Shown here: positions 1 through 64,000 of the stretch, in pieces
How positions within the stretch are numbered: the first letter of the stretch is position 1
Layout: each line of letters opens with the position of its first letter
Notes under the pieces: model-generated
The model's database searches: none
The model's input: the letters and a program-made list of their open reading frames with translations, nothing else
Told to the model about the DNA's origin: nothing
NCBI GenBank assembly: GCA_964505635.1
Contig: CAZDIP010000002.1
Location: 37,736 to 101,735 of the forward strand
Direction of reading: 5' to 3'
DNA from: an uncultured Candidatus Saccharibacteria bacterium
GTDB lineage: Bacteria; Patescibacteriota; Doudnabacteria; UBA920
Length of the DNA stretch: 64,000 bases
Translations under genes and position numbers: made by a program

Positions 1-926
1 ATTTTAACCTCAATATCTCCGTCCAAAGTTTTAACAATAACCTTTGCGCCCAAAGCTGCCTGAGTAAAACCAACCGGCAAATCTTTAAGCAAATTAAAGC
101 CGTCTCTTAAAAAATCTTTAGAAGTTTTTACTCTTATATTTAAATACAAATCCCCGGGGCTACTACCCCGATAACCGGCTTCCCCCTCTCCGGGAATCCT
201 AACCCTCTGACCATTGTCTATTCCGGCAGGAATTTTAACTGAAATGGTTTTATTTTGCCTTTTTATGCCCCTGCCACTGCAGCTTTTACAAGGAATTTCC
301 GGCACTTGGCCAATTCCTTCACAACGATCACAGGCTGTAGAAGAAGCCACGGCACCAAAAATAGTTTGTCTGGTAACCCGAATCTGACCCTGGCCATGGC
401 ATTTTGGACAAGTAGCAATTTTAGTACCCTCCGAAGCGCCGCTACCATTGCAAACCTGACACTTGTCCTGTTTTTCCAAATTAATAGTTTTTTCCACGCC
501 AAAAACTGCCTCTTCAAATGCAATCTCCAAACCCATTTCCAAGTCTATACCCTTATTTCGCCTGGAAGCACGCTCCTGGCGGCCGCCAAAAAAGTCACTG
601 AACATATCGCCTAAATCAAACTCAACTCCGTTGTTGCCAAAACCTCCAAAATCAAACCCTTCAAAAGGACTCCCGCCTGCGCCATACTTAAAACCGCCTG
701 CGCCATGGTTGGACGCAGCCTCCCAATTGCTTCCATAAGTATCGTAAGCTTTGCGTTTTTGCTCATCGCTTAAAACCTGGTACGCCTCGTTAACTTCCTT
801 GAATTTAGCCTCATTGCCAGCGCCTTTATCCGGATGAAACTCGTGAGCCTTTTTCCGAAAAGCTTTTTTTATTTCATCAGCTGTCGCTGCTTTACTTACG
901 CCTAATATTTGATAATAATCTTTCAT
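1..926 (-). CDS. dnaJ: Molecular chaperone DnaJ (C-terminal end truncated by window edge; start codon at 926)
   Basis: Reverse-strand translation starts [34 protein letters not shown] (J domain), followed by a G/F-rich region and a four-repeat CxxCxGxG zinc finger (CQVCNGSG...CPKCHGQG...CDRCEGIG...CKSCSGRG); the ORF runs off the window, so it is absent from the ORF track. Confidence 0.9.
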
Positions 927-942
927 AGAAAAAACTAGAGGC

Positions 943-1239
943 TTATTCGGTTCTAAAACCAATTTTTTGGTCGGGCACTACCGCTAAACTAATAGTTCCA
1001 TATTGTTGTTCGTATTTTTGTATGCTTTCTAAAATTGCCTTGCTTAAACGCTTCATATGGCTGGGCGAAACCATGACTCTGGCATTAACAATTCCGGCCG
1101 GGGGCAAAACATTCATAAAATCCATTACAAACTCCTCAGCGGTATGACCTATTTGCACATGCGTGGCATAAGCTCCTTTTAAAGTTTCGTCCGTAATTTT
1201 TACCTGTATGGATTGATTTTCGTTCTGAGTTTTTTCCAT
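943..1239 (-). CDS. DUF3467-like small protein
   Basis: 98 aa; motif [18 protein letters not shown] resembles the DUF3467 family; sits between dnaK and dnaJ. Confidence 0.5.
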
Positions 1240-1240
1240 A

Positions 1241-1990
1241 TTAATTGGCCTGTAGCCTTAATTTTATATTTTTTAACTGTTGCTGCTCTTCCGTGCAAAA
1301 ATCCTGCGGGCTCGCCTGGCCGTAAAAATTAAAAATTTTTCCGGAAATACCCCTGCTCTGACTCATGATGCAATTTTCATTTTGGTTTAAAGGCAAGCCC
1401 AACTGCAAACCAAGTTCATGCAATAAAGCTGAACGCGCGTAATCGTTAAAGGCATTGTAATTACTTCCGGTAAGATCCCTAATTGCCTTAGTAGAAATAA
1501 CAATTCCAAACTCCTTAAAGGACCTGCTTATTTCAGTTTCCGCTCTAGGCTTGTAATCGTTGACAACCATAATAAATAAATTCGGTTGACCGGTTAAATA
1601 ATGCCTGCGTTTGTCTTCCACAATACTGCCAAGACCTTGTTCCGTAAATGTATCGTTGTTAATTTTGTCTATGTTAAACACACTAACCTGTTTACCCAAA
1701 TATTCCCTGACTTTGTCAGAAAAATTATTTACGACTTCATCGCTTACACCATATGAGTCAGACTGAACAAACTCAACAACCACCGGACTGCCCCCAAAAA
1801 AATATTCTGCTCTGGCATCTCCCGGTTTATGTAAACTAAACAAGCCTCTTAAAGTGGGGTATTTACCCAAAGTAAATCTAGTAGTTTGGTTAAAATTACT
1901 GTTCAAAGATCCCATTACGGAAACTTTGACATAAACCACAGAAGTAACCAAGGCAATAACAATAACAACTAGCAGTGTTTTAAAAGTCAT
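1241..1990 (-). CDS. Membrane-anchored protein with degenerate metzincin-like motif (HELGLQLGL)
   Basis: 249 aa, N-terminal transmembrane helix; SALLHELGLQLGLPL resembles HExxHxxGxxH of zinc metalloproteases but both downstream His are replaced. Confidence 0.45.
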   Translation of the reverse strand: MTFKTLLVVIVIALVTSVVYVKVSVMGSLNSNFNQTTRFTLGKYPTLRGLFSLHKPGDARAEYFFGGSPVVVEFVQSDSYGVSDEVVNNFSDKVREYLGKQVSVFNIDKINNDTFTEQGLGSIVEDKRRHYLTGQPNLFIMVVNDYKPRAETEISRSFKEFGIVISTKAIRDLTGSNYNAFNDYARSALLHELGLQLGLPLNQNENCIMSQSRGISGKIFNFYGQASPQDFCTEEQQQLKNIKLRLQAN

Positions 1991-2023
1991 GAATTTGTTG
2001 CTTTTTATTTATTTTTAATGCAA

Positions 2024-3931
2024 CTATTTATTTGAGTTAACTTCCTTGTACTCCGCGTCCACCGGGCCTTTGTCAGAATTTGGATTTTGCCCGCCTGGCG
2101 AAGCATTTTGCTCAGGCGCAGATGAACTTTCCGAAGCTTTAGCGGAGTCCGCCGTAGCTTCAGCGGAGGAGGAATACATAGCCGCCCCTACCTTCTGCAC
2201 GGCTTCGCTTAAAGCATCCATAGCTTTCTTTATTGCTTCCACGTCGTCTTTGTCTTTAACTTCCTTTAAAGCTTTAATTTTTTCTTCAACCTGGGTTTTA
2301 TCTTCGACTTTAGCTTTGTCGCCGGCGTCTTTCAAAGTTTTTTCAGATACGCTAATAAGCGTATCGGCTTGGTTTCGCATATCCACGGTTTCTTTGCGTT
2401 TCCTGTCTTCCGCGGCGTGGCTTTCTGCTTCCTTTTTCATTCTTTCCACATCTTCCTTGGAAAGATTGGAAGAACCCTGAATGGTAATTTTGTTTTCCTT
2501 GTTGGTCGCCTTGTCTTTGGCCTTTACAGTAAGTATACCATTAGCGTCTATATCAAAGGTAACTTCAACTTGAGGAATACCTCTTGGAGCCGGCGGAATG
2601 CCGTCTAATATAAAATGGCCTAAAGATTTGTTGTCTTTGGCAAATTCGCGTTCACCCTGAAGCACGTGGACTTCTACACTGGTCTGGTTGTCAGCCGCGG
2701 TGGAAAAGGTTTGTGACTTAGAAGTAGGGATAGTGGTGTTACGGTCTATAAGCGGAGTGCGTATACCGCCCAAAGTTTCAAGCCCTAAGGTTAAAGGCGT
2801 AACGTCTAAAAGCAAAATTTCCTTGCCTTGCACGTCGCCACCCAAAACTCCGGCCTGCACAGCCGCGCCTTTAGCCACGGCTTCCATTGGGTCAATACCG
2901 CCTTCTACGGCTTTACCAATATAGTCTTCTACAAACTTTTTAACCGAAGGCATTCTGGTCGGCCCGCCAATTAAAATAATTTTGTCTATATTTTGCGGGG
3001 TAAGTTTGGCGTCACTAATAGCCTGCTCTACCGGCTTTCTCATTTTTTCTATAAGCGGCTTAACCAGTTCTTCTAACTTAGCGCGGGTGATTTTAATCTG
3101 TAAGTGCTTGGGCCCGCTGGCATCTGCGGTTATAAACGGCAGGTTAATATCGGTTTCCAAAGTGGTGGAAAGTTCAATTTTGGCCTTTTCCGCGGCTTCT
3201 CTGACACGGTTCATAGCCATTTTGTCGCCTGTAATATCTACGCCATTTGCCGCTTTAAAGTCGGAAGTTATAAAGTTTATAATTGCCGCGTCCATATCTT
3301 TTCCGCCTAATTGCGTGTCGCCCGAAGTGGACATAACTTCAAAAGTTGCCTGGCCTTCGTGCTCGCCAAAGTCCATTATTGTCACGTCCAAAGTTCCACC
3401 ACCCAAATCGAATACAAGGATTTTTTGGTCTTTGGCGCCGGTTTTGTCCAGGCCATAAGCAAAAGCCGCGGCTGTTGGTTCGTTAATTACGCGCACTACT
3501 TCAAGTCCCGCAATTTCGCCGGCGTTTTTAGTGGCCTGCCTTTGGCTGTCATCAAAATAAGCCGGTACCGTAATAACCGCCTTTTGTACTGGCTGGCCCA
3601 AAAAAGTTTCCGCGTCTTTTTTAATTTTCTGCAATATAAAAGCACTAATCTGCTCCGGGGTGTATTCCTTGCCGTTTATGCTGTACTTAAACGTTGTGCC
3701 CATTTTTCTTTTGGCTTCAAAAATGGTGCCTTCGGGGTTAGTCACCGCTTGCCTTCTGGCCGGCTCACCAACTAATAATTGTCCTTCTTTGGTAAAAGCC
3801 ACATACGATGGGAATGCTTTTCCCCCGAGTGACGCCCCTTCCGCTGCCGGAATAATAACGGGCGTACCGCCTTCCATAACCGAAGCGGCAGAATTACTTG
3901 TACCCAAATCTATACCTATAATTTTTGCCAT
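2024..3931 (-). CDS. dnaK: Molecular chaperone DnaK (Hsp70)
   Basis: 635 aa; [44 protein letters not shown] signatures; C-terminal lid and acidic tail. Confidence 0.97.
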
Positions 3932-3983
3932 AATATTTTCTCCTTAATTAATACTCTGAAAGTAATTTTTAACAAATTACTGC

Positions 3984-4250
3984 TTAATTTGTTGCTAATA
4001 AAACTGCTATAAATATCAACGGGATAACAACAATAAATACTAGGATATTAGAAATTAACTTAAACCATATTTTATTTGTGCTATAGCTATTATTAAATAA
4101 CAAACTTACCGCAACAGATAATGCCAGCATCACAAAAGTGAAAAAAGAATCTAAATGACTCTTAAAGTAGCTATCATTTACCGAAAAAGTCCAAATAAAT
4201 CCGGTTAAATATACTATTCCTGAAACTATAGCAATGAATTTTTGAATCAT
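3984..4250 (-). CDS. Small integral membrane protein (hypothetical)
   Basis: 88 aa, two to three hydrophobic helices; lies between grpE and dnaK. Confidence 0.35.
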   Translation of the reverse strand: MIQKFIAIVSGIVYLTGFIWTFSVNDSYFKSHLDSFFTFVMLALSVAVSLLFNNSYSTNKIWFKLISNILVFIVVIPLIFIAVLLATN

Positions 4251-4260
4251 GTTTTTATTA

Positions 4261-4554
4261 CTACAAACTCTCTATCTCCATTTCCTTAAACTGATTCAAG
4301 GTGAAGCCTAAAATATTTTTACTTGCTAAGAGTTTTTTGGAAGTTGCGAATTCTTTAGAAAATTCCTCTTTTAACTTAACAAAAACATTGCCTTCGCTTC
4401 CGTCACTTTTACGCTTTAGGTGTAAAATTATTTTATTCTTGTTCAAAATCTTACTTACTATGGTGCAGTCATCCGCCGTTAAAACTTTTATGGCGCTGGC
4501 TTTATCTTCCCACTCCATTATTTTTCCTACTTCAAACCAGTCTTTAATTTTCAC
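4261..4554 (-). CDS. Hypothetical protein
   Basis: 97 aa ORF inside the heat-shock gene cluster; no recognisable motif. Confidence 0.35.
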   Translation of the reverse strand: MKIKDWFEVGKIMEWEDKASAIKVLTADDCTIVSKILNKNKIILHLKRKSDGSEGNVFVKLKEEFSKEFATSKKLLASKNILGFTLNQFKEMEIESL

Positions 4555-4691
4555 TTGGTATATTGCTTTCTCCGTATCCGCCTAAACACGTTAAACGAAA
4601 ACAGCTATTACTTTTCCTAAACTTAACCCATGTCTCCTTTAAAAAAATTTCTGCTGGGTTATAATTATTATTCAACCTCATAAATCAAAAA

Positions 4692-5201
4692 TTATTGTCG
4701 CTTATTTATTATTACCTGGCTCGGACGAATTACTTTTCCGTTCAATTCAAATCCGCTTTGAAGTTCTTCCACCACCATCCCATCATCTTCCCCTTCCACC
4801 TCTCTTACCGCTTCGTGGAAATTGGGGTCAAACTTTTTTCCAACCGCTTCTATTTTCTTTACGCCCAATTCGCCCAAAGTTTTGTCTAGCTGGGAAAGAA
4901 TGCCGTTCATCCCGGTAAACCAGTTATCATACTGTTTCCAAAACTCATCTTCGCCCTTAGCCCTTAGCCCTTCACCCTTTGGCAAATGCTTTAAAGCTTG
5001 CGCTAACGCGTCCAGCGTGGGCAAAAGCTTGGCTACGGTTACTTCGCGCGCGAATTCCACCAATTCCTTGTTTTCCGCTTCCTTCCTGCGCTTATAATTT
5101 TCAAAGTCAGCTAACGTACGTTTCCATTTTTCGGTAATATCGTCTAAATCGGTTTGCAGCTGGTCTAGGTTTTGGGAATCTTGTTGATTATCCTCATTCA
5201 T
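4692..5201 (-). CDS. grpE: Nucleotide exchange factor GrpE
   Basis: 169 aa; KRTLADFENYKRRKEAE and LLPTLDALAQAL match the GrpE core. Confidence 0.9.
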   Translation of the reverse strand: MNEDNQQDSQNLDQLQTDLDDITEKWKRTLADFENYKRRKEAENKELVEFAREVTVAKLLPTLDALAQALKHLPKGEGLRAKGEDEFWKQYDNWFTGMNGILSQLDKTLGELGVKKIEAVGKKFDPNFHEAVREVEGEDDGMVVEELQSGFELNGKVIRPSQVIINKRQ

Positions 5202-5319
5202 AAATTCGAAATTCTAATATCGAAATCCGAAACAATAATTAAATTATAAATTTTAAACATTTGAATTTGGAAATTCGATTTTGTTTCGAATTTCATGCTT
5301 CGTATTTCGGATTTAAACT

Positions 5320-6075
5320 TTATTTAATCATAAAAAATATAAAAATCGCAGCGCCTCCCCCAATTAACTTAGATATATATTCAAGCAGACTCATATTCTT
5401 CTCGTACTTCATACTCTTAGGCCCCACCACGCCAATTACGCCTTTTTTGCCGCTTGGCAATTGCAAACCTGAAACTACCATAGAGTAATCGCTATTTTTA
5501 GACAATGTAATTTCTTTTCCTATTTTGGCTTCCGGGCCCTTACCTGTATATTCCTGCATCATTTTTTCCGCGTGTTCGTCCAAATGGTCAAAAAACTGGG
5601 CAATCTCCTTTGCGTCTTCGGCCGGCAAATTCGGACTGTTTAAAATATTGGAAATTCCCACGGAAGAAACTTCGTCCGGGAAAAGCGCGAAACCTCCGGC
5701 TCCTGAATGTTCAGAAACCAACTTAGCCAAACGCCTGCCCATTTCCATATGAACTACCTGCAATTTAGCCAACTCCCTCTTAAGCCTATCCTGTTCCTGC
5801 AAAGTCAGTTTAACTTTATCCATTAACTGGTTTACAAAATACCGAAAACCTTTGTCGGTCGGGATACGGCCGGCAGAAGTATGCGGCTGCTGAATATACC
5901 CCATTTTTTCCAATTCCTGCATTTCGTTCCGAATGGTCGGCGCGGAAATGCCAAAATGGTACTTTTCAGCAAGCTCCTTACTGCCTACCGGTTCGCTGTT
6001 TTCGCAGTGCTCTTTAACAATAGCAGCCAGTATTTTTGCCTGCCTTTGGGATAATTTATTATCACTGTCTTGCAT
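5320..6075 (-). CDS. hrcA: Heat-inducible transcription repressor HrcA (short form)
   Basis: 251 aa; N-terminal winged-helix segment LSQRQAKILAAIVKEHCENSEPVGSKELAEKYHFGISAPTIRNEMQELEKMGYI is typical of HrcA; leads the grpE-dnaK-dnaJ cluster. Confidence 0.85.
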   Translation of the reverse strand: MQDSDNKLSQRQAKILAAIVKEHCENSEPVGSKELAEKYHFGISAPTIRNEMQELEKMGYIQQPHTSAGRIPTDKGFRYFVNQLMDKVKLTLQEQDRLKRELAKLQVVHMEMGRRLAKLVSEHSGAGGFALFPDEVSSVGISNILNSPNLPAEDAKEIAQFFDHLDEHAEKMMQEYTGKGPEAKIGKEITLSKNSDYSMVVSGLQLPSGKKGVIGVVGPKSMKYEKNMSLLEYISKLIGGGAAIFIFFMIK

Positions 6076-6076
6076 G

Positions 6077-6117
6077 AAGTGATAATACTATTATCACTCA
6101 AAGCTGTCAAGTGATAA
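6077..6117. promoter_or_regulatory. CIRCE-like operator: TTATCACTC-N9-AAGTGATAA (6091-6117) plus an extra AAGTGATAA half-site (6077-6085), immediately upstream of the hrcA start
   Basis: Compare canonical CIRCE TTAGCACTC-N9-GAGTGCTAA; each half-site differs at 1-2 positions and the 9-nt spacer is conserved. Confidence 0.5.
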
Positions 6118-6163
6118 CCCCATCTAACTAAAAAAATTAAATGTAAAGTATACTTGACATTAA

Positions 6164-6192
6164 AAAATATCTGTCATATTATTGTCCTATTA
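6164..6192 (+). promoter_or_regulatory. Sigma-70-like promoter (TTGACA-17nt-TATTAT) for the thioredoxin-like gene
   Basis: -35 at 6164-6169, -10 at 6187-6192, 17-nt spacer, about 45 nt upstream of the ATG at 6236. Confidence 0.45.
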
Positions 6193-6235
6193 AGACTTAT
6201 TAGTCCTAAGCAGGACAACAAAGGAAACAAACACT

Positions 6236-6847
6236 ATGAACAAAACTATTTGGATAATTCTTGCCGCGGTTATAATACTTGGCGGCGGGATAGCGCTTTA
6301 TGCCAATCAAAATTCAGGCAACAAGACTCAAACTAAAAATGACGTCATGATGCAAGATGACAGCGCTATGCAAAAAAAAGATGATGCTATGGTGAAAGAA
6401 GAAGGAATGATGGACAAAAAAGACGAAAGCATGATGGAAAACAAAGACTCAATGACAAAAGATGAAAGTGCGATGATGAAAGAAGATGATAAAATGTCCC
6501 CTAAAGCGGGATCCGCCTCCGGCGAAATGGAAGCAAAACCAGGACTTTACACAGACTACTCCTCCTCAAAACTTGCCGAAGCCAGCGCAAACGGCAAAGC
6601 TGTATTGTTCTTTTGGGCTAGCTGGTGCCCCTTTTGCAAAGCCGCCAACGAAGCGTTTTTGTCCCGCGCCTCAGAAATCCCTTCCGGCGTAACCGTGCTT
6701 AAAACCAACTATGATACGGAAAAAGATCTTAAAGCCAAATACGGCGTAACTTACCAGCATACTTTTGTGCAAGTGGATGCACAAGGCAATATGCTTAGCA
6801 AATGGAACGGCGGGGACATTGATTCGCTAAAAGCGAATTTAAAATAA
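6236..6847 (+). CDS. Membrane-anchored thioredoxin-like protein with Met/Asp/Lys-rich low-complexity linker
   Basis: 203 aa; N-terminal transmembrane helix; linker MMQDDSAMQKKDDAMVKEEGMMDKKDESMMENKD...; thioredoxin fold with WCPFC active site. Confidence 0.8.
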   Translation: MNKTIWIILAAVIILGGGIALYANQNSGNKTQTKNDVMMQDDSAMQKKDDAMVKEEGMMDKKDESMMENKDSMTKDESAMMKEDDKMSPKAGSASGEMEAKPGLYTDYSSSKLAEASANGKAVLFFWASWCPFCKAANEAFLSRASEIPSGVTVLKTNYDTEKDLKAKYGVTYQHTFVQVDAQGNMLSKWNGGDIDSLKANLK

Positions 6848-6918
6848 ATATTGTTCGAGCGAAGTCGAGAACCAATAAAAAATTTTCTTCTCCACTTTGG
6901 TCGAAAACTAAAATTTTT

Positions 6919-7632
6919 ATGCTACAACTTTTATTTGCTGTACTTGCCGGCATGCTCACTGTGGGCGCGCCATGCATACTCCCCCTCCTCCCAATTCTTT
7001 TGGGCGCCAGCGTAGGCCAAAACAGCAAGACCAGGCCATTATTTATAGCCTTTGGATTCATATTTACTTTTTCATTGGCAGGCTTGTTTTTATCAGCCCT
7101 AGTGCAAAGTTTTATGATAGCGCCCGACGCCTTAAGAAATGCCGCAGTTTTTATGCTCGGCCTATTCGGCTTACTGCTTTTATGGCAAACGCCTTTTAAA
7201 AAACTGGCTGTTTATTTATCCGGCGCCGTTACCAGCGCAAGCTCGGCCGCAGGGCAAGCAGGCAGCGGAAACTTGGGGGGATTTGTTTTAGGAGCGCTCT
7301 TAGGCATAATTTGGACGCCTTGCGCCGGGCCGGTTTTAGGAAGCATATTAACTTTAATAGCCACTCAAGCCGACCAGGTCCGCGCGACTATATTAATAGT
7401 CGCTTACGCGCTTGGAGCGGGAATTCCAATGGTTTTAATTGCCTACGGCGGCCAATATATTACCCAAAAAGTCAGATGGCTGGCCAATTACTCGGAAGCT
7501 TTGCAAAGAATTTTTGGAAGTCTTATTATTGCCCTGGCCATAGCCATGTACTTTCAGTACGACTTAATTTTGCAGGCGAAATTATTGGAATTTTTTCCTG
7601 CCTGGAATTTAGCTAACCTAATTAAACTTTAA
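6919..7632 (+). CDS. ccdA: Cytochrome c biogenesis / disulfide-electron transporter CcdA (DsbD family transmembrane domain)
   Basis: 237 aa polytopic protein; conserved Cys pair in transmembrane helices (GAPCILPLLP ... TPCAGPVLG). Confidence 0.85.
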   Translation: MLQLLFAVLAGMLTVGAPCILPLLPILLGASVGQNSKTRPLFIAFGFIFTFSLAGLFLSALVQSFMIAPDALRNAAVFMLGLFGLLLLWQTPFKKLAVYLSGAVTSASSAAGQAGSGNLGGFVLGALLGIIWTPCAGPVLGSILTLIATQADQVRATILIVAYALGAGIPMVLIAYGGQYITQKVRWLANYSEALQRIFGSLIIALAIAMYFQYDLILQAKLLEFFPAWNLANLIKL

Positions 7633-7751
7633 AAATAAATATACATGAGTCCCAAAACTTCCCATTTCGAGTGAAACGAGAAATCCCTTAAAGCTTAAGC
7701 CCGTATGTTTAAGCGATTCCTCACTACGTTCGGAATGGTTTACACGGATTT

Positions 7752-8801
7752 TTGGACCCATGTAAATATAGAATGAAATATTTACCATACATATTAATTG
7801 CTTTAGTGATTTTTTTAGCCGCCGGTTTTTATTTAGACCGAGCTAACCGCTATACAGAGCCAGTCCCGCTTACCATTGATTCCAGTTCAAACAATATAAA
7901 TAAACTTATGCCCACGGAGTTAAAAAATTATGGCCCGGCGCCTGAATTTAAAGGCATCACCAAATGGCTTAATAGTGACCCGTTAACCCTTGAAGACTTA
8001 AAAGGCAAAGTTGTTTTAGTAGATTTTTGGACATACTCATGCATAAACTGCATTCGCACCTTGCCTTACGTAACCAAATGGTACGACACTTATAAAGACC
8101 AGGGCCTGGTAATTGTAGGCGTGCACACTCCTGAATTCGCTTTTGAAAAAGTAACCGAGAACGTGCAAACGGCAATAAAAAGATTTAACATAAATTACCC
8201 GGTAGCGCAGGACAATGACTTTCAAACCTGGAATGCCTACTCAAACCGCTATTGGCCCGCGCATTATTTAATAGATAAAGAAGGCAACGTAGTTTATACG
8301 CATTTTGGCGAAGGCAATTACGGTATTACCGAAAACAATATCCGCTATTTGCTCGGCCTAAATTCCCCCGCAAATACCAAAAATCCGACCTTCGGAAAAG
8401 TGGGAAGCCCTGAAATGTATTTTGGCTTAAGCCGCTTGGAAAATTTGAGTTCAAAACAAACAGCCTCGTCTCACCCAAATATTTATAATTTTCCCGATCA
8501 TTTAAAATTAAATGAATTCGCTTTAAACGGAGAATGGAAATTTGAAAACGAAAAAACCGTACTAACAAAAGGATCGGGAATTATTCGCTTAAAATTTAAA
8601 GCCGGCAAACTGCATATGGTAGCCTCGTCAGACAAGCCGCAAGACTTAAAAATTACTGTTGATGGAAAAATTAAGGCAGCTGTGAAAGTTCAGATGTCCG
8701 AGCTTTATACCTTATTTGATTCCAACGATTATTCGGAGCATACTATAGATATAGAAATTCCCGAAGCCGGTTTTGAGGCGTTTACTTTTACATTCGGATA
8801 G
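7752..8801 (+). CDS. TlpA/ResA-like thiol-disulfide oxidoreductase with about 140-aa C-terminal extension (DipZ C-terminal-like); likely true start at the Met near 7773
   Basis: Transmembrane anchor; VVLVDFWTYSCINCIRTLPYV (CxxC redoxin); the CcdA + redoxin + C-terminal domain architecture mirrors mycobacterial DipZ split into two genes. Confidence 0.8.
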   Translation: MDPCKYRMKYLPYILIALVIFLAAGFYLDRANRYTEPVPLTIDSSSNNINKLMPTELKNYGPAPEFKGITKWLNSDPLTLEDLKGKVVLVDFWTYSCINCIRTLPYVTKWYDTYKDQGLVIVGVHTPEFAFEKVTENVQTAIKRFNINYPVAQDNDFQTWNAYSNRYWPAHYLIDKEGNVVYTHFGEGNYGITENNIRYLLGLNSPANTKNPTFGKVGSPEMYFGLSRLENLSSKQTASSHPNIYNFPDHLKLNEFALNGEWKFENEKTVLTKGSGIIRLKFKAGKLHMVASSDKPQDLKITVDGKIKAAVKVQMSELYTLFDSNDYSEHTIDIEIPEAGFEAFTFTFG

Positions 8802-8890
8802 TTCTTTGAAAAGGACAAACCTAGCGGTTTTTCCTTTTCAATACTTATCCTTTTCCCTATAATTGTCTCCTCGGCCAGCAAATAAATTAC

Positions 8891-9103
8891 TTGGCCTCGG
8901 ATCTAAAAATGATTTTAAACAACATTCGCAAATTCAGGGAAGAAAAAAGCCTTACCCAGGAAGAACTGGCCAAGGCGGTTTTTGTTTCCAGGCAAACCAT
9001 TAACGCTATGGAAAAAGGCAATTACGAACCAAGCTTGGGACTAGCCTTAAAAATTGCCGGTTTTTTTAAAATGCCGATTGAAGAAATTTTTAAAATAAGA
9101 TAG
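8891..9103 (+). CDS. XRE-family helix-turn-helix transcriptional regulator
   Basis: 70 aa; LTQEELAKAVFVSRQTINAMEKG helix-turn-helix. Confidence 0.8.
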   Translation: MASDLKMILNNIRKFREEKSLTQEELAKAVFVSRQTINAMEKGNYEPSLGLALKIAGFFKMPIEEIFKIR

Positions 9104-9158
9104 TCAATGCTTGTTAAAATGTTAGTATGTTATTATGATTAAATGTTAAAATGATTAT

Positions 9159-9521
9159 ATGAAATCTATCATCTACTACCTTTTGCTTTTAATACTTATT
9201 GCGCTTACGGCCGGGTTTATGCTGTCTGAACCTATGGATAAAATGACTATGCCGCAAATGCTTTCGGTCAGCGTAGTTTTAGTCATATATTCAATCGCTA
9301 TTTCCTTAGTCGGCGAAACTAACAACCAAGACGAACGCGATATTATGCATAGAAATTTGGCCAACCGCTATGCTTTAATTTCAGGTACTGTGGTATTTTC
9401 TTTGGGACTGATTTATCAAATGTTTATAACCCACGCTTTAGACTGGTGGCTTTTGGCAGGACTTATTACCATAAACCTTACAAAAATTATTAGCTTAATA
9501 TATTTTAACTACAGAAAATAG
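9159..9521 (+). CDS. Small membrane protein paired with the XRE regulator
   Basis: 120 aa, three to four transmembrane helices, 55 nt downstream of the XRE gene. Confidence 0.5.
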   Translation: MKSIIYYLLLLILIALTAGFMLSEPMDKMTMPQMLSVSVVLVIYSIAISLVGETNNQDERDIMHRNLANRYALISGTVVFSLGLIYQMFITHALDWWLLAGLITINLTKIISLIYFNYRK

Positions 9522-9529
9522 TTTTCTGA

Positions 9530-11500
9530 TTAATTTTTCACTCTTTTCAAAGACATGTAAATTACGCCGAACAATAAAATTAAAACCCCAGGATAAATAA
9601 TCATTCTAAAATCCCGGGATTTTTGTATTTGTCCTGCATTTAAATTTGAATAACTCTCCGACAAATCCGAATTTTGTTTATCTGTTTGGCTTAAAGCTAA
9701 AATTTGAGTCTGTAAATCCGCCAAAACAGATTGCATCTCCAAAATTTTTGCCTGTAAATCTTTTACCTGATTAATCAACTGACCAGCTTGACTGCGACTC
9801 AAAATTGACTGGCTCTTGTCAGTGTTTGTTATATTTTCTTCTAACAAAGCCTTTTCCTCTTCATCGGTAGTGGCAGACAAAACCAACGCATTTGGCTCTT
9901 GTGGGGTCAGCTGGGTTGTCCAAGCATATTTTTCACCGTCCAGACTAGCATACGACATGCCGGCTTTGGCCACCGGATAGCTCACCTCAAAAACCAATCG
10001 GCCAAAAGCATCAAATAACTTCAAAGTTTGTCCGGCATTGCTTAAACGAGCAGGCAAGTCATCTTCATAAACGACAAAGTAAGCTTTGCCCGGCAAAATT
10101 GTGCCTTGATGAAAAACTTTTTTCCTCCCGCCCAAAGTTAGGGTCATACCTTCCAAATCTATATTTTGATCAGTCAGATTATAAAATTCCACAAATTCTT
10201 CCTGTTCGCCTTCAGGTCTCGGCAAAATTTCACTAATTACTATTTTGCTTATTTCAGAAACTTGATCGTTCGGCAAATTGCGAGTCGGAATGCCCCAACT
10301 CCACTTATTATCTTTATTTTTTATCCAGGACAAATTTTCTTCGGCATCTTCATAAATTACAGAATCCAGCATTTTTTTCTGCGGAGAAAAAAGTTTCAGC
10401 CTTTCCTGTCCGCTGTTATTTAAAATTAGAGACTCTTTAGGGAAGTCTATTGCCAAAACTCCCATTGGCGGGATCAAAAAGCCTTCCGGCACCGCCCATG
10501 CGGATTCAGTAAAATCATCTTTAATGCCATCGGCAAAATAATACCCGCTTAAAGTTACCGTCGCGTAACCGGGATTATAAACTTCCGCCCATTCCCTGCC
10601 CTGGTCTTCGCCCAAAGGATTGGGAAAAATTTCGTTAATTTGCAAAAAATTACTGCTTTGTAAAGTTTCGGGTGCAGAACCGCTAAAGGAAGACCCGCCA
10701 CCCCCGCCGGAATTGGAAAAATTTCTTATCGGAGGCTGCCAAACTCCGTTAACCAGCTCAAAAATCCCGTCATCATAAGCTTCGGCCAAATACGCCGCCT
10801 GGTCTGCAAGGCTGCTGTCTGAAAAATATAAATTAACTTCATCACCGCCAGTATTGTTCAAAGCAAATGCCTCGGCGGGTAAAATAATTTTTTTAGTCTC
10901 TCCCGGCAAAATACTGCCTGACAAAATATAGGCGCTGCTGCCCGGCCCTGTGCCGGTATTTTTGTCGTCAATAATCCAGCCGTTTAGCAGCACCGGTTTT
11001 TCTTCGCTGCTTTTTATTTCCACCCATTCATTACCTTCATCTGATCCGGTTGGATTGGGTAAAAATCTAAAAATTTTAATATTCATACTTGTTGTTAAAA
11101 ATTCAGGCTGAGCCGGAACCGATGCATTAATGGTAAAAACTCCTTCATTTAAGTCGGAATAGCAAAAACTTTTTCTGGCTGTTCCCAAAGCCATGGTCAA
11201 TACCGGATTTTCCAACAAACTCCCGCAGGGAGCTGTAGCCGGAGAAGAATAAAACTGTCCGCTTACAGAAGACGAAAGCAAACTGACCCGGGTGGTGGTA
11301 ACTGCATTGAATTTCAGACCTTCGTCAGTCTGCAATTCTACGGTAAACACCTCCGACATAGTTTCAGGTTTTACTTTTTGAGGCTCAGATATAATTTTTA
11401 TCTTTACAGCCTCCGTTGTCTGGGTCGTAAAATAAATCGCCGCAAACGCAAAGAAAACCAAAAGCCCGCGCATTTTGGAAATATCCTTTTTAATATTCAT
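9530..11500 (-). CDS. Secreted, C-terminally membrane-anchored surface protein with three lamin-tail domains (LTD)
   Basis: 656 aa; signal peptide; LTD signatures FLPNPTGSDEGNEWVEI, INEIFPNPLGEDQGREWAEVYN, ISEILPRPEGEQEEFVEFYN; coiled-coil; C-terminal transmembrane helix. Confidence 0.75.
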   Translation of the reverse strand: MNIKKDISKMRGLLVFFAFAAIYFTTQTTEAVKIKIISEPQKVKPETMSEVFTVELQTDEGLKFNAVTTTRVSLLSSSVSGQFYSSPATAPCGSLLENPVLTMALGTARKSFCYSDLNEGVFTINASVPAQPEFLTTSMNIKIFRFLPNPTGSDEGNEWVEIKSSEEKPVLLNGWIIDDKNTGTGPGSSAYILSGSILPGETKKIILPAEAFALNNTGGDEVNLYFSDSSLADQAAYLAEAYDDGIFELVNGVWQPPIRNFSNSGGGGGSSFSGSAPETLQSSNFLQINEIFPNPLGEDQGREWAEVYNPGYATVTLSGYYFADGIKDDFTESAWAVPEGFLIPPMGVLAIDFPKESLILNNSGQERLKLFSPQKKMLDSVIYEDAEENLSWIKNKDNKWSWGIPTRNLPNDQVSEISKIVISEILPRPEGEQEEFVEFYNLTDQNIDLEGMTLTLGGRKKVFHQGTILPGKAYFVVYEDDLPARLSNAGQTLKLFDAFGRLVFEVSYPVAKAGMSYASLDGEKYAWTTQLTPQEPNALVLSATTDEEEKALLEENITNTDKSQSILSRSQAGQLINQVKDLQAKILEMQSVLADLQTQILALSQTDKQNSDLSESYSNLNAGQIQKSRDFRMIIYPGVLILLFGVIYMSLKRVKN

Positions 11501-11573
11501 ATGTTTTTTGTTTCTTGCTAAGTAAGCTAACTATAAATAGTATGGCTCTAAAATCATGGTCGGTCAAATCAAA

Positions 11574-12161
11574 TTATTCCAAAAGCTCTGCCCTTACAAT
11601 ATAACGTTTCAATGCAGTTCCCAAAGGCCAGGAAGTCTGCAAAGTTAAAATTTTCTTATCTTCCGTATCCTGACTAAGTAAGTAAGTATCTTGCGAGGAA
11701 GCAATAAATTTTTCCTTAACTTCATAAGTAAAAATTTGCCCCGATTCGCTGCTTACAATAATTTTTGCGCCCAATTCTACTCTGGGCAAAAGCGCAAAAA
11801 CCGTCTTGTATTCGCCGGGCGAAACTTTTAAATCCGAGGAGTGGCCGAAAATATAGGAATTTCCGGTTTCACCAAACTTGGCGGTGTTCGGATAGTGTAC
11901 CACGCCATACCTTAAGGCCGATTGAAACAAATTTTCATTTACCGCATCTACATATACCACGGGTGCCTCTATGCCCAAGGTTGGTATTAAAAGACTGTTG
12001 GATAAAATTTTATCTTTTTCTGAAAGTAAAATTTCCGGCTTGAGACTATGCGGTCGCAAACTATGTTTTAAATTCAAAAATACAAATTGCCAGTTGAGTA
12101 ACAGAACCAGCAAAATTAAAAAGCCAAAGATTATAACAAGTTTTTTTAAAACTACCTTCAT
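11574..12161 (-). CDS. Sortase-family protein with Ser at the catalytic Cys position (TLQTSWP instead of TLxTC)
   Basis: 195 aa; transmembrane anchor; sortase His motif NSYIFGHSS, 70 residues later LTLQTSWP (codon TCC), then KRYIVRAEL (conserved Arg); LIPTLGIEAPVV β-strand typical of sortases. Confidence 0.65.
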   Translation of the reverse strand: MKVVLKKLVIIFGFLILLVLLLNWQFVFLNLKHSLRPHSLKPEILLSEKDKILSNSLLIPTLGIEAPVVYVDAVNENLFQSALRYGVVHYPNTAKFGETGNSYIFGHSSDLKVSPGEYKTVFALLPRVELGAKIIVSSESGQIFTYEVKEKFIASSQDTYLLSQDTEDKKILTLQTSWPLGTALKRYIVRAELLE

Positions 12162-12193
12162 TAAATCCCTTTCAATTACAGCACAGGCAGTTT

Positions 12194-13741
12194 CTAAAGT
12201 TTGCTGTTAAATTTATATGGTAAATTTACCATTAAAATAACAACTAAAAAAACTACTAGCAGGGCACCTGCGCTCACGCCGGTTCTGGGCAATTGCGTAG
12301 CCTGGCCTAACACCATAGGCTTGTTTTCCGGCAAACCGAAATTTGCCGCGCCCGGTTGGTTGGTAAAATCTCCTGCCACCTGTCCGCTTAGCGGCACAAA
12401 AGTACTGCCGCCGCTCCCCCCAGACCCTCCGCCGCCGGATCCGCCGCCGCCCTCATCTAAGCTGCTCGTGCAAATCTGTCCTTGGGGACAAACAACCTGA
12501 ATTTGAACGCCAGATGTATTATTGGACAAATTCGGATCAGCCTCGGCTGACTGAACTGTAGCCGTATTTACAATACTGGTTCCAACTGAGACACTACTTT
12601 TAACTTCGGCCAAAATGGTTAAACTTGCGCTGCTCCCACTTGCCAAATTGCCGACTGTCCAGACATTGGGAACAAAACCACCTTGTGTGGAAGTGGAAGA
12701 AATAAACAAAAGTTCTGGGGGTAATACATCTGTCATTATTACGTTTTCTGCTGTATTAGGACCACTGTTAGACACGCTAAAAGTATAAATTAAAGTTGAG
12801 CTGGCTGTGCTAGTAGGAGCGCTGACCGTTTTCAACAAACTTAGATCAGCTACACCACCGCTCCCACCGCCGCCAGACGAACACTCCCCGTCCGTACACC
12901 CGCCTGACCCTTCCACAAAACGATTGCCAAAATTTATATCTTCGGCTGTAAAATTGTCAACAAAAACTTCATATTTATAGCCTGCTCCGGCTCCTGGTAA
13001 AGTCTGCTGCCAATTGTTCTGCAAAACTTCCCGTACTGTGTAATTTCCAGCCGGCAAAAATTCAAACTCGTAAAATCCAGTGGTGGTGGCAGTGGTGGTA
13101 ATTTTTTCTCCAAAATCATAAATAGCATTGCTGTTCTGGTCAATGTAGATTTGCCAGCCGCCAAGGCCTATTTCCGAGTTATTTTTTACGCCGTCGCCGT
13201 TTAAATCGTTAAACTTAATGCCCTGTATAAAACCCTCGCCAAAAACTTCCACCGTATTGGTCGTAACTGTAATTTTGCACTCATAATCCCCGCCCTTAAC
13301 CACTATGCCGCCGTCATGAGCCTGGGCCAGCTGCCCGGAAATTCCAGGCACATTTAACTTTACCCGCCAGTTATCCGCATTATCTAAAATAGAACTTAAA
13401 CTTGAAGTGGCCAGTGTGTCAGGCTCATTGGGCAAATCAATGTTTTTTATTTCCAAAAACGGACATAAATTCTCTTTACCTCCGACTGCCTCTAAGACGG
13501 TGTTATAAGTCGCTTGCTTAGAAGAAGTATCCAGCTGGACAGTATATGTTCTGCTTAAATTCTCACCCGGGTAAACGTTGCCAAAAGGAATCGCGGTGTC
13601 TGAAACCAAAAGCACCTGCAAAGCCGCGTTAACTTTCAAAATATTGCTCTGCAGCAGGCTTAAAACTGCTATCAAAACAACACTGGCAATTGCTGCCGAC
13701 AGCTTAACCAAATATTTAGTTTTCATATTTAACTGTCTCAT
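12194..13741 (-). CDS. Cell-surface protein with LPRTG sorting signal, DUF11 and SdrD-B-like repeat domains and Gly/Ser linkers
   Basis: 515 aa; N-terminal signal; FGNVYPGENL TasA/camelysin-like motif; DUF11-like (NSGPNTAENVIMTDVLP); SdrD B-like (FNDLNGDGVKN); C-terminus TQLPRTGVSAGALLVVFLVVIL + KFNSKL. Confidence 0.75.
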   Translation of the reverse strand: MRQLNMKTKYLVKLSAAIASVVLIAVLSLLQSNILKVNAALQVLLVSDTAIPFGNVYPGENLSRTYTVQLDTSSKQATYNTVLEAVGGKENLCPFLEIKNIDLPNEPDTLATSSLSSILDNADNWRVKLNVPGISGQLAQAHDGGIVVKGGDYECKITVTTNTVEVFGEGFIQGIKFNDLNGDGVKNNSEIGLGGWQIYIDQNSNAIYDFGEKITTTATTTGFYEFEFLPAGNYTVREVLQNNWQQTLPGAGAGYKYEVFVDNFTAEDINFGNRFVEGSGGCTDGECSSGGGGSGGVADLSLLKTVSAPTSTASSTLIYTFSVSNSGPNTAENVIMTDVLPPELLFISSTSTQGGFVPNVWTVGNLASGSSASLTILAEVKSSVSVGTSIVNTATVQSAEADPNLSNNTSGVQIQVVCPQGQICTSSLDEGGGGSGGGGSGGSGGSTFVPLSGQVAGDFTNQPGAANFGLPENKPMVLGQATQLPRTGVSAGALLVVFLVVILMVNLPYKFNSKL

Positions 13742-13744
13742 AAT

Positions 13745-16582
13745 CTAGTTGGAAATTGGCGCTTCCGAAACCAACTGGTTGTCGGGGTTTTGTTCCGGCT
13801 CTTTTGCCGCGGAAACCTCGTCCAGGGGTTTTTCTGGAGACTCTTCTATTTTAACCGGCTCATCCGGTTTGGGCGCTTTAGGTGTGTTTGGCTCCTCCTC
13901 GGTTAAGGCTGGTTTTTGAGCGTCTTGTGTTAAATCAGAAGCAACGGTTTCTTCATCTGCCGCCTTTGTGTCAATAATTTCTGGCTCAGCCGGCTCTGTA
14001 GCTGGCTCTTGGTTTAAAGCCGGCTCTAAACTTATGTCAGGCACAGCGCTTGCCATAACCTCTTCTTCCGAAGGCTCAGAGTCAAACACAATGCTGACGC
14101 TGGGCGCGGTATTTGAATCTATAAATTCGTCGTTGCTTTCCCCGGGGCTGGGATCGGGGTCTATCCAATTATTTGTTCCGTCAGGCATGCGGGTAAAAGA
14201 TTTGTTATCAGGCACGGATGCGCCGTAGTCGTAAGTTCTTTGGTCCACCAAAGAAGCTCCTTGCCAAAAATGTCCGTTGTAAAGCTTAACGGTATCGGTA
14301 CCGTCGTTGTCTAAATCAAAATCAGTGTCGCCCTCCCGATAAACAACCAAAAAACCGCCAGGTGCCACAGTTGTCGTGCCGGTATTGGTGTTTTCGGGTT
14401 TAATAAACAACTCATGGTAATTGTACAGGTTATAAGTAGCGCTTAAGCTGTCCAAACGCGCGTTATGCAAAGCGTCAGCACGAGTAAAAATAGCCTGCCA
14501 TTTTAAATACCTGCTATCCGGCAAGCCGGCAGCATTTAAATCCATGCCGCTTATATCGTCGCAAGCGCTAAAAGCGGAAAAATTCACCCCGTCGTTGGAG
14601 GTTGCGGCCTGAATGCAGACGTTACCGCTTAGGGAATTGCTTTCCGTCCAGGTTAAATTCTGCCAGTCAGCCCGATTGCCCTCGCCCGCGTCCAAAACCG
14701 TTTCTAAAGTACCGCTGCCAACCCCGCTTGAAAAAACCACGCTGCTTGAGCTGATTCCCAAATTAGAGGTTAAGCTGCTGCTCGCAAAATCCGAGTTGCT
14801 GGTCCAGGTTTTATTTTGTGCACTTCCCGGAGGTAGAAAATCATCGTACAAAACATAACCTTCCAAACTGAGCGGAGTGGAAGATCCATTATAAATTTCT
14901 ACAAATTCACCATCTAAACTGCCGCCAACACTACCTTGATCTGAGCCTGAAGGATTAGGTAAAAATTCATTTATCAACAACTGGTTTAAAGGGGAAAATA
15001 CCGGGCCGCAAGAAATAACTGAAGGTAATGGCCTGAAATTTACGGTCACGTTGCTGTCTAAGTCAATTGCGGGGCCGGTTAACGAAGTGCCTTCTTTTGC
15101 ATAAATTGCCAAAAGCGTACGGTTGGAATTAATATGCACATCCCCGCTTTGAGCGAAAAGTACCACGTCCCCAAGGTCAGAATTATTGCTTTCTGTTTCA
15201 ATGGCTGCGTCGTCGCCCGATTTGGGCAAAGAAGTGGAAATGAGCAAAAAAGTCCCTTTAGTGCCCGCGCCGTTAAATGCCACGTTGGCGCGGATGTCAA
15301 TTACCCCCTCCACAATAATTACGCCAAAGCTGTCGGCAAAAGCAGGATCCTGATTTATAACCACGTTGCTGTCTATTTTTAGATTACCATGCACATACAA
15401 AGTACCGTGCACATTTACTATATTATTGTTGCCAATTTCCAGGTTTCCCATAATTTCCGAAGGTCCCAAGTCTATAATTCCGCTGCTGCCTGGTATAACC
15501 AAACTTCCTAAAACCGTACCGCCGTCGTTGGCTTTGTCCTGCCAAAAAGCATTGTTAATTACCGGCAAGTCCTGGGCGGCTGACCCTGTGTTCGCACTCC
15601 CCGAAATAGTAAAGTTGCTGCTTTCTATGCTGCCGGAAACCGTCACGTCCCCGTTTATGTTTCGGTTTGCGCCTCCTCCGTTGGCTTCTAAATTATGATT
15701 GCCTTTTACTTGCCCGTTCACCGTAACATTAGCGGAAACATAAATATCGCCAAAGCTGTCGTTTGGTCCCGCAGCCATTAATGCTGTGTTTTCCGGGAAA
15801 TCAATATTTATTGGCTCGCACAAATCCGCCTGGGCAAACTGGTAAATTTTTATGTTAATCAGGCTAAAATGGCTGCCCACGCTGTCGCCGTCACAAGCCA
15901 CAGCCTTAACCACGCTGGTTTGGCTTACGGGCAAAGGCGGAATGGAATTTTTAAGGCCGCCGTTAGGGCCGCCGCAGTAAGGGTCGGAAAATACGTCCGG
16001 ATCAGTGCCTAAACCAACTGTATAAAAAATATGCGTGGCGTCTGAATCGCTGTCGCTAAATTCCACGTTAATGGAACTTGCGTAATTACCGCCGTCAGTA
16101 TTGTTCCAGCCAATATCCCCGGGCGGGGTTAAAACCGGCGGATCTATTTGCGCTAACGCGGCAGTGGTATTAATAATGTGCGCCTCAAAAGCCTGGAACA
16201 AAGGCAATAAAACCAAAACCGGAATTAATACCACGGCGGTATTATAAACGGTTTTAGATAAAAACTTTTTGAACAATGGTGGTTTTACCGTATTGGCCTG
16301 CGGCTTTAGTCCGTGGCGTTCGAAAATTTCCGCTTTTAAAACAGCCTCATTTACCACCCGCACCGGCACCCTCACTGCTTTTGGTTTTACTCTGCTAATT
16401 ACAAAGGGACTTACAATGCTTTTGTTATTTTTTGTCCTTACAATCTTTTTTACCACAGGCTTACCAACAAAAGTTTTTAAAGCCGCTGATTTTCGCTTTG
16501 CGGTCTTTGCCCGCGCCAAAACCAGACTTTTTTTCAAAGTCCTTGTTTTAACAACTTTTAATTGTTTGTCTTTTGCGGGCAT
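13745..16582 (-). CDS. Giant surface protein (945 aa): Lys-rich N-terminal tail, SipW-cognate-like signal/anchor, β-helix-like repeats, LTD domain, acidic Pro/Glu-rich C-terminus
   Basis: N-terminal roughly 100 aa Lys/Ala-rich; hydrophobic segment with FQAFEAHIINTTAALAQI (matching AFSAFEAHVINVTAR of the neighbouring genes); LTD motif INEFLPNPSGSDQG...EFVEIYN. Confidence 0.7.
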   Translation of the reverse strand: MPAKDKQLKVVKTRTLKKSLVLARAKTAKRKSAALKTFVGKPVVKKIVRTKNNKSIVSPFVISRVKPKAVRVPVRVVNEAVLKAEIFERHGLKPQANTVKPPLFKKFLSKTVYNTAVVLIPVLVLLPLFQAFEAHIINTTAALAQIDPPVLTPPGDIGWNNTDGGNYASSINVEFSDSDSDATHIFYTVGLGTDPDVFSDPYCGGPNGGLKNSIPPLPVSQTSVVKAVACDGDSVGSHFSLINIKIYQFAQADLCEPINIDFPENTALMAAGPNDSFGDIYVSANVTVNGQVKGNHNLEANGGGANRNINGDVTVSGSIESSNFTISGSANTGSAAQDLPVINNAFWQDKANDGGTVLGSLVIPGSSGIIDLGPSEIMGNLEIGNNNIVNVHGTLYVHGNLKIDSNVVINQDPAFADSFGVIIVEGVIDIRANVAFNGAGTKGTFLLISTSLPKSGDDAAIETESNNSDLGDVVLFAQSGDVHINSNRTLLAIYAKEGTSLTGPAIDLDSNVTVNFRPLPSVISCGPVFSPLNQLLINEFLPNPSGSDQGSVGGSLDGEFVEIYNGSSTPLSLEGYVLYDDFLPPGSAQNKTWTSNSDFASSSLTSNLGISSSSVVFSSGVGSGTLETVLDAGEGNRADWQNLTWTESNSLSGNVCIQAATSNDGVNFSAFSACDDISGMDLNAAGLPDSRYLKWQAIFTRADALHNARLDSLSATYNLYNYHELFIKPENTNTGTTTVAPGGFLVVYREGDTDFDLDNDGTDTVKLYNGHFWQGASLVDQRTYDYGASVPDNKSFTRMPDGTNNWIDPDPSPGESNDEFIDSNTAPSVSIVFDSEPSEEEVMASAVPDISLEPALNQEPATEPAEPEIIDTKAADEETVASDLTQDAQKPALTEEEPNTPKAPKPDEPVKIEESPEKPLDEVSAAKEPEQNPDNQLVSEAPISN

Positions 16583-16591
16583 GTAATAAAA

Positions 16592-17035
16592 TTATTTTTC
16601 TATATTTTGCAGTTTGGGCCCGAGGCTTCTGGCAATAACTCCGAAAAACGGAATTCTGAAAGGTTTGTCTTTTATGTAAACCATCCGTCCAACCACGTCT
16701 TTCGGGTTTACAGGCGCGTCTTCGGAATTGTTGGCGTCTCCTTTGGTAATCAGCATGCTGCCCTGTCTCCTTATAAGCCTGTGAATAGTAAAGCCCTGAG
16801 CGTTTTTATAAATAATTATTTGCCCCACTTTCGCTTCTTCTCCGCTTATGCCTTTCATTAAAATTAAGTCGTTGACTTTCAGCTGCGGCCACATGGAACC
16901 GGAAGTAATGGTGGCCAAAGGGTATGGAGTTTTTAAATAATGCGACAAAATTTTCGGGGTGTAATAAACAGCCAAACCGACAAATGCCAAATAAATAATA
17001 ATTTTTAAAACTCCTATCGCGATCTTTTGTAACAT
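16592..17035 (-). CDS. Type I signal peptidase, SipW/archaeal-ER type (S26B)
   Basis: 147 aa; transmembrane helix then ITSGSMWPQL (catalytic Ser in SGSMxP), conserved His in FTIHRLI, GDANNSED box; short single-domain form typical of SipW. Confidence 0.85.
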   Translation of the reverse strand: MLQKIAIGVLKIIIYLAFVGLAVYYTPKILSHYLKTPYPLATITSGSMWPQLKVNDLILMKGISGEEAKVGQIIIYKNAQGFTIHRLIRRQGSMLITKGDANNSEDAPVNPKDVVGRMVYIKDKPFRIPFFGVIARSLGPKLQNIEK

Positions 17036-17068
17036 TTGCTTATGAACGGGATTAAAAATTTTTAATTT

Positions 17069-17587
17069 CTACCATGGCTTGGGAATTTGGAAAACTATAA
17101 CTTTACCCCGATAGTAGCGGTATTCGGCAGAATTGGGAGTGCGGACAGTAAACTCCAGCTTTTCTCCCTGCCCGGATTTTAGCGTAAAATAATTTTTATC
17201 AACTTTCATTAAATCGCCAATCTCGCCGAATTTCCATACCATAATGTAACTGGAAACTTTGTACGGGCTTTGGTTGACCAAACTGACCGTCCTAACCGCG
17301 GTTTTGTCTTTGGGCAAGTCCCCAAAATCCAAACGCTCGCCGGTAGGGTTAACCCCTATTTTATCCGAATCAACCACCTGCACCAAAGCATCGTATTTTT
17401 CCGCGTTAACATACTGCACGGCCAGAAAAATAAACGCCAAAACCAGAATTATCCAAGCGGCCACGCGTTTTTTTGGCCTGGGTCTGGTTATCTCAGATTT
17501 TAATTCCGACAAAAATCCCCGCTGTTGCTCCCTTTCCATAACAGCCTTAGGCTTCATATGGCTGGGCATGTTTTCAAATGGATCCAT
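17069..17587 (-). CDS. Type II membrane-anchored accessory protein (hypothetical), immediately upstream of sipW-like
   Basis: 172 aa; cytoplasmic N-terminus, one transmembrane helix, about 110-aa extracytoplasmic β-rich domain; position analogous to TapA in tapA-sipW-tasA. Confidence 0.45.
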   Translation of the reverse strand: MDPFENMPSHMKPKAVMEREQQRGFLSELKSEITRPRPKKRVAAWIILVLAFIFLAVQYVNAEKYDALVQVVDSDKIGVNPTGERLDFGDLPKDKTAVRTVSLVNQSPYKVSSYIMVWKFGEIGDLMKVDKNYFTLKSGQGEKLEFTVRTPNSAEYRYYRGKVIVFQIPKPW

Positions 17588-17689
17588 AAATTTATATTGT
17601 TAAATAAAATTTGAAATTATTTGACAGGGTTAGCGTGCTTTCATCCCTCATCCCTGGCCCCAAAACAGGGCCAAAGGAAGCTATGAAAG

Positions 17690-19126
17690 CTAATTATTCT
17701 CGCAAACTGCCAAGCTGGCCAGTACGCTTTGCAGCAAAGTAAAGTCTGACGCGCTGTAGTAGTAAGAGGGCGCTGAGGCAACGGTGTTTTTTAAGAAGTC
17801 TTCAGTGCCCGCGGTTACGCCTACCCCGACCACATAAATCTTAATGCCGGCTGCTTTGGCCGCGGCGGCTGCCGCAGCTGCGTCGCCGCCCGCTGTGGGC
17901 TGGCCGTCGGTAATTAAGACTATAAAGTCAGGCGAGGTCGCGTCGTTACGGTCGCGCGCGCTCGCTAATTCAGCCGAGGCTGTATCCAAAGCCTGTTGCA
18001 AATTGGTCAAGCCGCCGGCTAAAAGAGCGTCTATGGCTGTATGAAGCGGCGTAGAAGAGCCGGTTAACTGCACGTCCAAAGTCGCGTCAGTGGAAAAACT
18101 GACCTGTGCGCCGTGAGGGCCAGTGTCGCTTAAACCCAAAGCCGTGACAAAGGCGTGAGCCGCTGTCTTCATGGTATTAAGTTCGGTGTCGCTTATGCTG
18201 CCGCTACGGTCTATAACCAAAGCTAAATCCAGCTGGTCGCTGCAAAGACCGCCGCCGGGCAAAGAAATGCCGGCCACTTCCACCCACAAATCACAGCCAA
18301 ACACTTTGTGTTCATTTTCTATAGGCTGGGTAAAAGCATTAGCCTGTTCCAAGGTGGTGTCTAAATTGCCGGTTTCCCTGCGGACAAAGTCCAGCCAGTC
18401 CTGGGCGCAATAGCCGCCAAAGCATGGTACGGCCAAATCTATCACCCACTTGTCCTGCGTATCCTGGTCTTGTTTGGACAAACGCCCCTTAGTGTCCAGC
18501 CAGGAAACCGTGCTGGTTCCCACCACAAAAGGCGTGTGGAAAGACTTGGTTACTTGGTCTACGGAAAGAGGTCCGTCTATATCCAGTTTTTCCCCGTCTT
18601 TGGAAATGTAGGGGCACAAGTTAGGCAGCAAACCCCAGCTTTCTGCTTCGTTTATATTAACTGTCTGAGTGTCGTCTACAGCTAAAACTCTGGGCGCTTC
18701 CCCGCAATCCCAGTAATAGCTTTCAACCACTTCGTTAGTGGAAGGGTCATCGCCGAATTTTACATGCGCGGTGCGCGTGTACATATGCGCGCCGTCCGGA
18801 CCTACTGAGTTGTCAAACGAACCGCCGTTGTTGGTGGTTATGGCGCACTTGGGTTTTTGGCGGATAAAGTATTCCACGTCGTCTACGCGGTTTTCCGCGA
18901 GGAAAGACGCGGACAAATTCACGTCAATGGTTTTTTCCAAATGCTCCTGCGGAAACACGGTGCCAAAATCCAAAAACTTGACCGGCACGTTAAGCGCGTT
19001 TTCTATCCTGGCCGTTACGTTTATAACGTGCGCTTCAAAAGCGCTGAAGGCCGCGGCGCCGGCGAGTATAACACCCAAAGTCCCGACGCCCAATATTAAT
19101 TTGTTGAGTATTTTTTTCATGTTCAA
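17690..19126 (-). CDS. Secreted vWA-domain protein with SipW-cognate-like signal peptide and Cys-containing N-domain
   Basis: 478 aa; LGVILAGAAAFSAFEAHVINVTARIENAL; FGTVFPQEHL motif; N-domain shared with the 19339-20181 paralogue; C-terminal vWA with MIDAS DRSGSIS and ITDGQPT. Confidence 0.8.
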   Translation of the reverse strand: MNMKKILNKLILGVGTLGVILAGAAAFSAFEAHVINVTARIENALNVPVKFLDFGTVFPQEHLEKTIDVNLSASFLAENRVDDVEYFIRQKPKCAITTNNGGSFDNSVGPDGAHMYTRTAHVKFGDDPSTNEVVESYYWDCGEAPRVLAVDDTQTVNINEAESWGLLPNLCPYISKDGEKLDIDGPLSVDQVTKSFHTPFVVGTSTVSWLDTKGRLSKQDQDTQDKWVIDLAVPCFGGYCAQDWLDFVRRETGNLDTTLEQANAFTQPIENEHKVFGCDLWVEVAGISLPGGGLCSDQLDLALVIDRSGSISDTELNTMKTAAHAFVTALGLSDTGPHGAQVSFSTDATLDVQLTGSSTPLHTAIDALLAGGLTNLQQALDTASAELASARDRNDATSPDFIVLITDGQPTAGGDAAAAAAAAKAAGIKIYVVGVGVTAGTEDFLKNTVASAPSYYYSASDFTLLQSVLASLAVCENN

Positions 19127-19167
19127 TCTTTTAAATAATTTACTTTTCTTAATTTTCCTTTCTTTCC

Positions 19168-19195
19168 CACTATATTACTAGATAGTAATATAGTG
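19168..19195. repeat. 28-bp perfect palindrome CACTATATTACTAGATAGTAATATAGTG (copy 1 of 3)
   Basis: 13-bp inverted arms with a 2-nt spacer; identical copies at 23796-23823 and 24318-24345; lies about 45 bp upstream of the vWA gene start. Confidence 0.9.
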
Positions 19196-19338
19196 TCGAC
19201 CTTTGCCCGGTTAAGCCGGATTTTTTACTTTACATTCAGCCTCCTAATATAAATGTCACCTTGCATAAAATTAATCCCTCTTTCCCTCGCCCCTCCTTTC
19301 CCTTAAAAAGGAAGAGCGAGGTATAAGAAAAATTAATC

Positions 19339-20181
19339 TTATTCTGCTGTGGGGGTGCTAGTTACACCATTTACTTCTACCCACAAATCACAGCCAAAAA
19401 TTTTGTGTTCGTTCTCTATTGGCTGAGTATATTCAGACGGATTAGCTTCCGGATTAACACCTTTTACAAAGTTTTCCCAATCCTGAGCGCAGTAGCCGCC
19501 AAAGCACGGCACAGCCAGGTCTATTACCCAGTTGTCAGTTGTGTCATTTGGTTTAGACACAGTTCCGCCGACATCTGTCCAATCAATTGTCTGATTTTGT
19601 GCATCCAATACCCAAGGTTTATGGAAAGACGCCAATGCTCCATCTTCGTAAGTTAAAGGTTCTCTGGAAACAATTTCAGAATGCTTGGACAAATACGGGC
19701 AAAGATTTGGTAAAACACCCCAAACCGCCTGAGAAAGTTCAGCATTTTCAGTTGGGGTTACAGGTCTTGTACCGCAATCAACATAGACATTATCTGCCTG
19801 TTCAACTGTTTCTGTGGCTGGATTATCACCAAACTTTATATGACCTGTCGCAGTGTATTCATGTCCATAAAAAGTCTGTCCATCCGGGCTGGTCAAAGCA
19901 CATTTTGGCTTTTGGCGGATAAAATAACTTACCGTGTCAACTCGATTTTGGTCATCAGCCAAAAACGAACCTGACAAAGTCACAGCTAAAGGCTTTTCCA
20001 GTTTTTCCTGCGGAAAAACCGTGCCGAATTCTATAAAATCAATCGGCACATTCAAAGCATTTTCTATCCTGGCCGTTACGTTTATAACGTGCGCTTCAAA
20101 AGCGCTGAAGGCCGCGGCGCCGGCGACTATTACGCCCAAGGTACCTAGCGAAAGTGTAATTCTATTTAGTATTTTTTTCAT
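19339..20181 (-). CDS. Secreted paralogue of the vWA protein N-domain (SipW-cognate-like signal, no vWA domain)
   Basis: 280 aa; N-terminal about 60 aa nearly identical to the 17690-19126 product; conserved YFIRQKPKCA, VPCFGGYCAQDW, TQPIENEHKIFGCDLWVEV. Confidence 0.7.
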   Translation of the reverse strand: MKKILNRITLSLGTLGVIVAGAAAFSAFEAHVINVTARIENALNVPIDFIEFGTVFPQEKLEKPLAVTLSGSFLADDQNRVDTVSYFIRQKPKCALTSPDGQTFYGHEYTATGHIKFGDNPATETVEQADNVYVDCGTRPVTPTENAELSQAVWGVLPNLCPYLSKHSEIVSREPLTYEDGALASFHKPWVLDAQNQTIDWTDVGGTVSKPNDTTDNWVIDLAVPCFGGYCAQDWENFVKGVNPEANPSEYTQPIENEHKIFGCDLWVEVNGVTSTPTAE

Positions 20182-20699
20182 AGTTATTCCCTCCGCATAA
20201 ACATTTTACAAATGCTAAATGTTTATGGGATTAATTATTTTTTCTTTTACTTTAATGTTCGGTGCCCAAAAATTGGAACTATTGCGCCCCCCTCTTGGAA
20301 GCACATCCCCTTGCTCCCAAGATGGGGGCCTGGGAACATTAAAATTATGCATTACTGCCGCTTGGCGGCCTCGACCTTTTTAATGCATGCCCTTTCCCAT
20401 AAAGATTTAAAATTTATGGTTTATGGAAAAAAGCGCAAATTAAAAAACCAAGCTAAAAGCTTGGGTCCTACATAGGGCTCAGGTTGTGTTTTAAACAATG
20501 TCCCTGAATTGGTTTCATAAGTTTTGTTTTGGTAAATAAAAAAGTCATTTTTTTCAAAATGGCCCGGAAATGACTATAAAATTTTGTTTTTATTATCCAC
20601 TACCAGTATAGTCAGCCATTTATTCAAACGCAAGTCAATTTTTTCCCTTAATTTTAAGGCGCTATGTGGATAATCTGTTGAGTATAAAGAGGTTTAATT

Positions 20700-20744
20700 G
20701 GGGAAAAACAGCCTGCTGCTTCCCTGCCTAAAAACAGCAGGCTG
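20700..20744 (-). terminator. Rho-independent terminator (10-bp stem CAGCCTGCTG/CAGCAGGCTG + T-run on the minus strand)
   Basis: Lies downstream of the minus-strand PEP-CTERM gene 20963-21529. Confidence 0.6.
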
Positions 20745-20962
20745 CCAAAACCCGAGAATTAGCTCTAAAAACCGTAAATACTAGTTATTTTCTTCATTAC
20801 TGTTACAATTAATCCTATTTAATAAATCGTTTAATGCTTGCATGCATTATATAACGCGTAATAAATAAAAATGTTGCTCTTAAATTTTTATGTACAAAGA
20901 AAAGCGGCCCACACCCCCGAAAGGATGTGAGCCGCCGCCGTGTTCGCCCGGTTAGGGGCGCT

Positions 20963-21529
20963 TTAGGCTTGGTTGTTGCGATTGCTGCGAAGTCGCCCGA
21001 TCGCGATCAGCGAGAGGCCGATGAAGGCGAGCGCGGCGGTGTAGGGTTCAGGAACATCTTGATCTGGTACCCTATCGCCATACAAACGAAACTGCATGTT
21101 CGCGTTGGCGTTGGTTGCAGTACCAGCAAAAACAGCCGAAACCGCAACATTGAAGTTGCTTTGGAAATTGGCCACATAGTCAACCACCGAGATGGCGATT
21201 TGACCTGTTGATCCGTTGAGCGGCCGGTTCACATCGTTGACCACGAGACCGCTCAAATCCCACGGCAGCAATGGCGAATCCAGAGCGAAGGTCGCTGACC
21301 CGGGCGGATTGAAGGGGTCATATGTCACATCCAACGCGTAGTTGAGCTCAATGGTCAAATTCGTAAACCCGACCGCTGAACCCAGCCCGGTGCAAGTCGT
21401 TGAACCATTCGGAGGCACGTTGGTAGCTGTGCAGGAAGACGACGAGATCATCGCTCCTTGCGCCGGAAGAGCAAGTGTCGCGACGGCCATGAGAAGGCCC
21501 GCGAGAAACGAACACACTTTCTTACGCAA
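20963..21529 (-). CDS. PEP-CTERM sorting-domain secreted protein (GC-rich)
   Basis: 188 aa; signal peptide; C-terminus VPEPYTAALAFIGLSLIAIGRLRSNRNNQA (PEP motif, transmembrane helix, basic tail); about 60% GC. Confidence 0.75.
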   Translation of the reverse strand: MRKKVCSFLAGLLMAVATLALPAQGAMISSSSCTATNVPPNGSTTCTGLGSAVGFTNLTIELNYALDVTYDPFNPPGSATFALDSPLLPWDLSGLVVNDVNRPLNGSTGQIAISVVDYVANFQSNFNVAVSAVFAGTATNANANMQFRLYGDRVPDQDVPEPYTAALAFIGLSLIAIGRLRSNRNNQA

Positions 21530-21630
21530 TCTTTTTTCCTCTTATATTTTTTTCACGAGCAAGCCATCAGCCTGCCCGACGAAACTTTGACCTAAGGGCA
21601 TGGATATCCATGTCTGCCCTCAAATCAAAA

Positions 21631-21660
21631 CAGTCGCCCGAAGGCGGCTGTTTTTGTTTG
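21631..21660. terminator. Bidirectional hairpin terminator (CAGTCGCC-CGAA-GGCGGCTG + T-run)
   Basis: Stem-loop flanked by A-runs and T-runs between the two minus-strand PEP-CTERM genes. Confidence 0.55.
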
Positions 21661-21859
21661 CGTATACATACTATAATATATTTTTTTAAAAAAAGCAAGT
21701 AGTTTGTATAAATTTTTATGGCTTATTTATGCCTTTTTAAAGGCTCACATGGACTGAGCCTTTAAAAAATCCAAAAAAAATAAAAGCAGCTCCCTAGAAT
21801 CCTTTGTCAGGACCTAAGGAGCCGCAGAGTGCGCTAGTCTGCCTTCTTGTTAGAAGACG

Positions 21860-22555
21860 CTAGCTATTACGGGTAGGGCGACGGAGCCGCCAGTGGGCTC
21901 CAAGAGCGAAAAGTGAAGCGCCGATAACGGCGAAAGTGCCGGGCTCCGGCACACCTTCGTCGTTTGGGGGTGGCACGGTGGCCACCACCGGCTGAGTTCC
22001 AAACCCCAGCGCCACGTACGTCAAAGTCGTGTCCACCGTTGCGCCTGGGATATTGTAAACCAACTGAACTGAGCCCTGAGCGAACGGGTTATGAGGCCCG
22101 TTCCCCAAAATGGATGCATTCCCGGTGTACACGCCGCCCGGGCCGGGTTGACCAATGAGCACATCGTCCGGTCCCGAAGACCCAAGCGCGGTCGTGAGAA
22201 ACCCAGGCCCGGACTGGTACCAGTCCGGATTTCCCAAGACAACGACGAAGGTGCCATCGCTGGCTACGTCTATCATGGTACCAGTGACAGACGAGAGCGT
22301 GCCCACCAGGCCGCCCAAGACCGTGAAGTTCAGTTGCGAAACGCCGCCCATGACGCTGGGCGGATCAGCCAAGTTGTTCGTCAACGACAACGTCAACGTG
22401 TTCGCGCTGAACGTGTAGTTGATTGTCACGTCCTGCGCCTGCCCACCGACCGTTTGGGTGAAGTTGATCGTTGCCGCCTGTGCCGGCAAAGACGCCAGCA
22501 ACAGGAAGACGATGATTACGGCCATCGCCAGCCGCTTGCCCTTATGCTTTCGCAT
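21860..22555 (-). CDS. PEP-CTERM sorting-domain secreted protein (GC-rich)
   Basis: 231 aa; signal peptide MRKHKGKRLAMAVIIVFLLLASLPAQA; C-terminus VPEPGTFAVIGASLFALGAHWRLRRPTRNS. Confidence 0.75.
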   Translation of the reverse strand: MRKHKGKRLAMAVIIVFLLLASLPAQAATINFTQTVGGQAQDVTINYTFSANTLTLSLTNNLADPPSVMGGVSQLNFTVLGGLVGTLSSVTGTMIDVASDGTFVVVLGNPDWYQSGPGFLTTALGSSGPDDVLIGQPGPGGVYTGNASILGNGPHNPFAQGSVQLVYNIPGATVDTTLTYVALGFGTQPVVATVPPPNDEGVPEPGTFAVIGASLFALGAHWRLRRPTRNS

Positions 22556-22852
22556 TAGGCCTCCTTCAAACTAACACGATTTGCCGCTTGCCTCCGGGCA
22601 GACTCGAGTTCTGCATACCCTGCCCAGAAGGCAAACAAAAGCTGCCTCTTGTTAGAAAACAGCCTTAAAGCATGTAAATTATACATAATTATAAACAAAA
22701 AATCAATCCTTGCCTTGACTAAGCGGCTCACATAAGTTACAATATAACGTTCAAAAAGGAGGAAACTAGCGAAATCTAGGAACTCGTTTTTGTCGTTCTG
22801 CCCCGCAGCGAGCAGGGCATACCAGAAACCAGAAAAAACAGGAGACACTCAA

Positions 22853-23686
22853 ATGAAGGCTTTTGCCTTTTTTATTTCTGTACTCGCGCTGGCGGTCACG
22901 CTCAGTGCTGCGCCTACAATCATGGTGGAAACCACCCTGGCACCCAATGCGTTTGGAAGCCCAAGCTATCCGGCCTGGGAAACCAACGCGGTCAACGCTA
23001 TGATTGGCGGCCTTACGAGCAATGGGACACCCGGCACCCCCACGTACTTCCAAACCCTGGGAGGACCCGTTCCGGCCTCCTGGTTGACTGTGACGTCCTT
23101 CCCATCCTGGCTCGGAACCGCCGACCCAGGAACTACCTTCGGACCGGCATTTGCAAGTGAACTCGGTAACAGAGGCGCGTTCCCACTCTACATCAACGGC
23201 AACGGAACACAATTCTCCATCAGCCAGCTCGCCTTCAACGCATTCAGCACCGACCCCGGCAATCTGCTCGGGTTCAGCTTTGCGGTTGGTTCGTACAACT
23301 ACGGAACTGGCTACGTCGGTATTCTGAAGGGTGGTGACAACACCCTCGGAACCGGTGACGACACCTTCATTACCGCCGGTCCCAATACGCAGATGGTCGA
23401 TGCACTTGCCGGAAGGGGAAGCGGCAACGCGCTCTGGCCGTGTGGACCGGGGGATCTCTCCCCCTGCGCCACAACCGCGGAACGCCAAGCTGCAATCGAT
23501 AGCATGGCAGCTAATATGGCAGGCTACTCCTTCACGGGCACCTACACGCTGATGGGTGCGACTGGCGGCGAGCTCGCAAGTGCGAGCGCAACCATCTACA
23601 CCGACGGAGAGGTTCCCGAGCCAGCCACTATGGGACTCATCGGTACCGCGCTCATCGGCCTCGCTCTGGTGCGCCGCCGCTCCTAA
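22853..23686 (+). CDS. PEP-CTERM sorting-domain secreted protein (GC-rich); start set at MKAFAFF, which is preceded by AGGAG
   Basis: Signal peptide MKAFAFFISVLALAVTLSAAP; C-terminus VPEPATMGLIGTALIGLALVRRRS; the ORF track's longer ORF begins at 22790. Confidence 0.75.
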   Translation: MKAFAFFISVLALAVTLSAAPTIMVETTLAPNAFGSPSYPAWETNAVNAMIGGLTSNGTPGTPTYFQTLGGPVPASWLTVTSFPSWLGTADPGTTFGPAFASELGNRGAFPLYINGNGTQFSISQLAFNAFSTDPGNLLGFSFAVGSYNYGTGYVGILKGGDNTLGTGDDTFITAGPNTQMVDALAGRGSGNALWPCGPGDLSPCATTAERQAAIDSMAANMAGYSFTGTYTLMGATGGELASASATIYTDGEVPEPATMGLIGTALIGLALVRRRS

Positions 23687-23795
23687 GCTGCATCAACGGA
23701 GATTTCGCTCAACCAACACAAAAGGCCGGACGCCCAACAAGCGCCCGGCCTTTTTACAACAAACAACACACAAAGAACAAAGCCACCCTTTCCCC

Positions 23796-23823
23796 CACTA
23801 TATTACTAGATAGTAATATAGTG
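23796..23823. repeat. 28-bp perfect palindrome (copy 2 of 3), abutting the stop codon of the YerC-like gene
   Basis: Identical to 19168-19195. Confidence 0.9.
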
Positions 23824-24315
23824 CTATTGATCCAACATCTTCTTTGCCGAATTTTCCGAATATTTTTTTAAAAGCTTTTTGTCCAAAGCTGCTATCCCCG
23901 CCTTTAACAAAACGCCGGCTACTGTCTTACGCTTCGTTTTGTTTAAAACTGGATTTTCAAAACTCTTTATAATTTCTCTTTGCTTTTTTAACTTAGCTCC
24001 GGCTAAACGTTCTAGGCTTTCATAAGCCTTACGTAGACCGTCGCCTTTTTCCATTAGAATATTATTAATTTTAGCGACTGTGCTGGGTGTAACTTTTACT
24101 TCTTGTTGAATTTGTTCGTAACTCTGGCCGCTTAAAAGCCTGTGGGAAATTTCCAAACGTTTAGCGAACATTTTATATTCCGTATGAGTAAATAAATCCT
24201 TAAACAACAACCTAATATCTTCTTTACTGTTTAATACAGTAAAAACCGCCCATAAATTGTTTATATACAGGCCAAATTCTTTGGGATCCAATTTTCTCCT
24301 GGAAATTTTTGTCAT
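23824..24315 (-). CDS. TrpR/YerC/YecD-like DNA-binding protein with C-terminal extension
   Basis: 163 aa; LFKDLFTHTEYKMFAKRLEISHRLLSGQSYEQIQQEVKVTPSTVAKINNIL matches the Trp-repressor-like YerC/YecD helix-turn-helix pattern; ORF bracketed within 1-2 nt by palindrome copies 2 and 3. Confidence 0.6.
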   Translation of the reverse strand: MTKISRRKLDPKEFGLYINNLWAVFTVLNSKEDIRLLFKDLFTHTEYKMFAKRLEISHRLLSGQSYEQIQQEVKVTPSTVAKINNILMEKGDGLRKAYESLERLAGAKLKKQREIIKSFENPVLNKTKRKTVAGVLLKAGIAALDKKLLKKYSENSAKKMLDQ

Positions 24316-24317
24316 AC

Positions 24318-24345
24318 CACTATATTACTAGATAGTAATATAGTG
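24318..24345. repeat. 28-bp perfect palindrome (copy 3 of 3), 2 nt upstream of the YerC-like start codon
   Basis: Identical to 19168-19195. Confidence 0.9.
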
Positions 24346-24437
24346 TCAAGCTTCAAGCCTATGTAATATGTGCAGCAAATCGGAAAACTAAAACACCGTC
24401 TTTCAGACAATGCTAAACGGTGTTTTGGCTTTAACGC

Positions 24438-27293
24438 TTATAAAATCTTTTTTAAATACTGCCCGGTGTAACTGGCTTTAACTTTGGCCACGTCTTCGGG
24501 CGTGCCTATTGCCACCAGCTCCCCGCCCTTGTCCCCGCCTTCGGGGCCTAAGTCTATTAGCCAGTCCGCGGTTTTAATCATATCCAAATTATGTTCAATT
24601 ACGACCACGCTGTTGCCTTTGTCCACCAATTTGTTTAAAACATGCACCAGGCGTTTAACGTCCGCAAAGTGCAGCCCGGTAGTCGGCTCGTCCAGCAAAT
24701 ACAAAGTCCGACCCGTGCTGGCGCGCGAAAGTTCGGTGGCCAATTTAATCCTCTGCGCTTCCCCGCCGGACAAAGTCGTGGCATTTTGCCCAAGGCGCAT
24801 ATAGCCCAGCCCCACCTGCGACAAAGTTTCCAATTTTCTATAAAGCAAAGGCAGGCTGGCAAAAAAAGCCTTGGCTTCGTCCACGGTCATTTCCAAAACA
24901 TCGGAAATGGTTTTGCCTTTATAATGGATTTCCAAAGCCTCGCGGTTATAACGCTTGCCGTTGCAGTCTTCGCAGGTTATGTAAACGTCGGGCAGAAAAT
25001 TCATCTCTACTTTTATTACCCCGTCGCCAGCGCACTTTTCACACCTGCCGCCTTTGACATTAAAGCTAAAGCGCCCCGCCTGATAGCCGCGCATTTTAGC
25101 TTCTTTGGTTTCCGCATACAGCTCGCGGATAGGTGTAAATAAACCCGTGTAGGTAGCCGGGTTGGAACGCGGCGTGCGGCCTATGGGACTTTGGTCTATG
25201 TTAATAACCTTGTCTAAATGGTCTATGCCCAAAAGTTTTTTGTGCCTGCCCGGTTCTTCCTTGCTGTTATAAAAATATTTATACAGCGCCCGAGCCAAAA
25301 TGTCGTTAAACAAAGTAGACTTGCCCGAGCCGGAAACGCCGGTTACGCACACCAGCTTGCCCAAAGGGATTTCCACATTTAAATTTTTTAGGTTAAATTC
25401 TTCGGCGCCGAAAATCTGCAATTTTTTACCGTTGCCGGGGCGGCGGCGCTTGGGAGTTTCTATAAATTCCTTGCCGGACAAATACTGACCGGTCAAACTT
25501 TTTTGGCTTTTTTCTATGTCTTTGGGGCTGCCCTCAGCCACCAGTTCACCGCCATGCTTGCCCGCACCCGGGCCTATGTCTACCACCCAGTCCGCTTCCC
25601 GAATAGTTTCCTCATCATGCTCCACCACAATTACGGTATTACCCAAATCCCTTAAATCTTTTAAAGTTTTTAGCAATTTGCCGTTATCGCGCTGGTGCAG
25701 CCCAATGGAGGGCTCGTCTAAAATATAGAGCACGCCGGTTAAACCGCTGCCAATTTGAGTCGCAAGGCGTATGCGCTGCGCTTCCCCGCCTGACAAAGTG
25801 TCCGCGGTTCTGTCCAAAGACAAATAGGACAAGCCTACGTTTAGCAAAAACGACAAACGCGCGTTGATTTCCTTTAAAACCTGTTTGGCAATGCTTAAAT
25901 CCTTTTGCGAAAGTTTTTTTACAAGCTCTTCAAAAAATTTAAACGCCGCTTCTATGCTCTGGCCGGAAACTTCCACAATACCCTTGTCTCCCACGGTCAC
26001 GGCCAAAACTTCCGGCTTTAGCCTTTTGCCCTGGCAGGTTTGGCACTGGCGGACGCGCATATAATTTTCTATTTCTCCGCGCATATATTCGGAATCGGTC
26101 TCGCGGTAACGCCGCTCTAAATTTGGGATTACGCCTTCAAACACGGTGTTCATTTCAAACTCTCCGTCTCCGCTGCGAAACTCGCCGGATACGCGGATCT
26201 TTTTTTCCCCGGTACCGCGCAAAACCACCTCCAAAAATTTTTTTGGCAAATCTTTCACCGGCGTATTAACCGAAAACCCATACTCTTTCGCCACGGCTTC
26301 CAAAATCCTGGCATACCACGACAAACGGGAAGTAGTTTTGCTCCAGGGCCTGACCGCGCCTTCCGCCAAAGTCAATTTTTGGTTAGGGATTACCAAATCC
26401 GGCTCCACTGTCAGCTTGGTGCCCAGACCCTTGCAGTCTGTGCAGGCGCCATGGGGACTGTTAAAGGAAAAATCCCTCGGATCAAGCTCGGATAACTGGA
26501 TGTGGCCGTCCGGACAGGCAAAATGCTGGGAAAGCACCACGTCCGAAAAATTATTTTTCTCTTCCATTCTAACGGCATACACCACCCCGTCGCCCAAATC
26601 CAAAGCTTTTTCCAGACTCTCGCTAATCCTGCCCCGGTCTTCCTTGCTCACCAAAAGCCTGTCCACCACCACCTCTATAGAATGCTTCTTTTGCTTGTCC
26701 AGACGCAAATTCTGAGCCTCGTTTAAATCCATAACCGTGCCATCCACCCTGACCCGGGCAAAGCCCGCCTTTTTTACCTGCTCAAAAATATGCCTGTGTT
26801 CGCCTTTCTGGTCTTTTATAAAAGGCGCCAAAAGCATGAGTTTGGTGTTTAGAGGCAAATTTAAAAGTTGATCCACCATGGCGGAAATGGTTTGGCCCTG
26901 GATTTTTTTGCCGCAAACCGGGCAATGAGGCACGCCAATGCGCGCCCACAAAAGCCTCATGTAGTCGTAAATTTCAGTGACCGTTCCCACCGTGCTGCGA
27001 GGATTGTGGCTGGCGGATTTCTGGTCAATGGAAATAGCCGGCGAAAGGCCTTCTATTTTGTCCACGTCCGGCTTGTCCATAAGGCCTATAAACTGCCTTG
27101 CGTAGGCAGACAGGCTTTCCACATAACGGCGCTGGCCTTCGGCGTAAATGGTGTCAAAAGCCAATGAAGATTTGCCGCTGCCCGACAAACCGGTTAAAAC
27201 CACCAGCTTGTTTCTTGGCAAATCTACGTCAATATTTTTTAAATTATGCATCCGCGCTCCGCGGATGGAAATAACATCTTTCATAATTAACAC
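24438..27293 (-). CDS. uvrA: Excinuclease ABC subunit A
   Basis: 951 aa; two ABC ATPase modules ([27 protein letters not shown]), LSGGEAQRI signature repeated, zinc-finger Cys clusters. Confidence 0.97.
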
Positions 27294-27484
27294 TTAAAAA
27301 ATCAAAATGGAAAATTTATGAAGTTTTTGCAAAATAACAACACCTAAATTTTTCATTTCTCTATTTCAATTTTGAATTTATAAACAAACTAGTGACCATT
27401 CTACCATAAAAGTCAAGAAGCTACAAGGCTATTGGCACAGGCAATAAAATAGACTCTCTTTACCGGCTCTTATATAATTATGTT

Positions 27485-29386
27485 ATGAATTTAAAAACTG
27501 AGGCTTTAAATCTTAAATCCAAAATCAACAGCTTTCCTTCCTCTCCCGGCGTTTACCGCTTTTTAAACAAGGACAACGACGTTTTGTACATTGGCAAAGC
27601 CAAAAATTTGCGCGCGCGGGTAAAACAGTATTTTCAAAACCATGACGAACGCCCGCAAATTCCTTTTTTAATTGCCGAAGCCAAAAACATTGACTATACA
27701 GTGGTAAAAAATGAATTGGAAAGCCTCTACCTAGAGCGCACCTTAATTCAAAAAGACAAGCCTAAATATAATATTCAATTAAGAGACGATAAATCTTACA
27801 CTTTTATTGCGTTTGATTATTCCACAGAAATTCCTCAAATACTCATAACCCGCAGGCTGGGTGATAATAAATTTGAACAAAGACAATTCCGTGATGAAAA
27901 ATCCTCATCTTCCGCTGCCCACCCCTCACTGTTCACTAACCACTATTTCGGCCCCTACGCTGCCGCCTACAAAGTACGTGAACTTTTAAAAACCGTGCGC
28001 TACATTTTTCCCTACTGCACCAACAACAAAATTTCCCAAAAACCATGTTTTTACTATCACCTGCACCGCTGTCCAGGCGTTTGCATTGCCCAAATTTCTT
28101 TGGAAGAATATAAACAGCACTTGGAAAAAATCAAATTATTTTTAAAAGGCGATGTCAAAACTGTAAAAAAACAGCTGCAAAATGAAATGCGGGCAGCCAG
28201 CCAAAAAAAACTTTTTGAAAAAGCCGCGAGATTCAGAAACCAGCTTAAGGCTTTGGAAATAGTGGAAAACAAACAAAGCGTGATTATTCCTAAAAAAGTG
28301 GCCTGGGACGTAATTGGCTCCAAACAAACGAATAATAATATTTGCGTTACGCTCTTAAAAGTCAGGGAAGGAAAATTAACAGATAAAGAAAACTTTATAT
28401 ACACCGATCCGAACCTGCGAATGAATCCGAATGACCCGAAAATTTTAGAAAAATTTTTAGAGGACTACTATTTACAAACCAGCGACCCTCCTCAAAAAAT
28501 CTACTTGCCAAACAAAGTAGATAATTCAAATTTAATTGGACAAGTATTAAAAGAACGCTTTGAAAAAAAAGTCCAAATTATTCAGGCCACCCAAAAGCAG
28601 CCGCTGAATTTGATAAAAATTGCGCGAGACAATGCTTACGAATATTTAAGGCAGGAAGAAATAAAAAACGCGGGCGATTTGGACAAAATAAACGCCGCGC
28701 TACAGCAGTTAAAAGACATACTGAATTTGCCGGCTACGCCAAAACGCATAGAATGCTACGACATTTCCAATATTCAAGGAACTAACGCGGTTGGCAGCAT
28801 GGTGGTTTTTGTTGATGGCAAGCCTTTAAAAGGCCAATACAGAAAATTCAAAATTCGGGGAAAAAACACGCCTGACGACTTTGCCATGATGCGCGAAATG
28901 CTTTCGCGCCGAATGGCACGTTCGTTAAATGATAAAGGCCAAATGTCAGCCGTCAATTATTGGCCCATGCCGGATTTGCTTGTTATTGACGGCGGCAAAG
29001 GCCAGCTCTCTGCAGCGATTGAAATACTTACAGCTTACAACTTACAACTCACAATTCCAGTCATCGGGCTTGCTAAGCGAATAGAAGAAATTTTTGTGCC
29101 AAACAACCCAGTGCCAATAGTTTTGAGCCACGACCAGCCTGCCCTGCAACTACTCCAGCGCCTGCGCGACGAAGCTCACCGTTTTGGCATAACATTTCAC
29201 AGGCAGCTTAGAAGCAAACAGGCCGTAAAATCCGCCTTAGATGAAATTCCCGGTTTGGGGCCAAAGACTAAAAAACTTCTAAAGCAAAAAGTTGGCACGG
29301 TGGCCGATATAAAAAAGACAAGTTTGGAACAGTTGGCAAAAATTACAGGCCAAAAAATGGCGGAAAAAATAAAACAGCTCCTTTAA
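27485..29386 (+). CDS. uvrC: Excinuclease ABC subunit C
   Basis: 633 aa; N-terminal GIY-YIG (SSPGVYRFLNKDNDVLYIGKAKNLRARV), UvrBC-interacting and RNase H-like endonuclease regions, C-terminal helix-hairpin-helix. Confidence 0.95.
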   Translation: MNLKTEALNLKSKINSFPSSPGVYRFLNKDNDVLYIGKAKNLRARVKQYFQNHDERPQIPFLIAEAKNIDYTVVKNELESLYLERTLIQKDKPKYNIQLRDDKSYTFIAFDYSTEIPQILITRRLGDNKFEQRQFRDEKSSSSAAHPSLFTNHYFGPYAAAYKVRELLKTVRYIFPYCTNNKISQKPCFYYHLHRCPGVCIAQISLEEYKQHLEKIKLFLKGDVKTVKKQLQNEMRAASQKKLFEKAARFRNQLKALEIVENKQSVIIPKKVAWDVIGSKQTNNNICVTLLKVREGKLTDKENFIYTDPNLRMNPNDPKILEKFLEDYYLQTSDPPQKIYLPNKVDNSNLIGQVLKERFEKKVQIIQATQKQPLNLIKIARDNAYEYLRQEEIKNAGDLDKINAALQQLKDILNLPATPKRIECYDISNIQGTNAVGSMVVFVDGKPLKGQYRKFKIRGKNTPDDFAMMREMLSRRMARSLNDKGQMSAVNYWPMPDLLVIDGGKGQLSAAIEILTAYNLQLTIPVIGLAKRIEEIFVPNNPVPIVLSHDQPALQLLQRLRDEAHRFGITFHRQLRSKQAVKSALDEIPGLGPKTKKLLKQKVGTVADIKKTSLEQLAKITGQKMAEKIKQLL

Positions 29387-29424
29387 ATAATTTCCCTGCC
29401 CCTCTTTGATCCCTTGACTAAATT

Positions 29425-29453
29425 AGGCAATCTTTGTACAATAATCGGGACTT
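29425..29453 (+). promoter_or_regulatory. Sigma-70-like promoter TTGACT-17nt-TACAAT upstream of secG
   Basis: -35 at 29425-29430, -10 at 29448-29453. Confidence 0.4.
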
Positions 29454-29480
29454 TAAAAAACCAACCAATCTAATCAAAAC

Positions 29481-29696
29481 ATGCGTCAAATCATACAATT
29501 TGCCAATATCCTGGTCATGGTGTTATTGATTACTGTTATTGCGCTCCAAAACAAATCTTCCGGACTTTCAAATATTTTTGGAGGGGCGGGCAATATTGTA
29601 TCCACCCGGCGTGGTTTTGAAAAATGGCTATTTTACGCAACCATTGCCTTAGGCGTTCTGTTTGTGGCAATTAACATCTCTTTCCTGTTTATTTAA
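29481..29696 (+). CDS. secG: Preprotein translocase subunit SecG
   Basis: 71 aa, two transmembrane helices with central Gly-rich segment NIFGGAGNIVSTRRG typical of SecG. Confidence 0.75.
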   Translation: MRQIIQFANILVMVLLITVIALQNKSSGLSNIFGGAGNIVSTRRGFEKWLFYATIALGVLFVAINISFLFI

Positions 29697-29722
29697 AAAA
29701 ACGCCTGGCCAGCCTGGCTGAC

Positions 29723-31456
29723 ATGAATGGTATTTTAGAAAATTCAACGACTTACGCGAGGCAAATTTTTGCCGGCGTAAAAGAAATAAAGCGCCTCAAC
29801 CTTTCCCGCATACGGAAAGTTTTTTCATTAATGGGCAAAAATGAAAAAAGAACGGTACTTGGCTTGGGATTACTGGCCGCTGCCAGCCTAACATGGTCTG
29901 CCTTAAACTTTTATTTAGAGCACACCGAACCGGGGGCAGGGATAGGCGGCAGTTACAAAGAAGCGCTAATAGGACAACCCGTGTACTTAAACCCTTTATT
30001 AGCCCACACCGAAACAGACCTAAGTTTAAGCAAGCTGATTTTTTCCGGCCTATATAAATATGACGGGCAGGGGCAATTAATTCCCGACTTAGCCGAGGGT
30101 ATGCCTCAAATTTCTGAAGACCAAAAAAACTACACAATTAACCTAAAACGTAACGCCAAATGGCACAATGACCAACCGGTAACGGCCGATGACATAATTT
30201 TTACCTTCCAAACCCTCAAAAATCCTGAATACAAAAGTCCGTTAAAAAATCTTTGGCAGTCTACGAACATTGAGAAGCTGAGCGATTACAGCATAAAATT
30301 CACAACTAAAGATATTTCCGGGCCCTTTATATACAATCTTACTCAAGGAATTTTGCCCAAAAATGTTTGGGAAAAAATAGAGCCTCAAAACTTCCTGTTG
30401 TTTCAGGGTAATTTAGAAGCTGTTGGCAGCGGGCAGTATGCCATTAGGGAGATAAAAAAATTAGCCAGCGGCAAAGTTCAAAGCATTAAACTAAAATCTT
30501 ACAGCAATTTCTACGGCGGAAAGCCAAAAATTGAGGAAATAACCTTTGACTTTTACGATACCGAGGAAGATGTTTTAAATGCCCTCCATAGCCGGGAAGT
30601 TACGGCATACGGCTTTATGCCTTTGGGAAGCGAGTTATATTTAGACAAAAACCAGGCTAACTTAAAAATTTATTCCTTACCGCTTCCTCAATACCAGGTT
30701 GCTTTCTTTAACCTTACCAAACCCGTTATCAGCGAAGAAGCGGTACGCAAAGCCTTGGAAAAAGCAGTTGACCGTCAAAAAATTATAGATAAAATTTTTA
30801 AAGGCGACGGGCTTTTACCAAGCTCGCCTTTAAACCCGGAAAATAAAGCCGGTGACTTTGAACCTGAACTGGCCGCGCAAATGCTTGATAAAGCCGGCTG
30901 GAAAATTGACCCCCAAACCAACATACGCAGCAAGCGCAATAGCCAATTGGAAATTACTATTGCCACTAACGACTCTCCGGCCAATGCCAAAGCCGCTGAA
31001 ATGCTGGCTGACGGATGGCGGCAACTGGGCATAAAAGTTAGCCTTAATATCCTTCCAACCAAAACGTTAACTGACGGCGTTATTAGACCAAGAAATTTTG
31101 ATGTCTTAATTTTTCCTCAAAAATTCGGACCTGACCCTGACCCTTTTGTCTTTTGGCATTCCAGTCAAGTCAAAGACCCGGGATTAAACCTGACCGGCTT
31201 TAATTCACCGGATGCGGACAAACTTATAACCCAAGCCCGTTCCACCACCCAAACCCAAATAAGACAAGCTAAATACCGTGAATTAGATAGCCTAATTTCA
31301 GGAACAGTTCCGGTAATCTACCTAAATCAAATGGTATTTTTATACGCTTTAGACGGCCAGATAAAAAATGTCAGCTTAAGCCATCTGTATGAACAGAACT
31401 ATAGGTTTTACGATGTTGGCAATTGGTATATAAATACCCGACGAGTTTGGAAATAG
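29723..31456 (+). CDS. ABC transporter substrate-binding protein, family 5 (oligopeptide/nickel type), membrane-anchored
   Basis: 577 aa; N-terminal transmembrane anchor; family-5 substrate-binding-protein core (ADDIIFTFQTLKNPEY, FDVLIFPQKFGPDPDPF). Confidence 0.85.
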   Translation: MNGILENSTTYARQIFAGVKEIKRLNLSRIRKVFSLMGKNEKRTVLGLGLLAAASLTWSALNFYLEHTEPGAGIGGSYKEALIGQPVYLNPLLAHTETDLSLSKLIFSGLYKYDGQGQLIPDLAEGMPQISEDQKNYTINLKRNAKWHNDQPVTADDIIFTFQTLKNPEYKSPLKNLWQSTNIEKLSDYSIKFTTKDISGPFIYNLTQGILPKNVWEKIEPQNFLLFQGNLEAVGSGQYAIREIKKLASGKVQSIKLKSYSNFYGGKPKIEEITFDFYDTEEDVLNALHSREVTAYGFMPLGSELYLDKNQANLKIYSLPLPQYQVAFFNLTKPVISEEAVRKALEKAVDRQKIIDKIFKGDGLLPSSPLNPENKAGDFEPELAAQMLDKAGWKIDPQTNIRSKRNSQLEITIATNDSPANAKAAEMLADGWRQLGIKVSLNILPTKTLTDGVIRPRNFDVLIFPQKFGPDPDPFVFWHSSQVKDPGLNLTGFNSPDADKLITQARSTTQTQIRQAKYRELDSLISGTVPVIYLNQMVFLYALDGQIKNVSLSHLYEQNYRFYDVGNWYINTRRVWK

Positions 31457-31533
31457 GTTTAGGGATAAAAGCAAGTAACGATGACATCAAAACACCTTTA
31501 TGGCTTATACAAAATACTTTATACTACCTTTAT

Positions 31534-31804
31534 GCCGCGGTGGCGAAATTGACAGATTCACCCCGCACCATTTTCAAAAATATCATTCCTTGTTTAGGGC
31601 GAGTGGCGGAATTGGCATACGCGTACGTTTCAGGTACGTATGAGCGAAAGCTCGTGAGGGTTCAAGTCCCTCCTCGCCCACCAAAGTTAATTTGCCAATA
31701 AAATGGTGCGGGGCGCGTACGCTTTCCGCCTTAGTTAAAACATCGGCGGACAGGCAGGTGCGTACGACCGCAAGGTCATGAGAGTTCAAATCTCTCCCGC
31801 GGCA
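31534..31804 (+). ncRNA. Split tRNA-like sequence: 5' tRNA-like half and 3' half (T-arm + complementary 7-bp acceptor strand) separated by about 256 nt that contain tRNA-Leu(CAG) and a 14-bp long-range helix
   Basis: 5' GCCGCGGTGGCGAAATTGACAGA (31534-) resembles a class II tRNA start; 3' GAGAGTTCAAATCTCTC-CCGCGGC-A (31780-31804); CCCCGCACCATTTT (31561-31574) pairs with AAAATGGTGCGGGG (31700-31713). Confidence 0.3.
31597..31683 (+). tRNA. tRNA-Leu (anticodon CAG), CCA encoded
   Basis: Acceptor GGGCGAG/CTCGCCC; D-arm GCGG-AATTGGCATA-CGCG; anticodon stem TACGT/ACGTA with loop TTCAGGT; long variable arm; T-arm GAGGG-TTCAAGT-CCCTC; discriminator A + CCA. Confidence 0.85.
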
Positions 31805-31858
31805 TCAGTTATACCTCTAGCTTAAACGCCCTAAAGCGATTTTCTTATAATTTTAATC

Positions 31859-31887
31859 TCTTGACAAAAAAGTAAAAAAGGCGTATA
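31859..31887 (+). promoter_or_regulatory. Consensus sigma-70 promoter TTGACA-17nt-TATAAT, about 200 nt upstream of the RNase J gene (long leader)
   Basis: -35 at 31859-31864, -10 at 31882-31887. Confidence 0.55.
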
Positions 31888-32092
31888 ATTATATTGTTAT
31901 TTTAAGTCTAGCGAAACTAAAATTATCAAATTTCAAATAACATCTCTTTAATGATTTTATCTGTGATTTGCTAATTGCGAGCAAGTTTTAAATCCGGTCG
32001 GCCGAGTAGGCACTGGGTTAAAACGATCTTTTAGATCTTTATTTAATTTGGCCTCTACGCAAAGGGCCAGGAAAATTTATACGTAAGCAAGT

Positions 32093-34039
32093 GTGTTTGA
32101 GTTTTATGCAAACGACTCAATGACTCACGAGCAACAACTCAGTATGATTAAAAAAAATATGCCGCGGCGCTACGGACAGCACAAACCAACTTCCCATCAG
32201 CCGCACAGAAACCCAGGCGCTGCGCAACCACAGCGCCCGGTGGAATCCAAACCCGATCGTTTGGATATGCTTATTAACAAAGCAACCAGTTTGATTTCCG
32301 GTAATTTAGGCAGGCAAAACCAGGAAAATAATTTTTCCGGAAAACCCACCAGCCGCTATACCGCCTCCAGGCAAAACTTAAGGATTATTCCTATGGGAGG
32401 AGTGGAAGAAGTTGGTGAAAATATGACAGCCCTGGAATATGGCGATGACATTATTGTCATAGACATGGGTTTAGCTTTCCCCGACGACACCATGCCGGGC
32501 ATTGACTATATAATCCCGGACACCAAATGGCTGGAAGACAACAAACGCCGCATCCGCGGGGTTATAATTACCCACGGCCACTTAGACCACATAGGCGCGG
32601 TTCCCTACATTTTGCCTAAATTAGGCGACCCTCCGGTTTATACCATGGCTTTAACCGCCGGCTTTATAAAAAAACGCCTTGAAGAATTCGGGTTATTAGG
32701 CCGAAGCAAGTTAAATGTTTTAACCAAAGACGACGTATTGGCATTGGGTAATTTTAAGGTCAGATTTTTCAGGCTTAACCACTCCATTCCCGACAGTATG
32801 GGTCTTAGCATTGTCACGCCGGTAGGACAAATCATCTACGCTACAGACTGGAAATTTGACCACACCCCGGCAGACGGCAAACCCACGGAATTTGATAAAA
32901 TCGCGCGCTTTGGAGCGGAAGGCGTATTGCTTTTAATGTCCGACTCCACCAACGCGGTCAAGCCGGGCTACTGCGCTTCGGAGAGAGAAATAGGCCTAAC
33001 CATAGACAGGACTTTTTCTGACATAAAAGGAAGGGTAATTTTCGCCAACTTCTCCACCAACATTGCTCGCATTCAGCAAGTTTTTGATGCCGCGGCAAAA
33101 TACAACCGCAAAGTCATAGTTACCGGACGCAGCTTGGTAAATAATATAGAAATTGCCTTGTCTTTGGGTTATTTAAAAATCCAACCCAAAATTATTGTTA
33201 AGTCCGAACAGGCCAAAAAATTCCCCGACAACCAGATTGTAATTTTAACTACCGGCGCCCAAGGCGAAGAAGCCGCCGGCTTAGCCCGCATTGCCCGCGG
33301 CGACCATAAAACCGTTAAAATTAAAAAAGGCGATACCACCATTGTCTCCGCCTCCCCCATCCCGGGCAACGAGCGGGCCATTTCGGCCATGCTTTCCAAC
33401 CTTACCCGCTTAGGCAGCCATGTAATATACAACAAAACATTGGATATTCATACCTCCGGCCATGCCCACCAGGAAGAATTAAAGTTAATGATAGCCTTAA
33501 CCAAGCCTAAATATTTTATGCCTATTCACGGCGAACACCACATGATAGTCGCTCACGCCGAACTGGCAAAAACCATGGGCATCCCCCAGGAAAATATTTT
33601 TACTTTGGACAACGGACAAATTTTGGAAGTTGGCAGCGACCGCGTAGCCAAGCCCACCACAGACGAAAAAATTTCCTCGGGCTATGTCTTTATAGACGGC
33701 CTGGGAGTGGGTGATGTAGGCGAAGTGGTAATTCGCGACCGCCAGGTAATGGCGCAAGACGGCATGTTTGTAATAATTCTGACATTAGACCGCCGCAGCG
33801 GCAAACTAATAAACCAACCGGATATTATTTCCCGGGGCTTTATTTACATGAAAGGCAACGACGACCTAATTAGAGAAGTTAAGCATGAGGTAAGAAAGCT
33901 TACAGAAAACAAGGGTAAAGAAAAACTTGAGCCCAACTACGCTTACTTAAGAAATATTATCCGCGACGAAATCGGCGAATACCTCTACCAAAAAACCGAA
34001 AGACGCCCAATGATTTTGCCGGTCATAATTGAAATATAA
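32093..34039 (+). CDS. rnj: Ribonuclease J (metallo-β-lactamase / β-CASP) with about 100-aa basic/Gln/Pro-rich N-terminal extension; start uncertain (GTG at 32093 or a downstream ATG)
   Basis: LRIIPMGGVEEVGENM, VIITHGHLDHIGAVPY (HxHxDH), β-CASP and C-terminal domain collinear with RNase J. Confidence 0.9.
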   Translation: MFEFYANDSMTHEQQLSMIKKNMPRRYGQHKPTSHQPHRNPGAAQPQRPVESKPDRLDMLINKATSLISGNLGRQNQENNFSGKPTSRYTASRQNLRIIPMGGVEEVGENMTALEYGDDIIVIDMGLAFPDDTMPGIDYIIPDTKWLEDNKRRIRGVIITHGHLDHIGAVPYILPKLGDPPVYTMALTAGFIKKRLEEFGLLGRSKLNVLTKDDVLALGNFKVRFFRLNHSIPDSMGLSIVTPVGQIIYATDWKFDHTPADGKPTEFDKIARFGAEGVLLLMSDSTNAVKPGYCASEREIGLTIDRTFSDIKGRVIFANFSTNIARIQQVFDAAAKYNRKVIVTGRSLVNNIEIALSLGYLKIQPKIIVKSEQAKKFPDNQIVILTTGAQGEEAAGLARIARGDHKTVKIKKGDTTIVSASPIPGNERAISAMLSNLTRLGSHVIYNKTLDIHTSGHAHQEELKLMIALTKPKYFMPIHGEHHMIVAHAELAKTMGIPQENIFTLDNGQILEVGSDRVAKPTTDEKISSGYVFIDGLGVGDVGEVVIRDRQVMAQDGMFVIILTLDRRSGKLINQPDIISRGFIYMKGNDDLIREVKHEVRKLTENKGKEKLEPNYAYLRNIIRDEIGEYLYQKTERRPMILPVIIEI

Positions 34040-34159
34040 TCAAAACTGACCCCGCCCTTAGTAAGGGCGGGGTCTTTAAATGTTAATTTCCATACCCAAA
34101 CTATAAAAACACGCGCCCGCGCGTTTTGTAAGTAAAAATGTTTTTGTTATAATAAATTT

Positions 34160-35137
34160 ATGAAAAAAGAAACTTATGTAGCAGGCTGCAGGGCAACAGG
34201 CAAGCTGCATGTCGGAAACTATTTAGGCTTAATAAAGGACCTATTAACAACCCAAGAAGCTCAAAACTTGGAGCGTTTTTATTTTATTGCCGATTTACAT
34301 GCTATAACCACCCCCTTTGAGCCAAAAGAATTAAAAAGCAACACCTTAGACCTGGCGGCCAGTTATTTGGCTGCCGGCATAGACCCAAGCAAAACTGTAT
34401 TTTTTGCCCAAAATCAGGTAATGGAGCACGCGTGGCTAACTTGGATATTTAATTGCCTAATTCCTCTGGGCGAACTGGAAAGAATGACGCAATATAAAGA
34501 CAAGGCCAAACAACATAACCAAAATATAAACGCAGGGCTTTTGATTTACCCAAGCTTAATGGCAGCTGACATTTTAATTTACAAACCCACCTCTATTCCC
34601 GTTGGCGAGGATCAAATCCAGCACGTAGAGCTATCCAGGATAATAGCCAGAAAATTCAACAACAAATTCGGCCAAACTTTTCCGGAACCGAAAACCTACC
34701 TTAGAAAACCGTTAAGGATAATGTCCTTAACCGACCCAACCAAAAAAATGAGCAAAACCGGAGACGAAGCTTTGTTGCTTGACGACGAACCAAAAGAAAT
34801 TGCCCGCAAATTAAAAAAAGCAGTTACGGCTTCTGAGCCAGGTAAAAAAAGCCCGGGCGAAGAAAATTTGATGCTTTTGCTTTCTCATTTCGGAAAAGAA
34901 GATTCTATAAGATATTTCACCGAAGCCCAAAATACCGGCAAATTAAAATACTCGGAACTAAAAGAAACACTGGCAGAAAGCATTTCCGGCTATTTTGCGG
35001 AATTTCGGGAAAAGAAAAAAGATCTGCTGGCCAAGCCGGACCACCTAGCCCAGGTTTTGGGAGACGGCGCACAAAAAGCGCGCGAAGTTGCCGGCCAAAC
35101 CTTAGTAGAAGTCAAACAAAAAATTGGTCTTTTATAA
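34160..35137 (+). CDS. trpS: Tryptophanyl-tRNA synthetase
   Basis: 325 aa class I aminoacyl-tRNA synthetase; HVGNYLG (HIGH-type) and KMSKTGDE (KMSKS); size typical of TrpRS. Confidence 0.9.
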   Translation: MKKETYVAGCRATGKLHVGNYLGLIKDLLTTQEAQNLERFYFIADLHAITTPFEPKELKSNTLDLAASYLAAGIDPSKTVFFAQNQVMEHAWLTWIFNCLIPLGELERMTQYKDKAKQHNQNINAGLLIYPSLMAADILIYKPTSIPVGEDQIQHVELSRIIARKFNNKFGQTFPEPKTYLRKPLRIMSLTDPTKKMSKTGDEALLLDDEPKEIARKLKKAVTASEPGKKSPGEENLMLLLSHFGKEDSIRYFTEAQNTGKLKYSELKETLAESISGYFAEFREKKKDLLAKPDHLAQVLGDGAQKAREVAGQTLVEVKQKIGLL

Positions 35138-35143
35138 ACACTA

Positions 35144-35171
35144 GCCCCCGCCTTTGCGGGGGTTTTTGTTT
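35144..35171 (+). terminator. Rho-independent terminator CCCCCGC-CTTT-GCGGGGG + TTTTTGTTT
   Basis: Immediately downstream of trpS. Confidence 0.75.
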
Positions 35172-35191
35172 ACAAAAGAAAGGAGGCTGCT

Positions 35192-35515
35192 ATGCCAAGT
35201 TGGGCAACGCAGTTTTTGGAAATTCATTTCCAGAAGCCCTGCGAAGCAGTACTTCTGGAACAACAAACACCAGATGTCTGGTGTGGATTAAATATCTGTC
35301 ACACTCGGCCTCACAGACACCATAACATTCTTATCTTGTTGGTTTATGGTGGTACATTTGACCCTTCCACAATACCTCCCTCAGTGACCATAATAAAAAA
35401 AGTAGAATTCAAGCAAAACGGTCACCTACCGAATTTTGAATGGCCTGACTGGAAACATAGTCAGCTACAAAAACCAGTCATTCTATTTGAAAGGAATTCA
35501 CATGCAAGAACTTGA
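35192..35515 (+). CDS. Hypothetical protein (His/Cys-containing, 107 aa)
   Basis: ORF preceded by AGGAGG-like GAAAGGAGG; no recognisable family. Confidence 0.3.
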   Translation: MPSWATQFLEIHFQKPCEAVLLEQQTPDVWCGLNICHTRPHRHHNILILLVYGGTFDPSTIPPSVTIIKKVEFKQNGHLPNFEWPDWKHSQLQKPVILFERNSHART

Positions 35516-35777
35516 GTTCGTGTATGAATTTCAAAAGCCAGAAGAAGCGCAGGCCGCGCTCGGCCACCTCTCGTGGCTGCAGTTTAACGGACACAACGTG
35601 TCCGGCTGCGCCGAAAACGGCTCTTCCGTCACCATCACGGTCTGGTTTCGCCGCCACGACCCAGATCAAGTAGAAGAGCTCCGCAACGAGCTCGGCGCCT
35701 TAAGCGCCACCCCCGCCCAACCGACGCAAAACGACGATCGCCCCCAAGCGACCGCCGTTTTCATTTTGTTTACTTAA
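35502..35777 (+). CDS. Hypothetical small protein, GC-rich (about 60%)
   Basis: 91 aa starting MQELEFVYEF; strong GC shift relative to neighbours; overlaps the 3' end of the upstream ORF. Confidence 0.3.
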   Translation: MQELEFVYEFQKPEEAQAALGHLSWLQFNGHNVSGCAENGSSVTITVWFRRHDPDQVEELRNELGALSATPAQPTQNDDRPQATAVFILFT

Positions 35778-37125
35778 ATTTTTCTATCTGTTCCGTGACT
35801 TCCTTGGTTTTATTTTCAAGCAAATCCTTACTGCTCGCCTCAACGTTCAGCCTAATTAACGGTTCAGTGTTGGAGGCGCGCAAATTAAATCTCCACTCCG
35901 GGTAATTAAAATCCACGCCGTCAATCTCATCTATTTTAGCATCGGCATAAAAACTTTTAATGCCCGCTAAAGTTTGTTTTAAATCTCTAACTTTAAAATT
36001 TATTTCCTCTGAAATAAAAAATTTCTCTCTAAGCGGAGCCAACACTTCCGAAAAAGCCCTGTCCGCCTGCGACAAAATATCCAAAACAGCCAAAAAAGGA
36101 ATCAGTCCGTTGTCCAAATAAAAATTTTCCTTAAAAAAATAATGCCCCGAAGTTTCGCAGCCAAATACCACATCTTCTTTTATCATCCGCTCTTTTATAA
36201 ACGAATGCCCGGCCTTGTTCATAACCGAAACACCTTTATTTTTTTCCACCAGATAATCTATAACCCTCACTACCCGTGTGTCGTGAAGTATTTTCCCGCC
36301 GGGGTATTTTTTTAAATAGTACTCGGCCAATAAAGCATTTATGTATGCCGGGGTAACAAACTCCCCTTTTTGGTCAAAACAAAAAAACCGGTCAGCATCC
36401 CCGTCCCAGGCCACGCCCAAGTCAGGCTTGTGTTCTTTTATAGCCTCTATAGTTTCTGCCCGGTTGGAAGGAAGCAAAGGATCGGAAGGACCTTTGGGAA
36501 AATTGCCGTCCAAATGGCCGTTTAAAACTTCCACAAATTCCACCGGCAAAATAGTTTTTAATTTTTCTATGGCCGGATTAATCATGCCGAAATTGGCGTT
36601 AGCCACAATCTTAAAAGGTTTAATGCGGCTAATATTAAAGCTTTTTAAGACATGATTGTAATACGCTTCGGTAATGTCCGCCTTTTCAACACTTCCCCTG
36701 TTTGGCAAATCTTCTAAAAGCTGGCCGGAAATGACCATATCCCGAATTTGGTAAATGCCGCTGTCTCCGGAAATTGGCCTGCCTTTTTCCCTGACCATTT
36801 TTAACCCGCCATATTCCTTGGGGTTGTGGCTGGCGGTAATTTGGATGCCCCCGTCAACCGGCAAAGTCGCAGCCGCAAAATACAGCTGGTCAGTGGACAC
36901 CAGGCCAATGTCTATAACATCAACACCGGTCTTAGTCAGACTGTCTATGGCTGCTGCCTTAAACTCAGCCCCGGAAAGCCTCATGTCACAACCCACCACA
37001 ACCTTTTTTGGCTTTAAAAAAGCCGCGTAAGCCCTGGCTATCTTATATACAATATCCGCATTGATTTGCGTAGGATATACCCCCCGAATGTCATAGGCCT
37101 TAAAAATACTTTGATCTATATTCAT
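35770..37125 (-). CDS. Phosphoglucomutase/phosphomannomutase (α-D-phosphohexomutase family)
   Basis: 451 aa; active-site TASHNPKEYGG, metal-binding DGDADR, four-domain layout. Confidence 0.9.
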   Translation of the reverse strand: MNIDQSIFKAYDIRGVYPTQINADIVYKIARAYAAFLKPKKVVVGCDMRLSGAEFKAAAIDSLTKTGVDVIDIGLVSTDQLYFAAATLPVDGGIQITASHNPKEYGGLKMVREKGRPISGDSGIYQIRDMVISGQLLEDLPNRGSVEKADITEAYYNHVLKSFNISRIKPFKIVANANFGMINPAIEKLKTILPVEFVEVLNGHLDGNFPKGPSDPLLPSNRAETIEAIKEHKPDLGVAWDGDADRFFCFDQKGEFVTPAYINALLAEYYLKKYPGGKILHDTRVVRVIDYLVEKNKGVSVMNKAGHSFIKERMIKEDVVFGCETSGHYFFKENFYLDNGLIPFLAVLDILSQADRAFSEVLAPLREKFFISEEINFKVRDLKQTLAGIKSFYADAKIDEIDGVDFNYPEWRFNLRASNTEPLIRLNVEASSKDLLENKTKEVTEQIEKFK

Positions 37126-37224
37126 AAACTTATTTTAACATAAAATACAACAGGCAGGCTTTGTCCTAAGGCACGCTCACGCGCCCCGAACAAAGCCTGC
37201 CCTGCAAAGATAATTCAATGAAGA

Positions 37225-37506
37225 TTACGCGTTATTGCGACTTGCGGCTTTTGACCACTCCGCGTAAGTCCCAAACACTGTCAGTTTCCCAACCTGCACC
37301 CGAATCTTCTTATGAGGCCCCACACCCTCACCCTGCGGACGAAAATGCCCATAAGATTCCACCGCGCGATGCAGCAGTCCGTTTTCACATTGAGAAATAT
37401 GAACGGGTTCTGGTTCGTGTCCCCTAGTCAACTTCTTTCGCAGTCTAGAGGGAAACACATCTCCATCCTCATCTCCAAGAGAATACATTCTCATACAATC
37501 CTCCAA
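37225..37506 (-). CDS. Hypothetical protein in GC-rich islet
   Basis: 93 aa ORF in about 50-58% GC DNA; no motif; weak call. Confidence 0.2.
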   Translation of the reverse strand: MEDCMRMYSLGDEDGDVFPSRLRKKLTRGHEPEPVHISQCENGLLHRAVESYGHFRPQGEGVGPHKKIRVQVGKLTVFGTYAEWSKAASRNNA

Positions 37507-37994
37507 CTGATTCTACACTAGATCAGCGCCCAAAGAGCGCTCAAACGTCTACTATTTTATTCCTATTCTCCCAAACCGTCAACAGTGGATAAATTGTCTT
37601 GCGCGGAAAAATAAACAGGAATATATTAAAAATGTTATGATCTACCGCACTGCTAAGATGCGCAACCTACTTTTTTGGCTACGGCGCCGCAGGGCGCCAG
37701 CAAGGAGGCTCACATGAGACACGCGAAAACCCCCTTTCGTGGGTAACTGAGGCAGTGAAAGTCTCGCCTAAATAATATATTCTACAAGGCGAGGCAAATA
37801 GCACTCTAACCCACGAAAGGGGGTGATCACAAGCAATACGGGGCAATCCCCGGGCGCACCGCTACCTTGTCGGTCGCGCCTTTTCTTTTTACCAAAATAA
37901 AAACCGCCTTTGGCGCGGATATCGGGCGGTTCCAAAGCGTTGGAACCGCCCCTCTTGCATCCTTACAGACGCTTATTTACTCCCGAGCTTCACC

Positions 37995-38768
37995 CTAGTT
38001 AGTCAGAGTAAAATTCACGTCTATTTGCGTAACCACCTCCACCGCTTCCCCGTTAAGGAGCGTGGGGCGGTAAACCCACTGCCTTACTGCGTCTATGGCA
38101 GCGGGCACAAGCAGCGCGTGGCCTGACACAAGCTTAAGCTCCGAAATGGTGCCGTCACGGCGAATTATAGCCGTAAGCCGCACTAATCCCGAAACCCTGC
38201 TTGCTTTGGCCAATGCCGGGTACAATGGTTTTGGCTGAAAAACAAGCTGCGCGGCCATTACCTCGCCTCCCCTTTTAACCCTTACGGGTTCTTCGAAAGG
38301 CTTAGGTTTTGGCTGTGCTACAACCTGCTCTTTTGGCGGGGACGGAATACCTGCAACATTCCCGCATACCGCCTCGGGACAAAAAGGAACGCTGCCGCTG
38401 CCAGGACTGGTTGCGTGCCCGTAAACCAATTCCGGTGCTCCAAGCTCCCGGTCATTAATTTCCGCCACTTGAGCGGGAATTCTTGACGGAGCCGTAAACA
38501 CCTTAGTCGGCCTAACTGCAACAACCTGCTCCTGGTTTGAGCTGTTTGGACTCCTCGCCCCGTCTTGCTTTACAGTCTCCGGTTTTTGCGCCGGCAACTG
38601 CGTCAGCTCAACAGGGAGAAAAATCCTTTCCTTCTGTCTTGCGGGCTTAACCGCGCCCTTAACGCTGCTGGCCAAAACCAACAACGCCAAAACAGCCATT
38701 ACCACTACCACAGCCATTGGAAAACTCCACCGGCTGCCTGTTTTGTACGACAAATTGTTTTCGAACAT
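37995..38768 (-). CDS. TonB C-terminal-domain protein (energy-transducer TonB-like), GC-rich
   Basis: 257 aa; N-terminal transmembrane anchor, Pro-rich linker; C-terminal KPLYPALAKASRVSGLVRLTAIIRRDGTISELKLVSGHALLVPAAIDAVRQWVYRP matches the TonB-C fold signature. Confidence 0.7.
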   Translation of the reverse strand: MFENNLSYKTGSRWSFPMAVVVVMAVLALLVLASSVKGAVKPARQKERIFLPVELTQLPAQKPETVKQDGARSPNSSNQEQVVAVRPTKVFTAPSRIPAQVAEINDRELGAPELVYGHATSPGSGSVPFCPEAVCGNVAGIPSPPKEQVVAQPKPKPFEEPVRVKRGGEVMAAQLVFQPKPLYPALAKASRVSGLVRLTAIIRRDGTISELKLVSGHALLVPAAIDAVRQWVYRPTLLNGEAVEVVTQIDVNFTLTN

Positions 38769-39042
38769 CTTCTTAACCCTCCTAACAGGTTTTAAAGATG
38801 CCCACTTCAGGCCAGCTGTTCCACCTCTATACTCCTCTAGGCGCTCAGTGCTTTAAGGATACCGTTTCTGCCGGTGAGAGGATGGCCTTAGCCCAAAGTT
38901 TGCGCAGGGGGTGTTTAGCCCCGTAGCTTTCTTTAATTTAAGAATACACCCGTTATATTTTTAGTCAAATAAATGCCAAAATAATACTTGGCTAAACTGA
39001 TTTTGTGTTTTATACTATTCACTGATCATTAAACACTAGAAC

Positions 39043-40125
39043 ATGTCCTTCAAAATCGGCATTGTCGGTCTGCCTAATGTAGGCAAAAGTACCCTCTTTA
39101 ACGCCATTACCAAAAGCAAAGTAGAAGCAGCCAATTACCCGTTTGCAACCATAGACCCAAACGTGGGCGTGGTTGCTGTGCCTGACGAAAGACTAGCTAA
39201 ATTAGCTGAGTTAGAAAAGTCGGAAAAAGTCGTGCCTACCACAATTGAATTCGTAGACATAGCAGGCTTGGTTAAAGGCGCCTCAACTGGCGAGGGTTTG
39301 GGTAATAAATTCCTTTCCCATATACGCGAAGTGGACGCTATAATGGAAGTAGTGCGGTTTTTTGAAAACAAGGACATTATTCATGTAAACGGCAACGTAG
39401 ACCCAAAAAGGGATATGGAAACCATTGGCATAGAACTTCAGCTTGCAGATTTGCAGAACGTTGATAACCGCCTTTCATCTATTTCCCGCCAAGCCAAAGC
39501 CGGCGAAAGGGACGCGGTTATAAAAAAACAGGTTTTAGAAAAATACAAAGCTGCTTTGGAAAAAGGCGAAATGGCTAATACGGTTATATTAACCGATGAA
39601 GAAAAAGAACACAGCAAAGACATTCAGCTTTTAACCACCAAACCGTTTTTATTTGTGGCCAACAGCGAATACGATATGGCAAATAAGTCATACAAGACCG
39701 ACGCGTCATATAAGTCCTATTTGCTCGACGCAATTTTAATAGATGCGCAAATAGAAAGCGAACTGGCTGAACTTAGTGATACTGATCGCGAGGAATATTT
39801 AAAAGAGCTCGGCCTGCCGGAGTCAGGCTTAGACAAAATTATAAAAACCGCATACAAAACTTTAGGCCTTATAACCTTTATAACCGCCGGGCCAAAAGAA
39901 AGCAAAGCCTGGACATGCACAAAGGGAAGCAAAGCTCCCCAGGCAGCAGGAAAAATACACACTGATTTTGAAAAAGGTTTTATACGCGCGGAAGTTATAC
40001 AATGGAATAAGCTTTTGGAAGCAAATGGCTACGGCGGAGCCAGGGCAAAAGGCTGGCTCAGGACTGAAGGCAAGGAGTATGCGGTACAAGATGGGGACGT
40101 GGTGCACTTTTTGTTTACCCCGTAG
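39043..40125 (+). CDS. ychF: Ribosome-binding ATPase YchF (Obg-family)
   Basis: 360 aa; GIVGLPNVGKSTLFNA P-loop, DIAGLVKGAS, C-terminal TGS domain. Confidence 0.95.
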   Translation: MSFKIGIVGLPNVGKSTLFNAITKSKVEAANYPFATIDPNVGVVAVPDERLAKLAELEKSEKVVPTTIEFVDIAGLVKGASTGEGLGNKFLSHIREVDAIMEVVRFFENKDIIHVNGNVDPKRDMETIGIELQLADLQNVDNRLSSISRQAKAGERDAVIKKQVLEKYKAALEKGEMANTVILTDEEKEHSKDIQLLTTKPFLFVANSEYDMANKSYKTDASYKSYLLDAILIDAQIESELAELSDTDREEYLKELGLPESGLDKIIKTAYKTLGLITFITAGPKESKAWTCTKGSKAPQAAGKIHTDFEKGFIRAEVIQWNKLLEANGYGGARAKGWLRTEGKEYAVQDGDVVHFLFTP

Positions 40126-40169
40126 ATTTATTGTACGGGGTTTAATGTATAACTGACCAAAAAACACGC

Positions 40170-40204
40170 GATCCCCCAAAGTTCATTCTGAACTTTGGGG
40201 GATC
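40170..40204. terminator. Perfect 14-bp hairpin GATCCCCCAAAGTT/AACTTTGGGGGATC shared between convergent genes
   Basis: Lies between the ychF stop (40125, +) and the 40221-40652 (-) stop; T-run on the minus strand. Confidence 0.6.
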
Positions 40205-40220
40205 TCTGCTATTGGCTAAC

Positions 40221-40652
40221 TCACTTCCTGGGAGACGTTGGCGGTGCGGCCTTCTTCGCCTCCACCTGAGTTTGCTGATGGTACTCACTGTACCAAATCA
40301 GCCCAGCGCAGGCCAATAAAAGCGTAGAAGACAGCGCGATGCTCAAAACCGAAACAGGAAGCAACCCACCGGCGTCGCCACCCACATACTTGCTTTGAGT
40401 CTGTAGACACTGAGAGACAACAAACGAGCAGCCCCCAGTAACGCAAAGCAGAATCAACGAGTGTTCCATGTCGGTGCCGTAAAGCACCAGGCTCCATACA
40501 AAGGGACCAAAACACAACACAACACCGACCGCGCCCCTTATTAAATCTTTGCCAGGATCGTTCTTCCGAAGACCGTTTTGAAAAAACAGCCAGCCCGCAA
40601 GAAGCCCGCAAAAAACAACAGCGAGCGAAAGCAAGCCAAGATTAGTTGGCAT
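40221..40652 (-). CDS. Hypothetical polytopic membrane protein, GC-rich (about 55%)
   Basis: 143 aa, four hydrophobic helices, Pro/Lys-rich C-terminal tail. Confidence 0.45.
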   Translation of the reverse strand: MPTNLGLLSLAVVFCGLLAGWLFFQNGLRKNDPGKDLIRGAVGVVLCFGPFVWSLVLYGTDMEHSLILLCVTGGCSFVVSQCLQTQSKYVGGDAGGLLPVSVLSIALSSTLLLACAGLIWYSEYHQQTQVEAKKAAPPTSPRK

Positions 40653-40895
40653 AATCTCTCCTTCTCGTTTTACTCCACCAAAAATCTAACCCCGTCACCA
40701 AACGGGGCCAAAACTACTAAGAAAGATTTTACTTTATTTCAATAAAACTGTCTATGGTTAGACAGATATTATAGCATATTTTTATAAAAAAGTCAATAGA
40801 CAATTAGCCTTCATTTTTGCTATAATTTAGTAACAAATTAATCAATATCATATTCCCTACTCCTTTTGTGAATAGGGATAGAAAGGAATCTTTCT

Positions 40896-41402
40896 ATGCC
40901 GCGATATGAGCTTATGTACCTGTTAGGCTCGCAAGTAGCCGACACAGACGTACCAGCCATTACTGCCCAAGTCTTAAAATTCGTAGAAGACTTTGGCGGT
41001 ACGGACGTAGTAGAAGAACAGTTAGGCAAAAAAAAGTTAGCCTACCCCATAAAAAAAACCCGCAACGGCCATTATGTTGTGGTGGCTTTTACCATGGATG
41101 GGCAAAAAGTTAACCAGTTAGACGCCCGCATCCGAGCCCAGGATCAGAGCATCATCCGTTATTTACTGGTCAATTTAGACGAACACTTGGCAAAAAAGGC
41201 CAAAGACGAAGCTTTGGCTGCCAAAAACCCCAGGCGCCAGCCAGAAGAAGACGCGCCCGCAAAAACCGCTGTTTTGGAAAAGGAAGAAAAGCCCGTAAAA
41301 ATAGAAAAGAAAGAAAAAGCCGCGCCTAAATTAGTGGAACTGGACGAAAAGGCTTTAGATGAAAAAATTGAAGCCGCTTTGTCCGAAGATTTAACAAAAT
41401 AG
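40896..41402 (+). CDS. rpsF: 30S ribosomal protein S6 with Lys/Glu/Ala-rich C-terminal extension
   Basis: MPRYELMYLL...YPIKKTRNGHYVVVAF core; starts the rpsF-ssb-rpsR operon. Confidence 0.9.
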   Translation: MPRYELMYLLGSQVADTDVPAITAQVLKFVEDFGGTDVVEEQLGKKKLAYPIKKTRNGHYVVVAFTMDGQKVNQLDARIRAQDQSIIRYLLVNLDEHLAKKAKDEALAAKNPRRQPEEDAPAKTAVLEKEEKPVKIEKKEKAAPKLVELDEKALDEKIEAALSEDLTK

Positions 41403-41486
41403 TGCCTAGTGAACAGTGTACAGTGACTAGGCACTGACCACTGACCACTAATCACTGTTTAAAATTTAACATTAAATTTTAAACTT

Positions 41487-41981
41487 ATGGACTTAAATAA
41501 AGTCATGATAATAGGCCGCCTAACCCGCGACCCGGAATTAAGAACCACCCCTTCGGGCGCCAATGTCTGCACTTTGGGCATAGCCACCAACTATGTTTAT
41601 ACCAACCAGCAAACCGGACAAAAAGTTGAACAGGTGGAATACCACAACGTAGTACTATGGAGAAAACTGGCCGATATTGCCCACCAGTACATGAAAAAAG
41701 GCCGCCGGGTTTATATAGAAGGTCGCTTGCAAACCCGCTCCTGGGACGGACAGGACGGCCAAAAAAAGAGCCGCACGGAAATTATTGCCGACAATATGAT
41801 CATGCTAGACAGCGGCCAGGCCGGAGGCCAAAACAGCGGCTATAACAGCCCTTACCAAAAGCCTTCAAACAACCAAGCGCCTAAAAACGAAACCGCGGTT
41901 GAATCCCCCGCCCGGCAAGCCGAAGAACTGCCTACTATTGTACAGGGCGAGGACATTAACGTGGAAGATATTCCATTTTAA
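41487..41981 (+). CDS. ssb: Single-stranded DNA-binding protein
   Basis: 164 aa; OB fold (VMIIGRLTRDPELR...NVVLWRKLADIA), Gly/Gln-rich tail ending DIPF. Confidence 0.93.
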   Translation: MDLNKVMIIGRLTRDPELRTTPSGANVCTLGIATNYVYTNQQTGQKVEQVEYHNVVLWRKLADIAHQYMKKGRRVYIEGRLQTRSWDGQDGQKKSRTEIIADNMIMLDSGQAGGQNSGYNSPYQKPSNNQAPKNETAVESPARQAEELPTIVQGEDINVEDIPF

Positions 41982-42029
41982 TTAACTGAGTTAAATAAAT
42001 TAATTTTACAAACACCTATCAACCACATT

Positions 42030-42266
42030 ATGAGACCTAATAACCGAGATACCCAACCGGCGCAAAAAAAACAATGCTATTTTTGCTCCAATAAACTAAC
42101 CACGGTAGATTACAAAGACACACAAATGCTGCGCCGCTTTATGTCACCGCATGCCAAAATTATGAACCGCGGGCGCACCGGCACCTGCCCCAAACACCAG
42201 CGCGTGGTAGCCACGGCATTAAAGCGCGCACGCCATATGGCGCTTTTGCCTTTCGTCGCGGCATAG
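42030..42266 (+). CDS. rpsR: 30S ribosomal protein S18
   Basis: 78 aa; CYFCSNKLTTVDYKDTQMLRRFMSPHAKIMNRGRTGTCPKHQR. Confidence 0.92.
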   Translation: MRPNNRDTQPAQKKQCYFCSNKLTTVDYKDTQMLRRFMSPHAKIMNRGRTGTCPKHQRVVATALKRARHMALLPFVAA

Positions 42267-42361
42267 CCTAAGACTGAAAGGCAAAATAAACCAATAACTG
42301 ATAATTTATAACTCATGACAGTTATCAGTTATTTATTATTAGTTATTAGTTAAATACTACT

Positions 42362-42922
42362 ATGGATTTAAACGATTTAAAAATTGGTACTATTATTCTC
42401 TGGGAAAACCAGCCTGTGCAGGTAATCTGGTCTAACCGCATGCGCACCGCGCAAAGAAAACCGGTGATGCAAACCAAATTGCGCAATGTAATAACCGGCA
42501 AAGTCTATGAATATTCTTTTAAGTTTGGCGAAAGCATTAAAGAAGCAGACGTTGTTCGAGAAAAAGCCGGATTTTTGTATGCCGACGAGAGCGGAACCCA
42601 TTTTATGAATCAGGAAAACTTTGAAACCGTAGATATTGCCAAAGAAGTTACCAAGGAGCAGGAAAAATTTTTGAAGGAAGGCATGGAAGTCAGTATTTTA
42701 AAATTCAACGGCCAGCCTGTATCCATAGAACTGCCAATAAAAGTTGAGCTTAAAGTAACCGAAGCTCCGCCGGATACCAAAGGCAATAGCGGAGGCAACG
42801 TAACCAAACCGGTTACTTTGGAAACCGGGCTTGTGGTAGACGCTCCCATGTTTATAAAAGAAGGCGATGTCTTACGGGTAGACACCCGCACCGGAGAATA
42901 CGTAGAACGCGCCGCTCAATAA
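42362..42922 (+). CDS. efp: Elongation factor P
   Basis: 186 aa; three-domain EF-P with KOW-like N-domain (IILWENQPVQVIWSN...KLRNVITGKVYE). Confidence 0.93.
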   Translation: MDLNDLKIGTIILWENQPVQVIWSNRMRTAQRKPVMQTKLRNVITGKVYEYSFKFGESIKEADVVREKAGFLYADESGTHFMNQENFETVDIAKEVTKEQEKFLKEGMEVSILKFNGQPVSIELPIKVELKVTEAPPDTKGNSGGNVTKPVTLETGLVVDAPMFIKEGDVLRVDTRTGEYVERAAQ

Positions 42923-42937
42923 TCTTTCTGGACAATT

Positions 42938-42974
42938 TAAAAGCCCTCCCGCCTTAAGGCGGGAGGGCTTTTAA
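42938..42974. terminator. Bidirectional rho-independent terminator AAGCCCTCCCGCC-TTAA-GGCGGGAGGGCTT
   Basis: 13-bp perfect stem between convergent efp (+) and the 782-aa repeat protein (-), with flanking A and T runs. Confidence 0.8.
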
Positions 42975-42985
42975 TATGCTTAAAC

Positions 42986-45334
42986 TTACCTTAAACGAGG
43001 ATCGTTGTATTCCATAACGGACAGAATAGGTCTTTGGAAATCATAAATATTAGCCGGAACAATATTCCCGCTCTCTCCGCCGTTGTTAACAAACACTTCC
43101 CAGGAAGAAATGGGTATTAAACCCAGTTCATGAGCAAAATAAATGGTGTTGCCGCTTTTTAACCAACTGCCCCAAGGATGAGCAATTTTAGTTGAATTAA
43201 CCACATAGCCACTGTCTACCAAACCGGTATCATAAACGCTTGCTACGTTGGAGGATTTATAGCCAAGCCCCCAAAACACGCTCATGTTCTTAAAGCCGGA
43301 TTTGGTATTTTTATAAACTATGTAAATAGTGGCGCCTTCCTTAATTAATTTGCCGTTTTTATAGGTTGTCTGGCCCAGCACGCCGCTTCCGTAAATGACA
43401 AAACTGGAAATAGCAGAGCGGCCGAAATTGTCATAAGCCCTGACGGAAAAAGTTGAAGTATTCGCGGACTGAGGAGTGCCGTAAAGCTGGCCTTGCGGAC
43501 TTAAATTAATGCCCAAAGGCAGCTGCCCTGACACAAGCTGAAAACTGTACGGAGGATTACCGCCGTAAACAGAAAGCTGGTGGTTGTAATATTGGCCTAT
43601 TGTCATAGCCGGCAAAGAAGCCGTGGAAAAAGTAAGGCTGCCGTTATAATTAGTGCCTGATCCGACGCTAACGTAAATAGTCCCACACAAATTTTGATAA
43701 TTCTGGCAAATAGTCAAATTTCCGCTGCCCGAAGACAATCCGTAAATATTAACGCTATTGCCGCTAATGCTGGCGGAAAAAGCATTTTGGTTGCTGCCCG
43801 AAGAAACATAATAATTGCCGCTGCCATATATATTAATGCTTACATTTTGACCCTGTTGAAGGCTTACATTATTCTGGCTAAAACTTAAATTGCCCCCATA
43901 AGAGTTGCCGTAAACTACGGCAGTTAAGTTTCCACAGACCGAGCTGTTGCCGGACTGGCAGACCGTTATGTTAGCCGTACCTGAACTCTTGGCAGTTAAG
44001 GTCATTTGATTGCCGGAGACCGAAGTACTCACCGCAAAGGTGTTGCTGTTGGAAGAAACATAATAATTGCCGTTGTAAGCGTTGGAAGAATAAATGCTTA
44101 AAGTCATGGTTTGACCTGAATATAAGGTAATGCTGCTTGGACTAAACCACACGCTGCCGCTACCAGAACCGCTGACTGTGACATAAACGCTGGCGCAGCC
44201 GCTGTTATTGTTCTGACAGACGGAAATAGTGCTGTTACCATAATTTTGGGCGGTTAGATACAAACTACTCCCGCTTATGCTGGCTGCCACGGCGTTGGAA
44301 TTAGAGTTGCTGGAAATATAATAACCACCCAAGGAAGCGTTGCTGCTGTAAATGCTTAAAGTGGAGTTTTGCCCGTAACCCAATGAAAGAGTGGTTTGAC
44401 TTAAAGACACATTGCCATAATTGCCGCTACCGCTGACTGTCACATACAAACTGCCGCAAAAACCTAAAGAAGAATGGCAAACGCTAATAGTAGCATTGCC
44501 GTTTTGGTTGGCATAAAGATTAAGTACGCTCCCGCTTATGCTGGCGGACACCGCGTTTGAGTTGCTGTTGCTGGAAATATAATAATAATTGCTGGTGTAA
44601 GAACTTACTGTGGCGCTGCTGTTTATAGATACAGCCAAACTTTGCCCGACATAAAGGCTTGGATTTTGCGGACTGAACCACACATTACCATAATTACTGC
44701 CTCCGCTAACCGTGACATACAAATTACCGCAGGTTCCGGAATTATTTTGACAAACGCTTAAAGTGCTGGAGCCTGAGCTTAAACCATAAAGATTAATGCT
44801 GCTGCCGCTTATGCTGGCGGAAACCACGCTGGAATTGGAGTTACTGGAAATATAATATGTGCCGTAATAAAAGTAAGGCTGATTTATGGTAACCGACAAA
44901 TTTTGGCCTACATTTAAACTGGGGTTTTGCGGACTAAACGTAATACCACCCACGCAACCATAGCCGGAATTACAACCGCCGCTGCCGTACAGGTAAGCGG
45001 TATTGGAAGAAACATTATTTACCTGAGCATAAAATTCGCTTAAGCCCGTACCCAAATATGTGCTTATATTCAAATAGCCGTTTTGGTCTGTCTGGCCGAT
45101 TGGGTCTACTACCGTTGACCAAATGCTGGAATTAGTCGACCTGGCATACAAAACAACCCTGGCATAAGAATCGGCATTGCTGACATTCACCCTAAAAGTG
45201 CCGTCATAACCTTCCTGGCTAACGGAAAGGCTGGGAGTCCTTCCGTAATAATACTGCGCGGCAGCAAAAGGAGCCGCTGTGGTTACCGCTGTCGCCAAAA
45301 CAGCCAAAAGTAAGCCAATTTTTATTAATTTCAT
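42986..45334 (-). CDS. Large secreted repeat protein (782 aa) with about 7 tandem roughly 75-aa Ser/Asn/Gly/Tyr-rich Ig-like repeats, each with a Cys pair, and a distinct C-terminal domain
   Basis: Signal peptide; repeats like SASISGSSINLYGLSSGSSTLSVCQNNSGTCGNLYVTVSG; putative Ig/cadherin-like PLGINLSPQGQLYGTP; no sorting signal. Confidence 0.7.
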   Translation of the reverse strand: MKLIKIGLLLAVLATAVTTAAPFAAAQYYYGRTPSLSVSQEGYDGTFRVNVSNADSYARVVLYARSTNSSIWSTVVDPIGQTDQNGYLNISTYLGTGLSEFYAQVNNVSSNTAYLYGSGGCNSGYGCVGGITFSPQNPSLNVGQNLSVTINQPYFYYGTYYISSNSNSSVVSASISGSSINLYGLSSGSSTLSVCQNNSGTCGNLYVTVSGGSNYGNVWFSPQNPSLYVGQSLAVSINSSATVSSYTSNYYYISSNSNSNAVSASISGSVLNLYANQNGNATISVCHSSLGFCGSLYVTVSGSGNYGNVSLSQTTLSLGYGQNSTLSIYSSNASLGGYYISSNSNSNAVAASISGSSLYLTAQNYGNSTISVCQNNNSGCASVYVTVSGSGSGSVWFSPSSITLYSGQTMTLSIYSSNAYNGNYYVSSNSNTFAVSTSVSGNQMTLTAKSSGTANITVCQSGNSSVCGNLTAVVYGNSYGGNLSFSQNNVSLQQGQNVSINIYGSGNYYVSSGSNQNAFSASISGNSVNIYGLSSGSGNLTICQNYQNLCGTIYVSVGSGTNYNGSLTFSTASLPAMTIGQYYNHQLSVYGGNPPYSFQLVSGQLPLGINLSPQGQLYGTPQSANTSTFSVRAYDNFGRSAISSFVIYGSGVLGQTTYKNGKLIKEGATIYIVYKNTKSGFKNMSVFWGLGYKSSNVASVYDTGLVDSGYVVNSTKIAHPWGSWLKSGNTIYFAHELGLIPISSWEVFVNNGGESGNIVPANIYDFQRPILSVMEYNDPRLR
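43400..45000 (-). repeat. Tandem in-frame roughly 225-240-bp coding repeats (about 7 copies) inside the 782-aa gene; boundaries approximate
   Basis: Repeated DNA blocks encoding ...YISSNSNSNAVSASISGS..LYA..NGN.TISVC...CGSLYVTVSGSGNYGNV..S. Confidence 0.6.
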
Positions 45335-45394
45335 AAGTTTAAATATTTAATTGTTTAGCATTATATTATGGTCTAACTAAAAGCTTTTGTCAAC

Positions 45395-46153
45395 ATGGCT
45401 TATTTCCTTTCTTTACAGAAAATTTCAAAGATACTAAAATTAATAAATTGCAATAACTTGCATGCCTCTGCTACGGCAGAGTATCCCTCCCTTCGCGGGA
45501 GTACACCAAGGAGTGACAAGATGGAGTTTACGATCCGTTGTCTGGAAACTCGCGAGAGCGTCAAGATAGATGAGGCCGTGCTCAAACTCGTAACAGTGCT
45601 GGTAGACGAAAAAAAGGTTGATTGCGAGAACCCTCTCCGCCTGACAGCGCATTACGCAAACGGTGGGAACAAGCCTTTCATCGGGTTTGCTTGGGACTAC
45701 CCACAAACCTTCCGTTATAGACAGAAAGGCGCTTGGCCAACACGGTTTCACGCAGCGGTGCCTGTTGCAAAAGGCACAAACGCTATAGATCTGATGCTGC
45801 TTGTTTATTACAGGCTCTCTGCAATGCTCGTCATGCACGGAATCCATTTCAGCTACAGGTACGACACCTGCTGGTGGTTCCGGGTCGACACGTCTGGTTT
45901 TTCTCGCAATGTTCTACTTGCGCCGATTGAAGAACTCGAGCTCCGAGAAGAGACTCTGGCCGCCGTCAAAGAAAAATTCCTTGTTACAACTGCAAGGGAT
46001 CTAGCTATGGTAACCCAAATCGAGCTTGAAGTGGCCGGTCTCACCGAGACTGCCCTGAAAAACCTGCAATATGCGCTTGGTCAGGTGGGGCTTTGGTTGG
46101 GTATGACCCAATGGCAGCTTGATCACTTCATTCCACCCGAGCGCTTTAGCTAG
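45395..46153 (+). CDS. Hypothetical protein (moderately GC-rich); possible true start at MEFTIRC (about 45521)
   Basis: 252-aa ORF; no recognisable motif; followed by a strong terminator. Confidence 0.4.
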   Translation: MAYFLSLQKISKILKLINCNNLHASATAEYPSLRGSTPRSDKMEFTIRCLETRESVKIDEAVLKLVTVLVDEKKVDCENPLRLTAHYANGGNKPFIGFAWDYPQTFRYRQKGAWPTRFHAAVPVAKGTNAIDLMLLVYYRLSAMLVMHGIHFSYRYDTCWWFRVDTSGFSRNVLLAPIEELELREETLAAVKEKFLVTTARDLAMVTQIELEVAGLTETALKNLQYALGQVGLWLGMTQWQLDHFIPPERFS

Positions 46154-46183
46154 TAAGTAAAACAAATCCTAAACTTTTTAGGT

Positions 46184-46221
46184 CAGTCTGGAGACGAAAG
46201 TGCTCCAGACTGTTTTTTTAT
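46184..46221 (+). terminator. Rho-independent terminator CAGTCTGGAG-loop-CTCCAGACTG + TTTTTTT
   Basis: 10-bp perfect stem with a 7-T run. Confidence 0.75.
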
Positions 46222-46257
46222 ATTTGATTTTATTTTAATGCACTAAATTAGTTAGAC

Positions 46258-46761
46258 TTATTCTTTATACCTGCCAATACATTCCACTGCCTTAAATCCT
46301 TCACCAATTAAAACTTCAGTGCTAAAACTCTGCTCCCATGTTGACTGTCCAACAGCCCAAATTCCCGGCACCGAAGTTTTCTGTTCAAAATCTACTTTAA
46401 TTTTTCCGTTAGATTTTTTCTGAATCAGTTTGTCAAAATCTAAATCTTCACCGTTAGTCGCGATTAAAATGGTTTTCCCATAATAAAACTTTCCGCTCTT
46501 TGTTTCCGCGCTAAAACTGACAATATTTTTTTCTAAATTAATCACCTCGGCTTTTTCAAACTCCACGAGACGCTGTTTTATTATTTGCTGAAATTGTTCT
46601 GCTAATTTGTGCAGGTCAACAAATCCAAAGGTAGATTTTTGGATCGATGGCGTTTGGGGTAGTTCTTTAGCGATTACTAAAGTATTTAATTTTTTCTGCG
46701 CCGCGGCCACCGCTGCCCCCATCCCCGCTGCTGTGGCGCCGATTATAATTACATCGTACAT
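46258..46761 (-). CDS. Short FAD-binding oxidoreductase-like protein (TrxB-like N- and C-terminal FAD segments without the NADPH domain)
   Basis: 167 aa; YDVIIIGATAAGMGAAV (GxGxxG FAD motif) and C-terminal TSVPGIWAVGQ (compare GIFAAGD) but no second dinucleotide-binding domain or CxxC. Confidence 0.5.
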   Translation of the reverse strand: MYDVIIIGATAAGMGAAVAAAQKKLNTLVIAKELPQTPSIQKSTFGFVDLHKLAEQFQQIIKQRLVEFEKAEVINLEKNIVSFSAETKSGKFYYGKTILIATNGEDLDFDKLIQKKSNGKIKVDFEQKTSVPGIWAVGQSTWEQSFSTEVLIGEGFKAVECIGRYKE

Positions 46762-46870
46762 AAAAAATGGTATTACGAATTAAGTATATAAGACATTAAA
46801 AAATAAAAAAAGCCTCTTGACCAAAAGGTTTTTGAGTCGTATTATACCTCAATCTTAAAAGGAGGCTGAT

Positions 46871-47545
46871 ATGAAAGTCAGCAAGCGGTATTTTTGGCTG
46901 CTGGCGCTTGTGTCAGCAGTCCCCCCCGGCGCCGGCCAGACCCCGGCGCAGCTGGATGTCCGCTTTCGGGACACCCCAAAAGCGGAAAACCAGAAACAAG
47001 AGTTCGTCCGTTTTACCATGCTGCCTGGCGCATGGTTTGTGGATGCAATCCACGTGCGGAACGGAAATGAGTTTTCTGCCCGCTACGCAGCAGGCCCCAG
47101 AGTTGTGAAAACTACAACCTGGGATTTATACCTGGCAGGCAGCGTTTCGCCGGGCGCCAACAAGTCTTTATTTCTCGGGCAAGGCCTACAGGCCTACTGG
47201 GTAAAAAAATCCGGCCGGTTGCCAGTCATGAAGCTGGCAGCCCCGGTTCTGGAATTCTACCAGGACAGGGGCAAAAACCAGCAGGCAAAACTTGGTCTAA
47301 AAGAAAACGAACAGCTGTTCGTTTTTATAACACCAAGGTTTGCCGTCAGCCAGGAGACGTTCATTAACAAGCCCTTTGGGGCTAAAGTGAACGGCTACTA
47401 CGCCCTGGCGGCTAATGCCTGGCCTGACAACAAGTTAATGCTGGAAGCAGGTGCTTTTCGTTCGCTGAAAGGCGAATGGATGCTGCGCGTGCGTCTGGTG
47501 TTCAACTTTTCCCTCGGCCGCAACGCGGCCTCGCTGACCAACTAA
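46871..47545 (+). CDS. Secreted hypothetical protein, GC-rich (about 55%), possibly β-rich
   Basis: 224 aa; signal peptide MKVSKRYFWLLALVSAVPPGAG; AGGAGG-like GGAGG 8 nt upstream; alternating hydrophobic pattern toward the C-terminus. Confidence 0.45.
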   Translation: MKVSKRYFWLLALVSAVPPGAGQTPAQLDVRFRDTPKAENQKQEFVRFTMLPGAWFVDAIHVRNGNEFSARYAAGPRVVKTTTWDLYLAGSVSPGANKSLFLGQGLQAYWVKKSGRLPVMKLAAPVLEFYQDRGKNQQAKLGLKENEQLFVFITPRFAVSQETFINKPFGAKVNGYYALAANAWPDNKLMLEAGAFRSLKGEWMLRVRLVFNFSLGRNAASLTN

Positions 47546-47594
47546 AAACCGCTCTCCGCGAAAAGCTGAGGACGGTTTTTGATTTTAAACAAAA

Positions 47595-48818
47595 CTATTT
47601 CATTTTTTTTATAATCCTCTCTGCTGCCAATATGTAAGCCGCGTTTCTAAAAGTAGTGTTGTATTTTTCCTTTTTACCCAACACATCCGCGAAGGCTTGT
47701 TTAATTTGTTTTTCCAGTTTTTCCAAAACTTCTTTTTTCCCCCATTTCTCGTTATTCATATTTTGATACCATTCGTAATAAGAAACGCATACGCCGCCGC
47801 TGTTCGCCAAAATATCCGGAACAACTGTTGTGTTATTTTTTACAAAAATTTCATCTGCCTCAGGCGTGGTTGGACCGTTGGCCATTTCTAAAATCAGTCT
47901 AGCTCTAATATTTTCCGCATTCTTTTCAGTTAATACACTTTCCAAAGCCGCCGGAACCAATATATCCACCGGCAATTCAAGCAAAGATTCATTGCTAACA
48001 TCTTTGCTGCCCAAAAAACCTTTTAAAACACCGGTTGCTTTTTTATGCGCCAAAACTTTTTCAACGTCCAGGCCGCTTTCGTCATATATGCCGCCTTTAG
48101 AGTCGGACAAAGCCGCAATCTTATAGCCTTTTTCAGCAGCCATTTTTGCAAAAAAAGTCGCGACATTGCCAAACCCTTGTATTGCGATACTGCTGCCTGG
48201 TTTAATATCCAGCCTATTAGCCACTTCTTCTAAAACATAAAACCCGCCAAATCCCGTGGCCTCTTCCCTGCCCTCACTGCCGCCTTTATCCACCGGCTTG
48301 CCGGTAAAGACAGCTTCTGACTTTTCATTGCCAGTAATGTTTTTATATTCATCTACCATCCAGTTCATAATTTGACCGTTGGTATTAACATCCGGCGCCG
48401 GCACATCAAAATTAGGCCCTAAAACCGGGTACATTTTTTTTACCCAGCCGCGGGAAAGCTTTTCCAATTCGGCTTCAGACAGTTGTTTAGGATCAACAAT
48501 AATTCCGCCTTTGCCTCCGCCAAAAGGAACATTCACCACCGCGTTTTTAAACGACATCCAAAAGCTTAAAGCGCGCACTTCGTCTAAGCTGACGTCATGG
48601 TGATAGCGTATGCCGCCTTTGTAAGGCCCGCGGGCATTACTGTGCTGGCTGCGGAAGCCGATAAAAACTTTTTGTTCTCCATTGTCCATAACAACCGGAA
48701 TACTAACTTCTATGTATCTATCCGGCTGCATTAGCTGTTGGATTTTTTTCACATCAAGCTCCGCAATTTTTGCCGCAGTTTGTAATTGTCGCTGGGCGTT
48801 TTTAAAAGGATTATTCAT
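47595..48818 (-). CDS. gdhA: NAD(P)-dependent glutamate dehydrogenase
   Basis: 407 aa; Glu/Leu/Phe/Val dehydrogenase signatures KGGIRYHHDVSLDEVRALSFWMSFKNAVVNVPFGGGKGG and Rossmann GFGNVATFFA. Confidence 0.88.
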   Translation of the reverse strand: MNNPFKNAQRQLQTAAKIAELDVKKIQQLMQPDRYIEVSIPVVMDNGEQKVFIGFRSQHSNARGPYKGGIRYHHDVSLDEVRALSFWMSFKNAVVNVPFGGGKGGIIVDPKQLSEAELEKLSRGWVKKMYPVLGPNFDVPAPDVNTNGQIMNWMVDEYKNITGNEKSEAVFTGKPVDKGGSEGREEATGFGGFYVLEEVANRLDIKPGSSIAIQGFGNVATFFAKMAAEKGYKIAALSDSKGGIYDESGLDVEKVLAHKKATGVLKGFLGSKDVSNESLLELPVDILVPAALESVLTEKNAENIRARLILEMANGPTTPEADEIFVKNNTTVVPDILANSGGVCVSYYEWYQNMNNEKWGKKEVLEKLEKQIKQAFADVLGKKEKYNTTFRNAAYILAAERIIKKMK

Positions 48819-48830
48819 GCTAAAGATAGT

Positions 48831-49769
48831 TTATTTTTCCTGGTTAACCTTATTTTCCCGGGTGCTTAAAACCGACAGGCTGGTAACCGAAGCAAGCAGC
48901 AACAACGCGCCAAAAATTTGCCATGCGGTCAAGGTAATCCCTAAAAATTTCCAGTTAATCAAAGTCAAAGCCAGCGGATAGCCTAACTCCATTAAAGTGG
49001 CTATAGAAGCCTTAGTCTGCCTTAGCCCATAATAATAAATCAACAGGGCAAAAAATCCGGTCATTAAGGCAATAATTAAAGTGTTTTGCCAATAAAAAGG
49101 CGTCATTGCAAAAAACTGCATTTTTTCATAAAGCAGGACGTAAAAAAACAAAAACACCAAACCAAAAACAAAGCGCATGCCGGTCACAAATTTAAAATCC
49201 AAGTCAGAAAGCAAAGCGCGGCCGACCACCGTACCCCCGGCCCACAGCAAAGCAGCCAAAATAGCCAGTAAAGGACCCAGTAAGCTTATATTGGTGGCTG
49301 AAGCGAAAAGCGCGGAAGGCACGGTAATACCAAAAGACACCAAATAAGCACCGAAAAGCGCCGCGATGGCAAGTAACCAAAACTTTGCATAAATTTTTTC
49401 TTTTAAAAAAAACGCGGCTAAAAAAATCGCAAAAAGCGGCTGAAACTTTTGAAGTAGCGCGGCAACGGTAAAATTGTAATTCATTACCGTAGCGCCCTTA
49501 ACAAACAAAATTGCGGCTAAAGCAGAGGCAAACGCGCCGACGTAAATTAAGCCCAGCCATTTCTGTAAACTTAATTTTTTAAAATCCGCCCGCGCTTTTA
49601 TAAGCCCGGGCAAAGCCGCCAGGCTGTTTAACAAATGTTCCAAAAACGCAATAAAGCCCGTGCCTAAACCGGCTATTAGCAGAGGTTTTCTAAAAGGCGC
49701 GTCTGCCGCCCAAAGCAGAGAAGCTAAAAAAATTACCAAAGATCCAAATTTTTTTTTCATATTACTCAA
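48831..49769 (-). CDS. DMT-superfamily (EamA-like) transporter
   Basis: 312 aa, about 10 transmembrane helices, duplicated EamA-type halves. Confidence 0.75.
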   Translation of the reverse strand: MSNMKKKFGSLVIFLASLLWAADAPFRKPLLIAGLGTGFIAFLEHLLNSLAALPGLIKARADFKKLSLQKWLGLIYVGAFASALAAILFVKGATVMNYNFTVAALLQKFQPLFAIFLAAFFLKEKIYAKFWLLAIAALFGAYLVSFGITVPSALFASATNISLLGPLLAILAALLWAGGTVVGRALLSDLDFKFVTGMRFVFGLVFLFFYVLLYEKMQFFAMTPFYWQNTLIIALMTGFFALLIYYYGLRQTKASIATLMELGYPLALTLINWKFLGITLTAWQIFGALLLLASVTSLSVLSTRENKVNQEK

Positions 49770-49980
49770 GCTCAGAAATTAAGTCTTCAGTTCTTTGCAT
49801 GGCTGTCCTTAAATGTTTGCGCATATCTGCCCGCTGGTAACTTTCCTCTTCTTCGTTGTCCGGGTAGCGCCCATAATTATATTCAATAATATCTCTGGTT
49901 ATGCCGTCCCGAAGGCGCTGGACGTCCCTTATTAAGTTGTCTAGCTGCGTTTTTGCAGCCTGTTGGTCAAAATTGGGCAT
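49762..49980 (-). CDS. Hypothetical small acidic protein
   Basis: 72-aa ORF overlapping neighbours by 8-14 nt (operon-like); no motif. Confidence 0.3.
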   Translation of the reverse strand: MPNFDQQAAKTQLDNLIRDVQRLRDGITRDIIEYNYGRYPDNEEEESYQRADMRKHLRTAMQRTEDLISELE

Positions 49981-50368
49981 TTTTTACCTTTTTAATGTCT
50001 AAGTTAATTTGTTTTTTTAATAATGCCTCGCTTTTATATTTTTTAAACGGCCTTAGGTAAGTAATTAAGTACGTAATTAAATACTTGCCATACAAATTAC
50101 CCCTAAATCCAAGCAAGTGCGCTTCTATTTTGGGCAAGCCGGTTTTGTCTATTGGCCCTATTACAATTGCCGCTTTATATTTTTTTGGGGGTTGGGTCTT
50201 GGATTTTGGATATTGTTTCGGATTTATAAATACATTACCCGCCCAAATACCCATTTTTGGTTTTTTCCTGAGCCTGGTCCAATGCCGCCTATCCAAATTA
50301 GCCGTAGGAAAACCCAAAATCCTGCCCAAGCCCTGACCTTTAATAACCGTGCCGCTGATTTTTTTCAT
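49967..50368 (-). CDS. Riboflavin kinase (monofunctional RibF C-domain-like)
   Basis: 133 aa; GTVIKGQGLGRILGFPTANL matches the flavokinase GxGxGxxxGFPTAN motif; internal YLITYLITYL from a short DNA duplication. Confidence 0.7.
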   Translation of the reverse strand: MKKISGTVIKGQGLGRILGFPTANLDRRHWTRLRKKPKMGIWAGNVFINPKQYPKSKTQPPKKYKAAIVIGPIDKTGLPKIEAHLLGFRGNLYGKYLITYLITYLRPFKKYKSEALLKKQINLDIKKVKNAQF

Positions 50369-50369
50369 A

Positions 50370-50783
50370 TTAACGCTTTACGATCCTGTATGGCAAACCA
50401 AAAAAATCTTTGCCTAAAAACGATTCAATATCTTTCCGTGCTTTGTTGCTGAAATACTCCACCACCACCTCAGCCTTGTTGGTGTATTTTGCGTCTGTCC
50501 AGCCCGGGCAAATGACTTTTTCTAAATTTACAGAAAAACCGCCCAAACCCTCTATTTTTTCAGTTGCGCCTTTATGTTCAAAAAAAATTTTTTCTGCCTG
50601 CACATAAAAAGGCAGGTCGTAGCAGGACAAAAAATGTTCCCGGCTGCCAAAGAACGCGCTGGCATACCAAATTTTAAAAGCCCTTTGGCCAGCCAAAGTG
50701 TATCCGGCAAAAAAAGCCAGCCCGGCAACCATAACGGCGGCAATTACCTTTAATATTCGTAGCCAGGAAAATCCGTTATTCAT
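50370..50783 (-). CDS. Membrane-anchored hypothetical protein
   Basis: 137 aa with N-terminal transmembrane helix; start overlaps the trxB stop. Confidence 0.4.
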   Translation of the reverse strand: MNNGFSWLRILKVIAAVMVAGLAFFAGYTLAGQRAFKIWYASAFFGSREHFLSCYDLPFYVQAEKIFFEHKGATEKIEGLGGFSVNLEKVICPGWTDAKYTNKAEVVVEYFSNKARKDIESFLGKDFFGLPYRIVKR

Positions 50784-51720
50784 GCTCGGTCAAATATTTT
50801 TCCACATCAAGCGCAGCCATGCAGCCCATGCCGGCCGCGGTAATAGCCTGCCTATAGCGCGGGTCATTAACATCGCCTGCAACAAACACCCCTTCAATGT
50901 TCGTCTGAGTATTATTTTTTACTTTAATGTAACCTTTCTGATCCAATTCAATACCCGCTTCCCTAAAAATTTTTGTATTGGGAGTGTGCCCAATGGCCAC
51001 AAAAAACCCGCCAGCCGAAATTACTTCTTCCTGACCCGACTGGTTATGTTTGATTTTGACGCCTTCTACTTTTGTTTCACCCACGATTTCCGCAATTGTC
51101 GCGTCGGTCACAAACTTGATTTTTGGATTTTCCTGAGCTCTTTTAAGCATGATTTTAGAAGCTTTGAATTCATTGCGCCTATGAACGATAGTTACTTTGC
51201 TTGCGAATTTAGTCAAAAAATTCGCCTCCTCCATGGCGCTATCCCCGCCGCCGGCCACCACAATTTCCTGGTTTTTAAAGAAAAAACCATCACAGGTTGC
51301 GCAGGCGGAAACCCCCTTGCCCCGAAGTCTTTGTTCGCTCTCCAAATTCAGCCAATTGGCTGTCGCTCCGGTTGCAATAATAACGGTCTTGGCTAAATAT
51401 TCCTTTTTAGCGGTCTTTATTCTAAACGGCTTTTGGGAAAAATCCACTGCTGTTGAATTTTCTAAAACCACTTCGGTTCCAAAACGTTCTACCTGCTTTT
51501 GCATGTTGTCCATTAACTCGGGCCCCATTATACCGTGAGGAAAACCGGGAAAATTTTCCACTTCAGTGGTTTGCATCAGCTGGCCACCCGGCTCAAGACC
51601 GGCAATAAGCAAGGGTTTTAATTCCGCCCGGGACGCATATAAAGCCGCGGTTAACCCGGCCGGTCCGCTGCCAATAATAACAAGATTATAAATATTTTTT
51701 TCCATTTCCATAGTATTCAA
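50776..51720 (-). CDS. trxB: Thioredoxin-disulfide reductase
   Basis: 314 aa; NLVIIGSGPAG (FAD), CATCDG redox-active disulfide, VVAGGGDSAMEEA (NADPH), GVFVAGDV. Confidence 0.93.
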   Translation of the reverse strand: MNTMEMEKNIYNLVIIGSGPAGLTAALYASRAELKPLLIAGLEPGGQLMQTTEVENFPGFPHGIMGPELMDNMQKQVERFGTEVVLENSTAVDFSQKPFRIKTAKKEYLAKTVIIATGATANWLNLESEQRLRGKGVSACATCDGFFFKNQEIVVAGGGDSAMEEANFLTKFASKVTIVHRRNEFKASKIMLKRAQENPKIKFVTDATIAEIVGETKVEGVKIKHNQSGQEEVISAGGFFVAIGHTPNTKIFREAGIELDQKGYIKVKNNTQTNIEGVFVAGDVNDPRYRQAITAAGMGCMAALDVEKYLTEHE

Positions 51721-51762
51721 AAATTAAAAACCATATTAACTATTCTACTTTATAAGCCCTAT

Positions 51763-51791
51763 CTTGACAAATTTGCCAAAAAAACCTATAC
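51763..51791 (+). promoter_or_regulatory. Sigma-70-like promoter TTGACA-17nt-TATACT for the small GC-rich membrane protein gene
   Basis: -35 at 51763-51768, -10 at 51786-51791; followed by AAGGAGGGGG Shine-Dalgarno at about 51842-51851. Confidence 0.5.
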
Positions 51792-51863
51792 TGGGCGGTC
51801 CTCCCGCAGCTTTATTGCCTCGGTTTGAGGAAAGCATTAAAAAGGAGGGGGAAAGGAACCTTA

Positions 51864-52132
51864 TGGGTATTCCTTTGTTCCTGATGCTAGGGGTTGCGGC
51901 CGTAGCGCTGGCAAGCGCGCAAAAGAGCACCAACCGGCTAAGAAGTAAGCTGGTAAAAAAAGCTCCGGCCAAACGCCTGCATCTGACCCTGACCGCTCTT
52001 ATTTTAACCGCGCAAGTTTCCGAACTGGTTAAAATGATTGAGCACCTGTCAGTGGTCACCGTGGTTTCAGCGCTGTTTGTGTTAGCCTTAGCGCTGGCAA
52101 CCACGTCGGGAACAGAGGGAGAACTGCATTGA
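51864..52132 (+). CDS. Small two-transmembrane-helix membrane protein, GC-rich (about 55%)
   Basis: 89 aa from ATG 51864 (MGIPLFLMLGVAAVALASA...), 7 nt after a strong Shine-Dalgarno; preferred over the antisense ORF 51745-52104 because of promoter and Shine-Dalgarno. Confidence 0.45.
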
Positions 52133-52198
52133 CCCTTTTGGTTCCCAAAAGTTTAAGCGCCCGCAAAGTTTTTCAACTTTACGGGCTCTTTTCAAACT

Positions 52199-53272
52199 TT
52201 ACTCATACTTAGTCAAGATAACCGGAACGCTTAACTCCTGGTTGTCCCTAAAAATCGTCAAAAACACCTGATCCCCCGGTCGATATCTGGTAATAACTGA
52301 GTCAAATTCATTTTTTTCAGTTAATTTTTCTAAGTTTACTTTCAAAACAATATCACCGGCGAGTAATCCGGCAGACTGTGCGGGCGAACCCTTAACCACA
52401 AAAGTTACCAACGCCCCATAATTTACTTTAAGTTGCCTGACAGCCTGCACCGCTTTATTTATAGTCAAAAAACCCAACCCCACATACGGCCTGCTTAAGA
52501 CTCCTCCAATTTTAAGTTCCGCGACTGACTGCTTGATTGTATTAACCGGCACGGCAAACCCTACCCCCCGCGCCCCGGTATCTATTAAAGTGTTCATGCC
52601 AACCACTTCCCCCGCCATATTGATAAGCGGGCCGCCGCTATTGCCCGGGTTAATAGCCGCATCAGTTTGAACTAAATTTTGCAAGCGGGGCTGCGGATTG
52701 TCTTCGTCCCCCAAGCCGACCGCGCGAGAGAGACCCGAAACCACGCCTTTAGTAACCGTATTTTGGTATATACCCAAAGAATTTCCTATGGCAAAAACCG
52801 TTTGTCCGGTTTCCAACTGGCTGCTGTCGCCAAGTTTAACAACCGGCAAATTTCTAGCTTCAATTTTAAGCAAAGCCACGTCGTTTAATTTATCCTGCCC
52901 AACCACTTTTGCTTCGTACTGGCTGCCGTCTAAAAGCTCTACATAAAATTTAATATTCGGATCTTCCAAAACATGGCTGTTGGTCACAATTAAACCGTCA
53001 GCTTCCAAAATAAACCCCGTCCCATTCACGGTATTTAAACCCGTGGCAGAAGTGGTTAAAGACTTTACCACCCGGCTGCCCGAAATACTAACCACGCTAG
53101 GCTTAACGTTACGCACAGCTAAAATACCCTGTTGCTCGTCAGTTAAAGCCTTGTTGCTTATTGGTTTAATTGGATTTAACTTAACATTCTGCCCGACAAC
53201 CTGAAAAGAAAAAGTCATGGCAATACCAATAAATACCAGGGCTAAACTTTTTAAAATTTTGAGTCTACGCAT
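52199..53272 (-). CDS. htrA: HtrA/DegP-family periplasmic serine protease with PDZ domain
   Basis: 357 aa; signal/anchor; trypsin-like TNSHV, D, GNSGGPLIN catalytic triad context; C-terminal PDZ. Confidence 0.9.
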   Translation of the reverse strand: MRRLKILKSLALVFIGIAMTFSFQVVGQNVKLNPIKPISNKALTDEQQGILAVRNVKPSVVSISGSRVVKSLTTSATGLNTVNGTGFILEADGLIVTNSHVLEDPNIKFYVELLDGSQYEAKVVGQDKLNDVALLKIEARNLPVVKLGDSSQLETGQTVFAIGNSLGIYQNTVTKGVVSGLSRAVGLGDEDNPQPRLQNLVQTDAAINPGNSGGPLINMAGEVVGMNTLIDTGARGVGFAVPVNTIKQSVAELKIGGVLSRPYVGLGFLTINKAVQAVRQLKVNYGALVTFVVKGSPAQSAGLLAGDIVLKVNLEKLTEKNEFDSVITRYRPGDQVFLTIFRDNQELSVPVILTKYE

Positions 53273-53312
53273 AAATATAAATTAATATTTTACTATTATT
53301 GTAATATATACT

Positions 53313-54107
53313 CTACTGAATGTTGCTGTCTTTCAGTTCCGTTAAAACCTGGCTGGTGGCCAAAAGCCAGTTTTGATTACAAGGCTGGACATAAACCCCG
53401 CACATTTCCTTAAGCGTCCAGTCCTTATATCTCCGTTCTAAAAGCTTATTAAAATCAACGATCCACTCGTCATAGCTAGGATATTTCCGCCATAATTTAT
53501 GCCCTGGCTCCACGCCAATATTACTGCAATTATTATCCACGCAATTTTTACCCCAACTGCTTTCCGCGAAGGCTATGGCTAAAATAATCCGCCAATGGCT
53601 TTGTCGGGCAATGGTTAAAGCCGAGCCTGACCACGGCGATTTTTTTTCCTGTAAATAATTTTTAATTTTTTCAGCGCGGCTTTGAAAAAGAGCTTCGGTC
53701 ATTTCAGCCCGCTTTTTCTCAAACAACGCCTCCAGACTTTCAAGCGGCATGGAAAAAAGGTCGTCTTCAGTTTGTTTTAAAATTAAATGCCCGAGCCCAT
53801 AAGCCTCAACTACTTTTAAAGGCTGGCTTTGCTCCTGCAATTTTTCCGTAATTTTCTGTTCCTGAATCTCTGCCTGGGTTTTCGGCGTGTTAAGCACCAA
53901 CCAGGCGCCCGCAAAAAAACTAGCCAACATAATTAAAACCGCGGCAATCACCGTCAACTGGCGCCTAAAATCAAGGCTGGCAATTTTTTTTCTTTTGGGT
54001 AAAACCAAGTAAGAATGCACAACCGGGCCATAGAAAAGCTTTTTTTGGAACTTTAAAACGGCTGGCGCATGTTTTTTCCCTTGTTTTGTATTTAAAATAC
54101 TATCCAT
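53313..54107 (-). CDS. Membrane-anchored peptidoglycan hydrolase-like protein (GH73 glucosaminidase-like C-domain)
   Basis: 264 aa; transmembrane anchor; C-terminal ILAIAFAESSWGKN resembles the GH73 catalytic motif A(L/I)xESxWG. Confidence 0.55.
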   Translation of the reverse strand: MDSILNTKQGKKHAPAVLKFQKKLFYGPVVHSYLVLPKRKKIASLDFRRQLTVIAAVLIMLASFFAGAWLVLNTPKTQAEIQEQKITEKLQEQSQPLKVVEAYGLGHLILKQTEDDLFSMPLESLEALFEKKRAEMTEALFQSRAEKIKNYLQEKKSPWSGSALTIARQSHWRIILAIAFAESSWGKNCVDNNCSNIGVEPGHKLWRKYPSYDEWIVDFNKLLERRYKDWTLKEMCGVYVQPCNQNWLLATSQVLTELKDSNIQ

Positions 54108-54205
54108 AAACCTATTTTAGCAAAAAAGCCCGGTAGTCAAAAGCCTCCAAACCAATTAAAATATAATTGAAATAAACTGAAAGGATTTTTGTATATATTT
54201 TAGTT

Positions 54206-54766
54206 ATGACCGAACTTACGGACGAAGAAATCGCCAAACAGGTTCAAAACGGCAACGCTCAGGCGTTTGGGCTTTTAGTGGAACGGTATGAGGAAAAATT
54301 AAAAAGATACGCGAGAAGATTCCTGTTGTTTGATGACGCCGGGGACGTTTTGCAGGAAATTTTTTTAAAGGCCTACGCTAATTTAAAAGGATTTGACCCC
54401 AGCCGAAATTTTTCACCCTGGATTTATAGAATTGCCCACAACGAATTTATAAATTTTATAAAAAAGCGGGGAAAAGAACCGGTCCCCTTTTTTGACCCGG
54501 ATACCATATTTCCGCACCCTGTAGCCAAGGACAACCCTGTCCGGGAACTGCAAAACTCCGAAGCCAAGGTTATGATGGAAAAAGCGCTGTCAGAATTAAA
54601 CCCGAAATACCGCGAACCTCTTATTTTATACTTTTTTGAGGATATGCCTTACGAGAAAATTTCTGAGATTTTACAAATCCCAATTTCTACGGTGGGTGTA
54701 AGACTAAACCGCGGCAAACTCGCATTAAAAAATATTTACTACAAAATGTATGGAACCAACCAATAA
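54206..54766 (+). CDS. ECF-type RNA polymerase sigma factor (sigma-70 regions 2 and 4)
   Basis: 186 aa; region 2 DVLQEIFLKAYANLKGFDPSRNFSPWIYRIAHNEFINF; region 4 helix-turn-helix YEKISEILQIPISTVGVRLNRGK. Confidence 0.85.
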   Translation: MTELTDEEIAKQVQNGNAQAFGLLVERYEEKLKRYARRFLLFDDAGDVLQEIFLKAYANLKGFDPSRNFSPWIYRIAHNEFINFIKKRGKEPVPFFDPDTIFPHPVAKDNPVRELQNSEAKVMMEKALSELNPKYREPLILYFFEDMPYEKISEILQIPISTVGVRLNRGKLALKNIYYKMYGTNQ

Positions 54767-55478
54767 AAGCCTAAAAGACCAGGTGTTAACGGCCATTGAA
54801 ACCGGCCAAGTAAAAATGAAGCCTAAAAGCTATTTTGTGCTAAAAGGCTTGTTAATGGCTATAGGCACGGCCATTGTCTTTTTGGCGCTACTTTATTCTT
54901 TAAGTTTGGTAATTTTTATACTTAAACAAACCGGGGCAGGCTATGCTCCGGGCTTTGGAGCTCCTGGGTTTAAGCAACTTTTTTTCTCCTTACCCTGGTT
55001 GTTAATCCTGCTGTCTTTTGGCTTTATTGTTATTTTGGAAATTTTTGTAAATAGATATGAATTTACTCATAAAAAACCGCTTATTTATACCGCGACCGTG
55101 GTAATTATTTTTGTAATTTTAGGAAGTTATGCGGCACATTCAATGGCTTTGCATTCTATGTTAATGGAAAAAGCCTATAAAAACCAGGTACCCTTTGCCG
55201 GCGCTTTTTACAAAAACTGCTGCCAAAAACCGCATGGCCCGGCCTTTGTCGGACAAATTGTTGAATTTACCGAGTACGGCTATCTAACTCAAGATACGCG
55301 AGGCGACTTAATTAAAGTTTCAGTCACGCCAAAAACTATTTTTCCCTTTGGCAAAGATTTGATGCTCAATGACATAATAGTTGTTTTAGGCGAGCCTCAA
55401 GAAAACTTTATACAGGCTTTGGGAATTAAAGAATTACCGGCATTGCCCCGCGGGAAAATTTTAAGAAAAACGAGATGA
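54750..55478 (+). CDS. Putative membrane anti-sigma factor (hypothetical polytopic membrane protein overlapping the sigma-factor stop)
   Basis: 242 aa; four transmembrane helices; 17-nt overlap with the upstream ECF sigma gene. Confidence 0.4.
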   Translation: MEPTNKSLKDQVLTAIETGQVKMKPKSYFVLKGLLMAIGTAIVFLALLYSLSLVIFILKQTGAGYAPGFGAPGFKQLFFSLPWLLILLSFGFIVILEIFVNRYEFTHKKPLIYTATVVIIFVILGSYAAHSMALHSMLMEKAYKNQVPFAGAFYKNCCQKPHGPAFVGQIVEFTEYGYLTQDTRGDLIKVSVTPKTIFPFGKDLMLNDIIVVLGEPQENFIQALGIKELPALPRGKILRKTR

Positions 55479-55589
55479 AATATTTTTCCGCCTGGCCGGT
55501 AGTAACAATCAGCAAGCCCTAAGGCGACGGCTTTGGGGCCAAAGGTCGCAAATTCAGTCGACTGCCAATAAACATTAACTTAATAAAAT

Positions 55590-56030
55590 ATGAATAAAAA
55601 ATATATTGCTTACGCGATTTTACCGGTCATGGCTTTTGGACTTTTGGGAATAAGCCAGGCTTCTGCCCATGGATGGTTTAAAATGGGAGGCAACTTAACC
55701 CCCCAAGAAATAGCCGACAAACACCAGGCCATGTTCCAGGAGCAGGCTAGCCTGCTCGGACTTAGCATCGATGCCGTAAAAAATGCCTGGTCTGAAGGCA
55801 AAAGTTTAAAGCAACTGGCAAATGAGAATAATATTACCGATGAACAATTAAAAACCAAGTTGCAGGCCGCGGCTAAAGTAAAAATGGGCGAACACTTAAA
55901 AGCATTGGTTGATAAAGGCATAATTACCCAGGCTCAAGCTGACAAACGGCTGCAGCTCATGGAACAGAAAGTGCAGAATAAACAGGGCTTAGGGTTTAAA
56001 ATGGGTCGCCACATGAGTCTTGGTTTTTAA
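55590..56030 (+). CDS. Secreted hypothetical protein
   Basis: 146 aa; signal peptide MNKKYIAYAILPVMAFGLLGISQASA; helical, Lys/Gln-rich. Confidence 0.45.
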   Translation: MNKKYIAYAILPVMAFGLLGISQASAHGWFKMGGNLTPQEIADKHQAMFQEQASLLGLSIDAVKNAWSEGKSLKQLANENNITDEQLKTKLQAAAKVKMGEHLKALVDKGIITQAQADKRLQLMEQKVQNKQGLGFKMGRHMSLGF

Positions 56031-56095
56031 CCAATAATAATATTAAAAGCGCGTTATACCATAAATGCATAACGCGCTTTTAATTTGTCTATTCG

Positions 56096-56596
56096 CTATT
56101 TTTGAACCGTCAACTCTGCTCCCGGAAAATTGTCACAGTAAACTGGAAAGTCCCCTATTTGTTTGGCGGTTACCACTACAAAACCATAAGGCTTAAGACT
56201 AAAAGACTGCGCTCCCACCGCGTACTTATGTGACTTTTCATCGCTATTTTGCAATAACCATTGCGTATTTAATTTAACTACCAAACTGCCGGAAGATTGC
56301 CTGCCGGTGGAACCCCGGCAATTGTTAAAAATCAGACGGTTGGGATATTTTTTTATAGCTTGTTCCAGGGTTAAGGCAGAAGCAGAACCGCTCTTAGTTG
56401 TACTTTGAGTGCTCGTGCTTTCTTGCGGCGCCTTAGTAGGTTCTGGGGTTGTATTGGCCTGTTGTTCCTGGTTTTTTGAAATATTCTCCAAAGTCCGAGA
56501 ATCCTGTTTTTTGTTTTGCCAGACAGCTAGCCCCAGAACTAAAATCACAATCAACCCCACAGCTCCATAAGTATATTTTTTGTCTTTAATTTCCAT
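56096..56596 (-). CDS. Membrane-anchored hypothetical protein
   Basis: 166 aa; N-terminal transmembrane helix, Thr/Ser/Gln-rich linker, C-terminal globular part with Cys pair. Confidence 0.4.
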   Translation of the reverse strand: MEIKDKKYTYGAVGLIVILVLGLAVWQNKKQDSRTLENISKNQEQQANTTPEPTKAPQESTSTQSTTKSGSASALTLEQAIKKYPNRLIFNNCRGSTGRQSSGSLVVKLNTQWLLQNSDEKSHKYAVGAQSFSLKPYGFVVVTAKQIGDFPVYCDNFPGAELTVQK

Positions 56597-56710
56597 ATTT
56601 TTGCTTTAATTATAATCTTGTCTATATTTTAACATATAAAACGAAGCTGTTGATTTTTTCCCCGATTTATGTTAAAGTCATTCAGTATTTGGTATAAAAT
56701 TCGTAAATTA

Positions 56711-56736
56711 TAAATCTATAAATATGGCGCTATCGT
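56711..56736 (+). repeat. 26-bp direct repeat AAATCTATAAATATGGCGCTATCGTC (copy 1) upstream of the GIY-YIG ORF
   Basis: Identical copy at 57030-57055; the second copy spans the 5' end of tRNA-Glu. Confidence 0.85.
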
Positions 56737-56769
56737 CCCACCCTACGAGTGGTCACCCGAAGGGTGATA

Positions 56770-57063
56770 ATGTCTACTAATAAACATATGCATTACGTTT
56801 ACGTATTATGCAGTAGGAATAATAAGTGGATCTATATTGGCTGTACAGATGATTTAAAAAATAGATTTAAACAACACGAGAAAGGAGAAGTATTTTCAAC
56901 TAAAAGCCATAGACCCTTAAAACTAGTTTACTATGAAAGTTATGCCAATAAGGCCGATGCAAGAAGCAGAGAATATAAATTAAAACATCACGGTCAAACA
57001 AAAGAGCTTTTAGTTAAGCAAATAGAAAAATCTATAAATATGGCGCTATCGTCTAATGGTTAG
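56770..57063 (+). CDS. GIY-YIG nuclease-family small protein (start taken at MSTNKHM; the ORF track starts at 56749)
   Basis: HYVYVLCSRNNKWIYIGCTDDLKNRFKQHEKGE...KLVYYESY...REYKLKHHG (GIY...YIG, R, E); the last 11 codons are encoded by the second direct repeat and overlap tRNA-Glu. Confidence 0.7.
   Translation: MSTNKHMHYVYVLCSRNNKWIYIGCTDDLKNRFKQHEKGEVFSTKSHRPLKLVYYESYANKADARSREYKLKHHGQTKELLVKQIEKSINMALSSNG
57030..57055 (+). repeat. 26-bp direct repeat (copy 2) overlapping the GIY-YIG 3' end and the tRNA-Glu 5' end
   Basis: Identical to 56711-56736. Confidence 0.85.
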
Positions 57064-57116
57064 GACAAGTGGTTTTCATCCACTAAATCGGGGTTCGATT
57101 CCCCGTAGCGCTACCA
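57042..57116 (+). tRNA. tRNA-Glu (anticodon TTC), CCA encoded
   Basis: Acceptor GGCGCTA/TAGCGCT; D-arm TCGTCTAATGGTTAGGAC; anticodon stem AGTGG/CCACT with loop TTTTCAT; T-arm CGGGG-TTCGATT-CCCCG; A + CCA. Confidence 0.85.
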
Positions 57117-57236
57117 ATTAAATCCAAGATTACAAACCGCCCGTGGATCGGGCGGTTTTAAAGTTTTCAAAACCGAGGCCAAAGGCAACGGAAAACTTTT
57201 TTGTTAAATAAAAGCAGGTTGCGCTATAATAACGCC

Positions 57237-58127
57237 ATGAATAACAAAAACTACTGGCCTGACCTCTCTTTACTTTTGCTCCAGGTGCTTTGGGGGGCGA
57301 CTTTTTTTATTATCAAATATGCCCAGGATTATATTAGTCCTGTGACTTTATTAGCTTATCGTTTTTTACTTGGTGCAGTTTTAATGGCAGTGTTTCTATA
57401 TTTTATACAGCAGAAACCGTTATTTAAAAATTTCAAAGAAGGTTTTACTCTTGGGTTCATTCTTTGTCTTGCCTATGTTGCTCAAAGCACAGGCCTAGTT
57501 TATATTTCTGCTTCCAATTCAGGTTTCATTACAGGATTATTTGTCGTATTTGTTCCGTTGTTTTCCCTTTTATTTCTAAAAAAAATACCAAATGTAAAAA
57601 ATCTAATAGCCCTAGCTCTATCTGTAGCGGGTTTATGGATTCTGACTGGCGGTGTAGGCCAAATGAACAGAGGAGATCTGTTAACTTTAGTAACGGCGAT
57701 TACAATTGCCATTCATATTCTTTATACCAATAAGCTTATCAAAAATCAGACAGATCCTTATATCCTAAACTTTCAACAGTTATTTACAGTTGGAATTTTA
57801 TGTTTTATTGTTGTTTATATTTTTAAACTGCCATTAAGCATAGGAAGCACTAAGGCCATTTGGGCAATGCTATATTTATCAATTATTGCCGGAGTACTTG
57901 GATACATGATACAAAATTTGGCACAAAAATATGTACCACCTCTAAGAGTATCTTTAATTTTTACTATGGAATCCGTATTTGCAGCTATTTTTGCTTGGAC
58001 GTTGGGTCGTGAGAATTTTGTACCGATTCAAGCATTGGGCGGTTTATTGATTTTTATTGCTATGGTTTTGTCAGAGCTTCCTATAGAAGATTGGATTTTT
58101 AAAAAAAGGAGCGACAACCTTAACTAA
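57237..58127 (+). CDS. DMT-superfamily (EamA-like) transporter
   Basis: About 296 aa from MNNKNYW (ORF track starts at 57201); about 10 transmembrane helices in two EamA-like halves. Confidence 0.75.
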   Translation: MNNKNYWPDLSLLLLQVLWGATFFIIKYAQDYISPVTLLAYRFLLGAVLMAVFLYFIQQKPLFKNFKEGFTLGFILCLAYVAQSTGLVYISASNSGFITGLFVVFVPLFSLLFLKKIPNVKNLIALALSVAGLWILTGGVGQMNRGDLLTLVTAITIAIHILYTNKLIKNQTDPYILNFQQLFTVGILCFIVVYIFKLPLSIGSTKAIWAMLYLSIIAGVLGYMIQNLAQKYVPPLRVSLIFTMESVFAAIFAWTLGRENFVPIQALGGLLIFIAMVLSELPIEDWIFKKRSDNLN

Positions 58128-58279
58128 CTAATACCTGATTAGAAATTAAACTTAACTAAATCTCTTTACCAAAACCCTTTATCCCTCGCGCAAAGCTTGG
58201 TAAGGACATGGTCGGAAAGTCTACCATAAAAAATACTCCTAAAAAGGAGTATTTTTTATGGTAGAATGGAAATTGCCCA

Positions 58280-58585
58280 TTATTTTTGAATGCTAACAGC
58301 AATTAAAATTATTACACCTAAAGCCAGCCAGCCTAAGGTAAACAAAAAAAGTTTAACCGCCTCACTTTTTTGGTTATTTAAATACATTAAAACTGGCTTG
58401 CCTAAAACCAACCCGCCGGTGACGGCCGCGGAAAGCACAAACAGCATTAAAAATGCAATTGGGCCTGTTGCCTTGTCCATTTCGCCAAATATTTTTTCTG
58501 CGTTTTGCATAATAGTCGCGACGCCAGCTACATAAGCCGTGGTTCCTAAAGCGTTAAAAAAACTTCGCAAAATTAAATTATTCAT
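58280..58585 (-). CDS. Small membrane protein (hypothetical)
   Basis: 101 aa, three transmembrane helices. Confidence 0.4.
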   Translation of the reverse strand: MNNLILRSFFNALGTTAYVAGVATIMQNAEKIFGEMDKATGPIAFLMLFVLSAAVTGGLVLGKPVLMYLNNQKSEAVKLFLFTLGWLALGVIILIAVSIQK

Positions 58586-58641
58586 AGTTTGTCAATATAT
58601 TTTTATTAATAAATAACTAAATTGTTTTTATTGTGATACTT

Positions 58642-59448
58642 TTAATTTTGTTTATCTTTACCTTTTAGGCTTTCTTCTTGGCCGCGTTCTTTGAGTTTAA
58701 GATCCAGCCTTATTTTACTCTGTCCCCTAACCTCGCCTTCTTTACCCGACTCCTGTTTTTGAACCGATATATTTAAATCTTGATTAAAAGCGTCTTGGGT
58801 TAATTCCTGTATTTTTTTATTAGCATCTTCTGCTTGTTTCAACTTGCCTTTTTTTTCAAACAGCTCCCTCTCCCTGGTCAACGCCTCCAAAGCCCTGTTA
58901 ATTTGCGCTTCTACTTTTACTTTTAAATTTTGAGTCTGTACTTTTCTTTGCTCTGTTTTTATCTGAGTCTCAGTAAACACGGAACCAGTGGCAATTAAGG
59001 TGCTGGACGGGCCCAAAACTTGAGACGGGGTTATAGTAGGAACAGGTAGCGGTAAAAGGGAGTTATTTTGATTATTAAGCTTGGTAAACTCCGCCATTCT
59101 TGCTTTGGCGTGCCTTAATTCCAAATCGGCTTTTAACGACTGGGTCGGGGCAAGCCTTATTTCCACCTGCTCTTTAAAAATTTTAATGGGATACAACCTG
59201 TCACCCGGAAAAGTGCGCAAAGAGGCCAATACGGTTCCATTGACCATGAAAAATAGAGCCAATGCGCCGGAGGCGAAATAAAAAATTTTAGTATGCCAAA
59301 AACTCACCGAAGCTGCTTTTGGTATGGAAGAAATGCCACTTAGTACCAAAGATTTAATTCTGGCTTTCCGTTCCGCGCTTAAAACCCGTTCATTTTTTAA
59401 AACGGCCAGTTGTTTTATCTCAATCTCATACTTCTTTGTTGAAAACAT
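58642..59448 (-). CDS. Membrane-anchored protein downstream of an ECF sigma factor (putative anti-sigma or sigma-module partner)
   Basis: 268 aa; cytoplasmic N-segment, one transmembrane helix, coiled-coil and charged C-terminal region; 4-nt gap to the sigma-factor gene. Confidence 0.45.
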   Translation of the reverse strand: MFSTKKYEIEIKQLAVLKNERVLSAERKARIKSLVLSGISSIPKAASVSFWHTKIFYFASGALALFFMVNGTVLASLRTFPGDRLYPIKIFKEQVEIRLAPTQSLKADLELRHAKARMAEFTKLNNQNNSLLPLPVPTITPSQVLGPSSTLIATGSVFTETQIKTEQRKVQTQNLKVKVEAQINRALEALTRERELFEKKGKLKQAEDANKKIQELTQDAFNQDLNISVQKQESGKEGEVRGQSKIRLDLKLKERGQEESLKGKDKQN

Positions 59449-59452
59449 AACT

Positions 59453-59992
59453 TTAAACCAACCCCTTTAATTTTTTAAGCGCTCTATGCTGAAGCAGCCT
59501 GACTGACAAACTGCTTTTTTGCAAAATCTCAGCTGTTTCTTTTAAAGTAAAATCCTGTACAAACCTTAGCTCTAAAACTTCCCTGTATTGGGACGGCAAC
59601 AATTTGAGTTTTTTTCTTAATTCACCTATTGCCTGAATCTGATCCATTTGGCTTCCCGTATCCTCTGCAATAGTAATATTTAAATCCTCGTTTAATTCCA
59701 AATTTTGCGGCTGTCTCGCCGACTTGCGAAAGTAATCATAAACAGCATTGGTAGCAATTTTATAGAGCCAGGCCGAAAAATTCGCTTTTCTTAGGTCGAA
59801 GCCGCCAAGGCCGTTCCATGCTTTAATAAAAACAGTTTGCAAAAGATCTTCGGCTTCTTGCTCATGCCTGACCTTAATTAGAATGAAGCGAAAAATTCTA
59901 TCGGCAAACTGGTCATAAAGCCCAGCGAACGCATGCCGGTCGCCGGCTTTTGCCTGTTTGACTAAATCTTCAATTGTTGTTGATTCTGACAT
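59453..59992 (-). CDS. ECF-type RNA polymerase sigma factor
   Basis: 179 aa; region 2 DLLQTVFIKAWNGLGGFDLRKANFSAWLYKIATNAVYDYFRK; region 4 helix-turn-helix LKETAEILQKSSLSVRLLQHRALKKL. Confidence 0.85.
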   Translation of the reverse strand: MSESTTIEDLVKQAKAGDRHAFAGLYDQFADRIFRFILIKVRHEQEAEDLLQTVFIKAWNGLGGFDLRKANFSAWLYKIATNAVYDYFRKSARQPQNLELNEDLNITIAEDTGSQMDQIQAIGELRKKLKLLPSQYREVLELRFVQDFTLKETAEILQKSSLSVRLLQHRALKKLKGLV

Positions 59993-60139
59993 TATAACGA
60001 AATTTTCGGCCTATTGTTTCGGTTACTTTAAGTATATATGCTTACATAAAAAGCAGGAAGCTTGAAACTTAAGCCTGAAAAATGCTACTGTTACAATTAG
60101 CTAATAAAATTAGGTAAATTTGCGGTTTTTAAACATATA

Positions 60140-61192
60140 ATGAGACAAGGGTTGTTAAAAACAATTTTGGCAATAGAAACTTCCTGCGACGAGACAGCCG
60201 CCAGCGTTCTTGAATTTGATAAAGAAAAAGAAAACTTAAAAATTAAAACTCTGTCTTCAGTCGTCAAGTCTCAAATTTCCATTCATAAATCTTTTGGCGG
60301 GGTAGTGCCGGAAGCCGCTGCCAGGGCCCATGTTAAATATATTCGCCCGGTGGTAGAAAAAGCATTAACTTCTGCCCACTGCTCACTGAAGACTATCGAC
60401 TACATCGCGGTTACCCAAGGCCCGGGACTTTTACCGTCTTTAATGGTTGGGGTGGAATTCGCCAAAGCACTTTCCTTCGCGACCGGCAAACCAATGATTC
60501 CTGTTAACCATATGGCTGGACACCTTTATTCCCCTGTAGGGGGAATAAATTCGAAATTCGAAATTCGAAATTCGATTTTTCCACTGGTTTCACTAGTGGT
60601 GAGTGGTGGGCACACCATGATTGTATTAATGGAAAATACAAAAAAATATAGGGTCTTAGGGCAAACCTTGGACGATGCCGCTGGCGAAGCTTTTGACAAA
60701 GTGGCTAAAATGCTTAAGTTGCCTTATCCTGGCGGACCCGAGGTTTCAAAACTTGCTGCCTTAGGAGACCCGAACGCAATAAATTTCCCTCGGCCAATGC
60801 TAAACACTAAAGACTATAACTTTTCTTTCTCCGGCCTTAAAACCGCTGTACTTTACCACTTACGCGACAATCCGAACGTAAACAAGGCAGATTTATGTGC
60901 TAGTTTTCAAGCCGCAGCCGTAGATGTCCTAGTAACCAAAACCATGCGCGCGGTAAAAGAATTTGGCGCCAAATCTATTTCCCTTTCCGGCGGCGTAGCT
61001 GCAAATAAAGCCTTGCGTGAATCTTTAAATCTAAAATCTAAAATCTTAAATCTTAAATTCTCTGTTCCCCCTTTTAATCTCTGCACCGACAACGCGGAAA
61101 TGATAGGCCTAGCCGCAGCCTTTAAGCTCCATAATGGTTTTAAGCCGGTGAAATATAATAAGGTTGAAGCAGACCCAAACTTGAGCCTATAA
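60140..61192 (+). CDS. tsaD: tRNA N6-adenosine threonylcarbamoyltransferase TsaD (Kae1/YgjD family)
   Basis: 350 aa; ILAIETSCDETAASV, HMAGHL metal site, LVVSGGHT, DDAAGEAFDKVAKML, GGVAANKALRE, CTDNAEMIG; contains two heptanucleotide microsatellites in-frame. Confidence 0.92.
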   Translation: MRQGLLKTILAIETSCDETAASVLEFDKEKENLKIKTLSSVVKSQISIHKSFGGVVPEAAARAHVKYIRPVVEKALTSAHCSLKTIDYIAVTQGPGLLPSLMVGVEFAKALSFATGKPMIPVNHMAGHLYSPVGGINSKFEIRNSIFPLVSLVVSGGHTMIVLMENTKKYRVLGQTLDDAAGEAFDKVAKMLKLPYPGGPEVSKLAALGDPNAINFPRPMLNTKDYNFSFSGLKTAVLYHLRDNPNVNKADLCASFQAAAVDVLVTKTMRAVKEFGAKSISLSGGVAANKALRESLNLKSKILNLKFSVPPFNLCTDNAEMIGLAAAFKLHNGFKPVKYNKVEADPNLSL

Positions 61193-61330
61193 ATATCCAC
61201 TTTACAAATATACAAAGTAAGATAAAATAACTTTATGATCAAAAGCCGCTTACAATTCTTAACTAGCTTTTCTTCCTCTTCCTGCTCTACTCGCCCAGCG
61301 AGACGGCTTTTGTAGTGCTTAAAATTACAA

Positions 61331-61356
61331 AGCCCGCCTCGCCGGCGGGTTTTTTT
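61331..61356 (+). terminator. Rho-independent terminator CCCGCC-TCGCC-GGCGGG + TTTTTTTG after tsaD
   Basis: GC stem followed by an 8-T run. Confidence 0.7.
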
Positions 61357-61387
61357 GTTGGCCATGGATAAAATTTAGGAGTTATCC

Positions 61388-61612
61388 TTGGCTCGCAAAA
61401 TCGATATTGGAGGAAAGATGACTTTTTCATACAATAGCTATGAGGAATTTAGTGTGGCGTACCAAGCATTTCTCGCCGCGCGAACAAAACACGAAGCCTG
61501 GAATGGGGTTGATGTTTCAGCTTTTGACAGTTGGGCATCTAAGCCGACTAAAAAACCTGGCGAAACTTCATACATCATCCTGGGCATTAACTACCACGAG
61601 GAAACGTCGTAA
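61388..61612 (+). CDS. Hypothetical small protein
   Basis: 74-aa ORF followed by the GAAACGTC-GTAA-GACGTTTC hairpin; no motif. Confidence 0.3.
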   Translation: MARKIDIGGKMTFSYNSYEEFSVAYQAFLAARTKHEAWNGVDVSAFDSWASKPTKKPGETSYIILGINYHEETS

Positions 61613-61811
61613 GACGTTTCCTCGGCTTGATACTTTTTACTTGCTACTATATACTATATACAAGCTAATGCCCTGGCTGTCACCAGGGCAGCGTCAAAAG
61701 AACGTCGGTAATCGATAAGTAGAATTGGCCGGAGACCGCCCGTTAAAGCGGTAAAATTAAGTAAATTTCACGATGGTACCTCCGCCTTAGGCGGATTGTG
61801 AACACTCTATT

Positions 61812-62366
61812 TTGAGTGTTTTTATTTTTATGATTATATTTATTTCAGGCAATATTGGTTCGGGAAAAACTACATTGGCCAAAATGGCGGCAAAAAAATT
61901 TAATTTTTTTTATTTTGATGCCGACACGCTCAAACCAAAAGTTTACTCAAAAATAAAAAATTTTCAAGAAAGATTAAACCAAGGACAACCTGTTCCACCC
62001 TCGATTCGCGCCAATCTGTATAGAGAGATGCTGAAAAAGTTAAAGGTTATTTCAAAAAAACATATTAATGTAATAGTAGATGAAACTCTTTACACCCAAC
62101 AAGGCAGATTCGCTTTAATAAAGGAGTCTACAAAAATATTTAAAAAAAGTGCCGTCATTCTTGTAACAGCAAAATATAAAAATACAATAAAGCGGCTAAC
62201 CAAACATCGCAAAGGACACATGCTAAATAATCCAATAGCCTTACACAACGCTATGGAAAAAGTTAAAAAGCCTTTTAAAAAATATGACTTGATTTTAAAA
62301 AATAATTACAAAATAAATAAGTCTTTTAAAAAACTTTCTGACTATATTAAAACGTTAATACAATAG
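61812..62366 (+). CDS. P-loop nucleoside/nucleotide kinase-like protein (AAA-type Walker A)
   Basis: 184 aa; IFISGNIGSGKTTLAK Walker A near the N-terminus, size and layout like deoxynucleoside or (d)NMP kinases; substrate not assignable. Confidence 0.55.
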   Translation: MSVFIFMIIFISGNIGSGKTTLAKMAAKKFNFFYFDADTLKPKVYSKIKNFQERLNQGQPVPPSIRANLYREMLKKLKVISKKHINVIVDETLYTQQGRFALIKESTKIFKKSAVILVTAKYKNTIKRLTKHRKGHMLNNPIALHNAMEKVKKPFKKYDLILKNNYKINKSFKKLSDYIKTLIQ

Positions 62367-62376
62367 ATTTAATTTT

Positions 62377-64000
62377 ATGGAATTAGAAAAAGCCTACGAC
62401 CACTCTAAAGTGGAAGATAAAATTTACAAAATGTGGGAAGATTCAGGATTTTTTAATCCTGATAATCTTAAAGGGGAACCTTACACTATAATATTACCCC
62501 CTCCAAATGTAACCGGTACTTTGCATGTCGGGCATGCTTTAACAGCCACCATTGAAGACATTTTAATTCGCCACAAAAGAATGATGGGGTACAAAACCTT
62601 GTGGCTCCCAGGTACCGATCATGCGGCCATTGCCACCCAGTCAAAAGTAGAAAAATTGCTAGAAAAAGAAGAGGGTAAGAAAAAACGGGATTTAGGCAGG
62701 GAGGAATTCTTAAAACGGGTAGTAAAATTCGCCCAAAACAGCCACGACACAATCATTGCTCAGCTCAAAAGCATGGGAGCTTCTTTAGACTGGTCTAGAG
62801 AAGCTTTTACCTTGGACGAAAAACGAAACCTTAGCGTACGCACCGCTTTTAAAACCATGCATGACCTAGGGCTAATTTATAGAGGCTATAGAGTTATTAA
62901 TTGGGACGTTAAAGGCCAAACCACTATTTCCGACGACGAAATTGTCTACCAGGAAAGAACTGCCAAACTTTATACCTTTAAGTACTCAAAAGACTTTCCT
63001 ATTTCTATATCTACCACCAGACCGGAAACCAAGTTGGGCGATACCGCTGTAGCTGTCCACCCAGAGGACGAACGTTACGCTCAATTTGTGGACAAAGAGT
63101 ATGACTTAGAATTCGCGGGCGAAAAACTCCATATAAAAATTATCGTGGACGAAAGCGTGGACAAAGAATTTGGCACCGGCGCCTTGGGTGTTACCCCAGC
63201 TCATAGTATGATGGACTATGAAATTGCTCAAAGGCATAACTTGCCCTTAAAGCAAGTTATTAATGAATTTGGAAAAATGACCGCTGGGCTAGAAACAATT
63301 GCCGGCAAAAAAACCGAGGAAGCTCGTATGGCAGTGGCGGAATGGCTGGAAAAAAATAATTTATTGGAAAAAACAGAGGAAATAAAACAAAACGTAGGGA
63401 CTGCCGAAAGGACCGGCGGCATTATTGAGCCTTTACCCAAACTTCAATGGTTTATTGACGTTAATAAAAAATTTGACGCGCCTAATAAAAAAAATGTTTC
63501 TTTAAAAGAACTTATGCGTTCCGCCGTGGAGTCAGGCCAAATTAAAATAACGCCGGAACATTTTACTAAAACCTATTTTCACTGGATAGATAACCTAAGG
63601 GACTGGTGCATTAGTAGGCAAATTTGGTACGGCCACAGAATACCGGTTTGGTATAAAGGCGAAGAAATTCGCGTGGAAATACAAGACCCCAACGAACAAG
63701 GTTGGGCCCAAGATGAAGATACTTTAGACACCTGGTTTTCAACCGGACTTTGGACTTTCTCTACTTTAGGCTGGCCGGAAAAAACCAAAGACCTAGAGAC
63801 TTTTCATCCGACAGATGTGCTTGAAACCGGTTACGATATTTTGTTCTTTTGGGTAGCAAGAATGATTCTAATGACCACCGCCCTAACCGGACAAATTCCT
63901 TTTAAAAATGTTTACTTACATGGCATAATTCGCGACGCCAATAAACAAAAAATGTCTAAGAGCAAAGGTAACGTAATTGACCCGCTGGAAATGACTTCCA
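62377..64000 (+). CDS. valS: Valyl-tRNA synthetase (N-terminal about 540 aa; continues beyond window)
   Basis: PPPNVTGTLHVGHALTATIEDILIRHKRMMGYKTLWLPGTDHAAIATQ (HIGH region), editing-domain segments, KMSKSKGNVIDP at the window end; absent from the ORF track because it is open-ended. Confidence 0.92.
   Translation, partial: MELEKAYDHSKVEDKIYKMWEDSGFFNPDNLKGEPYTIILPPPNVTGTLHVGHALTATIEDILIRHKRMMGYKTLWLPGTDHAAIATQSKVEKLLEKEEGKKKRDLGREEFLKRVVKFAQNSHDTIIAQLKSMGASLDWSREAFTLDEKRNLSVRTAFKTMHDLGLIYRGYRVINWDVKGQTTISDDEIVYQERTAKLYTFKYSKDFPISISTTRPETKLGDTAVAVHPEDERYAQFVDKEYDLEFAGEKLHIKIIVDESVDKEFGTGALGVTPAHSMMDYEIAQRHNLPLKQVINEFGKMTAGLETIAGKKTEEARMAVAEWLEKNNLLEKTEEIKQNVGTAERTGGIIEPLPKLQWFIDVNKKFDAPNKKNVSLKELMRSAVESGQIKITPEHFTKTYFHWIDNLRDWCISRQIWYGHRIPVWYKGEEIRVEIQDPNEQGWAQDEDTLDTWFSTGLWTFSTLGWPEKTKDLETFHPTDVLETGYDILFFWVARMILMTTALTGQIPFKNVYLHGIIRDANKQKMSKSKGNVIDPLEMTS

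Follow-up and report, generated by a model that had tools for sequence, protein, structure and literature searches.

The eight genes at positions 9530-20181 of the window, i.e., the whole 64-kb stretch of DNA that was analysed, form a real gene cluster conserved across the Patescibacteria (CPR), the core of which consists of proteins with a common N-terminal motif (termed the box), a ~170-aa PapD/ASH-like Ig membrane protein and a 140-147-aa S26B signal peptidase. The box signal is a private signal-peptide class of the Patescibacteria, previously undescribed with respect to the searched literature, Pfam and NCBIfam, and it is very probable that this class is served by a linked, dedicated peptidase and its partner. 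The locus follows the SipW/TasA principle with a different signal and different substrates; it is not a TasA fibre, and not a classical sortase pilus either. A Patescibacteria-wide cassette for the export and assembly of surface proteins around this signal class is our best explanation of the whole and a reasonably likely one, and the assembled product is probably an adhesive cell-surface structure to which the system is dedicated. No description of such a system has been found in the searched literature, Pfam and NCBIfam, in line with an earlier, sequence-only reading of this DNA that knew of none.

The same reading had proposed an eight-gene, co-directional locus, and all eight ORFs have been found on the minus strand at exactly the positions it gave; they are listed here together with a hairpin 5' of them:

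20903..20936, minus strand: strong terminator-like hairpin, 15-bp stem with 9 G-C pairs
19339..20181, minus strand: "module-only" 280-aa protein, boxed signal peptide and ~240-aa Ig-like domain
17690..19126, minus strand: 478-aa protein, boxed signal, Ig-like module and C-terminal vWA
17069..17587, minus strand: 172-aa single-pass membrane protein, TM helix and PapD/ASH/MSP-like beta-sandwich
16592..17035, minus strand: 147-aa minimal S26B (archaeal/ER-type) signal peptidase I, TIGR02228 match
13745..16582, minus strand: 945-aa giant protein, box, CHB_HEX_C-like domain and LTD, without Ig module
12194..13741, minus strand: 515-aa protein, degenerate box, minimal Ig module, SdrD_B, DUF11 and LPRTG
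11574..12161, minus strand: 195-aa sortase-fold enzyme without cysteine, PF04203 match
9530..11500, minus strand: 656-aa tail-anchored surface protein, three lamin-tail domains and C-terminal TM anchor

From the 280-aa to the 656-aa ORF the intergenic gaps measure 212, 102, 33, 9, 3, 32 and 73 bp, and from these short gaps we infer co-transcription of the eight genes. Promoter and terminator scans within the locus have been uninformative, and promoter-like matches in the region 5' of it have not exceeded the shuffle expectation, therefore no promoter has been assigned. The transcription unit is probably bounded at its 5' side by the hairpin, which closes the upstream PEP-CTERM gene; a leader or intergenic region of ~720 bp comes next. 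Almost all motifs listed by the sequence-only reading are present in the translations; of its interpretation, the peptidase, the signal class and the linkage have been supported, the SipW-cognate class and the sortase-pilus analogy have not.

The suggested association has been recovered in related CPR genomes, where the 172-aa and 147-aa genes are linked with box proteins on one strand in 54 of 55 informative Patescibacteria loci and lie immediately downstream of module genes in 52 of them. Box proteins flank this pair on both sides, the gene after the peptidase being box-bearing as well in 47/51 loci. Accessory genes restricted to certain lineages are those of the LTD giant, the LPRTG protein and the sortase; as most related loci lack sortase and LTD genes, these may be neighbours and not parts of the system.

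The box has the consensus A-FEAH-(V/I)x-NVTA-x-IE and directly follows the hydrophobic core of the signal peptide. In the translations of the 280- and 478-aa proteins it reads AFSAFEAHVINVTAR, in that of the 945-aa protein FQAFEAHIINTTAA, in agreement with the special N-terminal signal class that had been claimed for these three products:

aa 27-40, nt 20062-20103, minus strand: box AFEAHVINVTARIE of the 280-aa protein
aa 29-42, nt 19001-19042, minus strand: box of the 478-aa protein
aa 131-144, nt 16151-16192, minus strand: box AFEAHIINTTAALA of the 945-aa protein, IDPPVLTPPG directly after
nt 13625-13657, minus strand: degenerate box LLQSNILKVNA/A of the 515-aa protein

The 64-kb window holds three boxes, every one inside the locus, and in the roughly 20-kb stretches examined all box ORFs (174/174) lie within 8 kb of the peptidase. 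Among 201 unique segments, E1 and A9 are invariant (201/201), A-1 is kept in 198, and N6 and V7 in 197, a conservation far above that of any generic c-region. The box is portable as a sorting signal: at least four unrelated classes of mature protein follow it, most commonly the Ig-like module, and beyond it LTD giants, "C..RSxGYWKNH" proteins and SdrD_B proteins. Its proposed SipW-cognate nature has not been borne out, as the N-termini of the window gave no score in a TIGR04088 profile search in which the TasA control reached 40.8 bits. Cleavage is likely to occur after NVTA, because in box-less paralogues the F[GE]xVFP anchor is preceded, at a distance of 13-17 residues, by a canonical V-x-A at the position of the box V-T-A (14 residues before the anchor in 123/135 cases); this position is derived from the -3/-1 rule for signal peptidase I cleavage and the paralogue alignment only. 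Most of the box would therefore probably be removed, so that a role in recognition, with loss on cleavage, is more probable than one as a donor strand of the TasA type. Cleavage may alternatively occur at A/FEAH, a second site whose Ala is invariant. The nine-residue c-region is unusually long, which weighs against our best explanation.

The conserved residues of the 147-aa peptidase have been located as follows:

nt 16886-16903, minus strand: catalytic SGSMWP with Ser47
nt 16775-16786, minus strand: His85
nt 16718-16741, minus strand: GDANNSED with Asp100 and Asp106

With one N-terminal TM segment, and a length of 140-147 aa across Patescibacteria loci, this enzyme scores 76.6 bits in a profile search with sigpep_I_arch TIGR02228 (cut-off 51.85) and 38 bits with the SipW equivalog (cut-off 190). 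In a set of 56 orthologues, conservation reaches 95% or more at each of S45, S47, M48, W49, P50, H85, R86, G99, D100, N102 and D106, and the earlier S26B assignment has thus been upheld by motif, profile and catalytic Ser/His/Asp alike. By its linkage, the peptidase is probably dedicated to box proteins. It is quite improbable that the enzyme is instead a general signal peptidase I, the box a lineage-typical c-region and the linkage a matter of co-expression with abundant surface proteins. Such an arrangement would suit the reduced CPR genomes, a LepB-type gene has been sought in the 64-kb window and none was found, and the upstream S24 gene in loci L001 and L003 is LexA rather than LepB; however, the 656-aa LTD protein, the ~650-aa module proteins and a ResA-like protein have ordinary signal peptides without a box, and both the confinement of the box to the vicinity of the peptidase and its conservation speak against a generic c-region.

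The universal partner of the peptidase is a ~170-aa single-pass protein, represented here by the 172-aa protein with a variable basic N-region, a TM helix and a ~100-aa PapD/ASH/MSP-like beta-sandwich (AF2 model: helix 39-61, beta-sandwich after), joined by one invariant element:

nt 17372-17407, minus strand: invariant juxtamembrane strand N-A-x-K-Y-x-A-L-V-Q-V of the 172-aa protein

It is similar to the WxL-interacting protein and to the PapD-like fold, and only weakly so to the Ig module (hhalign 24%). The gene had been read as encoding a type II membrane protein upstream of the peptidase in a TapA-like place; position and predicted helix at aa 39-61 agree with this, the topology being a prediction, and the resemblance to TapA ends with the position. 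The eukaryotic signal peptidase complex offers an analogy, as its S26B catalytic subunit SEC11 stands beside the type II membrane subunit SPC22/23, a small single-pass protein bearing a beta-sandwich ectodomain. In contrast to the two-domain chaperones of chaperone-usher pili, the 172-aa protein is anchored in the membrane and has one domain; usher and outer membrane are both lacking, and the likeness in fold is of the generic kind found throughout the superfamily. We propose that the peptidase, probably with or next to the 172-aa protein, would read the extended box as c-region and cut after the invariant V-T-A, whereby the release of box proteins from the membrane would be controlled.

The mature part most often released in this way would be the Ig-like module, which in the 478-aa protein is followed by a vWA domain:

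aa 300-468, nt 17723-18229, minus strand: vWA domain of the 478-aa protein, VWA profile 3.5e-26
nt 18197-18211, minus strand: MIDAS DRSGS motif of the 478-aa protein

The highly conserved module of about 240-260 aa has six invariant Cys and is a new domain, with more than 1100 homologues and, at 50% identity, 604 clusters; every member with a name belongs to the Patescibacteria. It occurs alone or fused to vWA, as in the 478-aa protein, and elsewhere to SpaA_2, LTD, PA14, lectin-like, beta-helix and other domains. The 478-aa protein starts with TTG (an ATG follows two codons downstream) and is 51% identical to vWA-fused orthologues in L001, L003 and L005; motif and profile match confirm the C-terminal vWA/MIDAS previously noticed. 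The recurring post-signal motif FG.V[FY]P.E.L has also been found where claimed: the 280- and 478-aa proteins have FGTVFPQE(K/H)L, the 515-aa protein FGNVYPGENL. Module-only paralogues without cargo exist in nearly every locus, usually in two versions, and the 280-aa protein is a candidate for the major structural subunit. Between distant lineages the module is 55-61% identical and the peptidase 46-48%, i.e., the module is conserved more than the enzyme itself.

Once freed, the Ig modules would join each other and their box-less relatives into an adhesive fibre or ordered coat displaying the variable domains, a self-association that we put forward tentatively, as a nearly balanced possibility. 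Alternatively, each module might dock singly on a fixed envelope receptor (for example the PapD-like 172-aa or the wall-anchored 515-aa protein) and the products would act as separate adhesins. One N-terminal module with many C-terminal binding domains is the pattern of cell-wall-binding handles, and the likeness of the 172-aa protein to the WxL-interacting protein and the PapD-like fold fits a receptor; yet module-only proteins make little sense as anchors, and the module conservation is stronger than expected of a simple handle, which renders this alternative unlikely. TasA and TapA assemble by donor strand (PMC9674648, PMC10151520), and if the present proteins worked likewise, the peptidase would cut before the box (A/FEAH...), the amphipathic strand FEAHVINVTARIE would stay and insert into the next Ig module, the strand-only 945-aa protein would nucleate or cap the fibre as TapA does, and box-less module proteins (515 aa here, ~650 aa elsewhere) would be acceptor-only end subunits. 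The box indeed alternates hydrophobic and polar residues, the aligned segment of the 172-aa protein is modelled as a beta-strand docked in cis with high confidence and that of the 280-aa protein as undocked (pLDDT about 60), and strand-only, strand-plus-module and module-only proteins coexist. Furthermore, the top Foldseek matches, though not significant, are the donor-strand fibre subunits CanX, AggA, TasA and DUF1102, and hhalign pairs FAAFE with WAAFN of TasA. We nevertheless consider this assembly doubtful, since the -3 residue of A/FEAH is mostly Phe, Leu or Met and atypical for signal peptidase I, the only canonical site of box-less paralogues coincides with V-T-A of the box, proteins without Ig module are preceded by the box as well, and the invariance of both strand faces fits recognition by an enzyme better than an interface that co-evolves. 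Every TasA-family test has failed, contrary to the suspected TasA-like N-domains.

What the locus shares with the tapA-sipW-tasA operon is an S26B-type peptidase encoded with its own substrates (PMC9674648, PMC9245690), a special conserved N-terminal signal common to these substrates, a small accessory gene directly upstream of the peptidase and extracellular beta-sandwich products. It differs in that its signal lacks the TIGR04088 match shown by TasA, the substrates are not Peptidase_M73/TasA jelly-rolls, the peptidase lies far below the SipW cut-off and has no C-terminal extension, the box is probably removed rather than kept as donor strand, and the number of substrate classes is much larger, with adhesin domains fused in a modular way. 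Archaeal AbpA/AbpB bundling pili, CanA/CanX cannulae and DUF1102 tubes score at beta-sandwich noise level, with homology undetected, and abpA has no dedicated peptidase linked (PMC9245690).

The 945-aa protein belongs to a second class of box-bearing substrates and is composed of a long basic N-region, hydrophobic core, box, repeat-rich middle and acidic Pro-rich tail:

nt 15884-16096, minus strand: CHB_HEX_C-like domain, CHB_HEX_C_1 match
nt 14699-14986, minus strand: LTD, from profile search

Its orthologues directly follow the peptidase in 22 loci, with the box and then IDPP kept, and it would represent further box-dependent cargo. The protein itself gave no Pfam beta-helix match.

Anchoring to the cell wall would be provided here by the 515-aa LPRTG protein, itself a bearer of the module, together with the neighbouring Ser-type sortase:

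aa 13-164, nt 13250-13705, minus strand: minimal Ig module of the 515-aa protein
nt 12968-13213, minus strand: SdrD_B domain
nt 12503-12847, minus strand: DUF11 domain, 1.7e-27
nt 12197-12292, minus strand: LPRTG sorting signal and hydrophobic tail
nt 11835-11849, minus strand: His107 (FGHSS) of the 195-aa enzyme, kept
nt 11631-11645, minus strand: TLQTS with Ser177
nt 11589-11612, minus strand: Arg186 (LKRYIVRA), kept

The 515-aa N-domain family is homologous to module A1 (hhalign 99.3% probability, E 2.7e-20), and the C-terminus reads LPRTG, hydrophobic tail and K..K, as expected for sortase anchoring and as reported for this DUF11/SdrD-like protein. The 195-aa enzyme has the fold of a sortase (PF04203, 9.4e-23, 80.7 bits; aligned to the solved sortases 4d70 and 8t28), so that the claim of a sortase-like gene stands for the fold, whereas the catalytic Cys is replaced by Ser177 in a protein without any cysteine. 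TLQTS[WY]P, and with it Ser for Cys, is found in 119/120 closest homologues (no Cys at all in 93), and for none of the NCBIfam sortase classes does the enzyme reach the cut-off. The Ser-sortase adjoins LPxTG proteins in other genomes, too: in L058 the 515-aa orthologue ends in ELPRTG and tail with the same Ser-sortase next, and the pair recurs in L082-L086. The 195-aa enzyme is probably the transpeptidase cognate to the LPRTG protein. A Gram-positive sortase pilus, with vWA tip adhesin, LPXTG pilins, polymerising sortase and SipA/LepA-like chaperone, would account for vWA, LPRTG (SdrD_B, DUF11), sortase-fold gene and peptidase homologue in one locus. It is nonetheless highly improbable, and the earlier echo of it has faded: LPXTG is found on 1/8 proteins and not on the vWA protein, a sortase is present in 5/75 related loci, the enzyme is not class C (28.5 bits, cut-off 160), and the peptidase has retained its catalytic residues, in contrast to the SipA/LepA chaperones, which are inactive. 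This candidate has been rejected on the single LPXTG protein, the rarity of the sortase, its class and its lack of Cys.

The last gene, an accessory one specific to its lineage, encodes the 656-aa protein, with an ordinary signal peptide without box, three LTD (4.1e-35), a coiled-coil-like segment and a membrane anchor:

nt 9548-9604, minus strand: C-terminal TM anchor of the 656-aa protein

Other loci share generic LTD similarity with it only, and the one full-length orthologue (L061, 1e-117) lies 1.4 kb downstream of the peptidase.

The minus-strand locus at 9530-20181 contains a conserved cassette of enzyme, partner and substrates, in which the signal is invariant and portable and an extracellular Ig-like domain is modular and conserved. 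Its eight co-directional ORFs, encoding proteins of 280, 478, 172, 147, 945, 515, 195 and 656 aa, have been recovered by ORF listing with exactly the coordinates and sizes of the preceding sequence-only reading, and all motifs quoted there are readable in the translations. The intergenic gaps amount to 212, 102, 33, 9, 3, 32 and 73 bp, promoter and terminator signals within the locus have not risen above shuffle level, and an Rfam search has returned two tRNAs only, both far from the locus. The domains read by eye have been recovered in profile searches, namely a vWA/MIDAS domain in the 478-aa protein (PF00092, 92.9 bits, 3.5e-26; DRSGS at aa 306-310 fits DxSxS), DUF11 and SdrD_B domains in the 515-aa protein, and LTD domains (PF00932) in the 945-aa protein (one copy, 44.9 bits) and the 656-aa protein (three copies, 120.9 bits). 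The latter combines an ordinary signal with a TM anchor at the C-terminus, and has a full-length orthologue only in locus L061 of another genome. Pfam and NCBIfam have given no match for the 280-aa and 172-aa proteins, nor for the first 290 residues of the 478-aa protein. The 280- and 478-aa proteins share a six-cysteine Ig-like domain of ~240-260 aa (the module) with a conserved F[GE]xV[FY]P anchor after the signal peptide, and they share with the 945-aa protein the segment A-FEAH-(V/I)x-NVTA-x-IE (the box), directly behind the signal-peptide hydrophobic core. The box genes together with the 172-aa and 147-aa genes constitute the cassette. The boxes of the window are located as follows:

20062-20103, minus strand, box of the 280-aa protein
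19001-19042, minus strand, box of the 478-aa protein
16151-16192, minus strand, box of the 945-aa protein

The gene association has been found to be strongly conserved in related CPR genomes. Six loci reached through homologues share one gene order: module plus vWA, module-only, a shorter module paralogue, a 164-173-aa gene, a 140-aa gene, a ~850-aa SdrD_B plus LTD gene, and a ~650-aa gene. By BLAST, the 164-173-aa and 140-aa genes are orthologues of the 172-aa and 147-aa genes of the window and the ~850-aa gene is that of the 945-aa gene, while the ~650-aa protein carries a divergent module copy in its first 200 residues. A survey of one genome per species has yielded 75 loci, all from Patescibacteria by name or content. 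Linkage has been counted only in the 55 loci with at least 1.5 kb beyond the last module gene; 54 of these hold both the 172-aa and the 147-aa orthologue on the same strand, in 52 immediately downstream of the module genes, and the single exception is a locus that begins at a contig end. The nearest relatives of the window genes reside in Doudnabacteria (L028, L057, L058, L060, L061, L073). Several cassette-bearing MAGs (L051, L056, L066, L078), like many 'Candidatus Saccharibacteria' records among L008-L080, bear the titles Gammaproteobacteria, Bacteroidales or Saccharibacteria; as the gene content at these loci is that of Parcubacteria-type Patescibacteria, the names are probably unreliable.

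The enzyme of the cassette is the 147-aa protein, which has been assigned by profile to signal peptidase I of the S26B archaeal/ER type (TIGR02228, 76.6 bits, cut-off 51.85; orthologues 82-86 bits). With 140-147 residues it is minimal in size, and among 56 orthologues conservation reaches at least 95% at S45, S47, M48, W49, P50, H85, R86, G99, D100, N102 and D106; from what is known of Sec11/SipW, we take S47 (SGSMxP), H85, D100 and D106 to be the catalytic Ser/His/Asp residues. The SipW equivalog model NF046067 has scored the protein at 38.2 bits, far below its cut-off of 190. A LepB motif and phmmer scan has found no such peptidase within the 64-kb window. Two groundwater genomes have a Peptidase_S24 gene ~7 kb upstream of the cassette (L001, 2108-2746; L003, 2826-3395); these genes had been considered as the LepB-type housekeeping peptidase and have been rejected, since they encode LexA (108-113 bits).

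The box has been found in 204 ORFs of the 75 loci and the window, corresponding to 201 distinct segments, and is nearly invariant over most of its length.

Table. Residue frequencies in the box among 201 distinct segments (F of FEAH = position 0)
Position -1: A, 198
Position 1: E, 201
Position 2: A, 197
Position 3: H, 199
Position 6: N, 197
Position 7: V, 197
Position 8: T, 188
Position 9: A, 201
Position 10: variable
Position 11: I, 187
Position 12: E, 154
Position 13: N, 158

The box precedes several different mature proteins. It is followed by the F[GE]xV[FY]P anchor pattern in 133 of the 204 ORFs, and most of the other 71 have no Ig module: LTD giants of the 945-aa type carry IDPPVxTPPG directly behind it, proteins of ~330-420 aa without Pfam match carry a C...RSxG[YF]WKNH-like motif there, and a further class consists of SdrD_B proteins. 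The gene right after the peptidase bears a box in 47 of 51 loci. Where a locus contains the peptidase, no box ORF (174 in total) is farther than 8 kb from it, and the only box ORFs of the window are the three of this locus. This proximity, combined with the variety of mature protein classes, argues that the box behaves as a portable sorting signal having a cognate enzyme. Genes of the RSxG[YF]WKNH class, which is absent from the window, directly follow the peptidase in L018 (9500-10696), L027 (12361-13467), L072 (13896-14888), L077 (13416-14672) and many other loci. The near-invariant N-V-T of the box (N-T-T in the 945-aa protein) is also an N-glycosylation sequon, which may be a coincidence of the V-T-A cleavage motif. 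Within aa 1-130 of the 945-aa protein (window 16193-16582), the hydrophobic core is preceded by ~105 Lys/Arg-rich residues, in which the part around IFER is kept in orthologues (KIEIFERN in L001); by this conservation they are a genuine, unusually long cytoplasmic n-region rather than a mis-called start.

Two candidate cut sites with an invariant Ala at -1 are present in the box, A/FEAH and NVTA/x (slash, scissile bond). The first matches the position of the TasA site (mature TasA starts at A28) and has Phe, Leu or Met at -3. The second, with V-x-A at -3 to -1, corresponds to the textbook site of signal peptidase I. Box-less module relatives possess a sole canonical V-x-A, 13-17 residues ahead of the F[GE]xVFP anchor (...ILKVNA/A in the 515-aa type, ...LQVSA/SHVTID in the ~650-aa type), and the V-T-A of the box stands 14 residues ahead of the anchor in 123 of 135 cases. 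As the V-x-A of the box-less relatives and the V-T-A of the box thus occupy the same position, the peptidase probably cleaves after NVTA, in which case the box would serve as an extended c-region, specific to the enzyme, and would be cut off. Alternatively, the box may stay on the mature protein and act as a donor strand in the manner of TasA: it is an amphipathic beta-strand, it is undocked in the model of the 280-aa protein, the segment of the 172-aa protein that aligns to it (K-Y-x-A-L-V-Q-V) has been modelled with high confidence as the first strand of a sandwich, and the 945-aa type has the strand without any module. This alternative is weakened by the coincidence of the box-less canonical site with V-T-A, according to which the box is probably cut off. 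A related idea, that the 515-aa and ~650-aa module proteins are "acceptor-only" fibre ends, has become much weaker as well, for they show a degenerate box and the same V-x-A site.

More than 1100 homologues of the 280-aa protein have been obtained at E <= 1e-3, and every named one derives from Patescibacteria, including Ryanbacteria, Paceibacterota and Parcubacteria; an exhaustive profile search has given 604 clusters at 50% identity, of which the representative search listed the best 150 matches, the weak tail, in which relatives outside Patescibacteria might occur, lying beyond the listing. An alignment of 47 module sequences shows an invariant A-F-E-A-H-.-.-N-V-T-A-.-I-E-N right behind the hydrophobic core, six invariant cysteines and numerous invariant core residues. 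Between distant lineages, the module is 55-61% identical, as compared to 46-48% for the peptidase and 42-46% for the 172-aa protein of the same loci. Judged by these homologues, the module constitutes a large, unannotated, Patescibacteria-specific family. The AlphaFold2 model of the 280-aa protein (pLDDT 88.4, pTM 0.79; residues 1-40 ~60) has found no Foldseek match at E <= 1e-3, and a profile search of PDB sequences has revealed no relative of the module; its fold differs from the TasA-like jelly-roll that had been suspected. Longer relatives are extended at the C-terminus, among 51 sampled sequences by SpaA_2 (16), vWA (8) and MopE-type repeats (6), further by LTD, DUF4215, beta-helix, ice-binding-like, laminin-G, TSP3, PA14 and CBM domains. 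Given the many different fusions, the module looks like a shared handle carrying variable binding domains, and cargo-less, module-only copies are present in nearly every locus.

For the 172-aa protein, 96 family members have been found, none with a Pfam match. A basic but variable N-region comes first, then a TM helix, and two invariant motifs follow, Q-[YF]-x-N-A-x-K-Y-x-A-L-V-Q-V and N-P...L-D-F-G-D. In the model (pLDDT 90.5) a seven-to-eight-stranded sandwich is joined directly to the TM helix, and this fold matches the PapD-like/ASH/MSP Ig superfamily; TapA and SPC22/23 are not among the best 60 structural matches. An hhalign comparison with the module family is weak (24%), with TM helix, strand and DFGD/EFGT in register. 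The protein may accompany the peptidase as a partner subunit, serve the modules as a chaperone or receptor close to the membrane, or act as a base subunit.

The locus had been compared with the TasA fibre operon and with Gram-positive sortase pili. The resemblance to tapA-sipW-tasA consists in an S26B peptidase set among its private substrates (PMC9674648, PMC9245690), and this principle of a private peptidase is all of the parallel that has stood, whereas signal class, TasA family and fold have not. The SipW-cognate signal model TIGR04088 has shown no match at E <= 10 to the N-termini of the 280-, 478-, 945- and 515-aa proteins, while the TasA N-terminus has reached 40.8 bits (cut-off 19) in the same search. 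Likewise, TasA/camelysin (PF12389 Peptidase_M73, NF046066) is missing from the Pfam and NCBIfam matches at E <= 0.1, and hhalign of the 47-sequence profile against TasA has resulted in a probability of 15%, with FAAFE aligned to WAAFN. Homologues of PF12389 do occur in Patescibacteria (PMC9245690) and belong to a different family from the module. The model of a Gram-positive sortase pilus fails as well, as LPXTG is confined to a single protein, the vWA protein lacks a sorting signal, and the sortase is not class C. The searched literature holds nothing that ties SipW, TasA, donor strands or sortases to Patescibacteria in this sense, nor a description of the system, in agreement with the earlier judgement of its novelty; module, box and 172-aa protein are without relative in Pfam, NCBIfam or PDB. 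Private signal peptidases that serve their own matrix or surface proteins are thus known, and what is new is this version in Patescibacteria.

In the sortase arm, the 515-aa protein starts with a minimal module (N-domain, aa 13-164; 99.3% in hhalign, E 2.7e-20), behind which SdrD_B, DUF11 and LPRTG follow. The proposed sorting signal is borne out by the C-terminus LPRTGVSAGALLVVFLVVILMVNLPYKFNSKL, with LPXTG, hydrophobic stretch and basic tail; the tail is weak, having two Lys, and the orthologue in L058 ends ELPRTG...GRKKF. For the adjacent 195-aa protein, the sortase assignment has held for the fold (PF04203, 80.7 bits against 26.6, 9.4e-23; alignment to the solved sortases 4d70, E 4.9e-10, and 8t28) but has failed for the catalytic Cys, as the motif is TLQTS instead of TLxTC. 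In the alignment with 4d70 and 8t28, Ser177 stands where these have their catalytic Cys; His107 and Arg186 are retained, and the protein is free of cysteine. The protein stays below every cut-off of the NCBIfam sortase classes A-F, the best scores being 46-47 bits for D (cut-offs 140-165), 37.6 for E (160) and 28.5 for C (160). Since TLQTS[WY]P recurs in 119 of the 120 closest homologues, 93 of which are without any Cys, the serine form marks a clade and not a local defect. The same pair, a module-bearing ELPRTG protein followed by a Ser-sortase (6458-7042), is found in the Doudnabacteria locus L058, and in L082-L086, outside any cassette, Ser-sortases lie directly behind large proteins ending in LPRTG or LPVTG and a hydrophobic-basic tail. 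This suggests that Patescibacteria possess a functional clade of serine-type sortases, of which the searched literature gives no description. Within the cassette loci, any sortase homologue occurs in just 5 of 75, two of them with the Cys retained, which makes the sortase arm a lineage-specific add-on.

Taken as a mechanism, the peptidase would cut after NVTA and thereby gate release; the modules would then self-associate to a surface structure with adhesive properties, on which the variable domains are displayed and which would here be fixed to the wall by the 515-aa LPRTG protein together with the Ser-sortase. Indirect arguments for self-association are the cargo-less copies nearly everywhere, the two to five box genes per locus, and a conservation exceeding that of the enzyme. 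At its furthest, and with considerable doubt, the cassette could be an unseen CPR appendage: a disulfide-rich Ig-like fibre or lattice with swappable adhesin heads, whose assembly might be gated by a two-part private peptidase, the S26B enzyme and a PapD-like membrane partner reading the invariant 14-residue box, and which in some lineages might be wall-anchored via serine sortases. If so, the heads (vWA, SpaA_2, LTD, PA14, lectins) would grip host cells.

A large part of bacterial diversity belongs to Patescibacteria, and those cultivated live attached to other microbes; to our knowledge, almost nothing is known of their attachment surfaces beyond type IV pili. The cassette is widespread, occurring in at least 75 genomes at species level with ~600 protein clusters (50% identity), and it is tightly conserved and wholly unannotated. 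Its box offers a recognisable sorting signal for listing the surface cargo of any cassette-bearing genome, peptidase and box proteins form a defined enzyme-substrate pair that is testable in a heterologous host, and the module is a new conserved extracellular target for cryo-ET labelling and host-attachment studies. Moreover, the SipW/TasA principle of a private peptidase for matrix proteins is extended to a different fold, signal and phylum, and a large clade of cysteine-less sortase homologues, still paired with LPXTG substrates, has been brought to light.

Two groups of genes flank the locus. Just beyond it lies a thiol-disulfide pair:

6919-7632, plus strand, DsbD/CcdA-like membrane protein
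7752-8801, plus strand, ResA-like CxxC thiol-disulfide oxidoreductase

Such a pair also adjoins the Ser-sortase in the Doudnabacteria locus L084 (7728-9593), and Redoxin genes are found near the cassette in L001, L003 and L005. In view of the six invariant cysteines, a connection of these genes with the disulfides of the module is possible. On the other side, the C-termini of three small proteins consist of VPEP, a hydrophobic stretch and a tail rich in Arg:

20963-21529, minus strand, VPEP protein
21860-22555, minus strand, VPEP protein
22790-23686, plus strand, VPEP protein passing the PEP-CTERM model (24.5 bits, cut-off 16)

The region has a G+C content of 54%, as compared to ~44% around it, and this PEP-CTERM/exosortase cargo, unexpected in a CPR-like genome, could be due to horizontal transfer or to an assembly chimera.

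Follow-up and report, generated by a model that had tools for sequence, protein, structure and literature searches.

Both the definition and the classification of sortases rest on their being cysteine transpeptidases. Within the family, class D sortases serve a small dedicated set of substrates, with LPNTA as the class D signal and LAxTG as that of class E, and in canonical sortases the signal-binding floor is lined by a hydrophobic residue at position -2 of the nucleophile. One fold or one reaction can use either a Ser or a Cys nucleophile, and amines can resolve acyl-esters, as is well established for penicillin-binding proteins, which are serine transpeptidases whose acyl-ester is resolved by an amine. 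For S. aureus SrtA, the C184S replacement is reported in PMC4827206, which cites earlier work, to take away most of the activity and to leave the enzyme nearly inactive, and C184S is in use as a 'cys-less' background (PMC5578623). Since SrtA C184S loses most of its activity, a plain Cys-to-Ser swap is normally disabling. A natural Ser sortase, or a sortase fold with a Ser nucleophile, was not found reported in the full-text literature searched.

The window analyzed here is the whole 64-kb stretch of DNA, and all positions refer to it. It contains a gene for a protein with Ser at the place of the sortase nucleophile (Table 1), hereafter the Ser-sortase. The best sequence and structure matches to this protein were class D and E sortases (C. 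perfringens SrtD, 4d70; B. anthracis, 2ln7; Thermobifida/Streptomyces SrtE, 9j0t and 5go5), among which 4d70 matched the Ser-sortase profile with E=5.8e-13. Sortases of these two classes share the His...TLxT-X...Arg spacing with the Ser-sortase but all use Cys, and the signal of the Ser-sortase, LPRTG with a conserved upstream extension, is unlike the class D and E signals. When scored against NCBIfam (release 20), the protein reached 47.2 for SrtD (cut-off 140), 46.3 for class D (165), 37.6 for class E (160), 28.5 for class C (160), 25.4 for class F (166), and 30.3 for GN (158), and 34.3 for the generic model TIGR01076 (39.35). As no NCBIfam class model came near its cut-off, the Ser-sortase falls into none of the defined classes A-F and GN, and release 20 contained no model for the clade of Ser-type relatives described below. 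The class C lid motif DP[W/F/Y] was absent, the 195-aa sequence being without any 'DP' dipeptide.

Fold, motif register and the serine at position 177

The predicted protein matched Pfam Sortase (PF04203, MEROPS C60) with 80.7 bits (cut-off 26.6, E=9.4e-23) over profile positions 2-124 of 125. An AlphaFold model made with the homologue alignment as input (pLDDT 90.3, pTM 0.84) placed His107 just past strand 100-106, Ser177 just past strand 170-176 and Arg186 at the opening of the last strand, and in this prediction the 195-aa protein has the canonical sortase layout and strand order, in keeping with the eight-stranded beta-barrel of the family. In a Foldseek comparison of the model with the PDB, all of the 50 matches listed were sortases (classes A, C, D, and E), with target-normalised TM-scores of 0.51-0.77, and the best match was 4d70 (2.6e-12). 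Sequence, profile and predicted fold thus support the first-pass annotation in its reading of the product as a sortase-fold protein.

Table 1. Features of the Ser-sortase locus. Positions are those of the 64-kb window.
Feature	Position	Strand	Description and evidence
Downstream gene	9530..11500	-	656 aa; three lamin-tail domains, C-terminal TM; Pfam LTD E=4e-35
Ser-type sortase gene	11574..12161	-	195 aa; ORF, Pfam Sortase, AlphaFold, and Foldseek
Arg186 codon CGT	11604..11606	-	Conserved sortase Arg; invariant in Ser and Cys clades
Ser177 codon TCC	11631..11633	-	At catalytic Cys position; alignment register; Ser in 121/121
Gln175 codon CAG	11637..11639	-	Nucleophile -2, same strand; Gln in 113/114 Ser-clade sequences
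Asp110 codon GAT	11832..11834	-	His+3, Ser-clade-specific residue; Asp in 107/114 Ser-clade sequences
His107 codon CAC	11841..11843	-	Catalytic His of FGH motif; invariant; aligns to sortase His
N-terminal membrane anchor, residues 2-35	12057..12158	-	AlphaFold helices H2-22 and H24-35; hydrophobic KKLVIIFGFLILLVLLLNWQFVFL; topology inferred
Cognate substrate gene	12194..13741	-	515 aa; signal peptide, DUF11 domain and SdrD_B-like domain, linkers rich in Gly, sorting signal at the C-terminus
Hydrophobic C-terminal segment and tail with Lys	12197..12277	-	VSAGALLVVFLVVILMVNLPYKFNSKL; 27 residues; same architecture in 58/58 related substrates
Extended sorting signal PMVLGQATQ-LPRTG	12278..12319	-	LPRTG at 12278-12292; consensus P-x-V-L-G-A-T-T-E-LPRTG in 58 related loci
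Upstream gene	13745..16582	-	945 aa; LTD and CHB_HEX_C; Pfam; ends 3 nt before substrate gene start

Along the sequence, a hydrophobic N-terminal anchor is followed by GNSYIFGH(107)SSD and, with the Ser 70 residues after the His, by ILTLQTS(177)WPLGTALKR(186)YIV. The sortase His in IFGHSS, reported in the first-pass annotation, was confirmed in the ORF translation, and the spacing to the nucleophile, which had been put at about 70 residues, was exactly 70 (His107 to Ser177). The KRYIVRAEL motif that had been taken to hold the conserved Arg was present as well, but the invariant Arg is R186 of KRY, and the Arg of IVRAEL varies among homologues. Measured against the features that define a sortase, a His at the end of strand beta4 was provided by His107 in FGH, a conserved Arg on strand beta8 by Arg186, and an LPXTG-type substrate with a hydrophobic segment and a positive tail by the product of the adjoining gene. 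The Cys of TLxTC at the end of strand beta7 was missing, with Ser177 in TLQTS instead.

A Ser at this site could be an artefact, either of a TGC misread as TCC, the two codons being separated by a single base, or of a mis-registered alignment that hides the real Cys. In HMMER alignments to solved sortases, Ser177 was found paired with the Cys of TIVTC (4d70), TLVTC (8t28), and TLTTC (2ln7), and a profile built from 49 homologues gave the same register and matched 32 solved sortase sequences. The observation that a TCC-encoded Ser stands where TLxTC has its catalytic Cys was thus borne out by single-sequence as well as profile alignments, although the codon had been placed at about 11617-11619, which is wrong by about 14 nt. 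The whole protein contains no cysteine (0 in 195 aa), so that no displaced Cys can lie in the active-site strand, and the catalytic domain was Cys-free in 85% of 232 clade members. As to whether orthologues carry Cys or Ser, a search of 5.8 billion proteins gave 826 relatives, of which the 120 closest, at 45-99% identity and, if named, under the labels Candidatus Doudnabacteria or Patescibacteria, had Ser without exception, so that Ser was found in 121/121 sequences of the alignment; these homologues came from many independent samples. In addition, a 1180-bp contig of a separate Logan assembly (SRR16481187) showed 100% identity to the window DNA, TCC included.

The Ser codon was readable in 78 related loci, of which 75 had TCT, TCG, TCC, or TCA and three had AGC or AGT, which makes six different Ser codons. 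The three AGY lineages showed 57-60% identity to TCN-bearing sequences compared to 49-52% among themselves; being nearer to TCN sequences than to each other, they indicate that Ser was kept through at least three independent codon-family switches. The two doubts raised in the first-pass annotation, a single-base assembly error and a mis-registered motif with a Cys elsewhere, are already refuted by these comparative data, and we see practically no room for an artefact of either kind. Its alternative of a natural Ser variant, here under selection, is strongly supported by Ser in 121/121 and by the use of both codon families.

Extent of the Ser clade and comparison with its Cys-type sister clade

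In a scan that took a single genome for each GTDB species, relatives were found in 167 genomes, and 80 loci were retrieved. The scan is biased in that its search patterns included the Ser motif. Record titles named Doudnabacteria, Patescibacteria group, Kazan, and Yanofskybacteria, many were the generic 'uncultured Saccharibacteria', and a few read 'Gammaproteobacteria' or 'Binatia', which are unverified. Searching 1.84 billion cluster representatives exhaustively with HMMER yielded 3868 matches at E<=1e-3. Among the best 150 of these, the first about 100 were Ser-type and Cys-type sequences occurred from E of about 1e-25 onward; wherever a 50%-identity cluster representative had its motif intact, the nucleophile site was Ser or Cys and nothing else. 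Judged from these searches, the Ser clade is a large, previously undescribed group of putative sortases in the ultra-small Patescibacteria/CPR bacteria.

A neighbour-joining tree calculated with the motif columns removed divided 114 Ser and 23 Cys sequences into two clean groups. Ser-clade sequences shared a mean identity of 45% and Cys-clade sequences one of 40%, compared to 39% across the two groups. In this tree the Ser clade is monophyletic, with Cys-type Patescibacteria sortases as its nearest relatives. Homologues of the Cys representative P0224 comprised 115 Cys and 2 Ser sequences, from Patescibacteria where named. The Cys-type sortases resemble the Ser type in length, in their N-terminal anchor, in about 39% domain identity, in the invariant GN..FGHSS, T-x-P-x-GT, and K-R, and in the same phylum-level host range, and have GHSS[N/Y] ... 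TLMTC[W/T/V]PxGT as motifs of their own.

Residues N101, G106, H107, S108, S109, T176, P179, G181, and R186 were common to both clades. Within the Ser clade, H107, P179, and R186 were invariant (His107 and Arg186 in 114/114 sequences each, and the His also in 23/23 of the Cys sister clade), N101, S108, S109, T176, and G181 were at least 96% conserved, and the signature TLQTS[YW]PxGTAL was near-invariant among the 120 closest of the 826 relatives. The differences between the clades, besides Ser or Cys at position 177, concerned position 175 (-2 of the nucleophile, on the same strand face), with Gln in the Ser clade and Met, Ile, or Val in the sister clade; position 110 (His+3), with Asp compared to mostly Asn or Tyr; position 178, with Tyr or Trp compared to Trp, Thr, or Val; and position 183, with Ala compared to Asn or Thr (counts for the Ser clade in Table 1). 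The -2 residue was Ile or Val, not Gln, in the aligned solved sortases as well. Exceptions to Asp110 were five Asn among the 114 Ser-clade sequences and P0185, which has GHSAG, and an Asp at His+3 was present in 2/23 sister sequences and in 9/115 of the P0224 homologues. One further sequence, P0239, combines a Ser nucleophile and GHSSD with Val rather than Gln at -2 (TLVTSYPINS), and may be early-branching or intermediate between the Cys and Ser active-site configurations.

The adjoining LPRTG gene and its genomic context

The stop of the adjoining gene and the start of the sortase gene are 32 nt apart. Its product matched DUF11 (E=1.7e-27) and SdrD_B (E=2.8e-8) in Pfam and has the C-terminus ...PMVLGQATQLPRTG-VSAGALLVVFLVVILMVNLPYKFNSKL; the LPRTG sorting signal that the first-pass annotation had noticed in the neighbouring gene is indeed at its end, and the 27 residues after it are mostly hydrophobic, with a Lys in the tail. 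No LPXTG-type protein other than this product was present in the 64-kb window, and no sortase, of Cys type or otherwise, besides the Ser-sortase. A second sortase was found in only one of the 80 related loci (L019), and this was also Ser-type.

An LPxTG-ending gene was present directly upstream on the same strand in 58 of the 80 related loci, with a gap of mostly <100 nt, and for several related loci without a substrate gene the sequence ends just upstream of the sortase. A homologue of the window substrate gene was upstream of the sortase in 38 of the 80. The X of LPxTG in the 58 loci was Arg in 52, Val in three, Lys in two, and Gly in one. Before the motif, the consensus P-x-V-L-G-A-T-T-E was found, the scissile Thr-Gly was conserved in 58/58, and after the motif there was Pro at +2 and a total of 20-33 residues forming a hydrophobic stretch and a K/R tail (58/58). 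The ectodomains of the related substrates ranged from 200 to 1900 aa and contained SdrD_B, SpaA-like, DUF11, and PA14, which are typical adhesin modules. That Asp110 reads the Arg of LPRTG was considered but is not supported: LPVTG, LPKTG, and LPGTG loci keep the Asp, and the sole D110N locus has LPRTG, albeit in a small sample. As Asp110 does not track this Arg, a catalytic role is weakly favoured over one in recognition.

In three cluster representatives, P0139, P0142, and P0149, substrate and enzyme were found fused into one ORF comprising adhesin domains, LPRTG, TM, K/R, TM, and Ser-sortase. The fusions P0139 (L089:3001-5760) and P0149 (L090:3001-5022) were in frame on their contigs, each on one contig only. 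From the order of these parts, the LPRTG signal and the catalytic domain are both inferred to be extracellular, an arrangement that implies self-processing in cis, provided that catalysis, itself inferred, takes place. At L019:4666-7974, two tandem Ser-type sortases were present (5992-6606 and 7069-7974), with LPRTG proteins before each (4666-5952 and 6692-7003). Each of the two has its own preceding LPRTG protein, and the two-gene module has therefore been duplicated.

No sorting-signal ORF was found within 6 kb of five Cys-type relatives (0/5). The Cys-type sortases of loci L081 and L085-L088 lay at conserved places among housekeeping genes, such as a position after rplJ-rplL, sua5-glyA-sortase-PEGA protein-murA, and ychF-relA-sortase-ligA. 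This suggests a general 'housekeeping' role of the Cys-type Patescibacteria sortases, unlike the substrate-linked Ser clade. The only gene content common to these housekeeping contexts and the window was ychF.

The substrate-sortase pair is flanked in the window by two genes for large membrane-anchored lamin-tail proteins without a sorting signal (9530..11500 and 13745..16582, both on the minus strand), of which the upstream one is probably co-transcribed with the substrate gene. Homologues of the upstream gene were found in 6/80 related loci and of the downstream gene in none of the 80. A larger conserved operon was rejected, as LTD, Xre-like, and thioredoxin/DsbD genes lay beside the sortase in only 0-6 of the 80 loci, and the conserved unit is the substrate-sortase pair only. 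A promoter and terminator scan of positions 9000-17800 gave counts close to the shuffled expectation, and operon boundaries were left undefined by these counts.

Just beyond the operon, at 6236..8801(+), is a cluster of extracytoplasmic thiol-redox genes, which encode a protein like thioredoxin, a membrane protein of the DsbD/CcdA type, and a redoxin that contains Thioredoxin_10. The cluster is not a conserved neighbour of Ser-sortases in other loci; a homologue of the redoxin gene (7752..8801(+)), the sole thiol-redox gene compared, was present in 4/80 Ser-sortase loci. Elsewhere in the window, an ORF at 22790..23686(+) has a signal-peptide-like start (MKAFAFFISVLALAV...) and the end VPEPATMGLIGTALIGLALVRRRS, and matched PEP-CTERM (PF07589) with 28.6 bits (cut-off 20.7). 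GC3 in this ORF was 0.66 compared to 0.38-0.43 in the sortase operon, with a local GC of about 0.50. An exosortase-type signal is unexpected in a Patescibacteria-like contig, and horizontal transfer or a chimeric assembly is possible.

Proposed activity, rival readings and known systems

We consider it fairly probable that the gene encodes an active Ser-His(-Asp) sortase which serves a single adhesin encoded next to it. Catalysis, the geometry of the triad, and the acceptor are inferred in this reading, as distinct from the fold, the motif register, the strictly conserved and the co-varying residues, and the pairing and fusion of the genes, which are established. The Ser-type sortase, the activity of which is untested, would probably anchor the adjoining or fused LPRTG surface protein by serine chemistry. 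After secretion, the substrate would stay in the membrane through its hydrophobic C-terminal segment and K/R tail, and its extended PxVLGATTE-LPRTG signal would be bound by the sortase domain. Asp110 probably orients His107, which would deprotonate Ser177 in the inferred Ser-His-Asp arrangement, and attack by Ser177 on the Thr-Gly bond would then produce an acyl-ester intermediate. Substrate and oxyanion would be stabilised by Arg186 and possibly also by Gln175, which is specific to the clade; the hydrophobic -2 residue lines the signal-binding floor in canonical sortases, and a Gln in its place may therefore help to position the hydroxyl or the oxyanion. Finally, the ester would be resolved by an amine, most likely of a peptidoglycan precursor side chain, by which the protein would become covalently linked to the wall. 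It counts against this reading that Asp110 is not absolute in the Ser clade and that a minority of the Cys relatives also have Asp.

In the main rival reading, the Ser is retained in a catalytically dead protein that binds PxVLGATTE-LPRTG as a dedicated chaperone, retention factor, or scaffold without forming an acyl-enzyme; such a protein might keep the adhesin at the membrane or offer it to a different enzyme. This would agree with the strongly lowered activity reported for S. aureus SrtA upon a Cys-to-Ser change (PMC4827206). Groove conservation, gene pairing, and fusions could be explained by binding alone, the TM segment and K/R tail of the substrate could anchor it without cleavage, and the conserved pairing and fusion are equally compatible with a non-catalytic binding role. 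In pseudoenzymes, however, the catalytic residues are usually lost or varied, whereas here Ser was kept in 121/121 sequences and across independent TCN/AGY switches. A functional sortase fits better than a decayed one because the Ser never drifts to Ala, Gly, or Thr while His and Arg are invariant (114/114 each), because conservation in the Ser clade is no lower than among its Cys relatives, and because the scissile Thr-Gly is conserved in 58/58 substrates and the changes that distinguish the clade, with the Asp at His+3 and the Gln at -2, are grouped round the nucleophile and not scattered. We therefore regard a dead protein as unlikely, if too plausible to be set aside.

Retained catalysis need not mean transpeptidation, and the enzyme could be a serine endopeptidase that cuts LPRTG between Thr and Gly by hydrolysis, so that the adhesin is released or matured for S-layer or filament assembly. 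Such a reading arises since aminolysis proceeds less readily with oxy-esters, which in general chemistry are less activated than thioesters; it can draw on the same evidence of retained catalysis as an active sortase, and in the substrate-sortase fusions it would need self-cleavage in cis only. Yet no evidence here separates water from an amine as acceptor, the resolution of an acyl-ester by an amine has a precedent in the penicillin-binding proteins, and the substrates resemble typical wall-anchored adhesins (SdrD_B, SpaA, DUF11, PA14). We find hydrolysis without transfer quite improbable. As for the active sortase that we prefer, it is favoured by the co-varying residues of the active site and by the conserved pairing and the fusions of the genes, and the choice between an active enzyme and a scaffold is not settled computationally. 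It is weakened by the lack of biochemical data on any member of the clade and by the fact that a Cys sortase in the same genome is not excluded.

Our judgement leans, if only slightly, toward the view that the Ser clade is the first natural non-cysteine sortase class, i.e., a monophyletic Patescibacteria-wide lineage with an active site re-tooled to Ser-His(-Asp) and Gln, which forms a surface-anchoring module of one enzyme and one substrate, sometimes fused and self-processing, that acts via an acyl-ester. If true, this would show cleanly how a nucleophile can be switched while the fold stays the same, and the path of the switch could be reconstructed from the extant Cys relatives and the possible intermediate P0239. 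It would also offer protein engineering a ligase scaffold that has no thiol, is insensitive to oxidation, and recognises a long, defined signal, and cysteine-directed sortase inhibitors as well as annotation rules based on a 'catalytic Cys' would miss part of the family. For CPR biology, a specific variable adhesin per organism, displayed via a dedicated enzyme, is a testable handle on the attachment of episymbiont to host. The relevance for enzymology, protein engineering, and CPR surface biology is high, tempered by the lack of activity data.

Among known systems, S. aureus SrtA C184S is like the Ser177 enzyme in having the same replacement at the same structural position, but it is without Gln175, Asp110, and Tyr/Trp178, which in the natural Ser clade are fixed beside the nucleophile. 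Precedents for both nucleophiles are given by penicillin-binding proteins compared to L,D-transpeptidases and by the Ser/Cys interchange in chymotrypsin-fold proteases, yet these concern unrelated folds (penicillin-binding proteins) or a different reaction. The Ser clade has the sortase fold and sortase-type substrates, together with an extended signal of its own and a gene arrangement of one enzyme per substrate, and keeps the His and the Arg, but fails the family-defining criterion of a catalytic Cys throughout the lineage.

Follow-up and report, generated by a model that had tools for sequence, protein, structure and literature searches.

Introduction

Dual-operator looping autoregulation is represented by lambda CI, whose operators OR and OL bracket cI-rexAB, and by the pairs lac O1/O3 and gal OE/OI. 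SinR, an Xre-type HTH repressor of Bacillus subtilis, controls tapA-sipW-tasA. In the REP/RAYT systems, short identical hairpin-forming palindromes flank one gene, which carries a Y1 domain, and occur at dispersed loci in hundreds of copies. Closest in protein family are E. coli TrpR and HisR, amino-acid-responsive repressors of PF01371 that act as intertwined dimers under the control of a small-molecule co-repressor and whose operators are palindromic with CAC...GTG-like ends. HisR, the YerC homologue of B. subtilis, recognises palindromes of 20 bp as a repressor, and autoregulation is frequent, with its operator often preceding the regulator's own gene (PMC9413887).

Transcription control in Patescibacteria (CPR) is hardly known and the regulators are few. 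The present work deals with a 64-kb stretch of Patescibacteria DNA (the window), in which a 28-mer found three times is probably, judging from sequence comparison, the operator of an adjacent 163-aa TrpR/YerC-like protein. The most likely interpretation is that of a familiar type of switch, built on a new family and unusual in its layout, and not that of a mobile-element boundary. A literature search found no published description of this regulator family, which provides a concrete testable regulator-operator pair with a family-wide 26-bp motif.

The repeated element in the window

The 28-mer CACTATATTACTAGATAGTAATATAGTG is found by exact match at positions 19168-19195 (PAL1), 23796-23823 (PAL2) and 24318-24345 (PAL3), all on the + strand and in the same orientation, and gave 0 matches in 100 dinucleotide shuffles. 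The initial annotation had reported three copies of a perfect palindrome. The copies and their positions stand; the perfection does not, as the element is a near-palindrome with 13-nt arms, a non-self-complementary (asymmetric) GA centre and 2 mismatches against its own reverse strand. Its 26-bp core is ACTATATTAC-TAGATA-GTAATATAGT. The likeness among the three copies ends at the 28-mer and one C on its 5' side. The 13-nt half-site is absent from the rest of the window, where there are otherwise two 2-mismatch matches, about one being expected by chance.

The close spacing originally noted with respect to the neighbouring genes is also borne out: PAL2 stands 0 nt from the stop codon of the regulator gene, PAL3 2 nt from its ATG (24313-24315), and PAL1 47 nt upstream of the vWA ATG (19120). 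A GC-rich bidirectional intrinsic terminator (23720..23754; a terminator-like hairpin with 16 pairs, 9 of them GC), located 42-76 nt beyond PAL2, marks where the regulator transcript and the convergent PEP-CTERM gene really end. In L006, a syntenic locus, the downstream palindrome is also followed by a canonical terminator, at a distance of about 70 nt. The palindrome itself was considered as an intrinsic terminator and rejected: it is not among the terminator-like sites of the scan, the actual hairpin being that at 23720-23754.

The regulator protein

The gene at 23824..24315 (- strand) encodes a TrpR/YerC(HisR)-like HTH regulator of 163 aa, as indicated by Pfam, a PDB profile search and an AF2 model. 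Residues 24-98 match Trp_repressor (PF01371) with 39 bits against a cut-off of 27; with Pfam and NCBIfam profiles this is the sole domain found in the ORF, and a Y1 (IS200/IS605-like) transposase domain is absent. The PDB profile search matches 3frw, 3g1c and 3kor. The AF2 model, which is of moderate quality (pLDDT 67; about 90 over residues 60-90), reproduces the TrpR fold, entirely helical and with helices D and E forming the HTH, and its N-domain superposes on the TrpR/HisR structures 3frw, 3kor, 3g1c and 1tro with target-normalised TM-scores of 0.6-0.8. The C-terminal helical extension (about 65 aa) forms two long helices, 92-120 and 132-161.

The N-terminal fold and HTH are therefore common to HisR, E. 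coli TrpR and the window regulator, whereas the latter is about 60 aa longer and has the two extra C-terminal helices. Its 163 aa also differ from the approximately 100 aa of the HisR/YerC equivalog, and it remains below the cut-off of TIGR02531 yecD_yerC, the YerC-YecD equivalog (33.3 against 42.2 bits). At least 218 homologues were recovered by a word-indexed search, together with 649 representatives of 50% clusters, and PF01371 is carried by 120/120 homologues among the matches listed. The protein is a member of a long-form TrpR-family subfamily found in Patescibacteria.

Conservation of the operator-gene-operator unit

In about 50 homologous loci from other Patescibacteria, the regulator gene is preceded by a palindrome 0-42 nt ahead of its start codon and followed by another 0-12 nt past its stop codon. 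Counted over 43 distinct homologous loci, the upstream site is placed in this way in 37/43 and the downstream site in 34/43, the latter mostly 0-4 nt after the stop and whatever gene comes next. Dozens of uncultured Patescibacteria genomes contain this operator-gene-operator unit, with varying genomic context and downstream gene, for instance inside a pur operon or beside uvrA, secDF or scpB.

The operator sequence varies between lineages yet fits one 26-bp consensus, ACTnnnnTAC-N6-GTAnnnnAGT, or, more fully, ACTnTnWTAC-N6-GTAWnAnAGT. Motif matches of at least 14/16 number 88 in 650 kb against 0.4 expected, and almost all of them flank the regulator gene; the extra sites are about 7 in some 600 kb of flanks, roughly one per 85 kb. 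Between the window and two homologous loci (L014 and L022) the 26-mer is 100% identical whereas the gene shows 59-64% nucleotide identity, which argues for selection on the operator. Operators of a YerC-like dimeric regulator had been one of the candidates put forward for the palindrome, and comparative genomics (the unit, the motif specificity and the covariation described below) strongly supports it.

The candidate operator is palindromic as those of HisR and TrpR are, but it differs from the 20-bp HisR operator cacTTTA-N6-TAAAgtg (cacTTTAnnnnnnTAAAgtg), which is found upstream of his biosynthesis and transport genes. No his or trp genes were found beside the sites in any locus examined; the putative targets comprise vWA/TasA-like-SipW clusters, with pur and ribosomal-protein genes in other genomes. 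The second operator against the stop codon is a further difference from HisR and TrpR. Lambda CI, lac and gal resemble the proposed unit in that a repressor gene stands between its own operators a few hundred bp apart, one of them over the promoter; however, the near-nucleotide-precise downstream site at the stop codon has no counterpart there. This near-universal second operator makes the autoregulatory layout unusual.

The regulator would bind DNA in the manner of TrpR, as a dimer, and its two C-terminal helices might assemble it into a higher-order complex. PAL2, the second candidate operator, would be an auxiliary operator of the unit, and its most plausible role would be either to strengthen autoregulation, through cooperative binding or a loop of about 520 bp, or to act as a roadblock against read-through. 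Gene length alone fixes the operator-to-operator distance (about 450-560 bp), and helical phasing is not apparent.

Covariation between the protein and its putative operator

The top mutual-information z-score with the operator (6.2, for positions 5, 11 and 12) is that of residue 78, located where the recognition helix begins, and residues 77, 81 and 83 come next; the statistic ignores phylogeny, and localisation to the recognition helix is the sole argument against a purely phylogenetic signal. According to hhalign, residues 77-82 are aligned to I79-R84 of TrpR, the DNA-contact helix, and the covarying residues 77 and 81 align with DNA-contact residues of TrpR. The pairs observed are VTPxT with ATAT..TAGATA, xRT with the centre ACGACT, xGT with TGCGAC and xHT with GCAx. 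Residue 78 is a candidate specificity-determining residue.

Several features are odd for a simple symmetric-dimer operator, namely the identity of the copies, including the asymmetric centre, their co-orientation and the existence of exact intragenic copies. The flanking copies are in the same orientation in 23/26 informative loci and inverted in three. In the related MAG CAZQFQ01, the same 26-mer occurs at four unrelated loci on four contigs, the only exact copies in the whole MAG: one each upstream of rplJ (rplJL) and of rplA, and one each within a glycosyltransferase gene and within purD. The purD 26-mer takes the place of an equal-length loop (ILLDSNIV vs KISDDQLV), and since the length is unchanged this copy arose by substitution, not insertion.

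Identity, shared orientation and intragenic copies would also fit gene conversion or another DNA-level process. Related to this, it is conceivable, although on balance doubtful, that operator, gene and operator together form an autoregulatory cassette complete in itself, in which the operator and one or two recognition-helix residues (77/78) co-diversify into many mutually orthogonal types, with conversion or looping and cross-regulating paralogues included. At least 20 centre/arm combinations are found among regulators that are still at least 50% identical, and two operator types occur within each of the loci L021 and L024. Under such an arrangement, gene conversion would preserve the identity and common orientation of the copies, or else a higher-order complex sensitive to orientation would do so by looping out the gene, and the two-type loci would reflect several orthogonal cross-regulating paralogues per genome. 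The reduced genomes of Patescibacteria would then have a small, rapidly re-wirable set of regulators whose targets are surface-protein, purine and ribosomal-protein genes.

Promoter overlap and hairpin formation

The best sigma-70-like match in the PAL3 region, TTGACA-16-TAATAT (10/12; - strand, 24349..24322), lies in or overlaps the palindrome, and the corresponding match at PAL1 is TCGACA-16-TAATAT (9/12; - strand, 19199..19172). Both are the highest-scoring promoter matches in their region, and PAL2 is without a good -35 context. Across the homologous loci, a sigma-70 match of at least 9/12 is present in 17/35 upstream copies against a background of 6.4%, and in most of them the -10 lies at -12..+2 relative to the operator. 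The figure is lower for downstream copies, with a match in 7/34. The location of the upstream copies over sigma-70-like promoters points to autorepression. PAL3, as candidate operator over the regulator-gene promoter, overlaps its -35, -10 and start, and the protein would in this way repress its own synthesis. The regulator transcript in the window is probably leaderless.

The palindromes could instead work in the transcript, as stem-loops at the two ends (5' and 3') of the regulator mRNA that stabilise it, serve for its processing or terminate it, with the protein being irrelevant to them, although this is improbable. Each copy does fold as a stable 12-14-bp hairpin, and the downstream copy is located in the 3' UTR or intercistronic region, straight after the stop codon. 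However, downstream copies lack a U-tract or T-runs, and the canonical GC-rich terminator is found 40-75 nt further on in the window and in L006. G-U pairs are not enriched among the non-Watson-Crick arm pairs (10/49, against 17% by chance), the arm mismatches concentrate at variable positions while ACT and TAC are invariant, and no Rfam match was obtained for the palindrome. Besides, in upstream copies the left arm is overlapped or directly adjoined by the -10 box, so that transcripts would begin within the palindrome, and the covariation with HTH residues is left unexplained.

That the palindrome is recognised by some other protein, such as a nucleoid protein, a sigma factor or a further regulator, and that the YerC-like gene is merely a target, deserves little credence. 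It would agree with the overlap between the element and the core promoter hexamers, TATATT/TAATAT being present on both strands, and with its position before the ribosomal-protein operons rplJL and rplA in one MAG. Nevertheless, operators of other lineages that have no -10-like sequence of their own, such as ACATTCATAC-AGTCGT-GTATGAATGT, still bracket the regulator gene, and operator type follows, lineage by lineage, the residues in the recognition helix of this protein.

The PEP-CTERM island and the vWA/SipW operon

The segment between PAL1 and PAL2 does hold, as the initial annotation described, a 280-aa gene and three PEP-CTERM genes. The former is genuinely paralogous to the N-terminal region of the vWA protein, with 56% over 292 aa, and the latter are GC-rich (55-60% GC against 43% for the window). 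That the copies delimit this island is best taken as incidental: the segment is not a unit in relatives whereas the paired sites around the regulator are conserved, PAL1 belonging to the vWA/SipW promoter and PAL2 to the regulator unit. A false lead is thereby removed, as the island is most likely not bounded by mobile-element ends.

It is hard to credit that the copies are recombination (att-like or cassette) sites, as had also been suggested, in which case the mobile cassette would be either the regulator gene or the segment of 4.6 kb from PAL1 to PAL2. The copies are identical and in one orientation in the window, flanking copies are predominantly direct elsewhere, and the unit appears in the very different contexts listed above. 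On the other hand, no integrase, transposase or other recombinase was found among the ORFs from 13.7 to 29.4 kb or in the annotated flanks of related loci, each recovered locus has a single regulator gene, which encodes a DNA-binding protein only; the lack of conservation of the PAL1-PAL2 segment, the substitution in purD and the three inverted loci also speak against this reading. A generic REP- or MITE-like dispersed element, near the regulator gene by coincidence, was a further candidate and can practically be dismissed, given that, despite the four unrelated loci of CAZQFQ01, copies are few (3 in 64 kb, 4 in the MAG, two of them inside genes, and the few in the flanks) and not hundreds, the element sits in promoters and goes systematically with a single gene family whose HTH co-varies with it, there is no RAYT/Y1 transposase and the flanks have no similarity past the palindrome.

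Returning to the copies as operators of the adjacent regulator, PAL1 is the candidate operator in the promoter of the candidate target operon (13745..19120, - strand; from ORFs), which encodes a vWA protein (476 aa), a 172-aa protein, a SipW-type signal peptidase (147 aa) and an LTD protein (945 aa). Pfam identifies the domains VWA, Peptidase_S24 and LTD, and the peptidase matches TIGR02228 signal peptidase I with 76.6 bits. PAL1 is located between a -35-like AAGGTCGA element and the start of the operon, and the secreted-protein cluster may thus be under the same regulator. The upstream AAAGGTCGA element at PAL1 is common to promoters of vWA-family genes in other Patescibacteria.

Clusters of this type are widespread in Patescibacteria, and a similar one adjoins the regulator homologues in L011 and L024. 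In L024, two sites are found 26 nt upstream of a TasA/camelysin-like gene adjoining the regulator, and extra sites occur at promoters of SipW-substrate-like genes in three lineages. The motif is absent from the vWA/SipW clusters of four other Patescibacteria examined, which indicates that the regulon link is lineage-specific. The resemblance to SinR consists of a small HTH repressor beside a secreted fibre/adhesin operon with a SipW-type peptidase and an operator in the operon promoter; however, the regulator families are unrelated (Xre-type in SinR, TrpR-type in the window), the window substrates are vWA/LTD proteins and not demonstrable TasA homologues, and the link is seen in three lineages only. 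The SipW-dependent surface/adhesin cluster of the window, together with the pur and ribosomal-protein genes of its relatives, constitutes a first candidate target set for this regulator family.

The 28-mer and its surroundings

The 28-mer CACTATATTACTAGATAGTAATATAGTG has three exact matches in the window, at 19168-19195 (PAL1), 23796-23823 (PAL2) and 24318-24345 (PAL3), all on the + strand, and it did not occur in 100 shuffles, so three identical copies are beyond chance, as the initial annotation had stated. The element had also been called a perfect palindrome; this holds for its 13-nt arms and fails at the GA centre, which gives two mismatches to its own reverse strand. Similarity between the flanks of the three copies stops at the ends of the 28-mer, and the 13-nt half-site has no further occurrence within the 64-kb window.

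Analysis of ORFs and domains in the window agrees with the gene map previously described around the copies. The vWA-SipW-LTD cluster, on the minus strand, encodes an LTD protein (945 aa), a SipW-type signal peptidase, a 172-aa protein and a vWA protein of 476 aa, whose ATG is located 47 nt from PAL1, the latter lying upstream. After PAL1 comes the gene of a 280-aa protein, which is paralogous to the N-terminal part of the vWA protein at 56% identity, followed by three PEP-CTERM genes (20963-23686). PAL2 lies directly against the stop codon of the TrpR/YerC-like regulator gene (163 aa; 23824-24315, minus strand), and PAL3 is 2 nt from its ATG, with uvrA and uvrC beyond. Homologues of the window proteins carry the labels Patescibacteria, Parcubacteria, Ryanbacteria or Paceibacterota, so the window derives from a CPR bacterium.

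The PEP-CTERM genes have a GC content of 55-60% vs 43% for the window overall, and the regulator gene is AT-rich (35% GC). In L006, a 65%-identical locus, a PEP-CTERM gene (6819-7445, 58.7% GC) adjoins the regulator gene with the same GC contrast; therefore, the PEP-CTERM "island" has long been conserved next to the regulator and is neither a recently inserted segment nor a chimera of the assembly. An origin of replication near 24 kb was also considered, given the likeness of the TrpR fold to domain IV of DnaA and the sites on both sides of the gene, and it was rejected since cumulative GC skew has no inflection there.

The regulator protein

The regulator scores above the Pfam Trp_repressor threshold and below the NCBIfam YerC/YecD cut-off. 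A profile search matches it to the HisR/YerC-type structures 3frw, 3g1c and 3kor, and its AF2 N-domain superposes on these three and on E. coli TrpR; about 65 additional C-terminal residues are predicted by AF2 as two long helices. The family is well conserved: its more than 200 sequences are 50-65% identical, and nearly all have about 163 aa. YerC from B. subtilis is HisR, a histidine-dependent repressor of 20-bp palindromes (cacTTTA-N6-TAAAgtg), which has a site ahead of its own gene in about half of the genomes (PMC9413887). The window protein is probably an autoregulated repressor of the TrpR/HisR family, within a CPR-specific long subfamily. Autoregulated repressors of this family are already known as a kind; in contrast to TrpR and HisR, the new features are the long CPR subfamily, a 26-bp operator and a conserved operator-gene-operator layout, together with a rapidly diversifying specificity.

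A conserved, probable operator-gene-operator unit

Homologous loci were fetched by exact-protein look-up (4) and from metagenomes (48). Neither the 28-mer of the window nor its half-sites are present around the closest homologues. Nearly all the fetched loci carry one palindrome just 5' of the start codon of the regulator gene and another directly 3' of the stop, and all of these palindromes fit a single consensus of 26 bp, ACTnnnnTAC-N6-GTAnnnnAGT, in which positions 0, 5 and 7 also show weaker preferences. When this motif was scanned over 650 kb (loci plus window), 88 matches were obtained at 14/16 or better vs 0.4 expected, nearly all located on either side of the regulator gene. The upstream site is 0-42 nt from the ATG in 37 of the 43 distinct loci, and the downstream site is 0-12 nt past the stop, mostly 0-4 nt, in 34 of them; the exceptions are mostly contig ends or divergent palindromes.

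The exact 26-mer of the window was also found in two metagenome loci (L014 and L022) and in four contigs of a related genome, MAG CAZQFQ01. In L014 and L022 the regulator gene shares only 59-64% nucleotide identity with that of the window, so the element is more constrained than the coding sequence. Two loci combine distinct operator types (L021 7324-7349 and 7393-7418; L024 4772-4797 and 4894-4919), which suggests either more than one regulator paralogue of distinct specificity per genome or one protein tolerating changes at position 6. No second regulator paralogue was found in any locus fetched.

Covariation of protein and predicted operator

The start of the recognition helix goes together with the type of operator. 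VTPxT, the window included, pairs with ACT-ATAT/ATAA-TAC and a TA... centre, VT[SA]RT with the centre ACGACT, xGT with the centre TGCGAC, and xHT with GCAx arms. Mutual information between all protein columns and all half-site positions, a statistic that ignores phylogeny, ranks residue 78 at the top (z = 6.2; DNA positions 5, 11 and 12), with residues 77, 81 and 83 among the next best; shared ancestry would inflate all columns and not specifically the recognition helix. By hhalign, regulator residues 77-82 fall on I79-R84 of TrpR, the DNA-contacting part of helix E; the contact residues are those listed in PMC9413887.

The 28-mer is thus probably the operator of the adjacent TrpR/YerC-like regulator. 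This was one of three candidates proposed by the initial annotation, and it is well supported in silico by the conserved unit, the specificity of the motif and the covariation with the HTH. The same covariation makes it unlikely that the palindrome is bound by another factor, since the operator varies with the regulator's own HTH. Recombination or att-like sites of a cassette, the second candidate, would agree with the direct orientation of the copies and keep a small probability, because no recombinase is present in the annotated neighbourhoods, the segment between PAL1 and PAL2 is not a conserved unit, and a copy within purD speaks against insertion. MAG CAZQFQ01 has exact 26-mers inside purD (L005 6668-6693) and inside a GT4 gene (L003 7127-7152), in both cases with a sole open frame that encodes T-I-L-L-D-S-N-I-V. 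In PurD this stretch (T-ILLDSNIV) occupies a variable loop between FHAGT and TNGGRVL, where a related PurD has KISDDQLV, of equal length; the purD copy therefore arose by substitution and not by insertion. REP-like elements, the third candidate, are rejected, as the copy number is low in the window, in MAG CAZQFQ01 and in the flanks fetched, transposase is lacking and the element is tied to one protein family.

Promoters and the upstream copy

The best sigma-70-like match of the region, TTGACA-16-TAATAT, falls in PAL3 and is oriented like the regulator gene. As this match ends 6 nt before the ATG, the regulator mRNA would be leaderless or nearly so. In PAL1, TCGACA-16-TAATAT is found in the orientation of the vWA operon. 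Across the loci, a sigma-70-like match of at least 9/12 accompanies 17 of the 35 upstream copies vs a background of 6.4%, and its -10 is mostly positioned between -12 and +2 of the operator; such overlap of -10 and predicted operator is the classic layout of a promoter-occluding repressor. Upstream copies are often slightly asymmetric from a perfect TATAAT (e.g. ACTATAATAC). The downstream copies come closer to a pure palindrome, and fewer of them (7/34) resemble a promoter.

The downstream copy

The downstream site is not the operator of a conserved next gene, since what follows it differs between loci, with unrelated genes such as those of a 40-aa lipoprotein, purN, an SDR, glycosyltransferases or hrcA, and since one third or so of the loci have no co-directional ORF start within 200 nt of it. 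Its reading as a terminator or another RNA hairpin is rejected: no U-tract follows, a separate canonical terminator is found 40-75 nt further on in the window and in the syntenic L006, mismatches of the G-U type are at chance level, and mismatches as a whole avoid the invariant ACT/TAC. A comparison with Rfam gave no match at the palindromes. Being neither a neighbour's operator nor a terminator, and lacking an RNA signature, the downstream site belongs to the regulator gene unit.

A downstream operator could strengthen autoregulation by cooperative binding or looping, for which the extra C-terminal helices of the regulator could supply dimer-dimer contacts; alternatively, it could block read-through. 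A looping role of PAL2 is much less probable than the operator function itself. The asymmetric centres of the flanking copies are co-oriented in 23 of 26 informative loci and the two copies are identical to each other in 12 of 31, and operator distances (452-563 bp across loci) show no helical periodicity.

In four separate lineages, a conserved lipoprotein-like ORF of 40-45 aa (MKKIxLxxxLLxLLAAGCxK...SPKESYEELPK) starts 10-45 nt past the downstream operator (L010 7195-7317; L014 10529-10651; L019 2363-2485; L033 8348-8485). This small protein may be truly under the control of the regulator.

Additional sites and candidate targets

Away from the regulator gene, about 7 extra sites were found in roughly 600 kb of flanks. 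That of the window is PAL1, ahead of the vWA-SipW-LTD operon. In L024 a TasA/camelysin-like gene is preceded at 26 nt by two sites, and an LTD gene stands across the regulator from it. TasA-like, SipW-like and LTD genes come after the regulator in L011, where the TasA-like gene has only a mis-spaced pseudo-site, no proper one, ahead of it. Exact copies in MAG CAZQFQ01 are located 20 nt upstream of rplJ-rplL and 64 nt upstream of rplA.

In one lineage (L008/L012 172-12417) the regulator and both its operators lie within a pur operon, arranged as purL-purQ-purF-[regulator]-purN-purD-HAD-Smr-purE-purM-purC. This arrangement and the site in purD of MAG CAZQFQ01 hint at a link of the regulator to purine metabolism.

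The motif is absent from the vWA/SipW clusters of four other Patescibacteria loci (L061-L064), which have no adjacent regulator gene, and the link of these clusters to the regulon is therefore lineage-specific. These four clusters have in common a AAGGTCGA / AAAGGTCGA element, about 70-110 nt upstream of vWA-family genes, in which AAAGGTCGA is followed about 20-25 nt later by TTATCAG. The same element occurs immediately 5' of PAL1 (19196-19204) and of the rplJ site of MAG CAZQFQ01 (L001 1393-1402); it may represent either a -35-like promoter sequence or a site for a further factor. Because AAGGTCGA is shared with the motif-free clusters and stands directly 5' of PAL1, the operator seems to have been added, in the lineage of the window, to a promoter of the vWA operon that already existed.

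The cluster itself is kept widely in Patescibacteria (window 13745-20181; L061-L064), with vWA protein(s), vWA-less paralogues, a protein of about 170 aa, a SipW-like peptidase of about 140 aa, an LTD protein and a protein of about 650 aa; for the 280-aa domain alone there are over 1100 homologues. The cluster resembles a dedicated secretion/maturation system for surface proteins. Elsewhere in the window, a 38-nt perfect palindrome (42937-42974; TTAAAAGCCCTCCCGCCTTAAGGCGGGAGGGCTTTTAA) is most likely a bidirectional intrinsic terminator, because it is GC-rich and has A/T runs on both flanks.
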